From IMG/VR virus record IMGVR_UViG_3300023184_000047, positions 34,057 through 98,056 of that record: DNA of 64,000 nucleotides. The stretch is one strand, 5' to 3'. This document shows positions 1-64,000 of this stretch, piece by piece. This DNA is from a virus. Taxonomy: Duplodnaviria; Heunggongvirae; Uroviricota; Caudoviricetes. The number at the start of each line of letters is the position of its first letter. Within the stretch, counting starts at the first letter, position 1. The notes under the pieces were generated by a model. That model searched no databases, was not told where the DNA came from, and was given only the letters and a program-made list of their open reading frames with translations. The position numbers were made by a program, and so were the translations under genes.

Positions 1-249
1 AGTTCGTATATTGGATCTTATAATTGTAGTAGTGAATATGAAATTACTATAAAAGATTTAGCTGAATTAATAGCAGAAATCTTAGAGTTTAAAGGTAATA
101 TTGTATATAATACGGATAAACCTGAAGGGCATCCAAGAAAAGGATTTTCTTGTGATAAATTAAAAAAAACCGGGTGGGGAGCATCAACTTCATTAAAAGA
201 AGGTATTCAATTAGCCTATAAATGGTATAAACAAACTTTAACTCAATAA
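1..249 (+). CDS. fcl: GDP-L-fucose synthase (GDP-4-keto-6-deoxymannose epimerase/reductase), C-terminal fragment
   Basis: Frame-1 translation ...NTDKPEGHPRKGFSCDKLKKTGWGASTSLKEGIQLAYKWYKQ* resembles the Fcl C-terminus (KPDGTPRKLLDV..LHQLGW...YQWF). It lies immediately upstream of gmd. Confidence 0.55.
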   Translation, partial: SSYIGSYNCSSEYEITIKDLAELIAEILEFKGNIVYNTDKPEGHPRKGFSCDKLKKTGWGASTSLKEGIQLAYKWYKQTLTQ

Positions 250-250
250 T

Positions 251-1126
251 ATGATAACATATACATTATCTACCTTTAACACATTAAACTACTTAAAACT
301 TGCAATTCATTCAGCTAGAGAAAATGGTTATTATAAAGACGCTCCATTTATTATACATGCTGAAAATTGTACTGATGGTACTGATGAATGGTTAGAAGAA
401 AATAAAGAAAGATATAATTTAGAAGTCTATATTGAAAAAAATGAAACCCCTCGAGGAATAGGTGGAGGAATGAATTTTTGCGCTAGTAAAGTTAAAACCA
501 AATACATTGGGTTTCTATCCTCGGACTTTTATATGTCTCGAAATTGGGATAAAGAATTAGTAGAATTGTGTGAAAATAACCCTCAAGATAAACTATGGAC
601 CTTTTGTTATAGAGTAGAACCAGATATTTTTAATGATCCACATAGCAGACCCGGAGTTATTAAAGTATCAGAAGATACTTTTGGAGAATATTATCATAAC
701 TTTAAAGCTGATTTGTTTGAAGAATGGGCTGATGAATTTACCACATTAAATGATATCCAATACAATCTACCTCAGGGAGTAAGTGGTGTGATCAAAAAAG
801 AAGATTGGGACTATATAGGAGGTAATGATGATAGATTTGCTCCAATGTATTGGGAAGATGCTGATATATTTACTAGGATGTTAAATGAAGGTTTTAAATT
901 TATTACAACAAGTAAAACATTATTATATCATTTTGCCTCCAGAACTAGCAGATTCCCAGATGATAATTTAAAACAAAGACCAGCTCATTTAGCCGAGTAT
1001 GAGCAAAGAAGTTTACGTAGATTTATAGAAAAGTATGGGAAATTACCACAACATGGTCCTTTAGGAGAATATTATCCTATGCCTATTGTAGATGGTTCAC
1101 CAAATAGAATAAACCAAAATAACTAA
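251..1126 (+). CDS. putative glycosyltransferase (hypothetical)
   Basis: 291-aa ORF between fcl and gmd. Only weak GT-A-like N-terminal features; context-based call. Confidence 0.3.
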   Translation: MITYTLSTFNTLNYLKLAIHSARENGYYKDAPFIIHAENCTDGTDEWLEENKERYNLEVYIEKNETPRGIGGGMNFCASKVKTKYIGFLSSDFYMSRNWDKELVELCENNPQDKLWTFCYRVEPDIFNDPHSRPGVIKVSEDTFGEYYHNFKADLFEEWADEFTTLNDIQYNLPQGVSGVIKKEDWDYIGGNDDRFAPMYWEDADIFTRMLNEGFKFITTSKTLLYHFASRTSRFPDDNLKQRPAHLAEYEQRSLRRFIEKYGKLPQHGPLGEYYPMPIVDGSPNRINQNN

Positions 1127-1127
1127 T

Positions 1128-2096
1128 ATGAGTAAAACAGCATTAATAACCGGGATAAACGGAATGGATGGAAGTCACTTAGCAGATTTCCTATTAGAAA
1201 AAGGATATATTGTTTACGGTTTGGAGAGACGCAGCTCAGGTGAAACTAGAGCAAATATTCTTCACCTTCAAGATAGAATAAAATTCATCAAAGGAGACTT
1301 AACAGACCAAAATTCATTGCTTCGAGCTCTTAAAGAATCTCAGCCAGATGAAGTATATAACTTAGCTGCTCAATCCTTTGTAGGTGAAAGTTGGAATACA
1401 CCTGAACAAACTAGTGATGTAACAGGATTAGGAGTACTTAGGATGCTAGAAGCCATTCGTGAATACGGCTCAGATAAAATCAAATTTTATCAAGCATCAT
1501 CTTCAGAAATGTTTGGACGTATGGTTGAAAACCCAGCAAATGAAAACACCCCATTTTATCCTCGTTCACCTTATGGTGTTGCTAAATTATATGGACATTG
1601 GATAACCAAAAACTACAGAGAATCTTATAATATGTTTGCCTGCTCAGGTATATTATTTAACCATGAATCCGAAAGACGTGGTTTGGAATTTGTAACTAGA
1701 AAAATAACTAATGGTGTAGCTAAAATACATTTAGAATTAGCAGATCACATTTCATTAGGTAATTTAGATGCTCAACGTGACTGGGGATATGCTCCTGATT
1801 ATGTTGAAGCAATGTGGTTAATGTTACAGCAAGATACTCCTGATGACTATGTTATTGCTACTAATTGTACTTATTCTATTAAAGATTTCTTAGATGAAGC
1901 CTTTATAGCAATTGGGATTGCAGATTGGGAACCATATGTTAAAATAGATCCCAAATTTATCCGCCCAGCTGAAGTTGATATTCTTAGGGGAAATTGTACA
2001 AAAGCAGAACAAAATTTAAGATGGGCACCCAAAACTAGTTTTAAAGAAATGGTACACTTAATGGTACAAAATGATATAAAATTATTAAGTAAATGA
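1128..2096 (+). CDS. gmd: GDP-mannose 4,6-dehydratase
   Basis: N-terminus ALITGINGMDGSHLADFLLEKGYIVYGLERRSS matches the GMD Rossmann motif [25 protein letters not shown].RRSS. Short-chain dehydrogenase YxxxK present (YGVAKLYGHW). Length 322 aa. Confidence 0.85.
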   Translation: MSKTALITGINGMDGSHLADFLLEKGYIVYGLERRSSGETRANILHLQDRIKFIKGDLTDQNSLLRALKESQPDEVYNLAAQSFVGESWNTPEQTSDVTGLGVLRMLEAIREYGSDKIKFYQASSSEMFGRMVENPANENTPFYPRSPYGVAKLYGHWITKNYRESYNMFACSGILFNHESERRGLEFVTRKITNGVAKIHLELADHISLGNLDAQRDWGYAPDYVEAMWLMLQQDTPDDYVIATNCTYSIKDFLDEAFIAIGIADWEPYVKIDPKFIRPAEVDILRGNCTKAEQNLRWAPKTSFKEMVHLMVQNDIKLLSK

Positions 2097-3145
2097 TATC
2101 ACTAATAATACCTGTTACAACATCTAATTTAAACTATACAAATAATATAGTTCGTAATATTAGAGATTTATACCCTAATGAAGAAGAAGTTGAAATTATT
2201 CTAGAAACTAACGATAATGTCAGTTTGGGAATTAATTACAATAACGCTGTTGCTCGTGCTAAAGGTGAAAAAATAATATTATTACATAACGATATGGTTT
2301 TATCTAAAGGTTTTATAGAAACCATGGATAAACATATAAGTAAACGCACAATAACGACGTATACTCGCATAGAACCTCCCATTTACCCAGATATATATCC
2401 TGGTAAAGTTATTAAAGATTGTGGCTCGGACTTAGGTACATTTGATGAAAACCTATTTAATCAAATTCAATTAGAAGAAAGTTTAATCGATGGGGGTTCT
2501 CAATTATTCTTTGGATGTTATAAAGAAGATTATATTGGGATTGATGGGTATACATTTAAAAAATTTTGTGAAGATGATGATCTTCACTTAAGATATCAAC
2601 TAGCCGGATTCGAACATAAAGTAAGTTCAGCTTATGTTTATCATTTTGTAAGCAAAACATCACGTGTAGGAGACTATAATCATATAGAAAAAAATTCAAA
2701 TCGTGATTTTATTCGTAAATGGGGTTCAAGAAAACCATCTGTAAAATATAATATTGCTTATGTTGTTAAAAATTGTCAATTACCTGTTTTAGATACCTTT
2801 GAATTATTTTGTGATAGAATATATGTAAATGAACGATTATCTATTGGTAGATTGTGGGATTACGTTGAATTAGAACAGGAAAATACTTCATTTGATCTAT
2901 CAAAGAGAGTATATACTATAGAACATAATGATCCAATACTAGAAAACGATATTGTAGTTGAATTTGATTATCTAAAATTTTCTCCTGAAGCTTGGGAAAT
3001 ATTACAACAATTACCTAATATAATTAAAGAAAATGGTGAAGTAGGTACATTTGAGTTGGATATATTTACAATTACTATTAATTCACTGCCTGAATACCAA
3101 AACGATTTAATATTTATATCAAAACAACATAATGAAACCAGTTAG
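2093..3145 (+). CDS. family-2-like glycosyltransferase
   Basis: N-terminal IIPVTTSN...EIILETNDN...ILLHNDMVL pattern is typical of a GT-A fold. Start overlaps the gmd stop (ATGA). Ends with TAG. Confidence 0.45.
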   Translation: MISLIIPVTTSNLNYTNNIVRNIRDLYPNEEEVEIILETNDNVSLGINYNNAVARAKGEKIILLHNDMVLSKGFIETMDKHISKRTITTYTRIEPPIYPDIYPGKVIKDCGSDLGTFDENLFNQIQLEESLIDGGSQLFFGCYKEDYIGIDGYTFKKFCEDDDLHLRYQLAGFEHKVSSAYVYHFVSKTSRVGDYNHIEKNSNRDFIRKWGSRKPSVKYNIAYVVKNCQLPVLDTFELFCDRIYVNERLSIGRLWDYVELEQENTSFDLSKRVYTIEHNDPILENDIVVEFDYLKFSPEAWEILQQLPNIIKENGEVGTFELDIFTITINSLPEYQNDLIFISKQHNETS

Positions 3146-3542
3146 TATATTAGAAGAATTACAATTATTTCTTGAAGCTGAAGGAGCAGCCGACATCACA
3201 CCAGAAGATGCTGCTATAGAATCAGATATGGAAAATCCTAAAACACCTAAATTAAAATTAGATGTAAACCCAAACCCAACTAAAAAAGGTATTAAAGTAC
3301 AATTTATATTACCTAGAGGGTATTCTACAAACCAAAAAGAAGATTTAACTCAAAAATTAAAAACTAAATTAAATGCTGGATTAGCTCCTCATATGTTAAG
3401 TGTAGATGTTGATTTAGATGTTCCTTATGAAAATGTAATTGGATTTTTAATTAGACTAAGCAATATCAAAATGCTAGTTAAATCTGCTCTAGAAGGCGGA
3501 ACAACATCTCCAAATACAGGAGAAAACATACCTCAAGTATAA
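3132..3542 (+). CDS. hypothetical protein
   Basis: ORF co-oriented with neighbours; overlapping start typical of operon packing. Confidence 0.4.
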   Translation: MKPVSILEELQLFLEAEGAADITPEDAAIESDMENPKTPKLKLDVNPNPTKKGIKVQFILPRGYSTNQKEDLTQKLKTKLNAGLAPHMLSVDVDLDVPYENVIGFLIRLSNIKMLVKSALEGGTTSPNTGENIPQV

Positions 3543-3558
3543 TATAAATAAATCAGTT

Positions 3559-3987
3559 ATGGAAGAACAAGACCCACTCAAAAACCTCCAGGCCCAGATG
3601 AAAAAATTAATTGGGACTGAGAGTACTGTTAAGCGTCGTAAAAAAACTAAAGAAGAGGCACAACATGAGATGTTTTTAACTACTATATCGTTATTAGAAC
3701 ATATCCTCAATCGAGGTATAATGTTAGAAAGCGATTATGGTTTTAATACTATTAAATATGATGAACCTTTTTACCAAATTATTGATAGCTTAATATACCT
3801 GCACTTTGATGAAGATGCAGCTGATTTAATCATGTTTTATCTGTATGAGCGAATAAATCCTGATGGAACGCTAAATCCTATTATTGATATAACAGGAGCG
3901 GAAGTTTCTTTGGAGGACGCAGAAGACCTTTGGATATTGGTACAACAAATAACAGAAGAAAACAAAAAACCTGATGCCAGCAGCTAA
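3559..3987 (+). CDS. hypothetical protein
   Basis: ORF, co-oriented, tight spacing. Confidence 0.4.
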   Translation: MEEQDPLKNLQAQMKKLIGTESTVKRRKKTKEEAQHEMFLTTISLLEHILNRGIMLESDYGFNTIKYDEPFYQIIDSLIYLHFDEDAADLIMFYLYERINPDGTLNPIIDITGAEVSLEDAEDLWILVQQITEENKKPDASS

Positions 3988-4630
3988 ACCATTAAGCAAA
4001 GAGGATATATTGCGAGCAATGCGATTTACAAAATCAAATCGTGCGGCCGCCCGTTATTTAGGAGTATCTTACCAACATTATAAACCTTGGGCTAAACAAT
4101 ATAAAATAAATGATGGGGATATAGATACTCCAACATTGTTTGATATTCATAAAAACCAATCAGGTAAAGGTATTCCTAAATTTCTTCCTAATAAACGAAA
4201 AGATCCTAATGTTAAGGGAATAGTTGAAACAGGAACAGGGTGGGAATCGTTTACACCTGAAAAAATTAAATCAAGACTAATAGCCGAGGCATATTTAAAA
4301 GATGAATGTTATCAATGCGGGTTTAATGAACGTAGAGTAACAGATTATAAAACTCCATTATTACTTCATTTTAAAGATGGGAATAAATGTAATTATCTAT
4401 TAGAAAATTTAGATCTTCAATGTTATAATTGCTATTTTCTATATGTAGCAGATCCCTTAACACCAGATCAAGTTAGACATATTGAAGATAACACCGAAGT
4501 AAAAGCAGTAGCTTATGAATGGGATTTAACTCCTGAACAAATAGTTGCTATAAAAGAATCAGGTTTATGGGATGAAGACGATGATGATGAAGATGAGCCC
4601 GGATCTGAATTTATATCTTATATAAAGTAA
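3974..4630 (+). CDS. hypothetical protein with Cys-rich motif and poly-acidic C-terminal tail
   Basis: CYQCGF...CNYL...CYNCYF cysteine cluster. C-terminus DEDDDDEDEPGSEF. Confidence 0.4.
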   Translation: MPAAKPLSKEDILRAMRFTKSNRAAARYLGVSYQHYKPWAKQYKINDGDIDTPTLFDIHKNQSGKGIPKFLPNKRKDPNVKGIVETGTGWESFTPEKIKSRLIAEAYLKDECYQCGFNERRVTDYKTPLLLHFKDGNKCNYLLENLDLQCYNCYFLYVADPLTPDQVRHIEDNTEVKAVAYEWDLTPEQIVAIKESGLWDEDDDDEDEPGSEFISYIK

Positions 4631-4657
4631 ATATTTATAAACAACCAAATAAAGATT

Positions 4658-4870
4658 ATGAACGAAAACAAGTATTACATCGTTAAAGTTGAATTTCAGT
4701 CAATTGACGATAAAGGAAAAACAAAAAGACAAAAATTAGATTATTTAGTAGATGCTGTATCTGTAACAGAAGCAGAAGTTAAAATAACTAGATGGTTAAC
4801 AGATAATGGTGAGCGTAATTTTGAGATCAAAGCAGCAATCGCCTCACCTATTGTAGAAGTAATAGAATAA
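4658..4870 (+). CDS. hypothetical protein
   Basis: ORF, co-oriented. Confidence 0.35.
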   Translation: MNENKYYIVKVEFQSIDDKGKTKRQKLDYLVDAVSVTEAEVKITRWLTDNGERNFEIKAAIASPIVEVIE

Positions 4871-5025
4871 TGAAAGAACCAGAAATTTGCCCAAATTGTG
4901 GAGCTGTATTATCATGTGGTTGTCAAAAAAGAGTAGCTAGTGATGGTTCCTTATGTTGCGATAATTGTATTCAAATCTATGAGCAACACCTTGTAGCAAT
5001 TAAAGTAATAACAACAAATGGCTAA
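4870..5025 (+). CDS. small Zn-ribbon protein (51 aa)
   Basis: Hand-translated MKEPEICPNCGAVLSCGCQKRVASDGSLCCDNCIQIYEQ... with CxxC...CxC...CxxC. Shorter than the ORF-track cutoff. Start overlaps the upstream stop (TAATG). Confidence 0.3.
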   Translation: MKEPEICPNCGAVLSCGCQKRVASDGSLCCDNCIQIYEQHLVAIKVITTNG

Positions 5026-5404
5026 AAAACATAATATATTTACTCCTTTACTTCTCCAAGTAGATAACCCCTCAGATATTTTTAATAACTACAGATTGGA
5101 ATTATCAAAGTCAGCAGTGGAGGCCGTATTGTATTGTGTTAATAATAAATTAACTAATATTGTATTTGTTGAAATCGAAACTGTGCCTTCGTTTTCAACT
5201 TTACAATTAAGAGTTGATCAACAATCTTTCCTAGATATTTTAGATAAAAATTTAGACACTTTAGAGAAATTTGAAGAATATGAATTGTGTGCTAAGATGG
5301 TAAAATTAAAAGAAAAAATTATTAAAGATCAAGCTAAAAAACCTCGTACTCAAAGAAAAAATAGATCTATAGACGATTTAATTAAGACTATAAAAGATCT
5401 ATAA
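5018..5404 (+). CDS. hypothetical protein
   Basis: ORF, co-oriented. Confidence 0.4.
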   Translation: MAKKHNIFTPLLLQVDNPSDIFNNYRLELSKSAVEAVLYCVNNKLTNIVFVEIETVPSFSTLQLRVDQQSFLDILDKNLDTLEKFEEYELCAKMVKLKEKIIKDQAKKPRTQRKNRSIDDLIKTIKDL

Positions 5405-5478
5405 AAAGACTTGGCTGTCTAAAATAAATTTCATACATTTATATTGTTGAATTACCGTTCGTAAAAACAAATAAAATT

Positions 5479-5757
5479 ATGGAACAATTATTAGCATTTA
5501 TTTTAGGGGTAGGTACAGCTCTCATAGTATGGGGAGTTGTGGTAGCGTTTAGAACAGCAAAGCAAGTAAAATTATTACAAGTAAATATAACTGATATTCA
5601 TCAAGTTATAAATCAAAATGAAGAAATGCTCAATCGTAGAATTGATCAGGAAATTAACAGAGTAGATGAAATCTACAGAGACTGCATCAGACATACAGAC
5701 TCTAGAGTAGATAAATTAGAATTAAAGATTACAACAAAAGAAATTTTAAAAGGATAA
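5479..5757 (+). CDS. small membrane protein
   Basis: N-terminal hydrophobic helix LLAFILGVGTALIVWGVVVAF. Flanked by an 11-bp inverted repeat (aattaccgttc / gaacggtaatt). Confidence 0.4.
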   Translation: MEQLLAFILGVGTALIVWGVVVAFRTAKQVKLLQVNITDIHQVINQNEEMLNRRIDQEINRVDEIYRDCIRHTDSRVDKLELKITTKEILKG

Positions 5758-5999
5758 ATTAAATAGAACGGTAATTTAATTTTTCCATAATTTATATATA
5801 TTTATAGACATAAAATAATAAAATGCAAGCACTTCAAAACATACATCAACAACTGAGCATAGCGTCAAGAGCCATTAGTCAATGGTCGGATTCGTTATGT
5901 GGGGATGTCATTGTAGGCTTTACGTATAATAACGAACCGAAAACAACTAAAACCGGGATATGATATAATTAAATTATAACATATAAATTCTAATAAGAA

Positions 6000-6030
6000 C
6001 CCGGATCAAAAAAGATTCGGGTTTTTTTTT
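6000..6030 (+). terminator. rho-independent terminator
   Basis: cccggatc-aaaaaa-gattcggg hairpin (one G.U pair) followed by a T9 run. Confidence 0.6.
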
Positions 6031-6058
6031 AAAATAAATTTGGATACCGTAAAAAGGA

Positions 6059-6078
6059 TTCGTATATTTAAGTATAAT
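6059..6078 (+). promoter_or_regulatory. class-A conserved promoter-like motif TTCGTATATTTAAGTATAAT (drives the tRNA array)
   Basis: Same about 20-nt motif recurs at 8874, 12469, 14369, 14801, 17193, 18049, 21224, 23775, 25802 and 31012. Each sits about 15-30 nt upstream of a gene start and often just after a terminator. Confidence 0.5.
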
Positions 6079-6235
6079 AAAAAGGGGGAGTGGTAAATGG
6101 TAAAGCGCTCAAGGCATTGAGAGATGAGGTTCGAATCCTCCAAGTAGCAGGCATGTGAAAAAATATGGTATTATTGCAGGTTCGAATCCTGTCTGCCCCA
6201 CAACAAGAGTTCATTGACATATTGGATAAGATTAA

Positions 6236-6329
6236 GGAGGATTAAGCCGAAAGATTCTGGGTACCGGCAGCGCACTTGAAATGCGTCGATCATTAAAATG
6301 GTGTATGGGTTCGAATCCTATATCCTCCG
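6236..6329 (+). tRNA. tRNA-Ser(TGA), type II
   Basis: Acceptor ggaggat/atcctcc perfect. Anticodon stem gcgca/tgcgt with loop cTTGAaa. Long variable arm. T-arm atggg-TTCGAAT-cctat. Confidence 0.65.
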
Positions 6330-6335
6330 CAACAT

Positions 6336-6407
6336 TGGCTTATAGTGTAATGGTTAGCACAAAACACTTTGACTGTTTTAGTCTAGGTTCGAGTCCTAGT
6401 AAGCCAA
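6336..6407 (+). tRNA. tRNA-Gln(TTG)
   Basis: Acceptor tggctta/taagcca. D-stem gtgt/gcac. Anticodon stem aaaca/tgttt with loop cTTTGac. T-arm ctagg-TTCGAGT-cctag. Confidence 0.75.
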
Positions 6408-6416
6408 CTTTAATTT

Positions 6417-6490
6417 CTAGTAGCGAAGCCCGGTTTCATGCCTCACTTGGACTGAGGAGTACGTAGGTTCGAATCCTGCCTATTAGACCA
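6417..6490 (+). tRNA. tRNA-Pro(TGG), CCA encoded
   Basis: Anticodon stem cctca/tgagg with loop cTTGGac. T-arm gtagg-TTCGAAT-cctgc. Acceptor ctagtag/ctattag, then A and CCA. D-arm irregular. Confidence 0.5.
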
Positions 6491-6548
6491 CCACAAATAG
6501 AGCCGACGGCCGTGTAAAGGTGCCGCCTATCGTGAATTTCGGCAATAT

Positions 6549-6621
6549 TCCCTTGAAGCTCATGTGGACGGGCACTCCGCTTTTAACGGAGGGGTAGATG
6601 GTTCGAGGCCATCCGGGGGAA
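6549..6621 (+). tRNA. tRNA-Lys(TTT)
   Basis: Acceptor tcccttg/cggggga (two G.U). D-stem gctc/gggc. Anticodon stem ctccg/cggag with loop cTTTTaa. T-arm gatgg-TTCGAGG-ccatc. Confidence 0.7.
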
Positions 6622-6680
6622 CAAACACAGTTTACTTCGGCAACGTTCTGTATGGTGCACATAAAAATCGGAGCCGACCA

Positions 6681-6751
6681 GCCTCGATGGCGTAATGGAA
6701 GCGTATTTGTTTTACATGCAAATGGCAGTGGTTCGATTCCACTTCGAGGTA
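6681..6751 (+). tRNA. tRNA-Val(TAC)
   Basis: Acceptor gcctcga/tcgaggt. Anticodon stem tttgt/gcaaa with loop tTTACat. T-arm agtgg-TTCGATT-ccact. Confidence 0.7.
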
Positions 6752-6759
6752 CAAAAATT

Positions 6760-6840
6760 GGGTAGCAAAAGTCGTTCGGATACGGCAGCCAGACTGTAAA
6801 TTTGGTCCTCACGGGAGTGGTTCGAGTCCACTGCTGCCCA
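6760..6840 (+). tRNA. tRNA-Tyr(GTA), long variable arm
   Basis: Acceptor gggtagc/gctgccc. Anticodon stem ccaga/tttgg with loop cTGTAaa. Variable stem-loop tcc-tcacg-gga. T-arm agtgg-TTCGAGT-ccact. Confidence 0.6.
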
Positions 6841-6943
6841 CAAAGTGTTGACTTCAGGTTCCCAGTAGGGAAGTACACTTAAATAAAACAAGCACGGGGA
6901 AAGTGTCGACTTAAGAAACGGCAAGTACCAACGAAGGGAGTAC

Positions 6944-7016
6944 GGGTCTTTTGTATAGCTGGTGCGTACGCTAGTCTGAAGAACTAGAGGAGCAGGTTCG
7001 ATTCCTGTAGGACCCA
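6944..7016 (+). tRNA. tRNA-Phe(GAA)
   Basis: Acceptor gggtctt/aggaccc. Anticodon stem ctagt/actag with loop cTGAAga. T-arm gcagg-TTCGATT-cctgt. Confidence 0.75.
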
Positions 7017-7029
7017 CTGTATTAACCTT

Positions 7030-7101
7030 GGACTTGTAGCTCAGAGGAAGAGCGTTTGCCTGTTAAGCAAAGGGTCGGGATTTCGAAATTCCCCAAGTCC
7101 G
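7030..7101 (+). tRNA. tRNA-Asn(GTT)
   Basis: Acceptor ggacttg/caagtcc perfect. D-arm tagctcagaggaagagc. Anticodon loop cTGTTaa. Confidence 0.75.
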
Positions 7102-7110
7102 CAATAAATT

Positions 7111-7182
7111 GCTCCTATAGTAGAATGGTTAGCACACATCTCTGATAAGGATGAAATGGAGGTTCAATTCCTTCTAGGAGTA
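7111..7182 (+). tRNA. tRNA-Ile(GAT)
   Basis: Acceptor gctccta/taggagt. Anticodon stem catct/ggatg with loop cTGATaa. T-arm ggagg-TTCAATT-ccttc. Confidence 0.65.
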
Positions 7183-7240
7183 CAAAGTAGAATAAGCTAG
7201 TGTTGGGCCTACAGGAATGATATCTTCCACAACACTCTTT

Positions 7241-7327
7241 GGAGAATAGTCTAATATTGGTTCGTAGTGGCATCCTGCTAAGATGTTCCTGGTAAAACAG
7301 GTGAGAGTTCGATTCTCTTGTTCTCCG
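7241..7327 (+). tRNA. tRNA-Ser(GCT), type II
   Basis: Acceptor ggagaat/gttctcc. Anticodon stem gcatc/gatgt with loop cTGCTaa. Variable arm cctg-gtaaaa-cagg. T-arm gagag-TTCGATT-ctctt. Length 87 nt. Confidence 0.7.
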
Positions 7328-7463
7328 CAAAAAAACCTCCTCACCGTCCTCACAACGCATCTAAGGAATGCAGGAGATGAAAGTACGAACGGGGCACTAG
7401 TGGTAGGACACTTGATCAAAAAATCTATAGTACAACGATAGGGTAAGAGGTTCCCTATCAACT

Positions 7464-7532
7464 ACCGAGTGAGCTTGGGATCAAGGATGGCTCATATCCG
7501 CCCTTAGGTTGGTTCGAATCCAACACTCGGTA
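7464..7532 (+). tRNA. tRNA-Met(CAT) copy 1 (Met, fMet or Ile-lysidine type)
   Basis: Acceptor accgagt/actcggt perfect. Anticodon loop cTCATat. T-arm gttgg-TTCGAAT-ccaac. Compressed D-arm, 69 nt. Confidence 0.5.
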
Positions 7533-7603
7533 CAAAATTAGAAAATGAAGATTAAACCAAACTCATGCCGGATGAGCTTCTTATTGGTTGTCTAATTTTA
7601 CAT

Positions 7604-7677
7604 GGTGATTGTAGCTGAATTGGTAAAGCGTCTGATTGTGGTTCAGGAGATTGTGGGTTCGAGTCCCATCTTTCACA
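7604..7677 (+). tRNA. tRNA-His(GTG) with extra 5' G(-1)
   Basis: Anticodon stem tctga/tcagg with loop tTGTGgt. T-arm gtggg-TTCGAGT-cccat. A G precedes the acceptor, as in His tRNAs. Acceptor gtgattg/ctttcac has two T.T mismatches. Confidence 0.5.
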
Positions 7678-7684
7678 CAAACAC

Positions 7685-7763
7685 ATCCCTGTGGTGAAAT
7701 GGTAAACACGTTTGGTTTAAGCCCAAATGCCTAGGCTTGCTGGTTCGACTCCAGTCAGGGATA
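7685..7763 (+). tRNA. tRNA-Leu(TAA), type II
   Basis: Acceptor atccctg/cagggat perfect. Anticodon stem tttgg/ccaaa with loop tTTAAgc. Variable arm about 11 nt. T-arm gctgg-TTCGACT-ccagt. Confidence 0.7.
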
Positions 7764-7768
7764 CAATT

Positions 7769-7840
7769 GGTCTTATAGTTTAATTGGAAAAACTTATCGC
7801 TACGAACGATAGAACAAAGGTTCGATCCCTTTTAAGACCT
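7769..7840 (+). tRNA. tRNA-Arg(ACG)
   Basis: Acceptor ggtctta/taagacc perfect. D-stem gttt/aaac. Anticodon stem tatcg/cgata with loop cTACGaa. T-arm aaagg-TTCGATC-ccttt. Confidence 0.8.
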
Positions 7841-7845
7841 CAACT

Positions 7846-7917
7846 GCCCTATTAGTTAAACGGATATAACAAATCTCTTCTAAAGATTAATTCTAGGTTC
7901 GATTCCTGGATGGGGTA
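7846..7917 (+). tRNA. tRNA-Arg(TCT)
   Basis: Acceptor gccctat/atggggt. D-stem gtta/taac. Anticodon stem aatct/agatt with loop cTTCTaa. T-arm ctagg-TTCGATT-cctgg. Confidence 0.75.
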
Positions 7918-8015
7918 CAAAAAAATCGTATACCAAAGTTTCCCGTTTAGGATGCAGCTTTAGAGTATTAAGGTGAATAGGCCATTCACAGTAGGTTTAG
8001 CGATATCCTGCAAAT

Positions 8016-8086
8016 GCGTCAGTGGTGCAATGGTAGCATACCGGTCTCCAAAACCGACGATGAGGGTTCGACTCCCTCCTGGCGTG
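8016..8086 (+). tRNA. tRNA-Trp(CCA)
   Basis: Acceptor gcgtcag/ctggcgt. D-stem gtgc/gcat. Anticodon loop cTCCAaa. T-arm gaggg-TTCGACT-ccctc. Confidence 0.65.
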
Positions 8087-8338
8087 CTAAATTATTAATT
8101 ATGAAAAAGAAATTCGATATGCATTAAGTTTATTAACTTAAAATGCATAAAAATGAGAATCAAAAACTATACCAACAAAGAGTATAAGTTAGAAAAAAGA
8201 AAAGAGTATTCAGAATGGGATACCTGGTTTGAAGACTATTGGAGTAAAAAATCCAATATATGGGCCTTCAAGTATAGAGAATACCGTACCTGGAAGTACA
8301 ACAGAAAAACACAATACAAACCTTTAAAATAAGTTATC

Positions 8339-8845
8339 ATGAGTAAGTACCAAAAAACACTGGTAATCGATTCAAGCTTTATGGCAAGAAGCATTATCTC
8401 TACCGAAAGAGCTTTCGTGATTTCGTATAAGGGCAATGCAGAAATAATAGCTGAACACCCAGAAACATTTGGATTAGTAAATCCTAATCTAGAAATTTTT
8501 AAACCTTCAATCATTAGGGTTTACAAATACGTAAAACAAAACATTCAAAAAGTTCCTCTAACAAGAGAAAATGTTTATCGAAGAGATAATTACGAATGTG
8601 TTTATTGTGGATCAAGCCACTTGAAGTCACTAACACTTGATCATGTCATTCCACAATCAAAAGGTGGACAAAATGCTTGGGATAATTTAGTAACAGCATG
8701 TAGAAGATGTAATCATGAAAAAGCAGATTTAACTCTTGAGGAATATGGTAAAGAAATAGTAGAACCAAAAAGACCTCACTATTTTATGCTTATGAAGCAG
8801 TTAACACACATTCCAGTAGAATGGGAAAAGTTTTTACTTTTTTAG
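8339..8845 (+). CDS. HNH homing endonuclease inserted in the tRNA array
   Basis: CVYCGSSHLKSLTLDHVIPQSKGGQNAWDNLVTACRRCNHEK is the canonical HNH/ββα-Me motif with a Cys4 zinc site. A 59-aa ORF sits just upstream (8152..8331). Confidence 0.8.
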   Translation: MSKYQKTLVIDSSFMARSIISTERAFVISYKGNAEIIAEHPETFGLVNPNLEIFKPSIIRVYKYVKQNIQKVPLTRENVYRRDNYECVYCGSSHLKSLTLDHVIPQSKGGQNAWDNLVTACRRCNHEKADLTLEEYGKEIVEPKRPHYFMLMKQLTHIPVEWEKFLLF

Positions 8846-8873
8846 TAAAAAAGTTTGGATATTAAAAAATAAG

Positions 8874-8893
8874 TTCGTATATTTAAGTATAAT
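8874..8893 (+). promoter_or_regulatory. class-A promoter-like motif (second tRNA sub-cluster)
   Basis: aagTTCGTATATTTAAGTATAATtaaag. Confidence 0.45.
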
Positions 8894-9062
8894 TAAAGAG
8901 ATACAAAAATCGGAATTGACCGAGGCATGTGATTAACAGTATTGTACTGACTCGCTTAAGCCCTAAGAGCACTTTAATTTTAAATATAAATCATCTACTA
9001 CATAACACGGCGCCAAATTAATTGTGACATGTACTGTCTGGAAGGTCAGGCTAGGTGAATAG

Positions 9063-9132
9063 GGGCAGGATGGTTATGGAGACCGGCGGGATTGCAAACT
9101 CCGCAGAGTAAGTTCGATTCTTACCTTGCCCT
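9063..9132 (+). tRNA. tRNA-Cys(GCA)-like
   Basis: Acceptor gggcagg/cttgccc. T-arm gtaag-TTCGATT-cttac perfect. Anticodon loop tTGCAaa on a 4-bp stem. D-arm weak. Confidence 0.45.
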
Positions 9133-9227
9133 CTTTTAAGGTTCGACCCTCTACCAAATGTGTTACACCCACAGATGGATACCGAGAGGGAGCTACCGAC
9201 TGATAAGTGACCGCACATGCGGTAAAT

Positions 9228-9340
9228 GGCAAGGTGGCGGAATGGTAAACGCACTGAATAGTTAAACAGAGTGGATAAGTCGCATTATAGTTGAAATACA
9301 CATAAGACCCACGTGCAGGTTCAATTCCTGTCCTTGGCCA
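9228..9340 (+). pseudogene. aberrant 113-nt tRNA-like gene (tRNA with about 40-nt insertion, or pseudo-tRNA)
   Basis: Clean 5' half ggcaagg-tg-gcgg-aatggtaaa-cgc. T-arm gcagg-TTCAATT-cctgt. Acceptor partner ccttggc (6 of 7 paired). No canonical 5-7-5 anticodon arm in the 62 nt between them. Confidence 0.3.
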
Positions 9341-9352
9341 CAAAAATAAATT

Positions 9353-9426
9353 GCTCCGGTGCTGGAACTGGTATACAGGGCGGTCTTAGAAACCGTTTAT
9401 TGAGGGTTCGAATCCCTCCTGGAGTA
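9353..9426 (+). tRNA. tRNA-Leu(TAG) with short variable arm (atypical for Leu)
   Basis: Acceptor gctccgg/ctggagt. Anticodon stem gcggt/accgt with loop cTTAGaa. Variable region only 5 nt. T-arm gaggg-TTCGAAT-ccctc. Confidence 0.55.
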
Positions 9427-9431
9427 CAAAA

Positions 9432-9498
9432 TTACAGTTAGCTTATAGTAAAGCAGCAGGGGCTAACCTGCAGAACGGATACGAAAACCGGCTGTAAT
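9432..9498 (+). tRNA. tRNA-like with CUA (amber-reading) anticodon and degenerate T-arm; possible suppressor or pseudo-tRNA
   Basis: Acceptor ttacagt/gctgtaa (6 bp plus one G.U). D-stem gctt/aagc perfect. Anticodon stem gcagg/cctgc perfect with loop ggCTAac. T-region cgg-atacgaaaa-ccg is non-canonical. Length 67 nt. Confidence 0.35.
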
Positions 9499-9503
9499 TA
9501 AAT

Positions 9504-9576
9504 GCTTCCTTAGCTCAATTGGCAGAGCACTTGTTTTGTAAACAAGAGGTTATCGGATCGTGGCCGGTAGGAAGCT
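9504..9576 (+). tRNA. tRNA-Thr(TGT) with non-canonical T-loop
   Basis: Acceptor gcttcct/aggaagc perfect. D-stem gctc/gagc perfect. Anticodon stem cttgt/acaag perfect with loop tTTGTaa. T-arm atcgg-ATCGTGG-ccggt lacks TTC. Confidence 0.65.
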
Positions 9577-9627
9577 CAAATGGTCTGAGGGAGTCCTTTA
9601 AGGAATAAATAGCCTGTCCCTCTCTAT

Positions 9628-9701
9628 GCAATTATAGTGTTCAACGGCTAGCACGTGGGCCTTCCAAGTCTGAAGTTTCGGTTCGAATCCGAATAATTGC
9701 T
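9628..9701 (+). tRNA. tRNA-Gly(TCC)
   Basis: Acceptor gcaatta/taattgc perfect. D-stem gtgt/gcac. Anticodon loop cTTCCaa (stem with three G.U). T-arm ttcgg-TTCGAAT-ccgaa perfect. Confidence 0.7.
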
Positions 9702-9752
9702 CAAGGGTGTGTGGGAACCCAAGAATATGTGATGAACATATACCCACAATCT

Positions 9753-9824
9753 GCTGCGTTAGTGAAGGGGTTAACACGTATCACTTTCTATGATAAGGCA
9801 CGGGTTCGAATCCCGTACGCAGTA
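9753..9824 (+). tRNA. tRNA-Glu(TTC)
   Basis: Acceptor gctgcgt/acgcagt. Anticodon stem tatca/tgata with loop cTTTCta. T-arm acggg-TTCGAAT-cccgt. Confidence 0.75.
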
Positions 9825-9830
9825 CAATAA

Positions 9831-9902
9831 GGGGCTATAGTGAAATTGGCATCACGATAGATTTGCATTCTGTTATTCCGGGTTCGAATCCCGGTAGCTC
9901 CA
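9831..9902 (+). tRNA. tRNA-Ala(TGC)
   Basis: Acceptor ggggcta/tagctcc (G3.U70 present). D-stem gtga/tcac. Anticodon loop tTTGCat. T-arm ccggg-TTCGAAT-cccgg. Confidence 0.75.
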
Positions 9903-10010
9903 CAAAATTAGGAAGTAAAGACTGAGCAGGACACCGTAAAATGATTCGCAACATTAGAGCTGTTTCTTTTTTTAATATGTGAAAGCGAGATATTAAAACC
10001 TAATTTTTTT

Positions 10011-10082
10011 GGTCTATTCGTTCAACGGCTAGGATACTACCCTGTCACGGTAGGGATGAGAGTTCGATTCTCTCATAGACCG
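10011..10082 (+). tRNA. tRNA-Asp(GTC)
   Basis: Acceptor ggtctat/atagacc perfect. Anticodon stem ctacc/ggtag with loop cTGTCac. T-arm gagag-TTCGATT-ctctc. Confidence 0.75.
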
Positions 10083-10091
10083 CTAATAAAT

Positions 10092-10164
10092 TGCGTTAAA
10101 GTGTAAAGGTTGCATCCTGGTCTCATAAGCCAGGGGGGTGGTTCGAGTCCACGTTACGCTACCA
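10092..10164 (+). tRNA. tRNA-Met(CAT) copy 2, CCA encoded, unpaired 1:72
   Basis: Anticodon stem ctggt/gccag with loop cTCATaa. T-arm ggtgg-TTCGAGT-ccacg. 3' end ...ttacgct-A-CCA. Position 1 (T) does not pair with position 72 (T). Confidence 0.5.
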
Positions 10165-10236
10165 GGCCTTGTAGCTCAAAGGAGGAGCAGTTCGCTCATA
10201 ACGAAAAGGTTGGGATATCATAATTCCCCAAGGCCA
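10165..10236 (+). tRNA. tRNA-Met/Ile(CAT) copy 3 with non-canonical T-loop
   Basis: Acceptor ggccttg/caaggcc perfect. D-stem gctc/gagc. Anticodon loop cTCATaa. T-region ggga-TATCATAAT-tccc lacks TTC. Directly abuts the previous tRNA. Confidence 0.55.
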
Positions 10237-10300
10237 CTAAATTTTATCCATTATGAGGTCAATTCCTTCGTCTCCAATGTAGGTTAGCTATTGCTAACTT

Positions 10301-10534
10301 ATGACTCAGAAATTGAGAATTTGGAGAGTAGTCCCTACCAGTAAGACTGGTGTTCAGGCTCCCACGTTTTTTGTTGAAACAACAGAGAATGGTAGAGAAG
10401 AAGCAGTAGCATCTGCAAACCGCCAAGCAAGACAAAGGTCAGGTTTGGGTAAGTTTAACAATTGGAATTTCGAATTAACCAAAATGAATGTCCGAGTTGA
10501 CAGACATGGAAAGTATATTCGTCATCACCAATAA
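10301..10534 (+). CDS. hypothetical small basic protein
   Basis: 77-aa ORF after the tRNA array. A hairpin (gttagc-tatt-gctaac) sits just before the ATG. Confidence 0.3.
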   Translation: MTQKLRIWRVVPTSKTGVQAPTFFVETTENGREEAVASANRQARQRSGLGKFNNWNFELTKMNVRVDRHGKYIRHHQ

Positions 10535-10603
10535 AAAGTATTTGAAGAAAGGTTTGGATATCTGGATCTTTCTTCGTATATTAAATAAAAAGAAATAAAA
10601 GTT

Positions 10604-10972
10604 ATGGAAAAAGAATTTATTCCTTACGAACAATCACTTGCTTTAAAAGAATTAGGATTTGATGAACCTTGTTTTGCTTTTTATGATGAAAGTTTATACT
10701 TTCCAAATAATAAAAATCAATATGGAACATTTTGTAATCAGCCACTAGATGCACCATCTTGTTCAGCACCACTTTACCAACAAGCATTTAGATGGTTTAG
10801 AGAGAAGTATAAACTAAGTGGTTTGATTGAGATTGGCACACAAGAATATTCTTTTTTTATTTTTAATGAAAGTGAGGATAGTAGAGAAGTGAGTAGTAAT
10901 ATTAATGGTTCTTACGAAGAAGCAGAACTTGAATGTCTTAAAAAATTAATAGAAATAGTAAAAAATAAATAA
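10604..10972 (+). CDS. hypothetical protein
   Basis: ORF, co-oriented. Confidence 0.4.
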   Translation: MEKEFIPYEQSLALKELGFDEPCFAFYDESLYFPNNKNQYGTFCNQPLDAPSCSAPLYQQAFRWFREKYKLSGLIEIGTQEYSFFIFNESEDSREVSSNINGSYEEAELECLKKLIEIVKNK

Positions 10973-10986
10973 TAAAAATCATAGTT

Positions 10987-11898
10987 ATGAAAAATTCATT
11001 AGCATCAAAAGGGTTATCAATGTCTCAAGCAGCTTCAATCTCTAACCTTTGTAACCAAAGAGCAAAAGAGATTTCTAGCCAATTAGACAACATCAACAAT
11101 GTGTCTAAAAAATTAACAATTGGTTCAGAGATTTATACTGAAACTCAAGGGAACCCAATCCCAGAAAACGTAGTACAGTTATTACAAGCAAAAGCAAGAT
11201 TATCTGCTACTCAAGCATTCTTGATGGAGAACATCAAAGCAAAAGATGAACTGATTAACAAAATCAAATACGAAGGATTCAAATATGATGTTGAAGCTCC
11301 AGTACGTCCTGCAGTAATCTCAGAAACACTTCCAACAGAAGTGGATGAGGATTTTGGTTGGGGTACTCTAACTGCAGCCGAATACAACGAATACTTAGAA
11401 GCAGAGGCTTATGCTTCACATATTGGTCAGTTTATTCATAAAAGAGGAACTTTAGACCGTTTAAGAGCAGAACTTCCTACCATTAAAACTTTAGAGTTTA
11501 TGGAAATTGAAGTAGGAAAGAAAACTCCACTTAAAGTAACCATTCACCACACACCTGAGCAATTGCTTGCAATTCATGAAGAATTAGCAGCACTTCATAG
11601 AGGGTATGAGCAAAAAGTGAATTATTTCAAATCAAAAGCAAAGAATACAGTTACTTCTGAGAATGCTAGAGTTCAGAAAGAGAGAGGTGAGATTCAAGCA
11701 AGAGTGAATGCACAAAACTTAGAATTAGCAAATGAGTATAAGTTGGCTTATGATAAGTGGTTAGCAGATCAACGTAAAGCTCAACACGAGTTTGAGGAAA
11801 AACGTCAAGCAAGAATCCAAGAAGCTGTCAATTTAAAAATTAACGTAGCAGAAAGATTCCAGGACGTAGTGGATGAGTTCTTAAATCAATTAAAATAA
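10987..11898 (+). CDS. hypothetical protein (coiled-coil rich)
   Basis: 303-aa ORF. C-terminal half rich in heptad-like charged repeats. Confidence 0.45.
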   Translation: MKNSLASKGLSMSQAASISNLCNQRAKEISSQLDNINNVSKKLTIGSEIYTETQGNPIPENVVQLLQAKARLSATQAFLMENIKAKDELINKIKYEGFKYDVEAPVRPAVISETLPTEVDEDFGWGTLTAAEYNEYLEAEAYASHIGQFIHKRGTLDRLRAELPTIKTLEFMEIEVGKKTPLKVTIHHTPEQLLAIHEELAALHRGYEQKVNYFKSKAKNTVTSENARVQKERGEIQARVNAQNLELANEYKLAYDKWLADQRKAQHEFEEKRQARIQEAVNLKINVAERFQDVVDEFLNQLK

Positions 11899-11899
11899 T

Positions 11900-12094
11900 A
11901 TGAAAATATTAGTTGAGTCTGAGGAACTAAAACAAGAAATACTCGAACAGAGCCAATATATTCATGATTTTTTAATTGATAAGGATGATATTAAAAATCT
12001 AGGTAAGAACTGGATAGTAGGACTAGATTCAGATAAAGCAGGAATATTGATGCATTTGTATATTAATCCTGATCTAATAGAAGTAATAAAATAA
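11900..12094 (+). CDS. hypothetical protein
   Basis: ORF, co-oriented. Confidence 0.35.
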   Translation: MKILVESEELKQEILEQSQYIHDFLIDKDDIKNLGKNWIVGLDSDKAGILMHLYINPDLIEVIK

Positions 12095-12099
12095 TTTGG

Positions 12100-12425
12100 T
12101 ACCAAAGGGCTAAGCACAAGCCGATGCCCTAAGGTTTTATGCTGGGATAGTGGAGTCTTAAATTATAGATACATATAAAAATGACTTTTAATCATTCTAT
12201 GAGACACTTAAATGGCCCCGTGCCATTTAGACAGACACGCTTCCTTACAAACTTTAAAAACTGAGATAGAACTCAACAGCTAGACATGTTACTCCTACTG
12301 GGAGAATAAAAGTGGCTAGCAACTTTGAGACTTAGGTTTTGTCCTTGCCTTTGTGGTAAGGAAGGTCCTTGACCTTGATTTTGCATTTGACCTAGTCTAT
12401 ATGCTTTACATCCCAGCAACAATTT
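12100..12425 (+). ncRNA. candidate structured non-coding RNA (unclassified)
   Basis: About 325-nt ORF-free stretch with locally higher GC. Long-range complement tatgctgggat (12138) with atcccagca (12410). Local hairpins aaatggc-cccgt-gccattt and ccttgcc-tttgt-ggtaagg. Followed by a terminator-like palindrome and a class-A promoter. Confidence 0.25.
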
Positions 12426-12468
12426 TTTTAAAAATAATTACAAAAAGGCTTGCTTACGTAAGTCTTTT

Positions 12469-12489
12469 TTCGTATATTTAAGTATAAAT
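12469..12489 (+). promoter_or_regulatory. class-A promoter-like motif
   Basis: tttttTTCGTATATTTAAGTATAAATttaaaa about 17 nt upstream of the ATG at 12506. Confidence 0.45.
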
Positions 12490-12505
12490 TTAAAACAAAA
12501 AGGTT

Positions 12506-12889
12506 ATGGAAAATTTAATTAAAATTGCAAAGTACGAAAAAACTGAACAAGGGTTTAATCATATTGGGTATGATGAGTATAGAATTACATACGGTAAAGC
12601 TCAAAAGGTTCATCAACTTAGAATCATAGTAAATGGTCAATACACTGAGCATAAAATAAATTTGATTGATGGTTGTAGTGGCTATAAACATGCTCTTCTA
12701 TCTGCAATTAGCGATTATAAAAATTGTCGTTTAAAAAATTACCCAAATCAGAGTGTAAAGAAAACAATAAAACTTGATGTGTTGCAACAAATTTATAGTA
12801 AAAACATTATTGCTAATGTAAAAAACTATTTATTGACAATAAACAAAGAAGAAAAAAGAGATACATTAACAAAATTTGAATTAATATAA
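12506..12889 (+). CDS. hypothetical protein
   Basis: ORF, co-oriented. Confidence 0.4.
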   Translation: MENLIKIAKYEKTEQGFNHIGYDEYRITYGKAQKVHQLRIIVNGQYTEHKINLIDGCSGYKHALLSAISDYKNCRLKNYPNQSVKKTIKLDVLQQIYSKNIIANVKNYLLTINKEEKRDTLTKFELI

Positions 12890-12897
12890 CTAAGGTT

Positions 12898-13548
12898 ATG
12901 AAACTAGTATTAGAAAAAGGACAGCAATTGTTCTTTACATCAGACACACATTACTCACACTCAAACATTTGTAGTGCTACTACAAACTGGTCAGTGAATG
13001 ATGGATATGCTCGTAAGTTTGATTCATTGGAAGATATGAACAACACTCTAGTGAATAACATTAACAACGTGGTTGGTGAAGATGATATCTTAATTCACTT
13101 AGGTGACTGGTCATTTGGAGGATTTGATAAGATTGAAGAATTTAGAAGTCAAATCAACTGTAAAAACATTCACTTAGTACTTGGAAACCACGATCATCAT
13201 ATTGAAAGAAACAAGGAAGATGTTCAAAAACTATTCTCCTCAGTACAACAATACTTGAGATTAGAAGTAAGAAGACCAATCAATAAAGCAACAACTGAGA
13301 AGTTTATTTTCGTGTGTATGCACTATCCAATTGCTTCTCATCACGATATGAATCAAGGTGTAATTCACTTGCATGGTCACGTTCATTTACCGTATCATCT
13401 ACGATTGGCAGAGGGTAAAGCAATGGATGTTGGAGTAGATGGAAATGAATTGGAGCCAATTTCAATGGACCAGGTATTAGGTATTATGGAAATGCAACCA
13501 ATTAAAAAATTAACCTTACCAAAGGACCACCATGAGCGTAGAATATAA
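12898..13548 (+). CDS. calcineurin-like metallophosphoesterase (candidate RNA-end healing phosphatase)
   Basis: Ordered motifs SDTHYSH, LGDWSFGG, LGNHDHH, MHYP and HGHVH match the DxH...GDxxD...GNH[DE]...H...GH signature. Confidence 0.7.
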   Translation: MKLVLEKGQQLFFTSDTHYSHSNICSATTNWSVNDGYARKFDSLEDMNNTLVNNINNVVGEDDILIHLGDWSFGGFDKIEEFRSQINCKNIHLVLGNHDHHIERNKEDVQKLFSSVQQYLRLEVRRPINKATTEKFIFVCMHYPIASHHDMNQGVIHLHGHVHLPYHLRLAEGKAMDVGVDGNELEPISMDQVLGIMEMQPIKKLTLPKDHHERRI

Positions 13549-13680
13549 ATAATTTAAGGTTTTTCATAAAAAGTTGATATTTATATGTATAGCGTCGGAC
13601 CTATATCATATCGAAAAAAATCAATGTAAAGCTTATGGCAAGTAGAGAGTCCGACCTCGAAAGCCTAAGCTTTTTTTATT

Positions 13681-14361
13681 ATGAAAAAGTGTAGTAAATG
13701 TAAGGAGATAAAGTCCTTAAGTGAATTTTATAAAGACAAACATAAGGTAGATGGAATAACTTCTAACTGTAAGATCTGTGTTAAGCAAGGAAGTAGTTTA
13801 TACTATAACCAAAATAAGGAAACAGTTATAGAAAGAACCTCAAAGTACGGTAAGGAGTACATGAAAGCTTATAGAGTACAGAATGTAGAGTATTTCCAAA
13901 ACTATCGTAAATCATACAGAGAATCTAATCCTGACTATCAGAAACAGTACCATCAACAGTACTATGCAGAAAATAAAGAATCTCTAAATGAATATCAAAA
14001 AGAATGGAACAAAATAAATATTCACAGCACTAAATGGAGAAGCCTTCTATCTGAAACAGTAAAAAGATTAGGACAGAGAAAAGAAAGTAGTACATCAAAC
14101 CTACTAAAATACTCAGCCTTAGAATTAAAAGAACATCTAGATTCTTTAGGAATGATTTGGGATTATCATCAAATTGATCACAAAGTACCTGTTACTTGGT
14201 TTAAGGAAGATACACCTCCTCATATTGTAAATGATCTAAGAAACCTACAACCACTCTCTCCCGAAGAAAATCAAATTAAAGGAAACAGATTTAGTAGTAA
14301 CATTTCTGAAGATTATTTAGAATTAATTAAACCTTTTCTTAAAAATAATTTGGAAATATAA
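13681..14361 (+). CDS. HNH-family endonuclease with N-terminal Cys-rich region
   Basis: IDHKVPVTWF...NLQPLSPEENQIKGN is HNH-like. N-terminal CSKC...CKIC. Confidence 0.5.
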   Translation: MKKCSKCKEIKSLSEFYKDKHKVDGITSNCKICVKQGSSLYYNQNKETVIERTSKYGKEYMKAYRVQNVEYFQNYRKSYRESNPDYQKQYHQQYYAENKESLNEYQKEWNKINIHSTKWRSLLSETVKRLGQRKESSTSNLLKYSALELKEHLDSLGMIWDYHQIDHKVPVTWFKEDTPPHIVNDLRNLQPLSPEENQIKGNRFSSNISEDYLELIKPFLKNNLEI

Positions 14362-14368
14362 AAAATAG

Positions 14369-14389
14369 TTCGTATATTTAAGTATAAAT
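14369..14389 (+). promoter_or_regulatory. class-A promoter-like motif
   Basis: TTTGgaaatataaaaaatagTTCGTATATTTAAGTATAAAT: a TTTG lies about 20 nt upstream of the TAtaTTTA element. Confidence 0.45.
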
Positions 14390-14403
14390 TTAAAATAAAA
14401 GTT

Positions 14404-14787
14404 ATGAAGGAATTATTCCTACTTCGTGGATTACCTGGAGCAGGTAAATCAACATTGGCAAAGTCAATTGGAGGTTTCCATATTGAAGCAGATATGTTCT
14501 TTATGGAGGGAGATGAGTATAAATTTGAACCAGACCAATTAAGAGAAGCTCATGCTTGGTGTCGAAATGCAGTAAGTGTTTGGATGGTAAATAATACTGA
14601 AAAAATAGTAGTATCAAATACTTTTACTATGGAATTTGAAATGCAACCATACTTTGATCTAGCAAAAGAATACGGATACAGAGTATATTCTTTGATTGTA
14701 GAGAATAGACATAGAGGAGTAAATGAGCATGGAGTACCAGAAGAAAAATTAGTACAAATGAAAAATAGATTTGAAATTTGCTTGTAG
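14404..14787 (+). CDS. P-loop polynucleotide 5'-kinase-like protein (Pnk kinase-domain homologue)
   Basis: Walker A LRGLPGAGKSTLAKS. Downstream VVSNTF...LAKEYGYRV...NRHRG...VPEEKLVQM parallels the T4 Pnk kinase domain (ISDTNL...AKEYGWKV...RG.KAVP..VL). Ends with TAG. Confidence 0.6.
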   Translation: MKELFLLRGLPGAGKSTLAKSIGGFHIEADMFFMEGDEYKFEPDQLREAHAWCRNAVSVWMVNNTEKIVVSNTFTMEFEMQPYFDLAKEYGYRVYSLIVENRHRGVNEHGVPEEKLVQMKNRFEICL

Positions 14788-14835
14788 AATCAAAATAAAT
14801 TTCGTATATTTAGGTATAAATTTAAAACAAAGGTT

Positions 14836-15357
14836 ATGAAAGAAACATTTGAACAATACTTACAAAGACTAAAAGACAGACGTACAGAAGACGATTACAA
14901 GTACACTGATGAGGATTTTGAAAAGTATAAAGACTATATCTCAGATTGTTGTAAAAATGGAATGAGTGTTTACAAATGTCTTGAGTTGATGTATTTTGCT
15001 GAAAGAGATATGGATGATCAATTATTCAATAGAGAACCTAAACAAGAAACAGAGGTAAGTGATTTTATTAATAAACTAATGTACCGAATTAAAGTACTAA
15101 GAACTGGTATAGAAAATGCTTTAGTTTTAAATGATATTAATGAAGTAAAAAAAATTTTATCCAAGTCCTTAGAGGATGTACCAACAACCTCAGATGGAAA
15201 ATGGCAAAAAGAACAAGACAATACTGCAAATGAGATACTAGAATACATTTTACTAAATGATGATGGTGTTGGAATTGCATTAGGATACAATTCAAGAGAA
15301 ATGATAGAACAGTACTTTAAAACAATAAATTATGAAATCAATCAAAATAGGAAATAA
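14836..15357 (+). CDS. hypothetical protein
   Basis: ORF, preceded by the class-A motif at 14801. Confidence 0.4.
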   Translation: MKETFEQYLQRLKDRRTEDDYKYTDEDFEKYKDYISDCCKNGMSVYKCLELMYFAERDMDDQLFNREPKQETEVSDFINKLMYRIKVLRTGIENALVLNDINEVKKILSKSLEDVPTTSDGKWQKEQDNTANEILEYILLNDDGVGIALGYNSREMIEQYFKTINYEINQNRK

Positions 15358-15616
15358 TACATACGTACATGTTTTTCTTCATAAAATCCAAGTATCATTA
15401 GAAGAGGCAGTTGTTTCAAATGAAACCTGGGGATTTTTAGATTATGAAGAACAGGCAAATAGCTATATTGATGCTTTGGAAGGTCATGAATGTGTAGCAT
15501 TTTTAGAAGAATTACACAAAGTATGTGCTCAAAGAATTGTACAGCACTGGGAGGAATACGCTCCTAGCCAATTAAAAGAAAAACGTAATAAACAATATTT
15601 AAAGTTTAAAAAATAA
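15332..15616 (+). CDS. hypothetical protein
   Basis: ORF, co-oriented. Confidence 0.35.
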   Translation: MKSIKIGNNTYVHVFLHKIQVSLEEAVVSNETWGFLDYEEQANSYIDALEGHECVAFLEELHKVCAQRIVQHWEEYAPSQLKEKRNKQYLKFKK

Positions 15617-15620
15617 GAAA

Positions 15621-15767
15621 ATGGAAAAGTGTCCTAACTGCGATATAGAATTAGAATGGACAGGAGTATCTGACTGCTACTCAGGGGATGTACTAATGAC
15701 AGTTATATGCAAGTACTGTCCAGAATGTTTATACGTAACAGATGAATCTGTAAGACTATCTAAATAA
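15621..15767 (+). CDS. small Zn-ribbon protein (48 aa)
   Basis: Hand-translated MEKCPNCDIELEW...CKYCPEC with two CxxC pairs. Below the ORF-track size cutoff. Confidence 0.3.
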   Translation: MEKCPNCDIELEWTGVSDCYSGDVLMTVICKYCPECLYVTDESVRLSK

Positions 15768-15778
15768 AAAAGAAGAAA

Positions 15779-15997
15779 ATGTCAAATAAGGTAAAATTTA
15801 TCGGCAATGGAGATGAAATTTTTAAAGATGAAATTCATTATACATCACCGGTTGGAAGCGATTACACTTTATGTGGTCTAACACTTGATGGGGATTTTAT
15901 GACTTGTGGTCAATATGAAAAAACAAATAAAAATGTAAATTGTGAAAACTGTCAAGAAATTGTTGATTTTGCAAAAACTGTTAAAAAAACTTGGTAA
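15779..15997 (+). CDS. hypothetical Cys-containing small protein
   Basis: 72-aa ORF with C..C...CENC. Confidence 0.35.
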   Translation: MSNKVKFIGNGDEIFKDEIHYTSPVGSDYTLCGLTLDGDFMTCGQYEKTNKNVNCENCQEIVDFAKTVKKTW

Positions 15998-16021
15998 TTA
16001 AGGAATTTAAAAAAGAAGAAA

Positions 16022-17155
16022 ATGGAAAATAATAATAGTGTTTGCTTTATAGCAAAAATCAACGAAGTAAGAGCAATCGAAGGTGCTGATAACATCGAAC
16101 AAGCAGTTATCGGAGGATGGAATACGATTGTAAAAAAAGGAACACATCAAGCCGGACAACTAGTAATAGTTGCAACTACTGATGCAGTTATCCCTTTAGA
16201 ACTTTCTGACAAGTTCGGTGTAACCTCTTACCTAAGAAAAGGACAAAGAGTTAGAACAGTAAAACTAAGAGGAGTTTATTCTGAATGCTTAGTAATACCA
16301 ATTACTCCAGGACATGAGATTAACTACTCAGAGGGTCAAGACATGATGGGAAAACTTGGTATCGTAAAATACGAACCACCAGTTAAACAAATTCAACTTG
16401 CTTCAGGTAGAAAGATTAAATGGAGAGACAATCAAAACTTCCATATCTATTACAAATTCCCAAACCTTAAAAACGTTGATGGAATGTTTACAGAACAAGA
16501 TACAGTTCAAATCACTAGAAAGATTCACGGAACAAATGCAAGATATGGTATTGTAAAGAAAGGACAATTAACATTCTGGGATAAAGTAAAAAAATTCTTT
16601 AGAATTGCTGATGCTTGGATTGATTATGAATACATTTATGGATCTCATAACTGTGAAAAAGGAAGTGACTCTCAAGGATTTTATTCAACTGATGTTTGGA
16701 GAACAACTGAAGAAAAGTATGGTATCAAACAAAGGCTTTGGAATTATGTGAAACATATGCAAACTCCTGAAACAATCGGAGAAGGAATAATTCTTTACGG
16801 AGAAATTTACGGAGCTGGTATTCAAAAGAACTATGAATATGGTTTAGAAGATATTAAGTTTACAGGATTCGATTTAAAAATAAATGGAGAGTACGTATCT
16901 ACACGTAGAGCAGAGTTCTTAATAGAGGCTGAATGTGAATTAGGACTCCCTCACGTAGAAGTTCTTTACGAAGGACTATGGAATCAAGAAGTTCAAGATA
17001 GCTTTGTATTCAAAAACTTCATTGAAGGAACAAAAGTACCACATGAAGGAATTGTAATCAAACACATCTCAGGTGAAAGAAAGAAAGTAGCAAAGGTAAT
17101 CAATCCAGACTATTTAATCTACGGAGAGAAGAATGATGTAGGAGATTCACATTAA
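16022..17155 (+). CDS. ATP-dependent RNA ligase (Rnl2/DraRnl-like nucleotidyltransferase with N-terminal extension)
   Basis: Motif I KIHGTN (same hexapeptide as the T4 Rnl2 active-site lysine motif). Motif III ILYGEIYG. Motif IV EGIVIK. Motif V KKVAK. About 160-aa N-terminal domain precedes motif I, as in DraRnl-type ligases. Confidence 0.7.
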   Translation: MENNNSVCFIAKINEVRAIEGADNIEQAVIGGWNTIVKKGTHQAGQLVIVATTDAVIPLELSDKFGVTSYLRKGQRVRTVKLRGVYSECLVIPITPGHEINYSEGQDMMGKLGIVKYEPPVKQIQLASGRKIKWRDNQNFHIYYKFPNLKNVDGMFTEQDTVQITRKIHGTNARYGIVKKGQLTFWDKVKKFFRIADAWIDYEYIYGSHNCEKGSDSQGFYSTDVWRTTEEKYGIKQRLWNYVKHMQTPETIGEGIILYGEIYGAGIQKNYEYGLEDIKFTGFDLKINGEYVSTRRAEFLIEAECELGLPHVEVLYEGLWNQEVQDSFVFKNFIEGTKVPHEGIVIKHISGERKKVAKVINPDYLIYGEKNDVGDSH

Positions 17156-17170
17156 AAATAATTGATAAAA

Positions 17171-17196
17171 GGCTTGCTTCGGCAAGCTTTTTTTCG
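17171..17196 (+). terminator. rho-independent terminator
   Basis: ggcttgc-TTCG-gcaagc hairpin plus T7, immediately followed by a class-A motif at 17193. Confidence 0.7.
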
Positions 17197-17227
17197 TATA
17201 TTTAAGTATTATTAAAAACAAAAAGTT

Positions 17228-17422
17228 ATGATACATTTACCATGGGTACTATTTCTAATTGGGAATATAGGATACCAATTATATGTTTATGATCCTGCAT
17301 TCTGGTTCAGGCAAACAAATGATAAAGTCAATGATGATTTCATTATGGTAATGTCTGTCTTTTTATCTTTCATTGGACTTATATCATCGGCAGTGATATA
17401 CAGTAGTATATTAATTAATTAA
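17228..17422 (+). CDS. small membrane protein
   Basis: Two hydrophobic segments. Confidence 0.4.
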   Translation: MIHLPWVLFLIGNIGYQLYVYDPAFWFRQTNDKVNDDFIMVMSVFLSFIGLISSAVIYSSILIN

Positions 17423-17427
17423 AGGTT

Positions 17428-17865
17428 ATGAAAAACAACAACAAAGTAAATGTATTTAGAATTCATCATAAGGATAATATTGAAATAGGACCTTATAGAT
17501 ACTGTAGGGAAACTAAAGATAGAGAATTATGGGAAGTTTTAATAAAAAAAGAACCTTGGTTTAGAGAAAGAAGACACTTAAAAGATAAAATAAATGACAG
17601 GAAGGTAAATAAGTTTGGTATTGCAAGTTACACATTACAAAGACCTGGAGCATATGAAGATCCATTATTAAGGACAAATATACAAAAGACACAAGGGAGA
17701 GGAATTTTATTTTTTGCTTTTCGAGATATGGATCAACTATTTAACTGGTTTGATGATAAAGAAGAATTAAATTTTTTAGAAAGTAAAAATTTTAGAGTAT
17801 CAAAATTAAAAGTAAATAAAAAAGATCTTTTAGAAGGAGATAAACAAGTAATTATTTTACAATAA
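17428..17865 (+). CDS. hypothetical protein
   Basis: ORF, co-oriented. Confidence 0.4.
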   Translation: MKNNNKVNVFRIHHKDNIEIGPYRYCRETKDRELWEVLIKKEPWFRERRHLKDKINDRKVNKFGIASYTLQRPGAYEDPLLRTNIQKTQGRGILFFAFRDMDQLFNWFDDKEELNFLESKNFRVSKLKVNKKDLLEGDKQVIILQ

Positions 17866-18088
17866 AAGTTATGAGAGGAAAAAGAGTTTACTGTGAAGAT
17901 ATATCACCCACTCTAAAATCAATTAGAACGTCTAAGAAACACGGAAAAATAGTGGAGATAAACGGTCTACAGTATGAGTATGTGGGAGATGATATGTTAT
18001 TTTGTTTAAAAACTTTTCGCATAAAAAAGTTGGTTACTTAAAATATTCTTCGTATATTTAGGTATATTAATAATAAAAAATAAAGGTT

Positions 18089-18649
18089 ATGTTTTACAAA
18101 TTCAATCAAGATACTCTTGAATTCCAAAGAGTAAAACCATCCACTTACGTAAAAGGAGGATTATTAATTTTAGTAGTTGCTACTATTGTAGGATTTAGTT
18201 CTTCACCAAGACCTACATTAAAAAATTTAACACCAGAAGAAAAAATAATTGTTGTTAGAGAGTATAATGGATTTACACAAAAAGCTTTGATTGAAAAGAT
18301 CAAATCACTTAATTTTAAATTCCCATACATCATTCTTGCTCAATCAATCCAAGAGACAGGAAATTATAATTCAACTATCTTTCGTGAGAACTCAAACTTA
18401 TTCGGAATGAAGGAAGCAACTATTAGAACCAATCTAGCAAAGGGTACTAATAGAGGACATGCCTATTACGATACTTGGCAAGATTCACTTATCGACTATG
18501 CTCTATACTCAGCAACTTATCTTTCTGATATAAAAACGGAAGGAGAGTATTTTGAATACTTAAGACAGAATTATGCTGAAGATCCAACGTATGTTATTAG
18601 GTTAAAAGCATTGATTAAAAACAATAATTTAAAAGCTAAATTTAATTAG
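18089..18649 (+). CDS. endolysin, glucosaminidase (FlgJ-type) family, with N-terminal signal-anchor
   Basis: ILAQSIQETGNYNSTIFRENSNLFGMK...YYDTWQDSLIDYALY matches the glucosaminidase-domain core (AQAALESGWG...NNLFGIK...DY). N-terminal TM helix GLLILVVATIVGF. Preceded by the class-A motif at 18049. Confidence 0.65.
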   Translation: MFYKFNQDTLEFQRVKPSTYVKGGLLILVVATIVGFSSSPRPTLKNLTPEEKIIVVREYNGFTQKALIEKIKSLNFKFPYIILAQSIQETGNYNSTIFRENSNLFGMKEATIRTNLAKGTNRGHAYYDTWQDSLIDYALYSATYLSDIKTEGEYFEYLRQNYAEDPTYVIRLKALIKNNNLKAKFN

Positions 18650-18651
18650 TT

Positions 18652-19314
18652 ATGGCAACATTAGAATCACAATATAATAAATTCTTATTCTCAAATCCAA
18701 AATCAGGCTTATCATTTAATGAATGGAAAGTATGGCATGGTAGTCAAATCAAACAAGCTCTAATCGATATGATGAAATCAGATGAAGAGTTAGGCTTATA
18801 TGATGATACAGAGATTAACAGGATAGAATTAGTATGTAAAGATTGTAGTGATTCATTAGAAGACTGTACTTGTATTAAAAGCACTATTGACTTTCCTAAA
18901 CAAGAAATTAAATTGGAAGAAGTATTCAATGATGATAAAAAAGAGAATATTAAAAAGTTTATTGATGAAATACAGAATCCATCTGAACCAAATCAAGCAC
19001 TTAAAGATGCATTTGAGAAGTATTCAGAGTATTTAGAGGATTTTGAAAATAAAAATACTTATGAACATGGATTTAAAGATGGTGCTAAATGGCAACAAGA
19101 GCAGTACACTATAGAAGAACAGCATGTTGGACATACTATTGATGAACTTGATAAAGAATATATTAAAGGATTTAATGAAGGTTCAGCTTGGCAACAAGAA
19201 AGAAGTTATAGTGAGGAAGAAGTAATAGTATTTGGAGAGTTTATATTTAAACATAGTCTATTAACGCACGCAAAAGGAGTTAAAAATTTATTTGAACAAT
19301 TTAAAAAGAAATAA
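18652..19314 (+). CDS. hypothetical protein
   Basis: ORF, co-oriented. Confidence 0.4.
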   Translation: MATLESQYNKFLFSNPKSGLSFNEWKVWHGSQIKQALIDMMKSDEELGLYDDTEINRIELVCKDCSDSLEDCTCIKSTIDFPKQEIKLEEVFNDDKKENIKKFIDEIQNPSEPNQALKDAFEKYSEYLEDFENKNTYEHGFKDGAKWQQEQYTIEEQHVGHTIDELDKEYIKGFNEGSAWQQERSYSEEEVIVFGEFIFKHSLLTHAKGVKNLFEQFKKK

Positions 19315-19315
19315 G

Positions 19316-19546
19316 ATGACAGCAGTAGAATGGTTATATAAAAACTTATTAGAAAATCCAATATCAAATCAAGATATAGAGTATAACGAAGCAGTATTTC
19401 ATAATGCTAAAGAAATGGAAAAGCAACAAGGCTATAGTGAGGAAGATGTAAAAAATGCATTCCTTGATGGTTGGCAATTAAGGGATGGAGATTTACCATT
19501 TCCTAAAGCAAAGAAAAAATGGTATGAACAATTTAAAAACAAATAA
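19316..19546 (+). CDS. small paralogous protein, MTAVEWLYKNLLENPISNQDIEY family, copy 1
   Basis: Start moved to the internal ATG (MTAVEW) that follows the conserved junction AAATAAGATG. Ends ...KAKKKWYEQFKNK. Confidence 0.45.
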   Translation: MTAVEWLYKNLLENPISNQDIEYNEAVFHNAKEMEKQQGYSEEDVKNAFLDGWQLRDGDLPFPKAKKKWYEQFKNK

Positions 19547-19550
19547 GATT

Positions 19551-19820
19551 ATGAAAATATTAGAAGAATTAAGTCACAACATTTTTTATAAAATGGGTGA
19601 TTATAGTCAATTAGTAATTGATTTAGTAGAAGAAGTAGAAGACGCTATAACCTACGATGAAGGTATAGATACTTTAAAATCTATAAACTACAATATTATT
19701 AATGTGTTGGAGGTTATAAATATCAATCGTATTGCGGACATAAAAGCTTTAGAATTATTATCTAAATTCATAAATGAAATGGTAGAAAATCAACCACAAT
19801 TAGAATTTAAAAACAAATAA
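19551..19820 (+). CDS. hypothetical small protein
   Basis: ORF-track start at 19485 is an out-of-frame extension over the upstream gene's tail. Real start likely ATGAAAATATTAG after the conserved junction. Confidence 0.4.
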   Translation: MKILEELSHNIFYKMGDYSQLVIDLVEEVEDAITYDEGIDTLKSINYNIINVLEVININRIADIKALELLSKFINEMVENQPQLEFKNK

Positions 19821-19823
19821 GAT

Positions 19824-20063
19824 ATGACAGCAGTAGAATGGTTATTTCAAGAATTAGATAATTATTATCAAATGAAAGGTAACGTCATTAAAAAAGAAAT
19901 TTTAAAACAAGCTAAAGAAATGGAAAAGCATCAACAAGGTTATAGTGAGGAAGAAGTTGAAGAGTTAATATACAACGTATGTGGTACAGTAGCAAGACTA
20001 CAAGGAATTGTGTTAAATGGCAATCACATAAATACTGCTTATAAACAACATAAAAAGAAATAA
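19824..20063 (+). CDS. small paralogous protein, MTAVEWL family, copy 2
   Basis: MTAVEWLFQELDNYYQ...; shares the N-terminus and KEMEKHQQGYSEEEV with copies 1 and 3. Confidence 0.45.
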   Translation: MTAVEWLFQELDNYYQMKGNVIKKEILKQAKEMEKHQQGYSEEEVEELIYNVCGTVARLQGIVLNGNHINTAYKQHKKK

Positions 20064-20064
20064 G

Positions 20065-20271
20065 ATGACAGCAGTAGAATGGTTATACAAAAATTTATTA
20101 GAAAATCCAATATCAAATCAAGATATAGAGTATAATGAAGCAGTATTTCATAATGCTAAAGAAATGGAAAAGCAACAGATTGTAGATGTTTTTGTGGATA
20201 GCAGAATTTTATCTGTAACTAATAATATTAATAGTGGGGAACAATACTACAACGAAACATTTAACAAATAA
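20065..20271 (+). CDS. small paralogous protein, MTAVEWL family, copy 3
   Basis: The first 38 residues are identical to copy 1. Confidence 0.45.
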   Translation: MTAVEWLYKNLLENPISNQDIEYNEAVFHNAKEMEKQQIVDVFVDSRILSVTNNINSGEQYYNETFNK

Positions 20272-20274
20272 GAT

Positions 20275-20583
20275 ATGAAATATCAATTTAGACCTTATGC
20301 AAAAATGCAACCTACTATAGTAACATTAACAGGTAAAGTTTATGAAAAAGGAGAACATCCTTTATACACAGAATATAAAATTATTGAGGTTGTTGATCAA
20401 GAAGGTGAAATACATTATGCTTTTGAAGATGAACTTACTTCAGATGAAGTAAAAGAACAAGAAAGAAGTTATACTGAAGAAGATGTAAAAAATGCTTTCC
20501 TTGATGGTTGGCAATTAAGAGATGGAGATTTACCATTTCCTAAAGCAAAGAAAAAATGGTTTAATGAATTTAAAAAGAAATAA
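20275..20583 (+). CDS. small protein sharing the C-terminal module with copy 1
   Basis: C-terminus EEDVKNAFLDGWQLRDGDLPFPKAKKKWFNEFKKK parallels 19316..19546. Confidence 0.45.
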   Translation: MKYQFRPYAKMQPTIVTLTGKVYEKGEHPLYTEYKIIEVVDQEGEIHYAFEDELTSDEVKEQERSYTEEDVKNAFLDGWQLRDGDLPFPKAKKKWFNEFKKK

Positions 20584-20584
20584 G

Positions 20585-21202
20585 ATGGAAGACTTTTTTG
20601 AAGAATTACAAAACAGACCAAGACCAAATATATTCAGAAGAATATATCTTTGGTGGAAATTTGATGGAAAGCATTACCCCACCTACCTCAAACAAGGAAT
20701 AAAAAACCTATGGTATTGGTTTCCAATTATTTGGAAAGATAGAAATTGGGATGATCACTACATCTTTGAAGTCCTTAAACATAAACTTAAAGCTCAAGCC
20801 AAATACATTGGTGATAGAGATTTTCATACACGAGCACAACTTGATGCCAAGAGAATGAGACTTTGTGTTAAGCTAATTGAAAAAGTTCAAGATGAATCCT
20901 ATCAAATGGAGTATATGGATTATGCAAAAGATAGAGTTTGGTTCACAGATTGCGAAGATAGACCAGGATCTTCTCTTTATAATTCAGAAGAGGTATGGGA
21001 AAAGTATGATGACTTCTTTAAAAAGTACCCTCTTGTTTATAAAAGAGTAATGAAAGGAGAAGGACCATTTACTTTAGACGGTAGAGATGAAGCTGATATA
21101 AAAAGAATTGTAGCAATGAATATTGCCCATGTAAATCAAGAAAGAGTACATAAACTTCTATTTAAAATTTTAGAAGAAAATATTAGAGGATGGTGGGATT
21201 AA
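20585..21202 (+). CDS. hypothetical protein
   Basis: Start set to MEDFFEEL after the conserved junction. ORF-track start 20522 is an out-of-frame upstream extension. Confidence 0.4.
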   Translation: MEDFFEELQNRPRPNIFRRIYLWWKFDGKHYPTYLKQGIKNLWYWFPIIWKDRNWDDHYIFEVLKHKLKAQAKYIGDRDFHTRAQLDAKRMRLCVKLIEKVQDESYQMEYMDYAKDRVWFTDCEDRPGSSLYNSEEVWEKYDDFFKKYPLVYKRVMKGEGPFTLDGRDEADIKRIVAMNIAHVNQERVHKLLFKILEENIRGWWD

Positions 21203-21223
21203 ATTTGGTAAATTAAAATAAAT

Positions 21224-21243
21224 TTCGTATATTTAGATATAAA
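21224..21243 (+). promoter_or_regulatory. class-A promoter-like motif (variant)
   Basis: aaaTTTCGTATATTTAGATATAAAAcaaaag. Confidence 0.4.
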
Positions 21244-21253
21244 ACAAAAGACA

Positions 21254-21616
21254 ATGAAAAAAATATTAATATTATGCTTATGCTTAGCGTTTTTCAATGC
21301 TAATGCTCAAAAGATTACTAAAAAATTTTTAGTAGGTACATGGACATCAGAAACTATTGAAATGGTATTTTCGATAGAGAATAAAAAAGATTTTAAGATC
21401 GAGTGCTATTCTACCTTGACTGGAAGTCATGTAAAAGTTCTAGCTTATCAGTTTGATAAAGGAAGTTTCTATTTAGAGACTTTATACGAACCAAATGATT
21501 GGACTGCACTTGCTAAATTTTTTCTAATTGATGAAAATACTATAGTAGGAGATTATGTATGCGATGCTCCTGGACAGGTGATATATAAAAGAGTTCTTGA
21601 TACTGATAAAAAGTAA
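21254..21616 (+). CDS. secreted or periplasmic small protein
   Basis: Signal peptide MKKILILCLCLAFFNANAQ. Confidence 0.45.
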   Translation: MKKILILCLCLAFFNANAQKITKKFLVGTWTSETIEMVFSIENKKDFKIECYSTLTGSHVKVLAYQFDKGSFYLETLYEPNDWTALAKFFLIDENTIVGDYVCDAPGQVIYKRVLDTDKK

Positions 21617-21621
21617 ATGAA

Positions 21622-22056
21622 ATGAAAAAAAGAATATACTTAGACGATATAAGAACACCTGTATCACCAAACAATGAATGGGTGGAAGGAATACCAGATT
21701 GGACTGTTGTTCGTTCTTATGATGAGTTTGTAGCCAAAGTAACTGAGATTGGACTAGAAAATATTGAATTAATATCATTAGATCACGACTTAGGACCTTC
21801 AGCAATGGCTGAATGGCATTCAAACGTATATCATAATTATGAACTGAATTATGATAATATTCAGGAAAAAACTGGAATGGATTGTACTAAATGGTTAGTT
21901 GAACAATGGCTGGATGGAGCTCCTGTTGTTGATGTTGTAATACATTCTGCAAATGCAGTTGGTAGTGCAAACATGATGGGGTACATAAACAACTACAGAC
22001 ACATTCATAGATTACCTCAGAATTGTGTAAGAGTACAAATAGAACATACAGTATAG
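21622..22056 (+). CDS. hypothetical protein
   Basis: ORF, co-oriented. Confidence 0.4.
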   Translation: MKKRIYLDDIRTPVSPNNEWVEGIPDWTVVRSYDEFVAKVTEIGLENIELISLDHDLGPSAMAEWHSNVYHNYELNYDNIQEKTGMDCTKWLVEQWLDGAPVVDVVIHSANAVGSANMMGYINNYRHIHRLPQNCVRVQIEHTV

Positions 22057-22061
22057 ATTAT

Positions 22062-22352
22062 ATGAAGATTAAAAAATATTTACAAAAAGGAGATAAGGTT
22101 TTAGTATGGTCTTTACAGTCTTTCTCATCAGGAGGATTCTTAAAAGGTGAACCAGCTTTTTTAAGACAATCACAATCTGGAGATAGTGTTATTGTTTGTG
22201 TTACTAGAAATTTTAAAGGACAGTACCTAATTGATAATAGTTATGAGGTTTATAGAGAACAAGTAAAAAAAGTTAAAAGTAAACATTGGGATGCCTCTAA
22301 AGATTTAAAAAAATTAAGAAAAGAGATTATAAAAAATCAAGCAATCCTCTGA
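22062..22352 (+). CDS. hypothetical protein
   Basis: Start moved to the ATG after the upstream stop. ORF-track start at 22023 overlaps the previous gene. Confidence 0.35.
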   Translation: MKIKKYLQKGDKVLVWSLQSFSSGGFLKGEPAFLRQSQSGDSVIVCVTRNFKGQYLIDNSYEVYREQVKKVKSKHWDASKDLKKLRKEIIKNQAIL

Positions 22353-22359
22353 TAAGATT

Positions 22360-22578
22360 ATGACACTAAAAGAAAAGTTTTCTCCTCACGTAAAATATTG
22401 GGATTGTTATAATGATGAGCCATTAAAATATGACCATAATAATAAATGTGTTAAAATAGCAGATGAATTTGCTATTGGATTTGCAGATTGGTTTCATGCA
22501 AATTGTTATGAAGATAAAATAGGATATTACACAGCATCAGAATTATTAGAAACATATAAAAAAGAAAAAGGATTATGA
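22360..22578 (+). CDS. small paralogous protein (ADEFAIGFADWF family) copy 1
   Basis: MTLKEKFSP...KIADEFAIGFADWFH...ELLETYKKEKGL. Confidence 0.45.
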   Translation: MTLKEKFSPHVKYWDCYNDEPLKYDHNNKCVKIADEFAIGFADWFHANCYEDKIGYYTASELLETYKKEKGL

Positions 22579-22814
22579 CATTAATAGAAAAATTTTTACC
22601 TAAAATGTACTGCTATATGGGTAGTGGAATGTTAACTGATTCCTATGATGAAAAAGTAGCTGAAGATAATGCTAAAGAATGCGAACAAATAGCAGATGAA
22701 TTTGCTATTGAATTTGCAGATTGGATTAGAGTTTGTAAACTAAAAGGCAGACCTTATAATTTTGAAAATATAAAAGAACTATTAGAAATTTATAAAGACG
22801 AAAAAGACTTATGA
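22575..22814 (+). CDS. small paralogous protein (ADEFAIEFADWI family) copy 2
   Basis: MTLIEKFLP...QIADEFAIEFADWI...ELLEIYKDEKDL. The next gene also starts MTLKNK. Confidence 0.45.
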   Translation: MTLIEKFLPKMYCYMGSGMLTDSYDEKVAEDNAKECEQIADEFAIEFADWIRVCKLKGRPYNFENIKELLEIYKDEKDL

Positions 22815-23413
22815 CACTAAAAAATAAAATAAAATACTTTATAAAAGATTTAGATTTTCTAAGAGCATATAACTCTCCATTTAAACCACCAAAATTAAAA
22901 TGGTATTGCGGGAAAGTTGCTTTAGGTGTACCTCATTTCTTTCCTAGAAAATGGGTAAAAGCAACTCCAGAAAGAGCTCATCAAGCTACTTTGGATTGCA
23001 TAAAAAGCACTGAAGAGTTTAATAAACGTAATCCTAAATATACTCGTAGTATAAGGCCTTATGATGAAATATTTGCAAATAAAATGAATTGCTCATATGC
23101 TGTTCCTAAAAAAATAGGATTTGATTTTGTACCATTAGGATGGAAAACTAAATGGGATTCATACAGACATGAATGGAATCCAATGATTAGTTTTGTATTC
23201 TTTAAATGGCAAATAGCTGTTAAATTCATTCCAGAACATGATATGCATTACTGGGAGTCTTGGTTGTATTATACAAGAGAAACAAAAGGCACTACAGCAG
23301 AAAGAGTAGCTCAATGTAGAAAAGAAGCACCACAGACTTGGACAAGACATAGTGGTGATAAAAAAGAAACAACAGATTATTACAATTTAATTTTAAAAAA
23401 GAAATGGCTATGA
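22811..23413 (+). CDS. hypothetical protein
   Basis: 200-aa ORF, Trp and Tyr rich. Confidence 0.4.
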   Translation: MTLKNKIKYFIKDLDFLRAYNSPFKPPKLKWYCGKVALGVPHFFPRKWVKATPERAHQATLDCIKSTEEFNKRNPKYTRSIRPYDEIFANKMNCSYAVPKKIGFDFVPLGWKTKWDSYRHEWNPMISFVFFKWQIAVKFIPEHDMHYWESWLYYTRETKGTTAERVAQCRKEAPQTWTRHSGDKKETTDYYNLILKKKWL

Positions 23414-23772
23414 TAGGAGGAGCACAACCAAAAGTATTATTATCTCAAGCAGAGGATGGTACTTTACATTTAGATCAAATGTTTGAACAAATTTACGGTA
23501 AACAACAAGAACATAAATACAAATTAGTAAGAGAAAGAGACGGCCTAACAAAAACATCTGTAGATGTGAAATGGTTAGAGTTTGGTGAAGATGGAAGATA
23601 TAAAGCAGACTTTCCACAAGTAGCAGTTGGAAGAAGTTTACTTATGTCTCCATTTGGTCCTTCATTCACTTGGCAAACAACACCAGTAACTGAAATAGTA
23701 GAACAAAGAGAAGATTATATAAAATTTAATACTGAAAATTCTTCTTACGAATTATTTGTCTTATCAAAATAA
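23404..23772 (+). CDS. hypothetical protein
   Basis: ORF, co-oriented. Confidence 0.4.
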   Translation: MAMIGGAQPKVLLSQAEDGTLHLDQMFEQIYGKQQEHKYKLVRERDGLTKTSVDVKWLEFGEDGRYKADFPQVAVGRSLLMSPFGPSFTWQTTPVTEIVEQREDYIKFNTENSSYELFVLSK

Positions 23773-23809
23773 ATTTCGTATATTTAAGTATAAATAAAAA
23801 GATAAAGTT

Positions 23810-24526
23810 ATGAGACAATTCAAACTAATAAAAGAATACCCAGCATCTCCTAAATTAGGATTTATAGTACTTGAAAGACACTGTGGGATGTATCATAATA
23901 TAGAGACAGGAAATATGTATGGTTCTCAAATGATTGAAAGTCATCCTGAATACTGGGAAGAAGTAGTTGAGAAGGATTATGAAATCCTAATATCAAGAGT
24001 AGTACCACAAGAAATACTTTCAGTAAAACGTCTCTCAGATGGAGAAGTATTTACAGTAGGTGATGAATTCAAAGCTACTATCGGAAGTAGAGATGTTATT
24101 AGAACTATTCAGAGAATAAAAGTTGAAGGAGATATAATAACTATTCATCACGAAAATGGAGATCTTTCTAATCAAAAACACTTTGGTATTTTTCATACTA
24201 TTAAGAAAGTAAAACAACCAATCTTTCTAACACACGATGGAAAGAATATTTATGAAGGAGATAAAGTATGGTACGTAAATAAAGAGAATTTTTACTACGA
24301 TTATATCTTACCATCCTACGATTATATCTTACCATCCCCAGGAATTAAATTCTGTTCTGATATAAATGCATATTTTCTAACAAGAGAAGATGCAGAAGAT
24401 TATATTAAAAGAAACAGACCACGACTGTCAATTGAAGACTGTTTTAAAATTCTTCAAAATCAGTTTCTATATTCAGTAGGGTTTGAAGAATCAATTGAAG
24501 AATATATAAGAAAAAATAATAAATGA
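23810..24526 (+). CDS. hypothetical protein containing a 7-aa tandem duplication
   Basis: A 21-nt unit is directly duplicated at about 24296..24337, giving YDYILPS-YDYILPS. Preceded by the class-A motif at 23775. Confidence 0.4.
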   Translation: MRQFKLIKEYPASPKLGFIVLERHCGMYHNIETGNMYGSQMIESHPEYWEEVVEKDYEILISRVVPQEILSVKRLSDGEVFTVGDEFKATIGSRDVIRTIQRIKVEGDIITIHHENGDLSNQKHFGIFHTIKKVKQPIFLTHDGKNIYEGDKVWYVNKENFYYDYILPSYDYILPSPGIKFCSDINAYFLTREDAEDYIKRNRPRLSIEDCFKILQNQFLYSVGFEESIEEYIRKNNK

Positions 24527-25230
24527 AAACAAGAATAACAGTAATCTCAGATACACATACAAAACATGGATTGATTCCCCTTACAGATTTACCTGGAGGG
24601 GATTTACTAATCCATGCCGGAGACATAATGAATTCAGGATATAATAAAAATGATATCTTAGACTTCTGTACTTGGTTTCATTCACTTGAGCAATATGATA
24701 AAAAAATATTCATAGCAGGTAATCATGATCGTATGTTTGAGAATCATCCTGAAGGAGTAGAGGAGCTATTAAATATATACTTGGATATTGACTATCTTCA
24801 AGATGAAGCATATGATTTATATGACATGGATACTGATGCAAGTACAAAGATTTATGGTTCACCTTGGCAACCGGAATTCTATTCTTGGGCATTCAATCTT
24901 CCTAAAAATGGAATTGAGTTAGCTGCAAAGTGGGAAGCAATTCCTGACAACACAGACATTCTTATTACTCATGGTCCTGCATTTGGTACTTTGGATACAG
25001 TAGCAGGTCGTCCTTGGGATAATTTAGGATGTGAGTTACTAGCACAAAGAATTGAAGTTATTAAACCAAAAATTCATGTATGTGGTCATATCCATAGTGG
25101 TAGAGGCTATGTGTTTAAAAATGGTACACATTTCTTTAATGCAGCAGTATTGGATGAGCAGTACGAGTACACTCAAAAGCCAATGACCTTTGATTGGGAT
25201 AAAGAAAAAAATACAATTGAGTTTATCTAA
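24523..25230 (+). CDS. calcineurin-like metallophosphoesterase (second copy)
   Basis: ISDTHTKHG, IHAGDIMNSG, IAGNHD, ITHGP and CGHIH motifs. Confidence 0.65.
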   Translation: MKTRITVISDTHTKHGLIPLTDLPGGDLLIHAGDIMNSGYNKNDILDFCTWFHSLEQYDKKIFIAGNHDRMFENHPEGVEELLNIYLDIDYLQDEAYDLYDMDTDASTKIYGSPWQPEFYSWAFNLPKNGIELAAKWEAIPDNTDILITHGPAFGTLDTVAGRPWDNLGCELLAQRIEVIKPKIHVCGHIHSGRGYVFKNGTHFFNAAVLDEQYEYTQKPMTFDWDKEKNTIEFI

Positions 25231-25248
25231 TATTTATTGTAAAACAAT

Positions 25249-25770
25249 ATGAGTAAGATGTCAACTTTAATGATTCCTCTTTTAAAGGAAATTCTAATGA
25301 AAGAAGTTGGGGAAGCAAATATTCTCCCACTTCCTTTTACTAGGGCTTTTAAAAATAGGTATAAAGCTTTAGTAGATATTGGAGACTATACTGAGACTAT
25401 TACTGTAGATTTTGAAGATTTACATGATCTGAGTGTATCGGATGCTGAAAGACAATACTACCTGCCTAATTTTTTAGTAGATCTTCCTAGAACTTATAAT
25501 GTAGGGTACGATGTTGGAGGAAGTACAACACAGTTACAGAAAGCTGATATAAAAACTTTATTAACCATACTATCAACTGTAACTGCAATTGTAAAAGATT
25601 TTATAGCATCTGAAGATCCAAATGCACTTTATACAGAAGCTACAGAGAAACAGGAAGGAAAGATTCAAAAATCCAATCTATACAAAGCATACATTCTTCA
25701 GCAACTAAAAACAATTCCAGGATATCAAGCTGAATCTAGGAGAGAAGGAGAATTAATTTTTAAAAAATAA
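25249..25770 (+). CDS. hypothetical protein
   Basis: ORF, co-oriented. Confidence 0.4.
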   Translation: MSKMSTLMIPLLKEILMKEVGEANILPLPFTRAFKNRYKALVDIGDYTETITVDFEDLHDLSVSDAERQYYLPNFLVDLPRTYNVGYDVGGSTTQLQKADIKTLLTILSTVTAIVKDFIASEDPNALYTEATEKQEGKIQKSNLYKAYILQQLKTIPGYQAESRREGELIFKK

Positions 25771-25779
25771 TTAACAAAA

Positions 25780-25805
25780 AGCTTGCTTCGGTGAGCTTTT
25801 TTTCG
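25780..25805 (+). terminator. rho-independent terminator
   Basis: agcttgc-TTCG-gtgagct hairpin plus T8, directly followed by a class-A motif at 25802. Confidence 0.55.
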
Positions 25806-25836
25806 TATATTTAAGTATAAATCAAAAATAAAAGTT

Positions 25837-26181
25837 ATGTTTTCAAAATTATTCAAATACAAACCAACCGAGCAAGAACAACAATTTATAGATATTGTTA
25901 CAAAACTCTTAGAACATCCTAAAACATCTTTAAGGATGACACCGCTTACAGATAAGTATTTTCTTATCAATGAGCAGAAACATTATTATATTTTACTTCA
26001 GAATAGCGGAATTCAGTTAACAAATACTAAATTCTCTTTTTGTAAATCAATTCATCCAAAAGCATATGATATGGTTATAAAAAATATTCATGCACATATA
26101 GAAGTAAACAGACAGATTCTAGAGGATAAACTGTTTAAGAACGAAACAACTATGCTGGATACAGTATTAAATAATTTATAA
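25837..26181 (+). CDS. hypothetical protein
   Basis: ORF, co-oriented. Confidence 0.4.
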   Translation: MFSKLFKYKPTEQEQQFIDIVTKLLEHPKTSLRMTPLTDKYFLINEQKHYYILLQNSGIQLTNTKFSFCKSIHPKAYDMVIKNIHAHIEVNRQILEDKLFKNETTMLDTVLNNL

Positions 26182-26182
26182 A

Positions 26183-26413
26183 ATGGGGCAAATAATAAAC
26201 GAATACCTAGCATCAGCCGTTGTAAATGGTAATGAAATTAGATTAGTAACAAGAGATAGTAGATACTTTATTCATTGGGGTGAAGAAGGTATGATAAAAG
26301 CAGTACAGGAATTACTGACAGTAGAAGGAAATCCCGCAAAAGAACCGGAAGCCATCAGACAATTCTTAGAAGCAACAGAAGCAGCACAATATTTAAAATT
26401 TCATGAACAATAA
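26183..26413 (+). CDS. hypothetical protein
   Basis: ORF. Confidence 0.35.
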   Translation: MGQIINEYLASAVVNGNEIRLVTRDSRYFIHWGEEGMIKAVQELLTVEGNPAKEPEAIRQFLEATEAAQYLKFHEQ

Positions 26414-26625
26414 TGGCATCACTAACAGACAACAAGTACGATGTATACAATTGGATTACTAAAGTAATTGATTCTTGTAATAATTACCATCACTTCAGAG
26501 CTGCGGGTAACCTTATAACAAACTTTGATAAGGCATATGATGATTGGCAATTGACAGGAAAGTTAAGAGGTTATTCAAGTGACAAGTACTATACTACAAA
26601 AGATAAACAATTACTAAAAGGATAA
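26413..26625 (+). CDS. hypothetical protein
   Basis: ORF. Confidence 0.35.
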   Translation: MASLTDNKYDVYNWITKVIDSCNNYHHFRAAGNLITNFDKAYDDWQLTGKLRGYSSDKYYTTKDKQLLKG

Positions 26626-26847
26626 ATTATGAAAAAGGATTACACAAAAGCAATTATATGGACTACATTATGTGTTATTACAGTAATGATTTGGTCTTTA
26701 ATTTATTATTTATTTAATTATTAATCATGGAAAAAGAAAAAAAAGTAAAAGAACAAAAACCATTTTGGGAATTAGGATTAAACCCTATAACTATGTGGGA
26801 ACCAGTTAGAGATAATTATCTAGATACTCAAAACAAAACCAAAAAAT

Positions 26848-27072
26848 ATGTCCAAAATTCAGAAGATTGATATGAATGATACGATAAAAGACTTATTTGA
26901 TCTGAAAAATAGACAAATAAACAAACTACAAGAAGACTTGCATCAAGCTCAAAATCAAATAACTCAATTAGAGACTTATATATTTGAGCTATGTGATAAA
27001 GAATGTCCTAGTAGTTATAAGGATGTGATTAAAAAGGAAGTATTTAAACATTTAAAAATATACAATGGATAG
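26848..27072 (+). CDS. hypothetical protein
   Basis: ORF. Confidence 0.35.
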   Translation: MSKIQKIDMNDTIKDLFDLKNRQINKLQEDLHQAQNQITQLETYIFELCDKECPSSYKDVIKKEVFKHLKIYNG

Positions 27073-27274
27073 TATAGTAAGAAGTGTTATAGATAAATTC
27101 ATAAACAGAGCTGAATTTGGAAAGAAAAAATATGGTACTGATTTAGATCGTACTGATTTAGATTTGGAAGCATATTTAGAACATGCTTTAGAGGAACATA
27201 TGGATGCTATTCTGTATTTAACCAAAGCATTAAAATTAGAAAGAGAAAAAAAAGAGCAAGAAAAGCTTGGTTAA
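27065..27274 (+). CDS. hypothetical protein
   Basis: ORF. Confidence 0.35.
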   Translation: MDSIVRSVIDKFINRAEFGKKKYGTDLDRTDLDLEAYLEHALEEHMDAILYLTKALKLEREKKEQEKLG

Positions 27275-27284
27275 TGGATTCTTC

Positions 27285-27311
27285 CATCGTAATTTTATAG
27301 CATAATTTAAA
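27285..27311 (+). promoter_or_regulatory. class-B conserved promoter-like motif TCGTAATTTTATAGCATAATTTAAAA
   Basis: ggattcttccaTCGTAATTTTATAGCATAATTTAAAA is nearly identical over about 36 nt to 35741..35778. Related copies at 5431, 29105, 37030, 37631, 38055, 38973, 39281, 39654, 40579 and 40891. Confidence 0.45.
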
Positions 27312-27323
27312 ACATTAAAGGTT

Positions 27324-28115
27324 ATGAAAATCACAAATCAAAGAATTCCCATGGTACTTCCAGAAGTACAGGCAGTTTGCCCAAGTGCGTTCACAACAAC
27401 TGTAGCGCCTCATTTATCATCAAATTATACTCACATTCCTACTTCACAGGTAGTAATGGATATGATTGAATTAGGTTGGACACCGGTTAGTGCCCAAGAA
27501 GTCAGATCCCGTAAATCAGCAGGATTTCAAAAACACATCATTCGATTCCAAAATCAAAACATTACCATTAATGGTGCTAATGATGATAACGTGTTTCCTG
27601 AATTACTGTTAACTAATTCACACGATGGTAAAAATGCATTTCATTTACGAGTAGGATTATATAGAACAGTATGTTCTAATGGTCTAGTAGTTGCGGATGC
27701 TGAATTTAGTAATGTAGCAATTCGTCACTCGGGTTATACATTTGAAGAATTACGTGCTCAAGTATTGGCAATGATTGAAACATTACCTAACTTAGTAAAC
27801 AAAATCAATACATTTAGAGACATTTCATTGTCAGATGAGCAACAAATCGAATTTGCTTTAAGAGCTGCTCAATTAAGATGGAAAAGTCAAGACGTAACAA
27901 TAAATCCAGATGATCTATTATTAGCAGAGCGCAATTTAGATATGGGTTCAGATTTATGGGCTGTATTTAATAGAGTACAAGAGAAGTTAGTAAACGGTGG
28001 TATCAACTATAACAATGGTAGAAAAACACGTAAAGTACGAGCTTTAAGAAACTTCACCGCAGATATGCATTTCAATGGTGAATTATGGGAACTAGCAGAA
28101 GAATATATTAACTAA
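27324..28115 (+). CDS. hypothetical protein
   Basis: 263-aa ORF. Confidence 0.45.
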   Translation: MKITNQRIPMVLPEVQAVCPSAFTTTVAPHLSSNYTHIPTSQVVMDMIELGWTPVSAQEVRSRKSAGFQKHIIRFQNQNITINGANDDNVFPELLLTNSHDGKNAFHLRVGLYRTVCSNGLVVADAEFSNVAIRHSGYTFEELRAQVLAMIETLPNLVNKINTFRDISLSDEQQIEFALRAAQLRWKSQDVTINPDDLLLAERNLDMGSDLWAVFNRVQEKLVNGGINYNNGRKTRKVRALRNFTADMHFNGELWELAEEYIN

Positions 28116-28128
28116 AATAAAAATAAAC

Positions 28129-28377
28129 ATGGATATTTACGATCAATTATTAGAGATTCATTTGCAATTAGAGCATGATGAAATGTGGTTAACTGTTATT
28201 GAAGGTTACTTCGAAGAACATGAAGTAGACAATATGGATGACCTTGTAGACAAATTAGCTGAAGCTGAAATTGAAGGCACAGTTTATACTTTAATTAATG
28301 AAGGTGAAGACCTATTATCATTAAAGGATGCTGATGAATTGTGGTCTAATGATGATGACAGTTATGATGATTATTAA
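28129..28377 (+). CDS. small highly acidic protein (candidate DNA-mimic or anti-restriction protein)
   Basis: 82 aa, more than 35% Asp+Glu. C-terminus SNDDDSYDDY. Confidence 0.45.
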   Translation: MDIYDQLLEIHLQLEHDEMWLTVIEGYFEEHEVDNMDDLVDKLAEAEIEGTVYTLINEGEDLLSLKDADELWSNDDDSYDDY

Positions 28378-28395
28378 ATAATTAAGTAAAACATT

Positions 28396-28465
28396 AGCCA
28401 ATTGGTGTACTGGCGTACGCACCCGATCGTAAGGGCAAGGGTTGGTTCGATTCCAACATTGGCTT
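28396..28465 (+). tRNA. orphan tRNA-like gene with irregular anticodon arm
   Basis: Acceptor agccaat/attggct perfect. D-stem gtgt/acgc. T-arm gttgg-TTCGATT-ccaac perfect. Anticodon region ccc-gatcgtaa-ggg gives a 3-bp stem with an 8-nt loop; identity unclear (CGT or TCG). Confidence 0.4.
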
Positions 28466-28484
28466 CAAATAAAAACAATAAGTT

Positions 28485-29081
28485 ATGGCATTTATAAGAA
28501 AAGCAGCATTTAATTATGTAGAGTTAAAAGGGTTGCAACGTTATGTAAAAGATACTAAAGGCTTTATAGCTGGAGGGTGTTTTAAAGATCTATTTCAAGG
28601 TAAAAAAACTCGAGATGTTGATGTGTTCTTTGAAAACGAAGAAGATTATAACAACGCTGTAGAACTTTACAAAACTAAATCTAACTTCAAAGAGATATAT
28701 TCGAATGATAACTGTACTGGGTATAGGGATATTAAACGAAATATAGGAGTTGAACTAATCAAATCCATATTTGGAACCCCAGAAACAGTAATATCTCAAT
28801 TTGATTTTACAATAGTAAAAGCTGCCTATTTCAACCCACCGTCGGAAGAACAAGATATTCAATTCATATACCATTCTGATTTCTTTGAGCATTTAATGCT
28901 TAAGCGACTTGTTATAGATGATGGTATGCCTAAAGCTGTAGCAACATTAAATAGAACGTGGAAGTATGCTAAGTATGGGTTTGGGTTATGTAGAGAAAGT
29001 AAAATTAAATTAACCAATGAGGTTATAGAAAAAGGTGTAGTTGAAGATATTAATGGAGATTTATACTTTGGGTTTGATTAA
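28485..29081 (+). CDS. hypothetical protein
   Basis: 198-aa ORF. Confidence 0.45.
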   Translation: MAFIRKAAFNYVELKGLQRYVKDTKGFIAGGCFKDLFQGKKTRDVDVFFENEEDYNNAVELYKTKSNFKEIYSNDNCTGYRDIKRNIGVELIKSIFGTPETVISQFDFTIVKAAYFNPPSEEQDIQFIYHSDFFEHLMLKRLVIDDGMPKAVATLNRTWKYAKYGFGLCRESKIKLTNEVIEKGVVEDINGDLYFGFD

Positions 29082-29139
29082 TTTGGCTACTCGAATTCCC
29101 TTTCATACATTTATACAATAATTTAAAACAATAAAGGTT

Positions 29140-29442
29140 ATGGATAAACAAATCAAATCAGCAGCATATACACTTATATTCCTGTTAATATATTATTGGG
29201 CATCAAAAGGTATAGTCAAGTTGCTATTCAAAACAGATAATGAATATAGATTTGATGGTCGAGTCAAATTTATTAATTATTCTCTTGTACTATTTTCATT
29301 GTTCTACATTATAGGAATATATCACATAGTAGGACCATATCATACAGAAAGCTTTTATAAATACTTTGTAATACTCAATTTTATTTATTTAGCTGTAGGT
29401 AATTTATTTAATTCATTAATAATAAATAACTTTAAAAATTAA
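29140..29442 (+). CDS. membrane protein
   Basis: Three hydrophobic helices. Class-B-like motif upstream (29105). Confidence 0.45.
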   Translation: MDKQIKSAAYTLIFLLIYYWASKGIVKLLFKTDNEYRFDGRVKFINYSLVLFSLFYIIGIYHIVGPYHTESFYKYFVILNFIYLAVGNLFNSLIINNFKN

Positions 29443-29446
29443 TATC

Positions 29447-29725
29447 ATGATGAAACGTATCCAAATTGAATCAACATTAGCTAAAATAGCAAATGTAGTG
29501 TTTGAAACTAAAGATTTCAAATTAGCACAACAGACAGCAATTGATCATTTAACTGAAAGTAGTATTAAAGAATCTGATAAGTTAAAGATGATTAATGAAA
29601 TCTCTAAAGCTAAAAATCTACAACGTTTACAAACGTATTGTGCTAATGCTTTATTAAAGTATGAAGGGTTAGGTATAAGTAAACCACAACCAAACAAAAC
29701 AGAATCAGATGATAACGAAATATAA
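29447..29725 (+). CDS. hypothetical protein
   Basis: ORF. Confidence 0.35.
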   Translation: MMKRIQIESTLAKIANVVFETKDFKLAQQTAIDHLTESSIKESDKLKMINEISKAKNLQRLQTYCANALLKYEGLGISKPQPNKTESDDNEI

Positions 29726-29862
29726 AACTTTAGAAAAAGCTGTTTCCCATCAGTTAGATGAAGAAGTAGAACAACATCTTCAAGCAGGTTGGAAACTACA
29801 TGGTAATCAATATTACAATGGGTTCCGTTATATACAAGTAGTAATTTTATAAAAAATAAAAA

Positions 29863-30159
29863 ATGGAAAAATTAGTTTTGATTTTACTATTAGGTTTAGG
29901 AATGGCTTCATGCACAAATACTCCTACCGAGGTAAAGAATCCCAAAGAAGTAACAACAGTGGAGCTTCAGCAATTGGCAAGCATTGATTCAACTACTTAT
30001 AAGGTAGTTGAAAAGGATGATACAGTGTACGTAATGTCTATTAAGGACAATACGGTGGTAAAGAAAATAAATAATGATAGTGGAATTCGAGATACACTAG
30101 TTATAATAATACTAGTACTGTTTATAATAATATGGTTAATTATAATATTTAAAGACTAA
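29863..30159 (+). CDS. putative lipoprotein with C-terminal TM anchor
   Basis: N-terminal LLLGLGMASC lipobox-like. C-terminal LVIIILVLFIIIWLIIIF. Confidence 0.45.
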   Translation: MEKLVLILLLGLGMASCTNTPTEVKNPKEVTTVELQQLASIDSTTYKVVEKDDTVYVMSIKDNTVVKKINNDSGIRDTLVIIILVLFIIIWLIIIFKD

Positions 30160-30163
30160 TAAG

Positions 30164-30367
30164 ATGGAAAAATTAGGATTAGTATTAGGAGCATTTGGGT
30201 TAATATTATTGACAGCAATAATTATGGCTTGGCCAACACAACTACTTTGGAACTACTCACTTGTAGGAGCTGTAAATGGAATTAATTCAATTGGATTTTG
30301 GCAAGCATTAGGAATTAATTTCTTGTTTGGAATATTATTTAAAAATTCAAGTTCAAATAGTAAGTAA
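30164..30367 (+). CDS. small membrane protein
   Basis: Two TM helices. Confidence 0.4.
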   Translation: MEKLGLVLGAFGLILLTAIIMAWPTQLLWNYSLVGAVNGINSIGFWQALGINFLFGILFKNSSSNSK

Positions 30368-30368
30368 G

Positions 30369-30647
30369 ATGAAGACAACAACAATTTTAAAGACAATTGG
30401 ATTTTTTATAGGATGGTTATTATCCTTCCAATTGATAGGTGTGGGGACACATTTAATGAGTCAACCAAGTAACATATCATTCACATTTGGAATGCTAGTT
30501 ACAGTGTTAACATTTGGAACTATATTTTATTTCGCTTGGAACACAGGCGGATATATGGCTAAACTGTTAAGAGAATATACAGAGAGTAAAGAAGTTAAAC
30601 AAGAAGTAGAAGAAGAAGTTAAACAAGATAAACAAGAAGAATTATGA
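30369..30647 (+). CDS. small membrane protein
   Basis: Start moved to MKTTTILKT. TM helices, then an acidic KQEVEEEVKQDKQEEL tail. Confidence 0.4.
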   Translation: MKTTTILKTIGFFIGWLLSFQLIGVGTHLMSQPSNISFTFGMLVTVLTFGTIFYFAWNTGGYMAKLLREYTESKEVKQEVEEEVKQDKQEEL

Positions 30648-31003
30648 TATTGTTAATAGTTTTGCTAATAATAGCATTAATTATATTCTCAATAGTAATA
30701 GGAGTATTTTTAATGGAGAATGACGGTATAGTGAATGATCAACTTATAACAGAGTATTTAGATAATATAGGGAGTAATTTTTCAATTTATCATTCTGAAT
30801 ATAATCATAGTTTAAATCCTAACTACCCAGCGAAGGTGAGAAGAACCATTTATAAATCTCCTCAAGTAATTAGATTAGTTTTCCCATATTATATAGAGTA
30901 TGTAGGAGCAATTCCAACCTGGAGTAAATCAAAACCTAGGCTTGACGCAATGTTTGGTACAGGAGTAAAGACTGATTGGAGGAGAGAAAAGTTAGGTTTG
31001 TAG
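30644..31003 (+). CDS. membrane protein
   Basis: N-terminal TM segment ILLIVLLIIALIIFSIVIGVFL. Confidence 0.4.
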   Translation: MILLIVLLIIALIIFSIVIGVFLMENDGIVNDQLITEYLDNIGSNFSIYHSEYNHSLNPNYPAKVRRTIYKSPQVIRLVFPYYIEYVGAIPTWSKSKPRLDAMFGTGVKTDWRREKLGL

Positions 31004-31011
31004 AAATAAAT

Positions 31012-31031
31012 TTCGTATATTTAAGTATTAT
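31012..31031 (+). promoter_or_regulatory. class-A promoter-like motif
   Basis: aaaTTTCGTATATTTAAGTATTATTaattt. Confidence 0.45.
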
Positions 31032-31051
31032 TAATTTAAAATAAAAGATTT

Positions 31052-31543
31052 ATGAATTACACAGAATTATTTTATTGGCTCACAGTAGCCGATAATGCAA
31101 GAGTTATGTTTAAAGTAGGGTTAATTATCTTTACAGGTGTGGTAGTTATTTCAACAGCAGTTAATTTTGTCTGTAGAGGTAATGGTGAGGATGAAGCAGC
31201 AGTGCAGGCTAGGAAATGGATGTGGTGGTCTTATCCGTTTGCATTTTTATTCTGGAGTTTATTTATATTTACTCCAAGTAAGAAAGATGCATTACTAATT
31301 GTAGCAGGAGGACAGACAATGAATTTCTTAACAACAGATAAAAGTGCTAAACAAATTCCGCATGAATTATCTACATTTATTGTGACAGAATTAAAAAATA
31401 TGGCATCTGAAGCTAAAGTTGATTTGAATATTAAGGATCAAAAAGAAAAAATATTAGACGAAGCAAAAAATATGTCAGCTAAAGAGTTGATGGACAAAAT
31501 GAAGGTGGACACTACCTTCGCAAAAATAGTGTTAGACAAATAA
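31052..31543 (+). CDS. membrane protein
   Basis: Two or three N-terminal TM helices. Confidence 0.4.
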   Translation: MNYTELFYWLTVADNARVMFKVGLIIFTGVVVISTAVNFVCRGNGEDEAAVQARKWMWWSYPFAFLFWSLFIFTPSKKDALLIVAGGQTMNFLTTDKSAKQIPHELSTFIVTELKNMASEAKVDLNIKDQKEKILDEAKNMSAKELMDKMKVDTTFAKIVLDK

Positions 31544-31579
31544 AAATAAACAATTAAATTAATTTAAACAAAAGTAGTT

Positions 31580-32437
31580 ATGAACAGAATTTTAGTAGGA
31601 TTAGCATTAGTATTGTTAACATTAGGATTAGCAGGATCATGTAAAATTGCCGATTCGGCAGAAGTAGCATTAGTAGTAGATCAAATTGGAACCAATAAAG
31701 GAGTTCCCAACATTGAAATGGCAAGTGGATTTATTTTCTATTTCCCACCAACACAGGATGTATTTATGTATCCAACATCAGTACAACATAAGGTGTGGAC
31801 AGCATCAATAGATGAAGATTCACCAACAGATGAACATATTGATGTAACATCAGCGGATGGAGCCACATTTGGGTTAGATGTATCTATTAATTTACAGTTA
31901 CAAAGAGCAAGAGCAGCTGAGTTATTTATTAAGTATAGAGTTGATATGGAAGATCTAATTAATTCAAGAGTAAGAACAATAGTTAGAAAAGAATTATTAG
32001 ACAATGCAGTTAGTTTCGCTTCAGATAGTTTATTACAACATAGAAACATATATGAAGGTAATGTAACAAAATCTTTAACAGCTTCTTTAGAGAAGGAAGG
32101 ATTTACATTAAATAACATTGCAATACTTAAAATGCAATTACCAGCCTCATATAAAGCAGCCATTGAAAGAAAGATTGCAGTATTACAAGAAACAGCAACC
32201 ATTATCTCTCAAACAAAGCAAGCTGAACAAACAGCATTGAAGAAAGTAGCATTAGCTAAAGGTAATTTTGAAGCAGCACAATATGATGCTAAAACAAAAG
32301 AAATCTTATCTCAGCCTAAGTTATTAGAACTGTATAGAGCAGAGACAGAGAGAATAAGAGCTACAAATGGTACATCAGAGTATGGATCTAATAACGTATT
32401 CGGTTCAGCATCCGGAATATTATTAAATAGAAACTAG
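31580..32437 (+). CDS. SPFH/band-7 (stomatin/prohibitin/HflC-like) domain membrane protein
   Basis: N-terminal anchor, then the segment YKAAIERKIAVLQETATIISQTKQAEQTALKKVALAKGNFEAAQYDAKTKEILSQ that is typical of the SPFH coiled-coil region. Confidence 0.45.
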   Translation: MNRILVGLALVLLTLGLAGSCKIADSAEVALVVDQIGTNKGVPNIEMASGFIFYFPPTQDVFMYPTSVQHKVWTASIDEDSPTDEHIDVTSADGATFGLDVSINLQLQRARAAELFIKYRVDMEDLINSRVRTIVRKELLDNAVSFASDSLLQHRNIYEGNVTKSLTASLEKEGFTLNNIAILKMQLPASYKAAIERKIAVLQETATIISQTKQAEQTALKKVALAKGNFEAAQYDAKTKEILSQPKLLELYRAETERIRATNGTSEYGSNNVFGSASGILLNRN

Positions 32438-32457
32438 AAATAAAATATTTGATTGAA

Positions 32458-32482
32458 GGCTTGCTAACGCGAGCCTTTTTTC
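32458..32482 (+). terminator. rho-independent terminator
   Basis: ggcttgc-taac-gcgagcc hairpin plus T6. Confidence 0.55.
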
Positions 32483-32505
32483 ATATCTTTATAAAAAAGT
32501 TAAAT

Positions 32506-32709
32506 ATGGCAGGATTATTTGATATGATGGATGATGCTATCGCACACGAATTAGGAGTTGATCTTTATACTTACATTAAGATAATAGATCATAAATGTAC
32601 TGACGAAGAAGCAAACTTTATTATTCTAACTATTATGGAGGAAGATGTTGATAATTTAGAAAAAGCAAAACAAATTTTTAATAAGTATTTAGATGAACAA
32701 CCTAGATAA
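32506..32709 (+). CDS. hypothetical small acidic protein
   Basis: Start set at MAGLFDMMDD. Stop overlaps the thyA start. Confidence 0.35.
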   Translation: MAGLFDMMDDAIAHELGVDLYTYIKIIDHKCTDEEANFIILTIMEEDVDNLEKAKQIFNKYLDEQPR

Positions 32710-33766
32710 ACAATACACAGACCTTCTTCAAGACATTCTTGACAACGGAACCCCTAAATCTGACCGTACTGGAACTGGTACAATCTCAGTATTCGGAAGA
32801 CAAATACGTCACAATATGAAAGATGGTTTTCCTTTACTTACAACTAAGAAAATGCCATTTAAAACAATCGTAACAGAACTACTTTGGTTCTTACGAGGTG
32901 ATACCAACATTAAGTATTTAGTTGATAATAATTGTCATATTTGGGATGGTGATGCTTATAAGAATTATGTAAATAAAACAAATGAAGATATTTTTAAATC
33001 TGATATAACCCTACCACCTTCTTATTATCCAATAGATAAAGATAAATTCATTAACAAAATCAAAACAGATGATGAGTTTGCTAAGAAGTGGGGTGAGTTA
33101 GGTCCAATTTATGGTAAGCAATGGAGAAAATGGGATATAAAACCTACTATAAATTCAGAAACAGGTGAATTCTTACTTGGGAATATGTGGGTAGACCAAA
33201 TCCAAAACCTAATCAACGACCTTAAAACAAATCCAGACTCAAGACGATTGATGGTAAATGCTTGGAATGTTGGAGAATTAGACCAAATGGTTCTTCCACC
33301 TTGTCATTATGGATTTCAAGTTTATACAAGAGAGTTGAGCGTAGTAGAACGTATGGAATATTATGGTAAACATTATATGAAAGATAACCAGGCAAAATCG
33401 TATGATGAATTACTTAAAGTTGATTACGACAAGTTAAACATTCCAACCAGAGCAATCTCTTTAATGTGGAATCAACGTTCAGTAGATACATTTTTGGGTT
33501 TACCATTCAACATTGCTTCTTATGGATTATTACTAATGATGTTAGCTGATGAAGTTAATATGGTTCCTGACCAATTGATTGGTAGCTTAGGAGATGTTCA
33601 TTTATATTCAAATCATATTGAACAAGCCAAAGAGCAAATCGAAAGAGAAGGATTTGATTTACCAAAAGTTCATGTTAGGGATGGAATGTATTGTTCCTCA
33701 ATACAAGATATCTTACTACTGGATTATCAATCACATCCAGCAATTAAAGCACCATTAAGTAATTAA
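32693..33766 (+). CDS. thyA: thymidylate synthase (ThyA) with about 40-aa internal insertion
   Basis: DRTGTGTISVFG, FPLLTTKK and LLWFLRGDTN motifs. Catalytic LPPCHYGFQVY. SVDTFLGLPFNIASYGLLLMMLA. An extra segment VVERMEYYGKHYMKDNQAKSYDELLKVDYDKLNIPTRAI lies between the conserved blocks. Confidence 0.85.
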   Translation: MNNLDKQYTDLLQDILDNGTPKSDRTGTGTISVFGRQIRHNMKDGFPLLTTKKMPFKTIVTELLWFLRGDTNIKYLVDNNCHIWDGDAYKNYVNKTNEDIFKSDITLPPSYYPIDKDKFINKIKTDDEFAKKWGELGPIYGKQWRKWDIKPTINSETGEFLLGNMWVDQIQNLINDLKTNPDSRRLMVNAWNVGELDQMVLPPCHYGFQVYTRELSVVERMEYYGKHYMKDNQAKSYDELLKVDYDKLNIPTRAISLMWNQRSVDTFLGLPFNIASYGLLLMMLADEVNMVPDQLIGSLGDVHLYSNHIEQAKEQIEREGFDLPKVHVRDGMYCSSIQDILLLDYQSHPAIKAPLSN

Positions 33767-33767
33767 T

Positions 33768-34106
33768 ATGAATTTTATAACAGGATTGCTATATGGAATA
33801 CTAGCACAGATATTTACCTTCATACAATTACAAGGACAGTTTAGATGGGAGTGGGCAAAGTCTCATCCATTCATGATGTCTCTTATGGGTGTTCCTATTT
33901 CACTTTTATATTTAGGATCAGTAAAACATTTAGTATCACATTTTGAAGGTCAGCTTTGGCCTTCACGTCTATTGGGATTTGCTATAGGGGCAATAGTATT
34001 TACCATAATGTCTTGGATGTGGTTCAGAGAGCCTTTATCTTTAAAAACTTTAATCTGCCTAGCATTAGCACTTTGTATAATGGGTATACAGCTTTTTATG
34101 AAATGA
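33768..34106 (+). CDS. membrane protein
   Basis: Four predicted TM helices. Confidence 0.45.
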   Translation: MNFITGLLYGILAQIFTFIQLQGQFRWEWAKSHPFMMSLMGVPISLLYLGSVKHLVSHFEGQLWPSRLLGFAIGAIVFTIMSWMWFREPLSLKTLICLALALCIMGIQLFMK

Positions 34107-34414
34107 TGAACAAAGAAGAGAGGTTACAGGTATTAAAAGATGCTCATCAAAAATATGTTGATTGGTGGATGCCAATAGATGTTGCAGCAGGATCTATTAT
34201 GGGAGCTATGTGTCGTCATAGGTTCTATGAATCTCTCCTAACTTATGAAGGAGGATGGGGAGGAGTAGAGGGTCAACGAATTGACAATTGGTGGAACGGG
34301 TGGTTAGGCGAGTACATTTCAATTGCAGATAAGACTAAAATGAAACAATTTATATTGAAATTGGTAATAGAACACTATAAAGGAATAGTAGATTTAAACA
34401 AAAAAGATGAGTAA
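34103..34414 (+). CDS. hypothetical protein
   Basis: Start moved to the in-frame ATG that overlaps the upstream stop (ATGATGA). The ORF-track start at 33956 would overlap the membrane protein gene. Confidence 0.4.
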   Translation: MMNKEERLQVLKDAHQKYVDWWMPIDVAAGSIMGAMCRHRFYESLLTYEGGWGGVEGQRIDNWWNGWLGEYISIADKTKMKQFILKLVIEHYKGIVDLNKKDE

Positions 34415-34883
34415 ACTAGAAACATGTCATCACTGCGGTGAACAAAAAGAGAATTGCTATCACGGATACTTAGCAATGTGTATTCCTATTCCTGAAGCAG
34501 AAGAAAAAATTGAGAAGTGGAATTTGATTGATGCTTATAAGAATTATAAAAAGGCTTTTAATGAAGGGAAGGTTGGCGGTTTATCACCAATGATGAAAGG
34601 AGTACCTGACAGGATTATTCCAGAAGAACTTTTTATAGAAATGATTAAAAATTGTAATGAACTAGGTTCAGAAGAGTTCTCAAAAAAATGGTTTACTAGA
34701 ACTTGGTGGAAGAATTTAGAAAGAGAAGATCTTACTGAAGAAGAAATGAAAGAACTAGATGACTTAACAACATATGATCAATTACTAAACACAGTTGGAC
34801 GAGGAGTACAATGTGATGATTGTGGAAGAAAAGAATCAGAACTCTATAGAAAATACTATCCGGAACAATATAAGTCCGAATAA
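34407..34883 (+). CDS. hypothetical protein
   Basis: ORF. Confidence 0.4.
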   Translation: MSKLETCHHCGEQKENCYHGYLAMCIPIPEAEEKIEKWNLIDAYKNYKKAFNEGKVGGLSPMMKGVPDRIIPEELFIEMIKNCNELGSEEFSKKWFTRTWWKNLEREDLTEEEMKELDDLTTYDQLLNTVGRGVQCDDCGRKESELYRKYYPEQYKSE

Positions 34884-35121
34884 AATATAAATAAAGCATA
34901 CCATACACAACACCAATACAAACATACGTATATATGAGAAAGTTATATTACAAACTAGTTCAATTCATAGGTTATACAATTGAAATTATTGATACCATAG
35001 ATTCTACAACGTGGGAGACTACTAAACGGACTCACATTGTGGTATACAAGTATTATGGTAGGTTTAAACACGATAATAGTGTTAAAATGAGAATGATTTG
35101 GAAATATAAAATAAGATAGAT

Positions 35122-35499
35122 ATGAAAATAGCAGTAATAGCACATGATGGTAAGAAAGCAGATATGGTAGCTTTCATAATGAAAAGACTAGATTTCTTTA
35201 GTAGGGTAGAAATAATTGCTACAGGTACTACAGGAAAACATATTGAACATGCCGGACTAAAAGTACAATGCTTAAAGTCAGGACCATTAGGAGGTGATGC
35301 ACAAATTGCCTCTATGATAGCAGATGGAGAGGTTAATGGTGTTATATTCTTCATTGACCCTTTAGATGTTCTACCACACCAAGTAGATGTAAATATGTTA
35401 CTTAGAATTTGTAATGTATATAACACTCCATTAGCAACCAATTACAAGACAGCAATATATGTCATAAATGGATTAGAAACTAAATTGAATAAAAAATGA
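35122..35499 (+). CDS. mgsA: methylglyoxal synthase-like protein
   Basis: AVIAHDGKK...ATGTTGKHI...SGPLGGDAQIASMI...VIFFIDPLDVLPHQVDV...NTPLATN aligns block-for-block with E. coli MgsA (ALVAHD.K, ATGTTG, SGPMGGDQQ, FFWDPL..PHDPDV, NIPVATN). Length 125 aa. Confidence 0.75.
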   Translation: MKIAVIAHDGKKADMVAFIMKRLDFFSRVEIIATGTTGKHIEHAGLKVQCLKSGPLGGDAQIASMIADGEVNGVIFFIDPLDVLPHQVDVNMLLRICNVYNTPLATNYKTAIYVINGLETKLNKK

Positions 35500-35729
35500 C
35501 AGTAGCACAATTAATAGAAGCTCTAAGTAAGATAGAAGACCAAGAGGCATGGGTAATGGTAAAAGGGTATGAAGGAGGATATGATGATGTAATGACTATA
35601 AATCCAACACCTATAGAGATAGCCTTAGATGTAAATAAAGAATGGTACTTTGGTAACCATGAAAGAGCAGAAATGTTGATATATGACGACAGGAAAGACT
35701 ATCAAATAGTAAAAGCAATTATACTTTAG
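35496..35729 (+). CDS. hypothetical protein
   Basis: ORF. Confidence 0.35.
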   Translation: MTVAQLIEALSKIEDQEAWVMVKGYEGGYDDVMTINPTPIEIALDVNKEWYFGNHERAEMLIYDDRKDYQIVKAIIL

Positions 35730-35749
35730 GTTGGTTTATAGGATTATCA

Positions 35750-35778
35750 TTCGTAATTTTATAGCATAATTTAAAAAA
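35750..35778 (+). promoter_or_regulatory. class-B promoter-like motif
   Basis: ggattatcatTCGTAATTTTATAGCATAATTTAAAAaataaaaaGTTATG. Confidence 0.45.
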
Positions 35779-35787
35779 TAAAAAGTT

Positions 35788-36015
35788 ATGTCAGATGTAA
35801 TCAAAATTAATAAATGTTATGAGGTAGTTGATAACTGGGGAAATACAGAACAGTACAAAGATGCTAAGTTATATAAGTTACTAATTACTCCGGAAGATTG
35901 GTCAGATGACCAAACATTCATCTCAGACGAAGGAAGTTATGATATTGATGATTTAATAGGTAAAAAAGTTCAAGTAGGTACTTTTATTTTTACAGTTCAA
36001 GAAGAAAATAATTAA
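35788..36015 (+). CDS. hypothetical protein
   Basis: ORF. Confidence 0.4.
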   Translation: MSDVIKINKCYEVVDNWGNTEQYKDAKLYKLLITPEDWSDDQTFISDEGSYDIDDLIGKKVQVGTFIFTVQEENN

Positions 36016-36051
36016 TAAAAATTTTGAACAATTCAATAAATAAAACAAGAA

Positions 36052-36294
36052 ATGAATACTCAGACAAATAAACGGGCGATAGAAACAATAGGGTATAAGG
36101 GTAAGACATATGAAATAGATGTTCCGATGAGAGACCTATGTGAAGCACCACACCAAGACAATAAATGGCAACGTGAGCAAATAGAATTCGCTATACAACA
36201 ACAGGACTGGAATACGGTGAATAATAGAATAATAAACGGATTGAGGTTTATGTGGATGTGGGAGTTAGATGAGAATGGGAATAGAATAGAATAG
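36052..36294 (+). CDS. hypothetical protein
   Basis: ORF. Confidence 0.4.
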   Translation: MNTQTNKRAIETIGYKGKTYEIDVPMRDLCEAPHQDNKWQREQIEFAIQQQDWNTVNNRIINGLRFMWMWELDENGNRIE

Positions 36295-37080
36295 GGTTTT
36301 TTTGTAAGCAACCAACATTATTAAATGTTTTTTTGTTTAACGCATTGTTTTTTTTTGTTGCACAACACCATGTATAATTGGAGTTCATTGAAATTATCGC
36401 GTATTTTTGCGCAATAAACGCGGTTTTTTTTGTTGCTCAAGCAAAGTAGTAACGGTTGTAGAACAAGACGCAAGTATATTAAACGGTATGTGTAGTATTG
36501 TTTTTTTTGTAGCAAATACGCTATAGTATGTGACATGATGTGAGGTAATGGGTATTGTCGTTTGTTGTGTAGGGGAAAAGATCCGCCCCGCCCCGTCCCG
36601 TCTCCTTGAAAACCTAAACGTATATACAACAAAACATAACGTTACGATAGAGCTTCTCGATGGTTGGTATGCGTTTTTGTTATGATTTGACTCCTTTCAC
36701 CCGCGGAAGTCTTGTTTTTGTTGCGTTTCGATAGAGCTTCTCGATGGTTATTGATTTTTTCGATAGAGAAATTTGGTTACTGCAACTTTTTTTTGTACAT
36801 TATAAAAACTTAAAAAATATTTTATGCCTATTATCGTACTGTTTCCCGTTTATGGATTGCTTTTTGGAATACATTATGTCTCACCCGACATAGATGAAAA
36901 TTTTGATGTTGACGACGACGTCCATATGCTTCAAGTCGCACTGGGGTTTTTTGGTTTATCCATTATGTGGTAATTGTTTTTTTTGTTCATAACTTTTTTT
37001 GTTAAAAATTTGGTTACGTTATTTTTGTGTCGTAATTTTATAGCAGAGTTAAAAAATAATTAATTAACATTAAATTTAAA
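36295..37080. promoter_or_regulatory. about 0.8-kb repeat-rich non-coding region (candidate replication origin or regulatory hub)
   Basis: At least 12 copies of G/C-TTTTTTT(T)GT-NNC. Direct repeats of TTCGATAGAGCTTCTCGATGGTT at 36636 and 36727, with a partial third at 36758. GC box CCGCCCCGCCCCGTCCCGTCTCC at about 36583. Only a 49-aa ORF (36824..36973). Ends with a class-B motif. Confidence 0.4.
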
Positions 37081-37084
37081 GGTT

Positions 37085-37408
37085 ATGACACGTAATGAAA
37101 TCATTGCACAAGTAAAAGAAATGGGTATTAAAACAGAACGCCCAGCACATCAAATGAAAACAGAGGCGCTACAAGCACTCTTAACCCCACAAACAGAGGT
37201 TTCTAAAGCCCGTGGACGAAAAATTAATTTGGGTAGTGCCCGTCAAGCTAGATTAGCTGCTCAAGCAGCTCGTGCTCTAGAAGGACCGATTAAGAAAGGT
37301 CGTCGTCCAAATGTTACAAGCGCTCGTCAACAAAGACTAGCTGCTATTGAAGCACGTAAAGCGAATGGTGAAATCATTAAACGAGGAAGACCAGCTCTAG
37401 CAATCTAG
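37085..37408 (+). CDS. small basic DNA-binding protein with AT-hook-like GRP motifs
   Basis: KARGRKINLGSARQARLAA...KKGRRPNVTSARQQRLAA...KRGRPA has repeated RGR and GRP cores in a duplicated about 30-aa unit. Ends with TAG. Confidence 0.4.
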   Translation: MTRNEIIAQVKEMGIKTERPAHQMKTEALQALLTPQTEVSKARGRKINLGSARQARLAAQAARALEGPIKKGRRPNVTSARQQRLAAIEARKANGEIIKRGRPALAI

Positions 37409-37433
37409 GCCCCATGAGCCCCAGAAAGAAATT

Positions 37434-37463
37434 GACCCGACAGAAATGTCGGGTCTTTTTTTT
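37434..37463 (+). terminator. rho-independent terminator
   Basis: gacccgaca-gaaa-tgtcgggtc (9 bp) plus T9. Confidence 0.75.
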
Positions 37464-37689
37464 GTCGTACATAATATTTTTGTTCACAAATATTCATAAG
37501 TAATTTCTGTCTTACTAGGATACATCAGATATTTTTCGTACCTTTACCCCAATTTTAAGATTGAAAAAAAAACACATACCAAAACAAGACGAAAATGAAT
37601 TAAAAAAGACTTGGTTGATAGGAATAAGGGTCGTAATTTTATGCCTGAGTTAAAAACAACAATTAACAATTAAATTTTAAATTAAGGTT

Positions 37690-38007
37690 ATGAAAAAACA
37701 AGACGTATTAAACCGTGTATTGAATTCTGAGAGTTCTATTTTTAGCAAAGACGACGTTGTTCGTTTGATTGAGTCTCTGGACGAGACAAAAAACATTACC
37801 GTAACAGATATTGGAGCGGCTCTAGATGCTGCGATGGATGTTCTTACCCGCATGGGAGATGATTTGCTAGATGTTAGCACGGCTGAGTTTGATTTGAATG
37901 GAAATGAAATTCAATTAGTAGCTGTAGACGTAGATTTGGATTGCATTAGAGAACAAATGGAAGATAAATTGATGCCGTTAGGCGAAGCCGATCCAAATAT
38001 TAATTAA
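37690..38007 (+). CDS. small acidic protein
   Basis: 105 aa, Asp and Glu rich. Class-B motif upstream at 37631. Confidence 0.4.
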   Translation: MKKQDVLNRVLNSESSIFSKDDVVRLIESLDETKNITVTDIGAALDAAMDVLTRMGDDLLDVSTAEFDLNGNEIQLVAVDVDLDCIREQMEDKLMPLGEADPNIN

Positions 38008-38011
38008 AATT

Positions 38012-38034
38012 AAAGCGCTTTGGCGCTTTTTTTG
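38012..38034 (+). terminator. rho-independent terminator (conserved AAAGCGCTTyGGCGCTTTTTTTG)
   Basis: agcgc-tttg-gcgct plus T7. Same sequence recurs at 38292 and 39228. Confidence 0.7.
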
Positions 38035-38097
38035 TTTGGGCGAGATATGTTTTGTATCTTTATAGCAGATTTTAAAACAACAATTAAAAATTAAATT

Positions 38098-38289
38098 ATG
38101 GAAACAATTAATGAAATTAGAAGTTATTTTTCTACCAATTATGGTTATGTAGATCTGGACCAGTTACCAGATAGTTTTATTCTAGAGTTTATGTCTAGAG
38201 ATTATTTAGGGAGGTTATCATTTGAGGTAAAAATGGATTGCCTTTATGATTATATTTTGTCACAAGATTTATGTGACGTAGAAGAATAA
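38098..38289 (+). CDS. hypothetical small protein
   Basis: ORF bracketed by a class-B motif and the terminator. Confidence 0.4.
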   Translation: METINEIRSYFSTNYGYVDLDQLPDSFILEFMSRDYLGRLSFEVKMDCLYDYILSQDLCDVEE

Positions 38290-38291
38290 AT

Positions 38292-38340
38292 AAAGCGCTT
38301 CGGCGCTTTTTTTGTCCCAACGTGGTTGGGACTTTTTTTT
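38292..38340 (+). terminator. tandem terminators
   Basis: agcgc-ttcg-gcgct plus T7, then cccaac-gtgg-ttggg plus T9. Confidence 0.7.
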
Positions 38341-38376
38341 GTCGTACATTTATGCCCTAATTTTAAATTAAATAAA

Positions 38377-38937
38377 ATGAAAACATTAGTTATACACCCT
38401 CAAGACAGATCAACTGACTTCCTCCGCCCGATCTATGCCGACCTAGACGACGTTACTCTAGTGACTGAAGGTTGGTCCCAGAACCAGATCCGGGAGGCTA
38501 TCCAGACCCACGATCAGGTGATGATGATGGGCCACGGGAGCCCAAGCGGATTATTTGCCGTGGGGCAGTTCCCTACTAATAACCCTTACTCCAGTCATGT
38601 AATTGGAGCTAGCATGGTGTGGGAGTTGAGCCAGAAGGACAATAATATTTTTATCTGGTGTAATGCCGACCAGTTTGTTAACAGACATGGGCTCAAGGGT
38701 TTCTACAGCGGGATGTTTGTCTCGGAGGTGGGTGAGGCTTTTTATTGCGGTGTCAAGACATTTGATCAAGCCTCAGTAGACGAATCGAACGACACTTTTG
38801 CCCGTCAGTTAGGGGAGTGCCTTGGGGCCACGCGCGCGCCAGAGGAGATATTTGACCATATAAGAGGTCAGTATGGCCTACTAGCCGAAACAAACGCGAT
38901 TGTAGAATATAATCATCAACGTCTTTATTTAAAATAA
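38377..38937 (+). CDS. hypothetical protein with atypically GC-rich coding sequence
   Basis: Start set at MKTLVIHPQDRS. Codons are visibly GC-richer (for example ccgggaggctatccagacccacgatcaggtg) than the rest of the window. Confidence 0.45.
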   Translation: MKTLVIHPQDRSTDFLRPIYADLDDVTLVTEGWSQNQIREAIQTHDQVMMMGHGSPSGLFAVGQFPTNNPYSSHVIGASMVWELSQKDNNIFIWCNADQFVNRHGLKGFYSGMFVSEVGEAFYCGVKTFDQASVDESNDTFARQLGECLGATRAPEEIFDHIRGQYGLLAETNAIVEYNHQRLYLK

Positions 38938-39011
38938 TTGTAATTTTATTTTGTTACGTTATAATTTGTTATTATCTTTATATCAAAGTTAAACATTTAA
39001 AAATTAAAGTT

Positions 39012-39224
39012 ATGGTAAAAATCGAAAATTTTATTAACGAAAACTTAAACGAGTTTAATCAGTTAGAAAACAGCGAAGTTAAAGAGTACAACACAAACGA
39101 AATCGATAAAGATATTGTCGACTATTTAAAAGATAGTTTTAGACAAAGATACGATTATAAAGATATTTGTGTTTATTACGTAGAAGATTATAGTCAAGTG
39201 TGGGTCGAAAATATGGCTTCATAA
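39012..39224 (+). CDS. hypothetical small protein
   Basis: ORF with a class-B motif at 38973 and a terminator at 39228. Confidence 0.4.
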   Translation: MVKIENFINENLNEFNQLENSEVKEYNTNEIDKDIVDYLKDSFRQRYDYKDICVYYVEDYSQVWVENMAS

Positions 39225-39227
39225 ATT

Positions 39228-39249
39228 AAAGCGCTTCGGCGCTTTTTTT
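39228..39249 (+). terminator. rho-independent terminator (third copy of the conserved sequence)
   Basis: aaagcgcttcggcgctttttttg. Confidence 0.7.
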
Positions 39250-39317
39250 GTCTTTATTTGGTTACCCGAATTTTTATTCATACATTTATATCAAAGTTAA
39301 ACATTTAAAATTAAATC

Positions 39318-39620
39318 ATGAGTGAAAATCAAACCCCAGACAGAGACGAAAATGTATTAGAAGATTGTTTGTTTCAATTAACAGTAAAAGATGGTGTAAC
39401 GGCCCTTAAAGTAGAAGGTACATTAGGAAGTGTCTCAGAAGCGCTAGCCAATGCTGCCGTACAAAGTCCTCAACTGGAGGAGGTACTTAAAATGGTTACT
39501 TACATGTTGTTCCAACACCATATGTCCCAACAAGAAGACCCATTATCAGATGAAGATGAAGTGTCAGTTGAGGCTAGTGAGGTATTAAAAGATTTATTTG
39601 GTAAAATGGGTCAAGCTTAA
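39318..39620 (+). CDS. small acidic protein
   Basis: 100 aa, Glu and Asp rich. Class-B motif at 39281. Confidence 0.4.
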   Translation: MSENQTPDRDENVLEDCLFQLTVKDGVTALKVEGTLGSVSEALANAAVQSPQLEEVLKMVTYMLFQHHMSQQEDPLSDEDEVSVEASEVLKDLFGKMGQA

Positions 39621-39692
39621 TTAAATAGATTTGGTGGAGCGAAAGTTCCACCGTATCTTTATCTTAAAGTTCAACAGTTAATAAATTAAATT

Positions 39693-40085
39693 ATGTCAAC
39701 AAGATCACATATTGGAATACTTAAGGAAGATAAAACGGTTTTTTTTGTGTACTGTCATTTTGATGGTTACCCTACAGGCGTAGGTAGAATATTAAGAGAA
39801 TACTATGATAGACCTGAGCGTGTAATTAAATTACTTTCTTTGGGTAACATAAGTTCATTATCTAAAACAATTGAATCTACATTTTTTTATGGACGCGATG
39901 GTGGAGAGCCAAACCAAGAACAAATACAGGAGACCTACGATGAGTTCCTCCCAAGCGTTGGTTTTGAGGACTCAGGAATAGACTACAAATACTTATTTGA
40001 TGAATACACTGAAGAGTGGTCTTGTTACAACAGACAAGGCGACCTAGTTGAAATACCTACTGATGATCTAGACATAATCAGGTAG
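39693..40085 (+). CDS. hypothetical protein
   Basis: ORF. Confidence 0.4.
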   Translation: MSTRSHIGILKEDKTVFFVYCHFDGYPTGVGRILREYYDRPERVIKLLSLGNISSLSKTIESTFFYGRDGGEPNQEQIQETYDEFLPSVGFEDSGIDYKYLFDEYTEEWSCYNRQGDLVEIPTDDLDIIR

Positions 40086-40155
40086 TTATGCTTTAATTTT
40101 TTAATGTTGTTTGGATCGGCTTATCAGAAATGGTAAGCCGTTTCTATTTATTACC

Positions 40156-40365
40156 ATGAGACGTAAGGCATTTATAGTGTTTTTGATCATATGGATCGCG
40201 GAGAACCTGTCTATCCCATTCTGGGTGGTTGGGCATGTCCATCTTACAATGAACATCTATGAGGACATTTATGAGCTAATTGCCTCATTTGGGATGAACA
40301 TTATAGTGGCTCTGGGATTCTGGTTGGGGTGGAAGAACCATTTAAAGGAAATAAATAACAAGTAA
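40156..40365 (+). CDS. small membrane protein
   Basis: Start set at MRRKAFIVFLIIWI. Two TM helices. Confidence 0.35.
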   Translation: MRRKAFIVFLIIWIAENLSIPFWVVGHVHLTMNIYEDIYELIASFGMNIIVALGFWLGWKNHLKEINNK

Positions 40366-40620
40366 ACTAAATAATACCATGAGTGAAAGAAGACAAGCAA
40401 TTACATTAGTGTGGAACGAATTTATCAGGACATTTATGCCTAAACTGGACAAGCTAGACACACCGGCTGAGAGGGTAGTGTGTGCTCGTCTCCTGAAAGC
40501 AGCCCTCGAAGACTATATCGAACGAAACGATAAGTAATATTTTTTTTATGTAATATATTTGGTTATATAAATTATATTTCGTAATTTTATATCAAAGTTA
40601 AACATTAAAAAACAAACATT

Positions 40621-40788
40621 ATGTCAACATTAAAATTTTCAGATGGAGAAGAATTCGATTTAAGCGGAATATTAAGAATGGAAGAACGAGCAGATGGATG
40701 GTACGTATTAGGGAACAATAGAATGATTCCCGTAGCGGATGAGGAAGATGCTTTATTAACAATTGAGAAACTAACTTCACTTAGATAG
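40621..40788 (+). CDS. hypothetical small protein (55 aa)
   Basis: Hand-read MSTLKFSDGEEFDLSGILRMEERADGWYVLGNNRMIPVADEEDALLTIEKLTSLR, preceded by a class-B motif at 40579. Confidence 0.3.
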   Translation: MSTLKFSDGEEFDLSGILRMEERADGWYVLGNNRMIPVADEEDALLTIEKLTSLR

Positions 40789-41102
40789 TTTTATTTTATT
40801 TTAACACCCTTGAGCCTCATTTTCAATTATGGATTTGAGGCTCATTTATATAAAAACATTTTATATTTGATTTGGTTTATAGATTTATTATTCGTAATTT
40901 TATATCAAAGTTAAATAACAAACCCAATTAAACCAAATATAAAAAATGAATACAATAATACAAATAATAGAGCAAGATGGTTTCTACTGGTTCGAATATA
41001 ATACCAGAACAATAACCCTAATCAGTTTCTCATTGAGCGACTTAATAAAACGTATAGTACAATTAAACCCAACGTTAAACTAACACACGTACGTTAAATA
41101 CT

Positions 41103-41400
41103 AAACAAACAACAACAACTAACATGAGGCGGCCAAAAGGTCGCCTTCATTAATTTAAACACATGTATGCGCGCGTGCGACAAAAAGAATAGCGGGAACG
41201 GGCCTGCGACAAAAACTCTGGTCGGAGTCCCGGGTCTGGAAAAAAAAGAAGGGGGGTCGATCCGCTAGCGCGGCGCGCGCGGGGCGACGGCGAAATGGCC
41301 CCACGGTAATTGCGGTCCATCGACGGCGCGCGGTTGGTGCGCCCGAAGGCCCCGTATCTACAGATAAACGACAAAACCCCGGCCCCGCGCCTCATATATA
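41103..41400. other. about 300-bp GC-rich island (roughly 65% GC) flanked by an 8-bp inverted repeat
   Basis: Intergenic. Starts cATGAGGCGgcc and ends ggccccgCGCCTCATat. Inside are GC blocks separated by A-runs (tgcgacaaaaa twice, ggaaaaaaaag). Abrupt composition switch relative to flanks. Confidence 0.5.
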
Positions 41401-41596
41401 CAAATATACCGCAAAATTATGTTTAATTTTGACTCCCACAAAATCATTATAGCCCATTTCACCACAAAATCCGAGGGAGTAAACTCCTTCTTTTTACAAA
41501 TTTCTTTTCAAAACCAAAACGTATATACGAGAACGTGGATTATAAAAAGATTATTCGTATATTCAATACGTTATTATCGTATTAAAGTATTTAAAG

Positions 41597-42079
41597 ATGA
41601 TGAAAGACAAATTTAAACGTATATCAATAGAGGAGGCTCAAGAGCACTATTATCTAAAACCAGAAGGAATATCTTGTACTATCGCTAATGCATACACGTT
41701 AATGCCTGTTGAGGAACAAGATGGTTGGGAGGAAGTTCACTATTGGATTAAGAAAATATCGTTTAATGCTAAATTAGCTATTGATGAAGGGTATATCTAT
41801 ATTTTAGAGAATAAGAATCAACCGGGTATTTGTAAAATTGGATATACGGATCGTACGCCTCAAGAGCGAGTTAGGGAAATAAATGGTGCTACAGGTGTAA
41901 TTGTTCCGTGGTATATATCGAATGCTTTTCCGTGTAAATCACCTTTAGCTATAGAGCGTTTAGTTCATAGCGCTTTAAGTGATTATTGGGTGAATAAAGA
42001 AGGGTTCGCCGTTACTTTACCTCTCGCCGAACGTACTGTACTTAGTATTATTGTTGAAAATAGCGCAGGTATAGCGTAA
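41597..42079 (+). CDS. T5orf172 / GIY-YIG-like domain protein
   Basis: YIYILENKNQPGICKIGYTDRTPQERVREINGATGV matches the T5orf172-type GIY-YIG core (vYil.n....KIGiT....Rl.eln). Confidence 0.5.
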   Translation: MMKDKFKRISIEEAQEHYYLKPEGISCTIANAYTLMPVEEQDGWEEVHYWIKKISFNAKLAIDEGYIYILENKNQPGICKIGYTDRTPQERVREINGATGVIVPWYISNAFPCKSPLAIERLVHSALSDYWVNKEGFAVTLPLAERTVLSIIVENSAGIA

Positions 42080-42136
42080 ATTTTACCCGGTCTCACACAT
42101 TTATATTATTCCAGTATATTTATTATAAAATCAATT

Positions 42137-42412
42137 ATGGCAGAATATCTATTACAAGACAAAGATAAAGCAGCATTTATTAATCGTATGAATAAGGTTT
42201 TATCTCAAATCGGATCTGGATTTGGAGTAGATCAAAGTAGCTTTGTTGACGTACCTGAGACTGAAGATGATGATAAATGTATATTCATAGCAGGAAGTGA
42301 TGTTGAGGAAAAGGTTCTTGACTCACTAATTGATAAAAAGGCGTTTACATATAAGGTAAAGAAAATTGATGTAAATGAAATATTGAGAGAAATTAAACAA
42401 CAACTTAAATAA
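42137..42412 (+). CDS. hypothetical protein
   Basis: ORF. Confidence 0.4.
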   Translation: MAEYLLQDKDKAAFINRMNKVLSQIGSGFGVDQSSFVDVPETEDDDKCIFIAGSDVEEKVLDSLIDKKAFTYKVKKIDVNEILREIKQQLK

Positions 42413-42423
42413 CAATAAATAAA

Positions 42424-42882
42424 ATGAACGACTTTAATTTAAAAAAGTTCTTAACAGAGAACAAATTGACTCGCAATTCTAGATTATTGAATGAAAATCA
42501 AACTTCTGATTTTTTAAATCAACATAAGAATGAGATTATTGATGCCATAGGAGCTAATGTTTCTTGGATAACTCCTAAAGATATAAGTAATGCTAAAAAA
42601 TATTATTTTTTTAATGAAGACACCCCCGGAATTACCACTTGGTATGCTCTTACATTAAATGATGATACAATGCCTGATTTTAGGGGTTATACTGATCCTA
42701 GATATTTAGGGGGTTTTGCTGATATTTACTTAGCTCCAAATGAAGATGATTTTATTAGACAATTTAAACACGATTTTGACATACCTGAAGATGAAGAATT
42801 ACCTGAGGATGATGAGATCCCAACAATTGATTCTATTGATGTAGCAGGAAAAACTTTATATTATTCTAATGTAGTAATGTAA
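42424..42882 (+). CDS. hypothetical protein
   Basis: ORF. Confidence 0.4.
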   Translation: MNDFNLKKFLTENKLTRNSRLLNENQTSDFLNQHKNEIIDAIGANVSWITPKDISNAKKYYFFNEDTPGITTWYALTLNDDTMPDFRGYTDPRYLGGFADIYLAPNEDDFIRQFKHDFDIPEDEELPEDDEIPTIDSIDVAGKTLYYSNVVM

Positions 42883-42935
42883 GAATAATTATAATAGAAA
42901 ATAAAGTTCCTCCCTTTGCGTAGTCCGCATTGGCT

Positions 42936-42964
42936 GACCCGCCCTTAAAAAGGCGGGTTTCTTT
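42936..42964 (+). terminator. rho-independent terminator
   Basis: acccgccc-ttaaaaa-ggcgggt plus a T-rich tail. Confidence 0.6.
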
Positions 42965-43091
42965 ATGTTTCCGCATACTTGTATATATGTATGTATTGAT
43001 GATGTGATTGGAGCGCCTGCTTGAAGATAATTCGGAGGAGACTTGGCTGCCCCAACCCCATTTCGTATGTTGAATCAAAACTAGAAAAATT

Positions 43092-43277
43092 ATGAAATAC
43101 AAAGAACAAGCCCTTAGAAAAATTGAAAAAATCGACCATAAAGTTGCTGCTTTAGAGAGCACTATTAGTCGTAGTGAAGACATGAGCGTTATTGCTAATG
43201 CATTTAGAGAAATGAGAGAAGCAGTATCTAGCCTAAGAGATACTATCTCTATCGAAAACGATGAAATGAATTATTAA
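43092..43277 (+). CDS. hypothetical small coiled-coil protein
   Basis: ORF. Confidence 0.35.
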   Translation: MKYKEQALRKIEKIDHKVAALESTISRSEDMSVIANAFREMREAVSSLRDTISIENDEMNY

Positions 43278-43280
43278 TTT

Positions 43281-43562
43281 ATGATTACCTTTATTGTTAT
43301 ATTAATCCTCTTAGTAGGTGTATTAGGTTATACTTCCTATAATTTATTTAAAAAAGTAGAGAAACTAGAGAAAATGGTTGATGGTCAAGACCAATATATT
43401 AAACAATTTTCTGATACTGTTGATTTTACTAATAAAAGATTGGGGGAAATTGATGACAAAGGGACATTTCAATCTGATGATGAGATAGGATGGTTTTTTG
43501 AAAGTATAAAAACCCTTCAAAATGAATTAAATGACTTCAACCTTAATGGAATTAGAAAATAA
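43281..43562 (+). CDS. small membrane-anchored protein
   Basis: N-terminal TM helix ITFIVILILLVGVLGY. Confidence 0.4.
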   Translation: MITFIVILILLVGVLGYTSYNLFKKVEKLEKMVDGQDQYIKQFSDTVDFTNKRLGEIDDKGTFQSDDEIGWFFESIKTLQNELNDFNLNGIRK

Positions 43563-44301
43563 AACCCTAGTTATTGAATTAACCAAATCTGGTCAACCTC
43601 GTAAACGTAAACCTAAAACATCCAATACTTACTTTACTGAAGATACTCAGAATGCTATTATAGAATATGTAGCCTCACAGAATCAGGATTTTAGAGATAA
43701 AATATATCGTGAACGGATAGAATATGGGTTTTTTAAATTGACTCAAAATATTATTCATACGTTTAAATTTTATTATACTGATGGTGAATCTGTAGAAGAT
43801 GTACAACAGGAAGTAATTGCTTTTTTACTTGAAAAATTAAAATTATATAAGCCTGAGAAAGGTAAAGCGTATTCGTATTTTGGAACTATAGCTAAACGTT
43901 ATTTAATTCTTAAGAATAAGAAAAATTATCAAAAGCTTCAAGACAAAGGTGATTTGATTGAGGTAGATGAGGATAAAACTATTAGAGAAGAAATCATAAA
44001 TGATTATTACGGTAAAGATTATAGCGTAAGTGAGTTTATGAGTTTGTATATCAAATATGTTGATAAGAATTTGAGTAAATTGTTCCCTAAAGACATTGAT
44101 GCTCAAACAGCAAACGCTATTGTTGAATTGTTTCGTAAGTGTGAGTCGTTAGATATATTTAATAAGAAGGCACTTTACATATATATTCGTGAGATAGTTG
44201 ATGTTGATACACCTCAAATTACTAAAATTATTAAGAAACTAAAAATCACGTACGTTGAATTATATAATCAATATTATTCTAGTGGATATATACGGGTATA
44301 A
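43531..44301 (+). CDS. hypothetical protein, possible sigma-factor-like late transcription regulator
   Basis: Segment QQEVIAFLLEKLKLYKPEKGKAYSYFGTIAKRYLI is weakly reminiscent of sigma region 2. Lies immediately upstream of the structural module. Confidence 0.25.
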   Translation: MTSTLMELENKTLVIELTKSGQPRKRKPKTSNTYFTEDTQNAIIEYVASQNQDFRDKIYRERIEYGFFKLTQNIIHTFKFYYTDGESVEDVQQEVIAFLLEKLKLYKPEKGKAYSYFGTIAKRYLILKNKKNYQKLQDKGDLIEVDEDKTIREEIINDYYGKDYSVSEFMSLYIKYVDKNLSKLFPKDIDAQTANAIVELFRKCESLDIFNKKALYIYIREIVDVDTPQITKIIKKLKITYVELYNQYYSSGYIRV

Positions 44302-44338
44302 AGTTTTATAACTTTTATATTTATAACCAAAAATAATT

Positions 44339-44695
44339 ATGGATTTTGATCAAGTAATGTGGGGTAATAAGAAATTTTCTGATTTGCTCAAAGACATTTA
44401 TAATAACTCAAAGGAAAAGGAAAAGCAAATTAAAGAACTGATTGAGACATTAAAACCATTGGTTACTAATTCTCAATCGGCTCTTATGATTGTTCCTTTA
44501 ATTGCCGAGCATCTTAACATAAGTGTCAAAAATGACGACCAATTAATTAAATTGGCCAGTATAGTACAACGTGCTATGAATACTTCTTCCTCAGATGAAG
44601 CGGCCCATATGATTTTAAGTGAAGCAGAAAAACAACAATTATTCTCAGCTGTAAGTGAAATCGGAGGTACTATTAACGGATCTAAAGCAGAATAA
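44339..44695 (+). CDS. hypothetical protein
   Basis: ORF. Confidence 0.4.
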   Translation: MDFDQVMWGNKKFSDLLKDIYNNSKEKEKQIKELIETLKPLVTNSQSALMIVPLIAEHLNISVKNDDQLIKLASIVQRAMNTSSSDEAAHMILSEAEKQQLFSAVSEIGGTINGSKAE

Positions 44696-44697
44696 CT

Positions 44698-45897
44698 ATG
44701 AGAATAAGAGATGGTTTATCTCCTATCACTGCTAATATAGGAAATAATAATTACCAAGTTCCTCAAGGGTATAAAGTTGGTAAGGTTTATGCTGTGATGT
44801 TAAGTCCATCTAGTGTTCCTAAAAAAATATGGGAACAAAATGGTAGTTGGAGTGGTATTGGTACTATTATTTATCAAGAATATAGAGAAGATACTGAGAT
44901 CCCCTTGGTAGATTTAACTGATGAGTTTTTAAATACACTTCCTACTGCCCTTCCCTTATATCCTAGTCAAAAATATTTTCCTTTACCTGGTGAAATAGTA
45001 TTATTGATGGATTTACCATCGGCACCATCTCCTGTAACTGATAAGACTAATGAGACATACTATTTAAGTCCTATTAATGCTTGGAATAGTCCTCAATTTA
45101 ATGGATTGTTTATAGAAGAAGATAAAAATATACTTTATAATTCATTTATTGAAGATGGAAATTTTAGAGGTTTACAAACATTTGAAGGAGATTATTTACT
45201 AGAAGGCAGATTTGGAAATTCAGTTCGTTTTGGAAGTACTAATAAATCAGGGAATGAAGATTTATCTCCATGGTCTACTAATCCTGTTGAATTACAGAGT
45301 AACCCCATTATTCTTCTCTCTAACCAGCATAACTATAAACTTCCTGGCTCAGAATTAAATGTTGAGAATATTAATTTAGATGGTTCATCTATTTACTTAA
45401 CCTCAAACCAGTCAATACCTTTAAATATTGGTAATGTTGTTTTAAGTAGTATTACTAGTCCTACTAACTTAGCTGATTATACTAAACCACAAGTTGTTAT
45501 AAATGCTGATAGAACTGTAATTTCTTCTAAATCTGATGAGATATTGATGTTTGGTAAAACAGGTATTGAATTGTATTCTCAAGGTCCTGTCTATTTACAA
45601 AGCGCTAATGTTGGGTTAACAATGCAAGATAATCAAATATATTTAGGCCCATATAATAATAATACATCAAGTCCCCAACCTTTGATTTTAGGAACTCAAC
45701 TTCAAGAATGGCTTAATGATTTAACAGTAGCTCTAAGTAATTTTGCTAGTGTTTTAGGTCCAACATTTTCTCAACCAGAAGGAACTTTACTTGAATCCGT
45801 TAATTCAGCTGCTAGTGCTCTTCAAGATTCCGTAGCTAAATTAAATGAAAAATTAATGAATGAAAGTCTAATATCTAAAGTAACATATACAATATAA
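44698..45897 (+). CDS. virion structural protein (baseplate or tail associated)
   Basis: 399-aa, Ser/Asn/Thr-rich ORF at the head of a tightly packed module with abutting stop and start codons. Confidence 0.45.
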   Translation: MRIRDGLSPITANIGNNNYQVPQGYKVGKVYAVMLSPSSVPKKIWEQNGSWSGIGTIIYQEYREDTEIPLVDLTDEFLNTLPTALPLYPSQKYFPLPGEIVLLMDLPSAPSPVTDKTNETYYLSPINAWNSPQFNGLFIEEDKNILYNSFIEDGNFRGLQTFEGDYLLEGRFGNSVRFGSTNKSGNEDLSPWSTNPVELQSNPIILLSNQHNYKLPGSELNVENINLDGSSIYLTSNQSIPLNIGNVVLSSITSPTNLADYTKPQVVINADRTVISSKSDEILMFGKTGIELYSQGPVYLQSANVGLTMQDNQIYLGPYNNNTSSPQPLILGTQLQEWLNDLTVALSNFASVLGPTFSQPEGTLLESVNSAASALQDSVAKLNEKLMNESLISKVTYTI

Positions 45898-47210
45898 TGG
45901 CCGAAACCACTACTAAAGATAAGATAAAAGCAGCTAAAAAAGCGTTAGATGAAGTTAAAAAAATTAAAGAAGATGCTCAAACACAGTATGCTAAAACTGA
46001 GGCTTCATATAATAAAGCTAAAGCTACTGTTTTATCTGTTCAATCATTAGCGGCCGGTGCTGTTGATGGTGCTACGGGAGCTATTAGTAGTCTTGCTACT
46101 ACGGTTACCGCTGCTGGTATTACCGGGGATAATAATATTAGTTCTTTGTCATCTGAAGAAAGAGCTAAGACAGTACAGAAATATAAAGATGAGGCTAAAA
46201 AATTAGAAAGAAAAGCTCAACAAGAATTAGAAAAAGCTCAAAAAGCTTTAGAAGGTGCTAAAAAACGTATTATTGTTATACAAGAACAACTTAATGTTTT
46301 ATTTACTAAACGAACATTAAAGGAAAAAGCAACAGCTAATAAAGCACTTTCTAAATCAAAAATAAAAACAGCTAATAAAAAAATAAAATCAAATAAAGCT
46401 AAATTAAAAGCTGGATTAAAAAAAGTAATTAAAGCATCAGGACCTATAGCTATTGTATTTACTTTTAGCCGAATATTGAACTCTTACGTCACCCGATTAT
46501 CTAACACAGTAGCTCAGTTAAGTACATTAGTAGATAAAACTAATGAAATAATACAAGCAGCTACAACTAAAACAGATATTCAAAAAGCAAAAGTAACACG
46601 AAATGCTGCTTTAGCTACTTTAAAAGCTGCTGAGAGTCAGGTGAATGGGTTTAAAAGAATTCTTAGGACTATGAGTAGAGTAGTTAGAACAATTACTTTA
46701 TTAATAAACATAGCAGCTGCCTTACCTACATCGCCTTACCAAATATCTCCCCTTGCAGTAAAAGCTACTCGATTAATAGCTAAATTTAATCCTGTATTAT
46801 TATCTGTAAGTATTTTGTTGCAAGTATCTCAAGCTACATTAGATAGTTTTATCTCTACTATTGCCTATGAACGTTCTAGATTACTTCCTTTAAATAATGT
46901 TTTAGAACAAGCTGATATCAAGGATTTAACCCCAGAGGAAGTACGTAATTTGTTGGTTACAAGTAATGAAGGGCTAGGACCTGTATTTGGAGAAGATGGT
47001 AATTTAGTTATATATAATGGATTTACTTTTTCTATTGTAGAAGAAGATGATCCTAAATTTATTGTTGCAGGAAATAAACGTAGATATGCTGTTGCCTTAG
47101 ATAGAAGTGGATTTGTAGTATTACAATCTACTCCATCATTTACATTAGATCCTAATGTACTTATTGAAGAATTAAAATTAGAAATTAATAAACGAAATCT
47201 TGAAGCTTAA
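45897..47210 (+). CDS. virion structural protein with coiled-coil N-terminal half and hydrophobic core
   Basis: Lys and Ala-rich heptads (KAAKKALDEVKKIKEDAQ...) followed by a hydrophobic stretch. Confidence 0.4.
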   Translation: MAETTTKDKIKAAKKALDEVKKIKEDAQTQYAKTEASYNKAKATVLSVQSLAAGAVDGATGAISSLATTVTAAGITGDNNISSLSSEERAKTVQKYKDEAKKLERKAQQELEKAQKALEGAKKRIIVIQEQLNVLFTKRTLKEKATANKALSKSKIKTANKKIKSNKAKLKAGLKKVIKASGPIAIVFTFSRILNSYVTRLSNTVAQLSTLVDKTNEIIQAATTKTDIQKAKVTRNAALATLKAAESQVNGFKRILRTMSRVVRTITLLINIAAALPTSPYQISPLAVKATRLIAKFNPVLLSVSILLQVSQATLDSFISTIAYERSRLLPLNNVLEQADIKDLTPEEVRNLLVTSNEGLGPVFGEDGNLVIYNGFTFSIVEEDDPKFIVAGNKRRYAVALDRSGFVVLQSTPSFTLDPNVLIEELKLEINKRNLEA

Positions 47211-47221
47211 TATTTATAGAC

Positions 47222-47596
47222 ATGAAAACAAATGAATTAAAAACCCTTATTAAAGAAGCCGTAAGAGAAGTTCTTAAGGAAGAATTAGCAGAATTAGGTA
47301 AACAAAAAATTAATGAATCCTTATCAATAGGATCTCCTTATCATCAACCTAAATCTAACTCAAATCCTGAGGCTTGGCCTACTATGAACTTTAACTCTAG
47401 TAACATTAATCCGGCTGTTAGTAAAGAAACATTACGACAAACCCTAATGGGTCAAATGGGTATTGAAGCTCCCCCAGCAGCTCCTCCTACAACATTTGCT
47501 GAAAAACAAAGTGTATATTCGGATCTATTGGCGCAAGTAGCAAGCGATATGAGAAATAACCCAGCTGAAATAAATAATTTTAGAAGTATTCAATAA
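47222..47596 (+). CDS. hypothetical structural-module protein
   Basis: ORF. Confidence 0.4.
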   Translation: MKTNELKTLIKEAVREVLKEELAELGKQKINESLSIGSPYHQPKSNSNPEAWPTMNFNSSNINPAVSKETLRQTLMGQMGIEAPPAAPPTTFAEKQSVYSDLLAQVASDMRNNPAEINNFRSIQ

Positions 47597-48006
47597 TGGC
47601 TTATATAAGAAGTAATAGAGTTGATCCGAGAGATTTTCAAATTAATACTGCTATAGGAGTTGCTTTGCCTTTTAATGCTCCTGGGGTTTTTAACAGTGTG
47701 TATTCTACTCAAGATCAAATCAAATACAATCTTATAAATTTAGTATTAACATCTAAAGGGGAAAGAGTTGAAAATCCTAATTTTGGTACAATTTTAAAAC
47801 AACAATTATTTGAACCTATTTCTGAACAAACAATTCCTCTTATTAGAAGTAGTATAACTAATGCTGTTGCTCAATACTTACCTGAAATTGCTATAGATGC
47901 TATTGATATAGTACCTTATGCTGATGAGAATACGTTAGTAGTAACGATAAAATATAGGATTTTACTTTCTGCTCAACCTGATAGTGTAATAATTAACTTA
48001 GTATAA
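47596..48006 (+). CDS. baseplate wedge protein, gp25/GPW-like
   Basis: 136 aa. Motif INLVLTSKGERVENPNFG is characteristic of gp25/GPW lysozyme-like baseplate proteins. Followed by the J-like gene. Confidence 0.55.
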   Translation: MAYIRSNRVDPRDFQINTAIGVALPFNAPGVFNSVYSTQDQIKYNLINLVLTSKGERVENPNFGTILKQQLFEPISEQTIPLIRSSITNAVAQYLPEIAIDAIDIVPYADENTLVVTIKYRILLSAQPDSVIINLV

Positions 48007-49817
48007 TGACTCAAAATAAAAACATATCTTATCTAAATAAGAATTTTCTTCAATATAAAGCATCTCTTATTGAGTTTGCTAAAAATTATTTTCCAAACAC
48101 GTACACTGACTTCTCAGAAGCTTCACCTGGTACGATGTTTATTGAAATGTCTTCATATGTTGGAGATGTTTTGTCATTCTATACAGATACTCAAATACAA
48201 GAAAATTTTGTATTAACGGCTAAGGAAAAAGAAAATTTATTAAATATGGCATATTCTTTAGGATATCGTCCTAAATCGTCATATGCCTCTGTTACTACTG
48301 TTGATTTTTATCAAAGAGTTCCTATATTGAATGGTGCCCCTAATCTAGATTATGCATTAATAATCCCAGAAAATACTCAGTTACAATCTAATTCAACTCA
48401 AACTAACTTTTTAACTATTAAAAAGGTTGATTTTACAGACACTGGTTCTGTAAGTATTAGCTTGTATGATGGTAATAATTACTTATTTAAAAAATCAGTA
48501 CCAGCTATTTCAGCTACTCTACAAAGCACTGATTTTAGTTTTGGGGCCCCAATAAAATTCAACTCAGTTGAAATAAATGATCCTAATTTCCTTCAAATAC
48601 TTCAAGTTACAGGAAGTGATAGTAGTCAGTGGTATGAAGTACCTTATTTAGCTCAATCTAATGTTATAAATAAAACTACCAATACTGGCCCTTCGGCTAA
48701 TCAAGTACCTTATCTTTTAAGTTATTTAGAAACTCCTGATAGGTTTGTATCTAGAATTAGAACAGATGATGTGATAGAATTACAATTTGGTTCTGGTATG
48801 TATGTAAATACACCAGATAATGTAATTATACCTACGCCCGATAATATTCAATTAGGTCTAGTACCATCTGTTGATACTTCTGATTTGGTTAATGACTATA
48901 ATCAAGCAGCTGTATTTTACACAAAACAATATGGTACAGTACCTTCAAATATAACTTTAAATGTTCAATATCTTTCAGGTGGAGGAGTTGGTGCTAATGT
49001 ATCTGCTAATGACATTACTATAATTGCTTCTAATGCTGGTATAAATGCTAGTAACCCAGCATATACTAATGCTTCTTTAGCGACTTTACTGGTGAATAAC
49101 GCGATACCTGCTACAGGTGGTAGAGGTGGCGATACAGTAGAAGAAATACGTTTAAACACGCTAAATGCATTTTCAGCACAATTGAGATCGGTAACTAAAG
49201 ATGATTATATGAATCGTGCTTTAAGTATGCCCTCAGATTTTGGTACCATAGCTAAAGTATATGTTGAACAAGCTACTGCATTATCTGTAAATACAGGTAA
49301 TGATCCTTTGATTGATAATAACCCATTAGCATTATCTATGTATGTGTTAGCCTATAATGATAGTAAAAAATTGGTTAACGCAACTACTGATTTAAAAACC
49401 AATTTAAAAGGGTATTTAGAACCATTTAGAATGGTTACAGATGCTATTATTATTAAGGATGCTTATTACATTAATCTAGGTTTAAGTTTTGATATAACAA
49501 TTATACCAGGATTAAGTAATAATCAAATATTAACAGATTGTATAGCTGCTCTTACTAATTATTTTAATATAGATAAATGGCAGATTAATCAACCTATTAT
49601 ACTTTCTGATGTTAATTCTATTTTATTACAAATAAAAGGGGTACAATCAGTAGTAAAAATTGGGTTTACAAATAAATCAGGAGGTAATTATTCTCCATAT
49701 AGTTATGATGTTGATGGTGCTTTTAGAAGTGGAATTTTATATCCTTCTTTAGACCCGGCGGTATTTGAAATAAGATACCCTGATTTAGATATACAAGGTA
49801 GAGTTGTAACTTTTTAA
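48006..49817 (+). CDS. baseplate J-like / gp6-like protein
   Basis: 603-aa ORF immediately after the gp25-like gene, which is the canonical W-J order. Confidence 0.4.
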   Translation: MTQNKNISYLNKNFLQYKASLIEFAKNYFPNTYTDFSEASPGTMFIEMSSYVGDVLSFYTDTQIQENFVLTAKEKENLLNMAYSLGYRPKSSYASVTTVDFYQRVPILNGAPNLDYALIIPENTQLQSNSTQTNFLTIKKVDFTDTGSVSISLYDGNNYLFKKSVPAISATLQSTDFSFGAPIKFNSVEINDPNFLQILQVTGSDSSQWYEVPYLAQSNVINKTTNTGPSANQVPYLLSYLETPDRFVSRIRTDDVIELQFGSGMYVNTPDNVIIPTPDNIQLGLVPSVDTSDLVNDYNQAAVFYTKQYGTVPSNITLNVQYLSGGGVGANVSANDITIIASNAGINASNPAYTNASLATLLVNNAIPATGGRGGDTVEEIRLNTLNAFSAQLRSVTKDDYMNRALSMPSDFGTIAKVYVEQATALSVNTGNDPLIDNNPLALSMYVLAYNDSKKLVNATTDLKTNLKGYLEPFRMVTDAIIIKDAYYINLGLSFDITIIPGLSNNQILTDCIAALTNYFNIDKWQINQPIILSDVNSILLQIKGVQSVVKIGFTNKSGGNYSPYSYDVDGAFRSGILYPSLDPAVFEIRYPDLDIQGRVVTF

Positions 49818-49850
49818 TAACTCTATATTTATAGTAAATAAATAATATAA

Positions 49851-50987
49851 ATGGCCATTTATAAAATCTTTCCCGAAAAGGATACAACTATTTACTCTGA
49901 ATTTCCCGATATCAATACGGGATTAGATTCTATATTAGAGATAAAAAATGTTAATTCTACTTTATCTAGTAATGCTCAAGTAGCTAGAACATTAATTCAA
50001 TTTCCCTCTGATAAGATGTTAGAGGTTTCTGATTTAATTTACAATACAAATACCTTACCTGTTGAGGGGCCTGTGCCTCCTTCATCTATTATTGGGATGT
50101 ATAGTGCTTCTTTAAAGTTATTTTTAGCAGATGCTACTAATCTTCCTGATGATTATACTTTATATTGTTATGCTACTTCACAATCATGGCAAGCAGGTAC
50201 AGGAAAATATTTATATGATCCTGCTTATACACAAGATTGTAATTGGTATAATAGAAATAATAGTGAAGCATGGCCTACTTCTAGTTTCTTTACTGATACT
50301 ACAGCCTCATTTAATTCAGATACCCCTGGAGGTGGTGTTTGGTGGACTACATATTTGGGGTCTCAATCGTTTGTAATAAACACTACTAAAGATACCAATA
50401 TTAATGTTACATATATTGTAGAAACATTTAATACCCCTGGTTTTTTAGAGAATAATGGATTTATATTAAAATTTAATGATCAATATGAATTTAATACTTC
50501 ATCATCTTATTCATTAAAATTCTTTTCTAAAGATACTCACACGATATATCTTCCACAACTTGAATTTGGTTGGGATGATAGTGTATATATTACTGGGTCT
50601 TTAACTGTATTAGATGATCAAAACATAGCGGTTACATTAGGTAATAATGCAGGTTTTTATAGCGTAAACGATGTATGCCAATTCAGAGTAAATGCACGGC
50701 CTATTTATCCTCCAAGACAATTTACTACAGTATCTGTATTTACTTTAAATAGTGCTTTACCTTCATCTTCTTATTATGCTATCCAAGATTTAGACACAGA
50801 AGAATATGTTGTGAATTTTAGTGAAGAACATACCAAAATAAGTTGTGATACCGCAGGGAACTTTTTTACGTTGTATACAGCTGGATTCCAGCCTGAGAGA
50901 TATTACAAAGTATTAATTAAATCTGCATTTAGTAATGGCTCATCTATTATATATGATAACGATTATATTTTTAAAATAAACAAATAA
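49851..50987 (+). CDS. virion structural protein
   Basis: 378-aa ORF in the structural module. Confidence 0.4.
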   Translation: MAIYKIFPEKDTTIYSEFPDINTGLDSILEIKNVNSTLSSNAQVARTLIQFPSDKMLEVSDLIYNTNTLPVEGPVPPSSIIGMYSASLKLFLADATNLPDDYTLYCYATSQSWQAGTGKYLYDPAYTQDCNWYNRNNSEAWPTSSFFTDTTASFNSDTPGGGVWWTTYLGSQSFVINTTKDTNINVTYIVETFNTPGFLENNGFILKFNDQYEFNTSSSYSLKFFSKDTHTIYLPQLEFGWDDSVYITGSLTVLDDQNIAVTLGNNAGFYSVNDVCQFRVNARPIYPPRQFTTVSVFTLNSALPSSSYYAIQDLDTEEYVVNFSEEHTKISCDTAGNFFTLYTAGFQPERYYKVLIKSAFSNGSSIIYDNDYIFKINK

Positions 50988-51337
50988 TGTCAGAAATAAT
51001 TCCTGTTCAAAATTTAATTTATAATAAAGGCACATTTACTAAAGTTATTAATACTCAATTTAGTGAATTAACCTCACCTCCTCCTATCATTCCTGAGACT
51101 ACAGTAGAGGCTTTTTTTGAGTTATATGATGAATTATTTTCTATTATACCTACTGAAGGTGATATAAATTCACATAGAGCTATTTTATTAAGAGAAGCTG
51201 AATATTTGAATGTACAATTATCAGATGATGTAGAGGTACAGGCCTTATTACAAGAAATTACAGATTTAAGACAGCAATTGTTAGAAGCTGAGGTAAATGC
51301 TACTACAGATTTAGCTCAAAATAATTTAAACGTATAA
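50987..51337 (+). CDS. hypothetical structural-module protein
   Basis: ORF. Confidence 0.35.
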   Translation: MSEIIPVQNLIYNKGTFTKVINTQFSELTSPPPIIPETTVEAFFELYDELFSIIPTEGDINSHRAILLREAEYLNVQLSDDVEVQALLQEITDLRQQLLEAEVNATTDLAQNNLNV

Positions 51338-51355
51338 TAAAACAAATAACTGTTA

Positions 51356-54300
51356 ATGACAGATAACATAAAAATAGTAGGACAAGTTCTAGATACAAGC
51401 CGAGTAAATCGTTACGATATACAGGATGAACAATTACTTCTTCCTATTGTACAACAAGAAACATTTGGAAAACTAGAAGACTATGTTGAATATTTTGTAT
51501 TTGATTTAGGCGGAAACGTATTAAATTCAGATTATAACTATACTTCATATAAATTACCTTCAAATTACGGTTATTCCCAAAGTTATCTTCCTACTTTAGA
51601 AATAGATCCTATTCAAGATATTGAAAATTTAGGATACGAATCTGGTGAAGTTACTTCTAGATACAATTTCTTTAGAAAAGTATCTGGAGAACCTTTTAGT
51701 ACTCAACTTTTTATATCTCAAATATCATCAGATAGAACCGAATTAAAAATAGGTTCCACTGAGTTAAATGATATTACTTTGATAGATATTGCTAGTAATT
51801 TTGCTGACAGGCAATTAGCTGTTCCTTATTATTACTATGTTATACTTAATTTTGGTAATAATAATCAAGTAGTAGCTGTTAATATATTAAGTGAAGTAAA
51901 TGCTAATGGGGACGCGAGTTTATTATTGAAACTTTACGAACCACTTCCTGCTAATATTTCTTTAAAAGATACATTTTGGATTGTAGAAGAGATAATTAAT
52001 CCTTATATTTATGACCTTAGTTTAAATAAATTAATTACTCCTTTACCTCAACCATATTTAAAGGGACCTAACTTTGGCATTGATTTAGAGTTTAAAAATG
52101 TAGTACCTACCCAATATAGCAATTTAACTCAATTAGTTACTTCATTTACTGGGTCTTCATACCAAGCTACTTTAAATTCACTTACTAATCAAGAAGTAAA
52201 TATAAATATAGATTACAGTTTACTTAATGATTTTGTTCATTACAGCTCTGCTGAAAATAGGGTGAATAATTTTATCTATAAGATTGGAGAAATTGAAGGA
52301 TACCAATATGAAATAAAAACATTTTCTCCATTAACAGCAAGTAATGCATCTTTAATAAATCAAGTAAATAAAGCAAGTTCAAGTTTAAACGCTACTATTG
52401 CTGGATTTGATGGGTTTGAGTCGTACTTATACTATACTTCTAGTTCATTAACCTCTTCTATAGTACAATATAATTTAGAAACGGGTTCATATTTAGCATA
52501 CAACATTGCACCTTATCCTAAATCTAATAGTACTAAACCATATGTTTTATATACTTCATCATCTACTACTGTTACAAATTGGTATAATGATACTATTGAA
52601 GTAGCTACTGCTTATGATATAGAAAATAAAGACATATTAATTAATACTATACCCTCCTACATAACGGAAGACCCAGATAATTATTTACCATATATTGTAT
52701 TTGTTAATATGATAGGTCAATATTTTGATAATATTTGGGTTTATATTGATAAAATAACAGATGTATGGGATAATAATAATAATATAAACGAAGGTATATC
52801 TCAAGATTTAGTATACGATTGGTTAAGATCATTTGGAATGAAGTTATATAATTCCCAAGGTGATCAAAACGTATTAAACTATAATGTAGGTGGATTTAGT
52901 GGTAGTGTTGATTTTAATGGTAATTATTCACCATCAAGTAGTTTTTTAAATAATATCCCTAGAAAAGAATTAGTACTAGATACTTATAAAAGACTTTATC
53001 ACAATTTACCTTACTTATTTAAAGGAAAAGGTGCTCATGGTGGTTTACAAGGATTAATTACACTATTTGGTATTACGGGTTCAATTCTTCCTATTAAAGA
53101 ATACGGTGGTACAAATGACTACCAAGACTTAACAGGATATTCTTTAGATAAAATATCATTAGGTTCAAATAATCTTACAGGAAGTATATTATCTCCTATA
53201 AAACGATTTGAAACACCTACAACATCATCTAGAGAAGTTAGAAGTCAAGATCTACATTTTATTGATGTATCTTTTTCTCCTCAGACCCAGATTGATAGTG
53301 AAGTATCAGCTTCTATTACAGCTGTAAATCCTAACTGGGTTATTGACAATTATATTGGTTACCCAGAGGCACTTTATTTAGATACATATCCTTCATTATC
53401 TTATCAACGAGATTATTGGTTTGGACAGACATTTACACACCCAAATGCTGGATTTGATTATGGTGGTTTTATTAGATTAATACAATTTTTTGACAATTCA
53501 TTGTTTAAAATGGTTAAAGATTTTACTCCGGCTAGAGGGAATACCTGGACTGGAGTATCTATCAAATCACCAGTATTAGAAAGACCTAAAGTACCTGAGG
53601 CCCGACCTGTATTTACTAACTTTCCTGATTTAGAAGGGGAAGTTACAGGGGCTGCTCTTATCCCAGTATATGATCCTTATTACTTTAAATTAGCAGGAGA
53701 TAGAGAACCTTATTATACAGGTAATATTACTGGTTCATTTATTGATACTTATGCTTATTTTGAAGAAACTAATAGGAACCCATATTTAGTAAATAATACA
53801 GTTGGGTATGTACCACCAGGATTTGTTAGTGGCAATACTGATTTTATTTTAGATTATACTGCACCAGCATATGAAAATTTCTTTGTTAATTCTGATTTTA
53901 ATGCATTACAAAATAATGAATTTGTAAGTTTAACTTCTCAATATAGAAAGAAATTGGTTCCTATATTATCCACAGATTCTTTAGGAAGAGTGTTTACATC
54001 ATATTCAACAACAGCATCGGTTCAACTTCAAGATTCATACTTAAGTGATACAGCATATGTTAATTCAAGATATAATGGTGTTCAACTTTATGGAAGATTT
54101 ATTAATACTTGGGTAACTGGAGATAATTCATATGGACAAACCCCAGTAATTAATCTTAATACTAAAAAAATTGCGTTATTTACAGAAGTAGTAAAAAGTA
54201 TATTACCTTACAAGTCAGATGTTAAACTAAAATATCTAGTTGATGGGTCAGGTAGTTTTACCGAATTGAATCAAAGAAATAGAAATTGGCATGAAGTACA

Positions 54301-55978
54301 AAATACTTTTAAAGCAGGATTATTTTCAAATATCTCATTATTTAACTCACAACAATATTCAAATCAGGCTCCAACAAATGGTAATAAAGTTATATATGAA
54401 AGCGGATATTCTTATTTCCCTACTTTCTATTCTTTTGGTTCTGAATCAATGAATTGGACTAGCGAGTCATTATTTAATTTAATAGCTGGGGGGAATGCTG
54501 CTCTTATAGATAGATTTTTTACTGTATATCCATCAGGAGGATTTTTAATCCCAGGTGGGACAAACTCTACAACACAATATGTTTCTTCAAGTTACTTAGG
54601 AACAGGAAAGAAACATGAAGTATGGAATATGTTTAATTTAACAGGTTCTAATACCAACTATGGTTTATTTTTTAGTACGGGATCAAGTCCAGGAAATGGT
54701 AATATTTTAACTTCTTCATATTACACTTTATCAGCTGAGGGGAATTACAATATAACGTACAATTTTACTATACGAACAGAAGGAGTATTAGATTCCCAAT
54801 TTACAGCTAGTATGCAAATGTGGAAAAGTAGCTCAGCAGGTATAAGTAGTTTTGATACTAATACTCAAACAGCTTTAATGCGAAATAATTATTATAATGG
54901 ATATTTAATTAACTTTGCTGAGGCCGTAGTTTATTCGCGCCTTCCTAATCAAGATAAGACTCTTAATGTTAGTTATACATTATACACTTACGATGGAGTT
55001 AATAATTCCGTACCTATAAGCTCACAAGTTATAACAACTACAACTAATGTGTATAGAGCTTATCGAGTAACAATACCTGCACTTTCTCAGGGTGCTAATA
55101 ATCCTGATTTTGGAAATGAGGGAAATAATGGAGTTGTACCTGGTGGGGTTACACAAATTAATCCAGATCAAGATGTAGTTCTAGGTACAGTATGGGTAAG
55201 ATCTCCATTAAACCCGAATCTTGCTACTACTCTTAAATACGAACTTATATCTCCTCCATATTCTGGTCCACAACCAGTAGATTTAACATTTAATAGGAAC
55301 TTTGTGATAAATGTTGATAATGCAGACTATTCAATAAATGATAAAATAGGATTTAGATTATTTATAGAATCTAATGCTGGTATAGTAACATCGTCTGTTT
55401 TAACAACTAATGATAGTATATTACAAGCTATTCCTTCTAATAACTCTTTATTAGTTACTACATCGTCAATATGTGTAGATCAAGCAGCTAATTCATTTTA
55501 TTTATCTACACAATTATCTCCATTTTTTAGTAATAATTATATATTTAATCCTTTAGATACAGTAATATCTTCATCATATGCTGATTTGTACTTAGAATAT
55601 GGTAACATTCAATACCCATTTGCTATACAAGAAAATGATAAAATTATTGTTCAAGTAGTAGATGAAAACGGTCCATTTTTAGAATATACTGTTAATAATG
55701 TTATTTATGCGGGTAACGGAAGTGTTTATATAAGCACTAAAGAAGATATTAGTGGTTATTTTGGAGATCTTTGTAATAAGTATTATAAAATTGTTTTTTT
55801 AAAACGTGTAAATGATGAAACTAATTTAATAGTAAATCTAGTTAAACCTGCTGGGAAAACATCTTATGGGTTTACTATACCTGAAAATATAGCTTCAAGT
55901 GTTTTAAATAATATAGATGCTATAACATATAATACTAAACAACAATTAATAGATGCAGGAATTACTTTAACCCAATAA
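51356..55978 (+). CDS. large (1540 aa) tail fibre or baseplate protein
   Basis: Single uninterrupted ORF, Asn/Ser/Thr/Tyr rich, typical of fibre or baseplate wedge proteins. Confidence 0.5.
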   Translation: MTDNIKIVGQVLDTSRVNRYDIQDEQLLLPIVQQETFGKLEDYVEYFVFDLGGNVLNSDYNYTSYKLPSNYGYSQSYLPTLEIDPIQDIENLGYESGEVTSRYNFFRKVSGEPFSTQLFISQISSDRTELKIGSTELNDITLIDIASNFADRQLAVPYYYYVILNFGNNNQVVAVNILSEVNANGDASLLLKLYEPLPANISLKDTFWIVEEIINPYIYDLSLNKLITPLPQPYLKGPNFGIDLEFKNVVPTQYSNLTQLVTSFTGSSYQATLNSLTNQEVNINIDYSLLNDFVHYSSAENRVNNFIYKIGEIEGYQYEIKTFSPLTASNASLINQVNKASSSLNATIAGFDGFESYLYYTSSSLTSSIVQYNLETGSYLAYNIAPYPKSNSTKPYVLYTSSSTTVTNWYNDTIEVATAYDIENKDILINTIPSYITEDPDNYLPYIVFVNMIGQYFDNIWVYIDKITDVWDNNNNINEGISQDLVYDWLRSFGMKLYNSQGDQNVLNYNVGGFSGSVDFNGNYSPSSSFLNNIPRKELVLDTYKRLYHNLPYLFKGKGAHGGLQGLITLFGITGSILPIKEYGGTNDYQDLTGYSLDKISLGSNNLTGSILSPIKRFETPTTSSREVRSQDLHFIDVSFSPQTQIDSEVSASITAVNPNWVIDNYIGYPEALYLDTYPSLSYQRDYWFGQTFTHPNAGFDYGGFIRLIQFFDNSLFKMVKDFTPARGNTWTGVSIKSPVLERPKVPEARPVFTNFPDLEGEVTGAALIPVYDPYYFKLAGDREPYYTGNITGSFIDTYAYFEETNRNPYLVNNTVGYVPPGFVSGNTDFILDYTAPAYENFFVNSDFNALQNNEFVSLTSQYRKKLVPILSTDSLGRVFTSYSTTASVQLQDSYLSDTAYVNSRYNGVQLYGRFINTWVTGDNSYGQTPVINLNTKKIALFTEVVKSILPYKSDVKLKYLVDGSGSFTELNQRNRNWHEVQNTFKAGLFSNISLFNSQQYSNQAPTNGNKVIYESGYSYFPTFYSFGSESMNWTSESLFNLIAGGNAALIDRFFTVYPSGGFLIPGGTNSTTQYVSSSYLGTGKKHEVWNMFNLTGSNTNYGLFFSTGSSPGNGNILTSSYYTLSAEGNYNITYNFTIRTEGVLDSQFTASMQMWKSSSAGISSFDTNTQTALMRNNYYNGYLINFAEAVVYSRLPNQDKTLNVSYTLYTYDGVNNSVPISSQVITTTTNVYRAYRVTIPALSQGANNPDFGNEGNNGVVPGGVTQINPDQDVVLGTVWVRSPLNPNLATTLKYELISPPYSGPQPVDLTFNRNFVINVDNADYSINDKIGFRLFIESNAGIVTSSVLTTNDSILQAIPSNNSLLVTTSSICVDQAANSFYLSTQLSPFFSNNYIFNPLDTVISSSYADLYLEYGNIQYPFAIQENDKIIVQVVDENGPFLEYTVNNVIYAGNGSVYISTKEDISGYFGDLCNKYYKIVFLKRVNDETNLIVNLVKPAGKTSYGFTIPENIASSVLNNIDAITYNTKQQLIDAGITLTQ

Positions 55979-56024
55979 AAAACATAAAATACAAATATTT
56001 ATAAACAAAATAATTAATTAATAA

Positions 56025-56687
56025 ATGGCTATATTAAATAACAATACTGTAACAATTGATGCAGTTTTAACAGCTAAAGGTAGAGAATTACTAGCTAGAA
56101 ACGATGGTTCGTTCAGAATTACACAATTTTCTTTGGCAGACGACGAAGTAGATTATACATTATATAATCCAGCGCAGCCATCCGGTTCTGCATTTTATGG
56201 ACAAGCAATTGAAGCTATGCCTGTAATGGAAGCATTTCCAGATGATACGCAAATTATGATTTATAAATTAGTAACACTACCTAGAGGTACAGCTAAATTA
56301 CCTGTAATTAATGTTGGATACAACAGTATTTCATTAACACAAGGATCTACTTTAACAATTACTCCTCAAACATTAAATTATTTAGGAGCTACTAGTACAT
56401 TTGAAGCTAATGGATATGCTGTTACTATTGCTGATGTTAGATATTTATCTACATTCTCATCAACGGGTGTTCCTGGTTCCGAGACTACTCCAACAGGTGT
56501 TACCTCAACAGTAGGTTCACAATTAAGCCAAACTATTATTGGTACTTCGTTTACATTAACTGGTACTACTATTAATACATTATTTGGTTCTAATGCAAAT
56601 CAGATTACAACTACTTTAACAGTGTTAGGTAGAGATTCAGGAGCTAGAATAACTATTCCATTAACAATTACAAAATCAAATTCATAA
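56025..56687 (+). CDS. virion structural protein
   Basis: ORF. Confidence 0.4.
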   Translation: MAILNNNTVTIDAVLTAKGRELLARNDGSFRITQFSLADDEVDYTLYNPAQPSGSAFYGQAIEAMPVMEAFPDDTQIMIYKLVTLPRGTAKLPVINVGYNSISLTQGSTLTITPQTLNYLGATSTFEANGYAVTIADVRYLSTFSSTGVPGSETTPTGVTSTVGSQLSQTIIGTSFTLTGTTINTLFGSNANQITTTLTVLGRDSGARITIPLTITKSNS

Positions 56688-56693
56688 TAATAT

Positions 56694-57716
56694 ATGTCAT
56701 TCGTAAGATATAATCCCGACGATTCAGTAGTAAGTACAGAAACAGTAGTAAGACCAATGTGGAGTGGCGACACTAATACCTTAACTACTTTTTATACTTC
56801 TAGTGTAATTACTAGTTCATTCTATATAAACGTATATGCTAACTACCCAGGAGCATTAAATGTTACTACAGAATCAGTTCAAATGGCCATTCAATATGGA
56901 AACAAATATGGTAGCGGTTCAGCATATATCAATTCAGCTGTAACTACTGTATTACCTGATGGTTCATCTTTAACTCCTTCTAGAGTTGTTTATGGGCAAT
57001 ACAGAACATTATTATTAGGGACTGAAAGTGGGAGTTTTAGTTTTGGGAATGATAATCCAAATGGTGTTTATATTATAAATGTTGCTAGAAATAGGTATAA
57101 AGAACATCTTCAACCTGGTTCTATGACATTAAAACTAAAAAATGGTGCCGCTGAAGTTGTTTTAACAGATAATAGTCAAATCACTTCTACTACTAATTAT
57201 ACAACAGCTGGTACTTTATATTATACTTTAATTTCAGGTAGTGCAGGGGCTGCTGCTACCGCTGCTGTTTCTGCCTCTATTTATGGTTATATGTACCCAG
57301 ATAGTGATATCATTATCTTAAATCCTACAGCTTTAAGTAAATCAGTATCTGAGGGGGGGATAGCATTTGCACCAGCTGTAAGTGCTCCAGGTACAAATAA
57401 CAATATACAACAAGGTTTTTATCAAATAATGTCAGCTAGTGCTAATTTTTCTCTACAATCAGCTGAGAATGTATCTGCTCATTATTTCTTTACAAGAGTA
57501 AAAAATCAAGATTTTAATTATACTACTAATCCTTCTATTATAGATGCTAATGGTAATTTAATTTATACTACACTAATTAATAATCCTCAAACATTTATTA
57601 CTACTGTTGGTTTATATAATGATAATAATGAATTATTAGCCGTAGCTAAATTAAGTAGACCTCTAGTGAAAGACTTTACTAAAGAAGCCCTTATAAAAGT
57701 AAAATTAGACTATTAA
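56694..57716 (+). CDS. virion structural protein with conserved C-terminal TTVGLYNDNNELLAVAKL domain
   Basis: C-terminal about 45 aa are paralogous to the C-terminus of 62029..62376. Confidence 0.4.
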   Translation: MSFVRYNPDDSVVSTETVVRPMWSGDTNTLTTFYTSSVITSSFYINVYANYPGALNVTTESVQMAIQYGNKYGSGSAYINSAVTTVLPDGSSLTPSRVVYGQYRTLLLGTESGSFSFGNDNPNGVYIINVARNRYKEHLQPGSMTLKLKNGAAEVVLTDNSQITSTTNYTTAGTLYYTLISGSAGAAATAAVSASIYGYMYPDSDIIILNPTALSKSVSEGGIAFAPAVSAPGTNNNIQQGFYQIMSASANFSLQSAENVSAHYFFTRVKNQDFNYTTNPSIIDANGNLIYTTLINNPQTFITTVGLYNDNNELLAVAKLSRPLVKDFTKEALIKVKLDY

Positions 57717-57737
57717 TCTAAATAATAATGTTACTAC

Positions 57738-58973
57738 ATGGGATCATTCAAACAGTTAAAATCATCGGATGTTATAACAGTACCTATTATTGCCAATAAA
57801 ACTTGGAATTTTAACTATTGCCCTCTTCCCTATGATGATCCTTATATCTCAGTATATAATGGAACAAATTATACTAATTCTTTTAACCCGGGGAATGAGC
57901 CTATAACTAATACACATTATGATAGGCTTACTTATAGACAAATTAACCAATTATTTTATCATAGATACTCAGGAAGTTTAAATACAGCATCTTTAGCTTC
58001 TTCTATCCATTATTTATCGGCTAGTAGTCAACATCCGTCTGCTTCGTTTTTTAACTTTAATAATGACCCTGCTTTTATTTCATATTTTCCTACAGGAGCT
58101 AATGAAACTATTAGAGTAATTCAAATATCTCCTAATGCATATGGTAATAAGGTTTTACCGTATTCATTTCAAATGTCGTCATCAAATTATAATTTTTACG
58201 ATGATGGTAAAGGAAATGTTTATGATAATTTATATTATCCCTCACCTATCCATGTTGGAAATATATTTTATTCTGAAGGTACAGTTGTAATTACAAATCA
58301 AGAATACCAGAATGCTTTTGTTTTACCGGCGGTTGCTTATGATGATGTTTATGATATAGTAAGAAGTGACTACCCAAATCCAGCTACATTCTCATTCTAC
58401 CCATTAACAAATGATGATTTAAGAGGAAATACATTAGTAAATAATTCAATTCAAATATTTGGGGGTAATGTTAGTTTTTTTAAAACAGGTTCAAACAACT
58501 CAGTATCATTATCTTTTTCAGGTTTAGGTGTAGGAACATATCAAACATTTTATTCATTTTTTACTACAGGCTCTTATTGTGCTCCTTTAATGAGTGGTAC
58601 GGGTAGTATTACTGTTAATGTAACGGACCCAGAATGTGAATTTGAAATTGGGATTTACATTCCACCTCCATATCCACCATCATTATCTGTTACACCATCA
58701 TTAACACCAACCAATACGGTTACACCAACAAAAACACCAACTCCATCACCAACTAGAACGGTTACGCCAAGTGTAACGCCAAGTAGAACACCAACAAAAA
58801 CACCAACACCAAGTGTAACTCCATCGTTTTCACCAACTAGAACAGTTACACCGAGTATAACACCGAGTATAACACCGTCTATTACTCCAAGTACTATGAA
58901 TTCAAAACAGTTTCAAAATGAAGATTACTTTGAGTTCCAAAATGGAGATTTTTATCAATTTCAATTTCAATAA
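57738..58973 (+). CDS. fibre-like protein with Pro/Thr-rich linker
   Basis: Linker TPTKTPTPSPTRTVTPSVTPSRTPTKTPTPSVTPSFSPTRTVTPSITPSITPSITPS near the C-terminus. Confidence 0.4.
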   Translation: MGSFKQLKSSDVITVPIIANKTWNFNYCPLPYDDPYISVYNGTNYTNSFNPGNEPITNTHYDRLTYRQINQLFYHRYSGSLNTASLASSIHYLSASSQHPSASFFNFNNDPAFISYFPTGANETIRVIQISPNAYGNKVLPYSFQMSSSNYNFYDDGKGNVYDNLYYPSPIHVGNIFYSEGTVVITNQEYQNAFVLPAVAYDDVYDIVRSDYPNPATFSFYPLTNDDLRGNTLVNNSIQIFGGNVSFFKTGSNNSVSLSFSGLGVGTYQTFYSFFTTGSYCAPLMSGTGSITVNVTDPECEFEIGIYIPPPYPPSLSVTPSLTPTNTVTPTKTPTPSPTRTVTPSVTPSRTPTKTPTPSVTPSFSPTRTVTPSITPSITPSITPSTMNSKQFQNEDYFEFQNGDFYQFQFQ

Positions 58974-58984
58974 ATTAAAATAAA

Positions 58985-60913
58985 ATGAACGCTAAATTAA
59001 CAAGTATTTCAAGTAGCTTTCCATATAGTGGAAGTTTAATACATATAGTAAATCCTAATAACACCGCACAAGATCCGTCAGGTTCATCTTTTAAAACATC
59101 TTTATTGTTAGTAGAAAATTCTTTTCTAACAGCAAGTAGTAATACTGAGGTTATTTTTAATAGTGGTAGTAGATTTAAAAGTACAGGATCATTTACTTTT
59201 AATTATCAAAATCAAAGTTTACTGCAAGGACTTGCAGTTACAGCAAGCGGATTATATTCACACGCTCAAGGATTTAATACAATAGCATCAGGAAACTATT
59301 CACATACTGAAGGATGGCTAACAACAGCATCAGGTTCTTATTCACATGCTGAAGGACGCCAAACAGTAGCATCAGGATTTGCTTCACATGCTGAAGGATT
59401 AAGCACAATAGCATCAGGATCTTATTCACATGCAGAAGGATATAATACTTTAGCAAGAGGATCTTATTCACATGCTGAAGGTTCCGAAACTGTAGTAATT
59501 GGTACTTTTTCACATGCAGAAGGAAGTGGTTCAATATCATCAGGACTTGCTTCACATGCTGAAGGATTTGGAACAAATGCACTAGGAGCTTATTCACATG
59601 CTGAAGGGTCTAACACAATAGCATCAGGATCTTATTCCCATGCTGAAGGATACTTTGCAACAGCATCAGGATCATATTCACACGCAGAAGGATTATTCTC
59701 AACTGCATCAGGTGATTATTCACATGCAGAAGGAGCTAGTACACAAGCAATAGGAGTAGCTTCACATGCAGAAGGTGGAGCAACAGTAGCATCCGGAGAA
59801 GGATCACATGCAGAAGGAGATACTACAACAGCAACAGGAAACTACTCACATGCAGAAGGAATAACCACACTAGCATCAGGAGAATCTTCACATGCCGAAG
59901 GAGATACAGCAGTTGCATCAGGATACGGTTCACATGCTGAAGGAGTTAATACAACAGCAACAGGATATGCTTCACATGCAGAAGGATACTATACATTAGC
60001 ATCAGGATATGCTTCACATGCTGAAGGATCTGAAACTATAGCATCAGGAATATACTCACATGCAGAAGGATACGCCTTTCAAGGTAGTGAAACCGATCAA
60101 TTTACAAAGGCAACAGGATATGGAGCACATGCTGAAGGTCAAGGTACTTGGGCAAAAGGAGCTGGATCACACGCAGAGGGTACTTCTACAGATAATGGAA
60201 TAGATACAGACTATGTACTAATAGCATCAGGTTCTTATTCACATGCTGAAGGAGCAAGTACAATATCTGAAGGAATATTTTCACATGCTGAAGGATTCCT
60301 TACAAGAACAATAGGTATTGCTTCACATGCAGAAGGATACACTACTATAGCATCCGGAACTTATTCACATGCAGAAGGAGATGGAACTACAGCATCAGGA
60401 TATGCTTCACATGCTGAAGGAATACGAGTAAGAGCATTAGGATCAGGTTCACATGCTGAAGGATCTGGTGCAATAGCATCAGGAAACTTTTCACATGCTG
60501 AAGGTTCCGAAACTACAGCAATTGGTACTTATTCACATACTGAAGGATATGGTACATTAGCATCAGGACTTGCTTCACATGCTGAAGGATTTAATACAGT
60601 AGCATCCGGCTCATATCAACACGTACAAGGTCAATACAACATATCATCATCAGCACAATCTGCTTTTATAGTAGGTAACGGTACAGGAAATGGTAGTAGA
60701 TCAAATTTAATCTTTGCATCAGGTTCTCAAGTACAGATAACAGGTTCGTTAATGGTAAATGATATATTAACACTTACTCCAAGAACAACCACACCAGCAG
60801 GAGCAACAACCGGTAGTATAATAATGTCAGGAAGCTCAGGAGCAAATATAAACCTATATGTTTATACAGGAGCAGGAGCAGCTAATGGATGGGCAAAAAT
60901 AACAGCAGTATAA
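58985..60913 (+). CDS. fibre or adhesin-like protein with about 32 tandem 13-residue YSHAEG repeats
   Basis: Residues about 95-540 are 13-14-aa units of the form x-A-S-G-x-Y/A-S-H-A-E-G-x-x-T (39-nt DNA period). Resembles beta-helix or hep_Hag/YadA-head-like repeats. Confidence 0.5.
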   Translation: MNAKLTSISSSFPYSGSLIHIVNPNNTAQDPSGSSFKTSLLLVENSFLTASSNTEVIFNSGSRFKSTGSFTFNYQNQSLLQGLAVTASGLYSHAQGFNTIASGNYSHTEGWLTTASGSYSHAEGRQTVASGFASHAEGLSTIASGSYSHAEGYNTLARGSYSHAEGSETVVIGTFSHAEGSGSISSGLASHAEGFGTNALGAYSHAEGSNTIASGSYSHAEGYFATASGSYSHAEGLFSTASGDYSHAEGASTQAIGVASHAEGGATVASGEGSHAEGDTTTATGNYSHAEGITTLASGESSHAEGDTAVASGYGSHAEGVNTTATGYASHAEGYYTLASGYASHAEGSETIASGIYSHAEGYAFQGSETDQFTKATGYGAHAEGQGTWAKGAGSHAEGTSTDNGIDTDYVLIASGSYSHAEGASTISEGIFSHAEGFLTRTIGIASHAEGYTTIASGTYSHAEGDGTTASGYASHAEGIRVRALGSGSHAEGSGAIASGNFSHAEGSETTAIGTYSHTEGYGTLASGLASHAEGFNTVASGSYQHVQGQYNISSSAQSAFIVGNGTGNGSRSNLIFASGSQVQITGSLMVNDILTLTPRTTTPAGATTGSIIMSGSSGANINLYVYTGAGAANGWAKITAV

Positions 60914-60929
60914 AAGTAAATTAAACAAT

Positions 60930-61250
60930 ATGACAACAACTTGGCAAATTATTGATTTAAAAAGTCAAATAGCAGACGGATTAGTTACTAAAATAACATA
61001 CAAATGTAAAGTTAAATTAGAAAATGATAGTAATCAAACAATAGGAGAAATAACTGTAACAGGAGATCCAACATTACCAAATTTTATACCTTTTTCTGAT
61101 TTAACAGAAGAAACAGTTATAGAATGGGTGAAATCATCTTTAGGAGAAGAGCAAGTAACAACTATTGAAACTAAACTACAAAACAGAGTATCTGCTCGTA
61201 AAGCAGCAAGAGAAGCTGAAACAGAACAAAACGGTCTTCCTTGGATCTAA
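60930..61250 (+). CDS. hypothetical structural-module protein
   Basis: ORF. Confidence 0.4.
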   Translation: MTTTWQIIDLKSQIADGLVTKITYKCKVKLENDSNQTIGEITVTGDPTLPNFIPFSDLTEETVIEWVKSSLGEEQVTTIETKLQNRVSARKAAREAETEQNGLPWI

Positions 61251-61275
61251 TAAACAAAGTAATTAAAAATAAAAT

Positions 61276-62013
61276 ATGCCAACATACGTAGTATTATACA
61301 CTCAAGGAAATTCCAATGGCCCCTTTGATATTTATCTCTCAGGAAGTTCTGGTTTAACATTATATGCTTCTAACATACCTAAATATGAATTAGTTAATGG
61401 ATATGTAGTGACATTTTCTGATGGGATACCTTCATCATCTATAGATGTATTTGATGTAGCTTATGGTTGCTTTACTGATCAAAATGTCCCATTTCCTTCA
61501 GTATCACCATCTATTACTCCTTCAATTTCTATAACTCCAACAAGAACACCATCAATAACTGTATCGCCTTCTAGAACACCATCAGTAACAAGAACACCAT
61601 CCGTTACTCCTAGTGTAACCCCACCACCTTCAATAACACCAACATCTACTCCGAGTGTAACACCATCTAAATCTATTGGAACTTCATTAACTCCAACTCC
61701 AACACCAACTATATCTTTAACACCATCACCTAGTCCTATACCTGTTTATAGCAATTTTGGAATAACAGAGGGACAATCATCCGCTTATTTAGCTTGTTAT
61801 GAATTTAATCAAAACGGATTTAGTGGGGGTGAATGTTATACTACAAGTCCTCCTGCCATTGGAGTAACAGTATTTAACAGTGGTTATGTACCAATAACAG
61901 GAGGTAATTATTGGCATGCTATTGGAAATTGGGCAAGTAATTCTCCTACTGCCTATCGAATTAACGATAGTGGAGTAATAACAGATACTGCTTATCCTCT
62001 TTGTATTTTATAA
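61276..62013 (+). CDS. fibre-associated protein with Pro/Thr/Ser-rich linker
   Basis: Central SVSPSITPSISITPTRTPSITVSPSRTPSVTRTPSVTPSVTPPPSITPTSTPSVTPS linker, paralogous to that in 57738..58973. Confidence 0.4.
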   Translation: MPTYVVLYTQGNSNGPFDIYLSGSSGLTLYASNIPKYELVNGYVVTFSDGIPSSSIDVFDVAYGCFTDQNVPFPSVSPSITPSISITPTRTPSITVSPSRTPSVTRTPSVTPSVTPPPSITPTSTPSVTPSKSIGTSLTPTPTPTISLTPSPSPIPVYSNFGITEGQSSAYLACYEFNQNGFSGGECYTTSPPAIGVTVFNSGYVPITGGNYWHAIGNWASNSPTAYRINDSGVITDTAYPLCIL

Positions 62014-62028
62014 AAAAATTTATTTAAC

Positions 62029-62376
62029 ATGCCATTTTCACCACCACCAAGTTTTAATATAACCTTTCAGAACGAAGTAACTATTTATCAACAAAATGTG
62101 ATTTGTCATGTTAAGGATAATGAATTTAATCTTTCATACAATCCAACATTGTTAAAAAACAACTTACAATCAGGAAGTAATTTTATGTCTCAATCATTAA
62201 ATACTCCTTTACCTCAAGTTAAAGATTTTGCAACAGCATCATATTTTGAACCTTATGTTACAACTATAGGTTTATACAATGAAGATAATACCCTATTAGC
62301 AGTAGCTAAATTAGGACAACCATTACCACTATCACAAAATACAGACATGACGTTTGTAATTAGATACGATAAATAA
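62029..62376 (+). CDS. small structural protein sharing the C-terminal TTIGLYNEDNTLLAVAKL domain
   Basis: See 56694..57716. Confidence 0.4.
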   Translation: MPFSPPPSFNITFQNEVTIYQQNVICHVKDNEFNLSYNPTLLKNNLQSGSNFMSQSLNTPLPQVKDFATASYFEPYVTTIGLYNEDNTLLAVAKLGQPLPLSQNTDMTFVIRYDK

Positions 62377-62390
62377 AAAAATAAATTGTT

Positions 62391-62819
62391 ATGAATAAAT
62401 GGATATGCGGGGAAGAATTTAACCCCGAAGACTACACAGGTTTTGTTTACAAAATTACAAACCTTACAAATGGAAAATTCTATATTGGGAAGAAATCATT
62501 CTTCCATAATACTAATGTTAAATTAGGTAAAAAAGAATTAGCCGCACTACCCACAGCTCGTGGTAAAAAACCCTCAACCAAATTAGTTATTAAAGAAAGT
62601 AACTGGGAAGAATATTGGGGTTCAAATAAAGAATTACTACAAGACGTTAAAGAATTGGGACCAGAACACTTTGAATGCCTTATCTTACGTTTATGTAAAA
62701 CTAAAAAACAACTTACCTACTTTGAAGTACATTACCAATGTACCAGCGATTGCTTATTAGGCGCTAATTCATACAATGACAATATATTAGCCAAGTTCTT
62801 CCGTCGAGATTTTACTTAA
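62391..62819 (+). CDS. GIY-YIG family endonuclease
   Basis: GFVYKITNLTNGKFYIGKK is the canonical GIY-(10-11)-YIG motif. 142 aa. Confidence 0.5.
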   Translation: MNKWICGEEFNPEDYTGFVYKITNLTNGKFYIGKKSFFHNTNVKLGKKELAALPTARGKKPSTKLVIKESNWEEYWGSNKELLQDVKELGPEHFECLILRLCKTKKQLTYFEVHYQCTSDCLLGANSYNDNILAKFFRRDFT

Positions 62820-62883
62820 TATCGCTTGGATCCCTCAGAGATTTTTATTAACTTAACCCTACAGGTTTGATAAAAAAGTAAAA

Positions 62884-63843
62884 ATGGAGATAAAAGAAGA
62901 GGGAATAAGGGAGAAAATGTTACTAACGTTGATAGAATCGGTATTAGGAAAGGGGCGGTCTACTGCTCGTAACAACGCCGCATTTAACTGTCCGTTTTGC
63001 CACCATTCTAAACCGAAGCTAGAACTACAAATACGCACTAATGATAAAAAGGAAAACCCTTGGCATTGTTGGTCGTGTGATGAAAAGGGTAAAACCGTGT
63101 CTTCATTGTTTAAAAAATTAAAGGCACCACAACATAAAATTCAAGACCTATATTCATTAATTAAACCGGGTACTAAACAAGAAACGGTTGTTAATGCACT
63201 CTCTTTACCTAAGGAATTTATTCCTCTTTCTTGCGCTAGTCAAATAGATAACATTTCGGCTATTGAAGCAAAACACGCAATTAAATTTTTAAAGCAACGT
63301 GGTATCACGGAGAATGATATTTTAAAATATAACATTGGGTTTTGCGCTAACGGCAATTTTGCCCATCGTGTTGTAGTTCCCTCTTATGATGAACATGGAA
63401 ACCTAAATTATTTTAGCACTCGAACATATCGTAAAGATGAACCACAAAAATATAAAAATCCACCTGCTGGGAGGAATATTATAGGTTGGGAATATTATAT
63501 AAATTGGAATGTTCCACTTATTTTAGTTGAAGGTATATTTGACGCTTTAACTATTAAACGTAATGTAATTCCTTTATTTGGTAAATCAATCTCAGAAGAA
63601 CTAATGAAAAAGATTGTTGGTTCTCAAGTGCAAAAGGTATATATTGCCCTAGATAATGATGCTTTAAAAGACGCAATTAAACATTGTGAAAAATTATTGT
63701 CATATGGTAAAGAAGTATACTTAGTAGAATTGGACGGCAAGGACGCTAATGAAATCGGTTTCACCCATTTCTTAGACATACTTGAACAAACCCAGCCTCT
63801 TACATTCTCGACATTAATCAGTAAAAAAATAGAATTAATATGA
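62884..63843 (+). CDS. DNA primase (Zn-ribbon plus Toprim)
   Basis: N-terminal CPFCHHSKPKLEL...WHCWSCDEKG Cys4 zinc ribbon. ILVEGIFDALTI is a Toprim glutamate motif. D-x-D at ALDNDA. Confidence 0.6.
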   Translation: MEIKEEGIREKMLLTLIESVLGKGRSTARNNAAFNCPFCHHSKPKLELQIRTNDKKENPWHCWSCDEKGKTVSSLFKKLKAPQHKIQDLYSLIKPGTKQETVVNALSLPKEFIPLSCASQIDNISAIEAKHAIKFLKQRGITENDILKYNIGFCANGNFAHRVVVPSYDEHGNLNYFSTRTYRKDEPQKYKNPPAGRNIIGWEYYINWNVPLILVEGIFDALTIKRNVIPLFGKSISEELMKKIVGSQVQKVYIALDNDALKDAIKHCEKLLSYGKEVYLVELDGKDANEIGFTHFLDILEQTQPLTFSTLISKKIELI

Positions 63844-64000
63844 TAGACAAAAATGCAAATGTTATCAAGGATCCTAAGATCAAACGTATTGTAGAATACA
63901 GTGCTGATAACAAACAAATTAACGTTTTAGATCAGCGTTTTTACAGACGTGATGGAAAATACTACCCTTCTGTATCCAGCATCCTTAATTACTTTCCTAA
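63840..64000 (+). CDS. hypothetical protein, N-terminal fragment (runs off window)
   Basis: ATG overlaps the primase stop (TATGA). MIDKNANVIKDPKIKRIVEYSADNKQINVLDQRFYRRDGKYYPSVSSILNYFP... Confidence 0.35.
   Translation, partial: MIDKNANVIKDPKIKRIVEYSADNKQINVLDQRFYRRDGKYYPSVSSILNYFP

Follow-up and report, generated by a model that had tools for sequence, protein, structure and literature searches.

Genome context of the fibre gene

The window, a stretch of 64,000 nucleotides, comes from an uncultured myophage related to the Flavobacterium phage Immutovirus. It has about 30% G+C and contains 22 tRNA genes. At the end of the baseplate/fibre module lies a plus-strand gene (58985..60913, with the stop codon at 60911..60913 included) for a fibre protein of 642 residues, most of which is a repeat array. 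Pfam assigns the protein to the YadA_head family (PF05658, E 1.2e-18).

All genes of the fibre region are located on the plus strand, 11-25 nt apart, and form a tightly packed late structural block. Upstream are a gp25-like gene (47596..48006) and a gp6-like baseplate wedge gene (48006..49817), both on the plus strand, and next to the fibre gene a gene for a 411-residue protein (57738..58973, plus strand). The latter consists of a conserved N-terminal part, a Pro/Thr-rich linker (about 58702..58893) and a short aromatic/acidic tail. Downstream follows a plus-strand gene for a 106-residue protein (60930..61250), which matches DUF7936 (Pfam E 6.6e-21) and phrog_7802. The flanking gene at 61276..62013 also encodes a Pro/Thr linker and a variable C-terminal domain.

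Homologs of the 411-residue protein in related phages are 301-924 residues long and differ in the C-terminal domains that follow the linker. Its own ..FEFQ.G.FYQFQ tail is shared by a single one of the 12 related loci in which this slot was read, L002, which also has the fibre gene. The DUF7936 gene accompanies the fibre gene in L002, and its homologs stand directly 3' of long fibre-like genes in L039, L041 and L042. Possible roles are that of a fibre adaptor for the 411-residue protein and that of a fibre-associated factor for the DUF7936 protein.

The closest cultured relative is Immutovirus (160 kb), whose proteins show 45-65% identity and an unchanged order, from the 220- and 340-residue proteins through to the primase. 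Using the neighbouring 220-residue protein as a marker, we identified 36 related contigs in IMG/VR (63-96% identity). In the 29 closest (86-96% identity in this protein) the frame 220aa-340aa-411aa ... 245aa-115aa-142aa-primase is kept as far as the contigs reach, and what varies is the slot between the homologs of the 411- and 245-residue proteins. It holds nothing, a long C-terminal extension of the 411-residue protein after its linker, or separate genes of 947 to 2350 residues. The YSHAEG fibre gene itself is found in one of the 36 contigs, L002, again with the DUF7936 gene next to it.

The preliminary description had likened the protein to phage receptor-binding fibres. Both its position in the baseplate/fibre module and its homologs, which are annotated as tail fibre or tail spike (annotations that are themselves predictions), agree with this. 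A megablast search of positions 50000..64000 against GenBank phages gave no match, and the assembly index holds no record of the exact fibre protein. The matches in a scan of bacterial genomes belong to Bacillota and other metagenome-assembled genomes, not to Flavobacteriia, and give no clue to the host. A promoter/terminator scan yielded fewer sites than shuffled sequence does and thus delimits no transcription unit.

Anatomy of the repeat array

To define the repeat units, the protein was cut at each H-[A/T/V]-[E/Q]-G motif. There are exactly 32 such motifs, all in a single register, and they delimit an array from residue 87 to residue 553 (59243..60643, plus strand). That a repeat array of about 32 units exists within one open reading frame had been recognised in the preliminary description; several of its details need revision. 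Its period of 13 residues, or 39 nt, is one residue short, as the motif given there omits a variable 14th residue. The spacing between motifs is exactly 14 residues in 29 of 31 cases, and Tandem Repeats Finder, the check that had been suggested, reports the array with periods of 42, 84 and 126 nt over 59255..60609 (scores 469-525). The array is about 1.40 kb long rather than 1.3 kb.

Thirty units are 14 residues (42 nt) long. In place of the occasional variants of 14-15 residues described earlier, we found two much longer units. Unit 20 (60041..60109, residues 353-375, plus strand) has 23 residues with a nine-residue insertion (HAEGYAFQGSETDQFTK), and unit 22 (60152..60223, residues 390-413, plus strand) has 24 residues with a ten-residue insertion (HAEGTSTDNGIDTDYVLI). 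Both insertions are also present in the L002 ortholog.

The consensus of the array is A-S-G-x-[Y/A/G]-S-H-A-E-G-x-x-T-x. Conserved residues occupy eight of the 14 positions; the other six vary. G3, H7 and G10 are found in all 32 units, S6 and E9 in 30, A8 in 29 and A1 in 28. The units are far from the near-identity first attributed to them: on average two units share 57% of their residues and 67% of their nucleotides, the most similar pair is 88% identical in DNA, and the longest exact DNA repeat inside the gene is 32 nt. The array is acidic, with a pI of 5.0.

The array is preceded by an N-terminal domain (58985..59242, residues 1-86, plus strand), which is 86% identical to that of the L002 ortholog. 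It comprises a presumed virion-attachment part (about residues 1-47) and a segment that we call the start cap (residues 48-86). After the array comes a C-terminal part (60644..60910, residues 554-642, plus strand). It consists of an end-cap motif, begun in unit 32 (YQHVQGQYNISSSAQSAFIVGNGT..RSN), and a tail of the form L.L.PRTTTP...G.II.SGS.....LY.Y.G..W, and is common to Immutovirus gp169, L002, L039 and many metagenomic homologs.

Over 642 codons the sense frame has no interruption; the other five frames contain 24-83 stops. An antisense open reading frame of 107 codons (59274..59597, minus strand) lies wholly within the array. Its translation repeats with a 14-residue period (..LQHV[K/N]K.LMLL..), and 26 stops interrupt this frame along the gene as a whole. 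The frame stays open here solely for want of a stop codon in one antisense reading of the unit, and the ORF is thus an artefact of the repeat, as had been proposed.

Family membership and predicted fold

The likeness to YadA-head (Hep_Hag) repeats noted from the sequence is borne out by the Pfam match to YadA_head, which scores 67.4 bits against a cut-off of 25 over five matched stretches. It is the sole family found in the whole fibre protein at E<=0.1; neither the YadA_anchor beta-barrel (PF03895) nor any stalk family is detected. The C-terminal part, residues 554-642, has no Pfam match, and the C-terminal Peptidase_S74 (PF13884) or Peptidase_G2 (PF11962) chaperone that many homologs carry is missing from the Pfam matches of the fibre protein. 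The NCBIfam models of the adhesins BimA, EmaA, Ata and YadA give partial matches only, with 22.7-51 bits against cut-offs of 600-3000; for example, one model scores 51 bits against a cut-off of 600 and another 22.7 bits against 750. By inspection, rather than by a predictor, the N-terminus (MNAKLTSISSSFPYSGS...) shows no hydrophobic core region like that of a signal peptide. The fibre protein has no anchor, stalk or signal peptide and is not an autotransporter.

A sequence search of the PDB matched solely the heads of trimeric autotransporters (BpaC 7o23, BoaA 3s6l, YadA 1p9h and CbpF). We modelled a single chain with AlphaFold2, using 41 homologs. The mean pLDDT is 85, and it exceeds 97 across the array outside the insertions, with dips to about 72 at the insertion of unit 20 and about 55 at that of unit 22. 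Confidence is low in the N-terminal domain (residues 1-68) and in the C-terminal domain. In the model each unit forms a five-residue strand (HAEGx) and a second strand of two to three residues, strictly periodic, and there is no helix of four or more residues.

Comparing the model with the PDB by Foldseek, BpaC 7o23 ranks first (E 2.3e-13), followed by CbpF, BoaA, UspA1, AtaA, EibD and YadA; BoaA (3s6l_A) superposes at an rmsd of 2.1 A over 124 columns. No phage structure is among these PDB matches. Among the predicted viral structures of BFVD, the matches are phage and giant-virus proteins already named YadA-like. The fibre is therefore a further member of a known group, since YadA-like heads are annotated in many phage and giant-virus proteins.

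As modelled, the array is a regular beta-solenoid of the YadA-like head type and not a disordered region, the outcome that the preliminary description had named as its refutation. Its suggestion of a trimeric beta-helix holds in part. The solenoid is regular, but every chain by itself is predicted to make one left-handed parallel beta-roll, three of which would pack side by side, and not to take part in an intertwined trimeric beta-helix. The fibre presumably is a homotrimer. The trimeric state is indirectly supported by homologous arrays that are fused, in one chain, to trimer-specific modules (collagen repeats, Peptidase_S74, Peptidase_G2).

Homologs and related proteins

The homolog search identified at least 7997 proteins at E<=1e-5. 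The best 120 of these contain one to five arrays, with a median total of 27 units and a longest single array of 31 units; the 32-unit array of the fibre thus stands at the top of the range and is not different in kind. In homologs with several arrays the end cap (QHVQGQYN..FI.GNGT..RSN) is found after every array, and the segments that precede the arrays inside these proteins resemble residues 48-88 of the fibre. Because both the preceding segment and the end cap recur, the module can be described as a start cap, an array and an end cap.

The best match of the fibre, both by sequence and by fold, is the C-terminal head of BpaC from Burkholderia pseudomallei (PDB 7O23; PMC9543794). In both proteins the 14-residue layers are made of two pseudo-symmetric [S/T]-x-A-x-G halves, and both glycines, which are fully conserved in heads of the BpaC kind, are found in 32 of 32 units of the fibre. 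Both arrays are long and acidic, with 42 layers in BpaC and 32 in the fibre. Close relatives differ by whole layers in either case, BpaC and BoaC by ten and the fibre and its ortholog by 11. Unlike the trimeric autotransporters, the fibre lacks a signal peptide, a coiled-coil stalk, a neck and a membrane anchor and is encoded in a phage structural context. Its array also closes with its own cap motif (QHVQGQYN...GNGT..RSN), and in every layer one of its strands bears an invariant His-Ala-Glu, where autotransporter heads show Val/Ile/Thr if it is the core strand, or small residues that vary if it is the outer one.

Among phages, Immutovirus gp169 (QQO92087.1, annotated as tail spike protein) has the corresponding place in a fibre module of matching gene order. 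It shares the SHAEG-type units, the end cap and the C-terminal tail, with 55% identity over residues 380-629 of the fibre. However, gp169 is 1053 residues long and has a long unrelated N-terminal shaft and 11 units, whereas the fibre is one module of 32 units behind a short and different N-terminal domain. The tail fibre protein of Verrucomicrobia phage P8625 also has SHAEG-type units, the end cap and the C-terminal tail (51% identity). Many metagenomic homologs differ from the fibre in that they contain between two and five arrays and end in a Peptidase_S74 or Peptidase_G2 chaperone.

The SHAEG-type unit is very common and is seen in phages, giant viruses and surface proteins of Bacillota. 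Chromosomal proteins of Paenibacillus lycopersici and Metabacillus rhizosphaerae, which combine collagen repeats, YadA_head and Peptidase_G2, have such units and the end cap, and are 50-61% identical to the fibre across the final units plus the cap. Unlike the fibre, these proteins contain collagen repeats as well as a chaperone domain of the autoproteolytic kind. They are encoded by cellular genes whose neighbours specify glycosyltransferases, sulfotransferases and transporters, a setting other than that of a prophage; phage fibres are hence not the only place where the repeat module is used.

In the literature, Mizuno et al. 2014 (PMC3909814) mentioned marine phage tail fibres that combine YadA-like with S74 domains. 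Otherwise we found passing mentions only, both for Hep_Hag/YadA in connection with phages and for the Flavobacterium phage Immutovirus. Our searches returned neither a paper on the SHAEG-type unit nor a solved structure of it.

Unit number and evolution of the repeat

The fibre has 32 units, its L002 ortholog (506 residues) 21 and Immutovirus gp169 11. The L002 ortholog keeps both insertion-bearing units as landmarks, with nine units fewer before them and two fewer after them, so that the difference from the fibre consists of whole units. The end domains of the two proteins are well conserved, with 86% identity in the N-terminal and 83% in the C-terminal domain. Where units can be aligned, identity amounts to 93% at the eight conserved positions and to 35% at the six variable ones. 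A search of IMG/VR and the JGI metagenomes with the N-terminal domain found one other allele only, in three records of the same DNA; repeat number can thus be compared in very few relatives. Two JGI metagenome records carry this 21-unit allele with no difference in DNA.

The codons of the array depend on position. A1 is encoded by GCA in 28 of 28 units and S6 by TCA in 29 of 30; in the neighbouring genes these codons account for 25% of the alanines and 31% of the serines. At A8 the codons are mixed, with 16 GCT and 12 GCA. The fixed codons are common to the Immutovirus group, and the distant homolog P0015 fixes others (GCT, TCT, GGT and AGT), with TCT at S2 while S6 is AGT. We rejected codon optimality as the sole cause, since the same amino acid fixes different codons at different positions. 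Position-specific synonymous codons are a signature of units that descend from, or have been homogenised to, one another.

Recent internal duplication was also rejected. The most similar units (88% identity) are not adjacent, and identity does not fall with the distance between units, which together indicates that unit turnover is old and slow. The preliminary description had expected slippage or recombination to change the length of the gene. Variation by whole units is indeed seen, but 67% DNA identity, no recent tandem duplication and a 21-unit allele identical in two metagenomes point to slow turnover and not to a slippage-prone contingency locus.

The invariant histidine and glutamate

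The T, A, S and A of the two unit halves are 74-82% conserved and must point into the roll. The His/Glu pair would then face out on one sheet and the x-A-S residues on the other. Which of these two faces forms the trimer core can be judged from several features. Among 3401 units of the family, anchored on the His periodicity only, conservation reaches 99% for the glycine that follows Glu and 81% for its counterpart. The completely conserved glycine of autotransporter heads is G@8, next after core position 7 (PMC9543794). The most conserved glycine is thus the one after Glu, which favours His and Glu at core positions 5 and 7. The same placement is favoured by the other strand, whose A-S-G sequence resembles that of the outer strand in BoaA and BpaC, and by the face without His/Glu: family-wide, 10-18% of its residues are charged, and the fibre and the L002 ortholog show only 33-38% identity there. 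The HMMER pairwise alignment instead sets HAEG on the outer strand of BoaA/BpaC, but we estimate that moving the register by seven residues would give a nearly equal score.

The pair is invariant in relatives from Flavobacterium- and Verrucomicrobia-assigned phages, from Lachnospiraceae and crAss-like phage records and from Bacillota chromosomes. Invariance across such different settings argues against a receptor-binding role for it. Polar or ion-binding trimer cores are known from BpaC (water channels), from autotransporter stalks and from the tail needle of phage P22; a His/Glu core in a beta-roll was not described in the literature that we searched.

We tentatively suggest, as a possibility that we hold at somewhat less than even strength, that SHAEG-type units define a large, structurally unsolved subclass of YadA-like beta-rolls with the invariant His and Glu at the trimer core (H@5 and E@7 in BpaC numbering). 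A buried His-Glu ladder would then replace the usual Val/Ile, possibly with metal ions on or near the three-fold axis. In the fibre such a ladder would have 32 layers, each of three His and three Glu.

Proposed function of the fibre protein

The gene very probably encodes a structural fibre of the myophage, and most likely a receptor-binding tail fibre; its place in the virion and its binding role are deduced from gene context and homology. In our proposal the short N-terminal domain would anchor the fibre on either the baseplate or an adaptor, and the 32 turns would stack into a rigid, left-handed parallel beta-roll like those of YadA-like heads. In each turn the small T, A, S and A would fill the interior of the roll and the two glycines would form its corners. 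With the rise of 4.8 A per layer known from the BpaC structure (PMC9543794), three chains packing their rolls side by side would give a rod of about 15 nm (32 x 4.8 A), closed by the conserved cap and the short C-terminal tail. The six variable positions and the two loop insertions, in turns 20 and 22, may serve as the host-recognition surface. Gain and loss of whole units over evolutionary time would tune the length and the surface of the fibre, much as whole-layer changes have been proposed to adjust length and binding surface in BpaC and BoaC, which differ by ten layers (PMC9543794). The gene slot itself would be exchanged among related phages.

A structural protein of the virion need not bind the receptor. 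The fibre could instead be a whisker, a fibre of the collar or head, or a strut that keeps other fibres apart or lends them stability, with the array serving only as a rigid spacer of adjustable length. The genes on either side with Pro/Thr linkers (57738..58973 and 61276..62013) have variable C-terminal domains that could themselves bind the receptor, and the fibre gene is missing in 35 of the 36 related contigs, so that it is dispensable for the phage group. On the other hand, its variable repeat positions diverge far faster than the end domains (35% against 83-86% identity), and it sits in an exchangeable slot of the fibre module; both are usual marks of host-recognition proteins. We consider this second role unlikely.

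Two further readings carry far less weight. The repeat type of autotransporter heads and the partial NCBIfam matches to BimA, EmaA, Ata and YadA might suggest a phage-carried adhesin, displayed on the surface of the bacterial host as a conversion or virulence factor. This is very improbable given that Pfam finds no YadA_anchor or stalk, that the NCBIfam scores are far below their cut-offs (51 against 600, 22.7 against 750), that no hydrophobic stretch resembling a signal peptide is apparent at the N-terminus on inspection, and that the gene lies inside the tightly packed late structural block. Still less credible, and in our view refuted, is a low-complexity, disordered or non-coding tandem repeat that is open by chance. 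The DNA is a tandem repeat and an antisense frame is open too, but the sense frame runs through 642 codons against 24-83 stops in the other five, the protein has thousands of homologs, and AlphaFold2 models a regular solenoid at high confidence. The receptor-binding tail fibre remains the reading that we prefer.

Implications

Proteins of this kind are common, and the fibre is an ordinary one apart from the unexplained invariant His/Glu pair in every turn. Its annotation can be regarded as settled, namely that of a predicted tail-fibre component in an exchangeable host-range slot of an uncultured relative of Immutovirus, and it is a natural target for host-range work in this phage group. The series of 32, 21 and 11 units, together with the position-specific codons, provides a clean example of fibre length evolving by the gain and loss of whole layers. 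If the His/Glu pair does form the trimer core, it would represent a new way to build a beta-roll rod, possibly one that depends on pH or on metal.

Codon usage in the repeat array

In the SHAEG repeats of the fibre gene (59243..60643) the choice of synonymous codon is specific to the position in the unit, and this is also seen in the loci L001, L002, L038 and L039. In the window array the alanine at position 1 is encoded by GCA in all 28 cases and the serine at position 6 by TCA in 29 out of 30, while the glycines at positions 3 and 10 use GGA (25/32). The distant metagenomic homolog P0015 has another codon set fixed (GCT, TCT, GGT, AGT).

The phage encodes tRNAs of its own for Ala, Ser, Gly, Thr and Glu with U34 anticodons, and the fixed A-ending codons agree with these, an agreement that may be a coincidence. 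On the plus strand, 22 clustered tRNA genes (6249..10083) serve most amino acids, and due to this cluster the G+C content rises locally to 39-44%. ARAGORN reports one extra tRNA at 28396..28466, which is doubtful and has a two-base anticodon.

Genes surrounding the fibre gene

A DUF7936 / phrog_7802 gene (60930..61250) is located directly 3' of the SHAEG fibre gene in the window, in L002 and in L039 (1216..1539). In two other loci, L041 (5661..5978) and L042 (6001..6246), the gene preceding DUF7936 is also long and fibre-like (1246 and 1476 aa) but unrelated. The DUF7936 protein may help in fibre assembly or serve as an accessory factor.

Both genes flanking this cassette, 57738..58973 and 61276..62013, contain Pro/Thr-rich linkers with PT[PS]xTP.. 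repeats, and in the former TRF detects the linker repeat at 58702..58893. Linker length is variable, with 411 aa for the upstream protein in the window vs 609 aa in L002 (11717..13546), and the 245-aa gene is present in duplicate in L002. In relatives, unrelated domains replace the part C-terminal to the linker. The linkers resemble boundaries between modules at which C-terminal domains are exchanged.

The 115-aa protein (62029..62376) and the 340-aa protein (56694..57716) share homology over the last ~100 residues of the latter, with the similarity spanning ..TT[VI]GLYN..N.LLAVAKL..P..., and the same pairing recurs in the Flavobacterium phage Immutovirus and related contigs. A 142-aa ORF (62391..62819), which separates the fibre module from the primase, is 39% identical to an Immutovirus protein annotated as "NAD synthetase", a name that looks doubtful since that protein has only 146 residues. 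Immediately upstream of the structural block, a 256-aa protein (43531..44301) matches Sigma-70 region 2 (E 7.5e-06, 26.1 bits, cut-off 24), so that a role as late sigma factor of the phage is possible.

SHAEG-type arrays in Bacillota

SHAEG-type arrays combined with Peptidase_G2 are found in chromosomal genes of Metabacillus rhizosphaerae (L053, 2843..6046) and Paenibacillus lycopersici (L060, 2555..5836), the latter also containing collagen repeats. Both lie next to glycosyltransferase, sulfotransferase and transporter genes, not phage genes; sulfotransferase and glycosyltransferase genes also neighbour P0015. These Bacillota proteins may be cellular surface or spore fibres.
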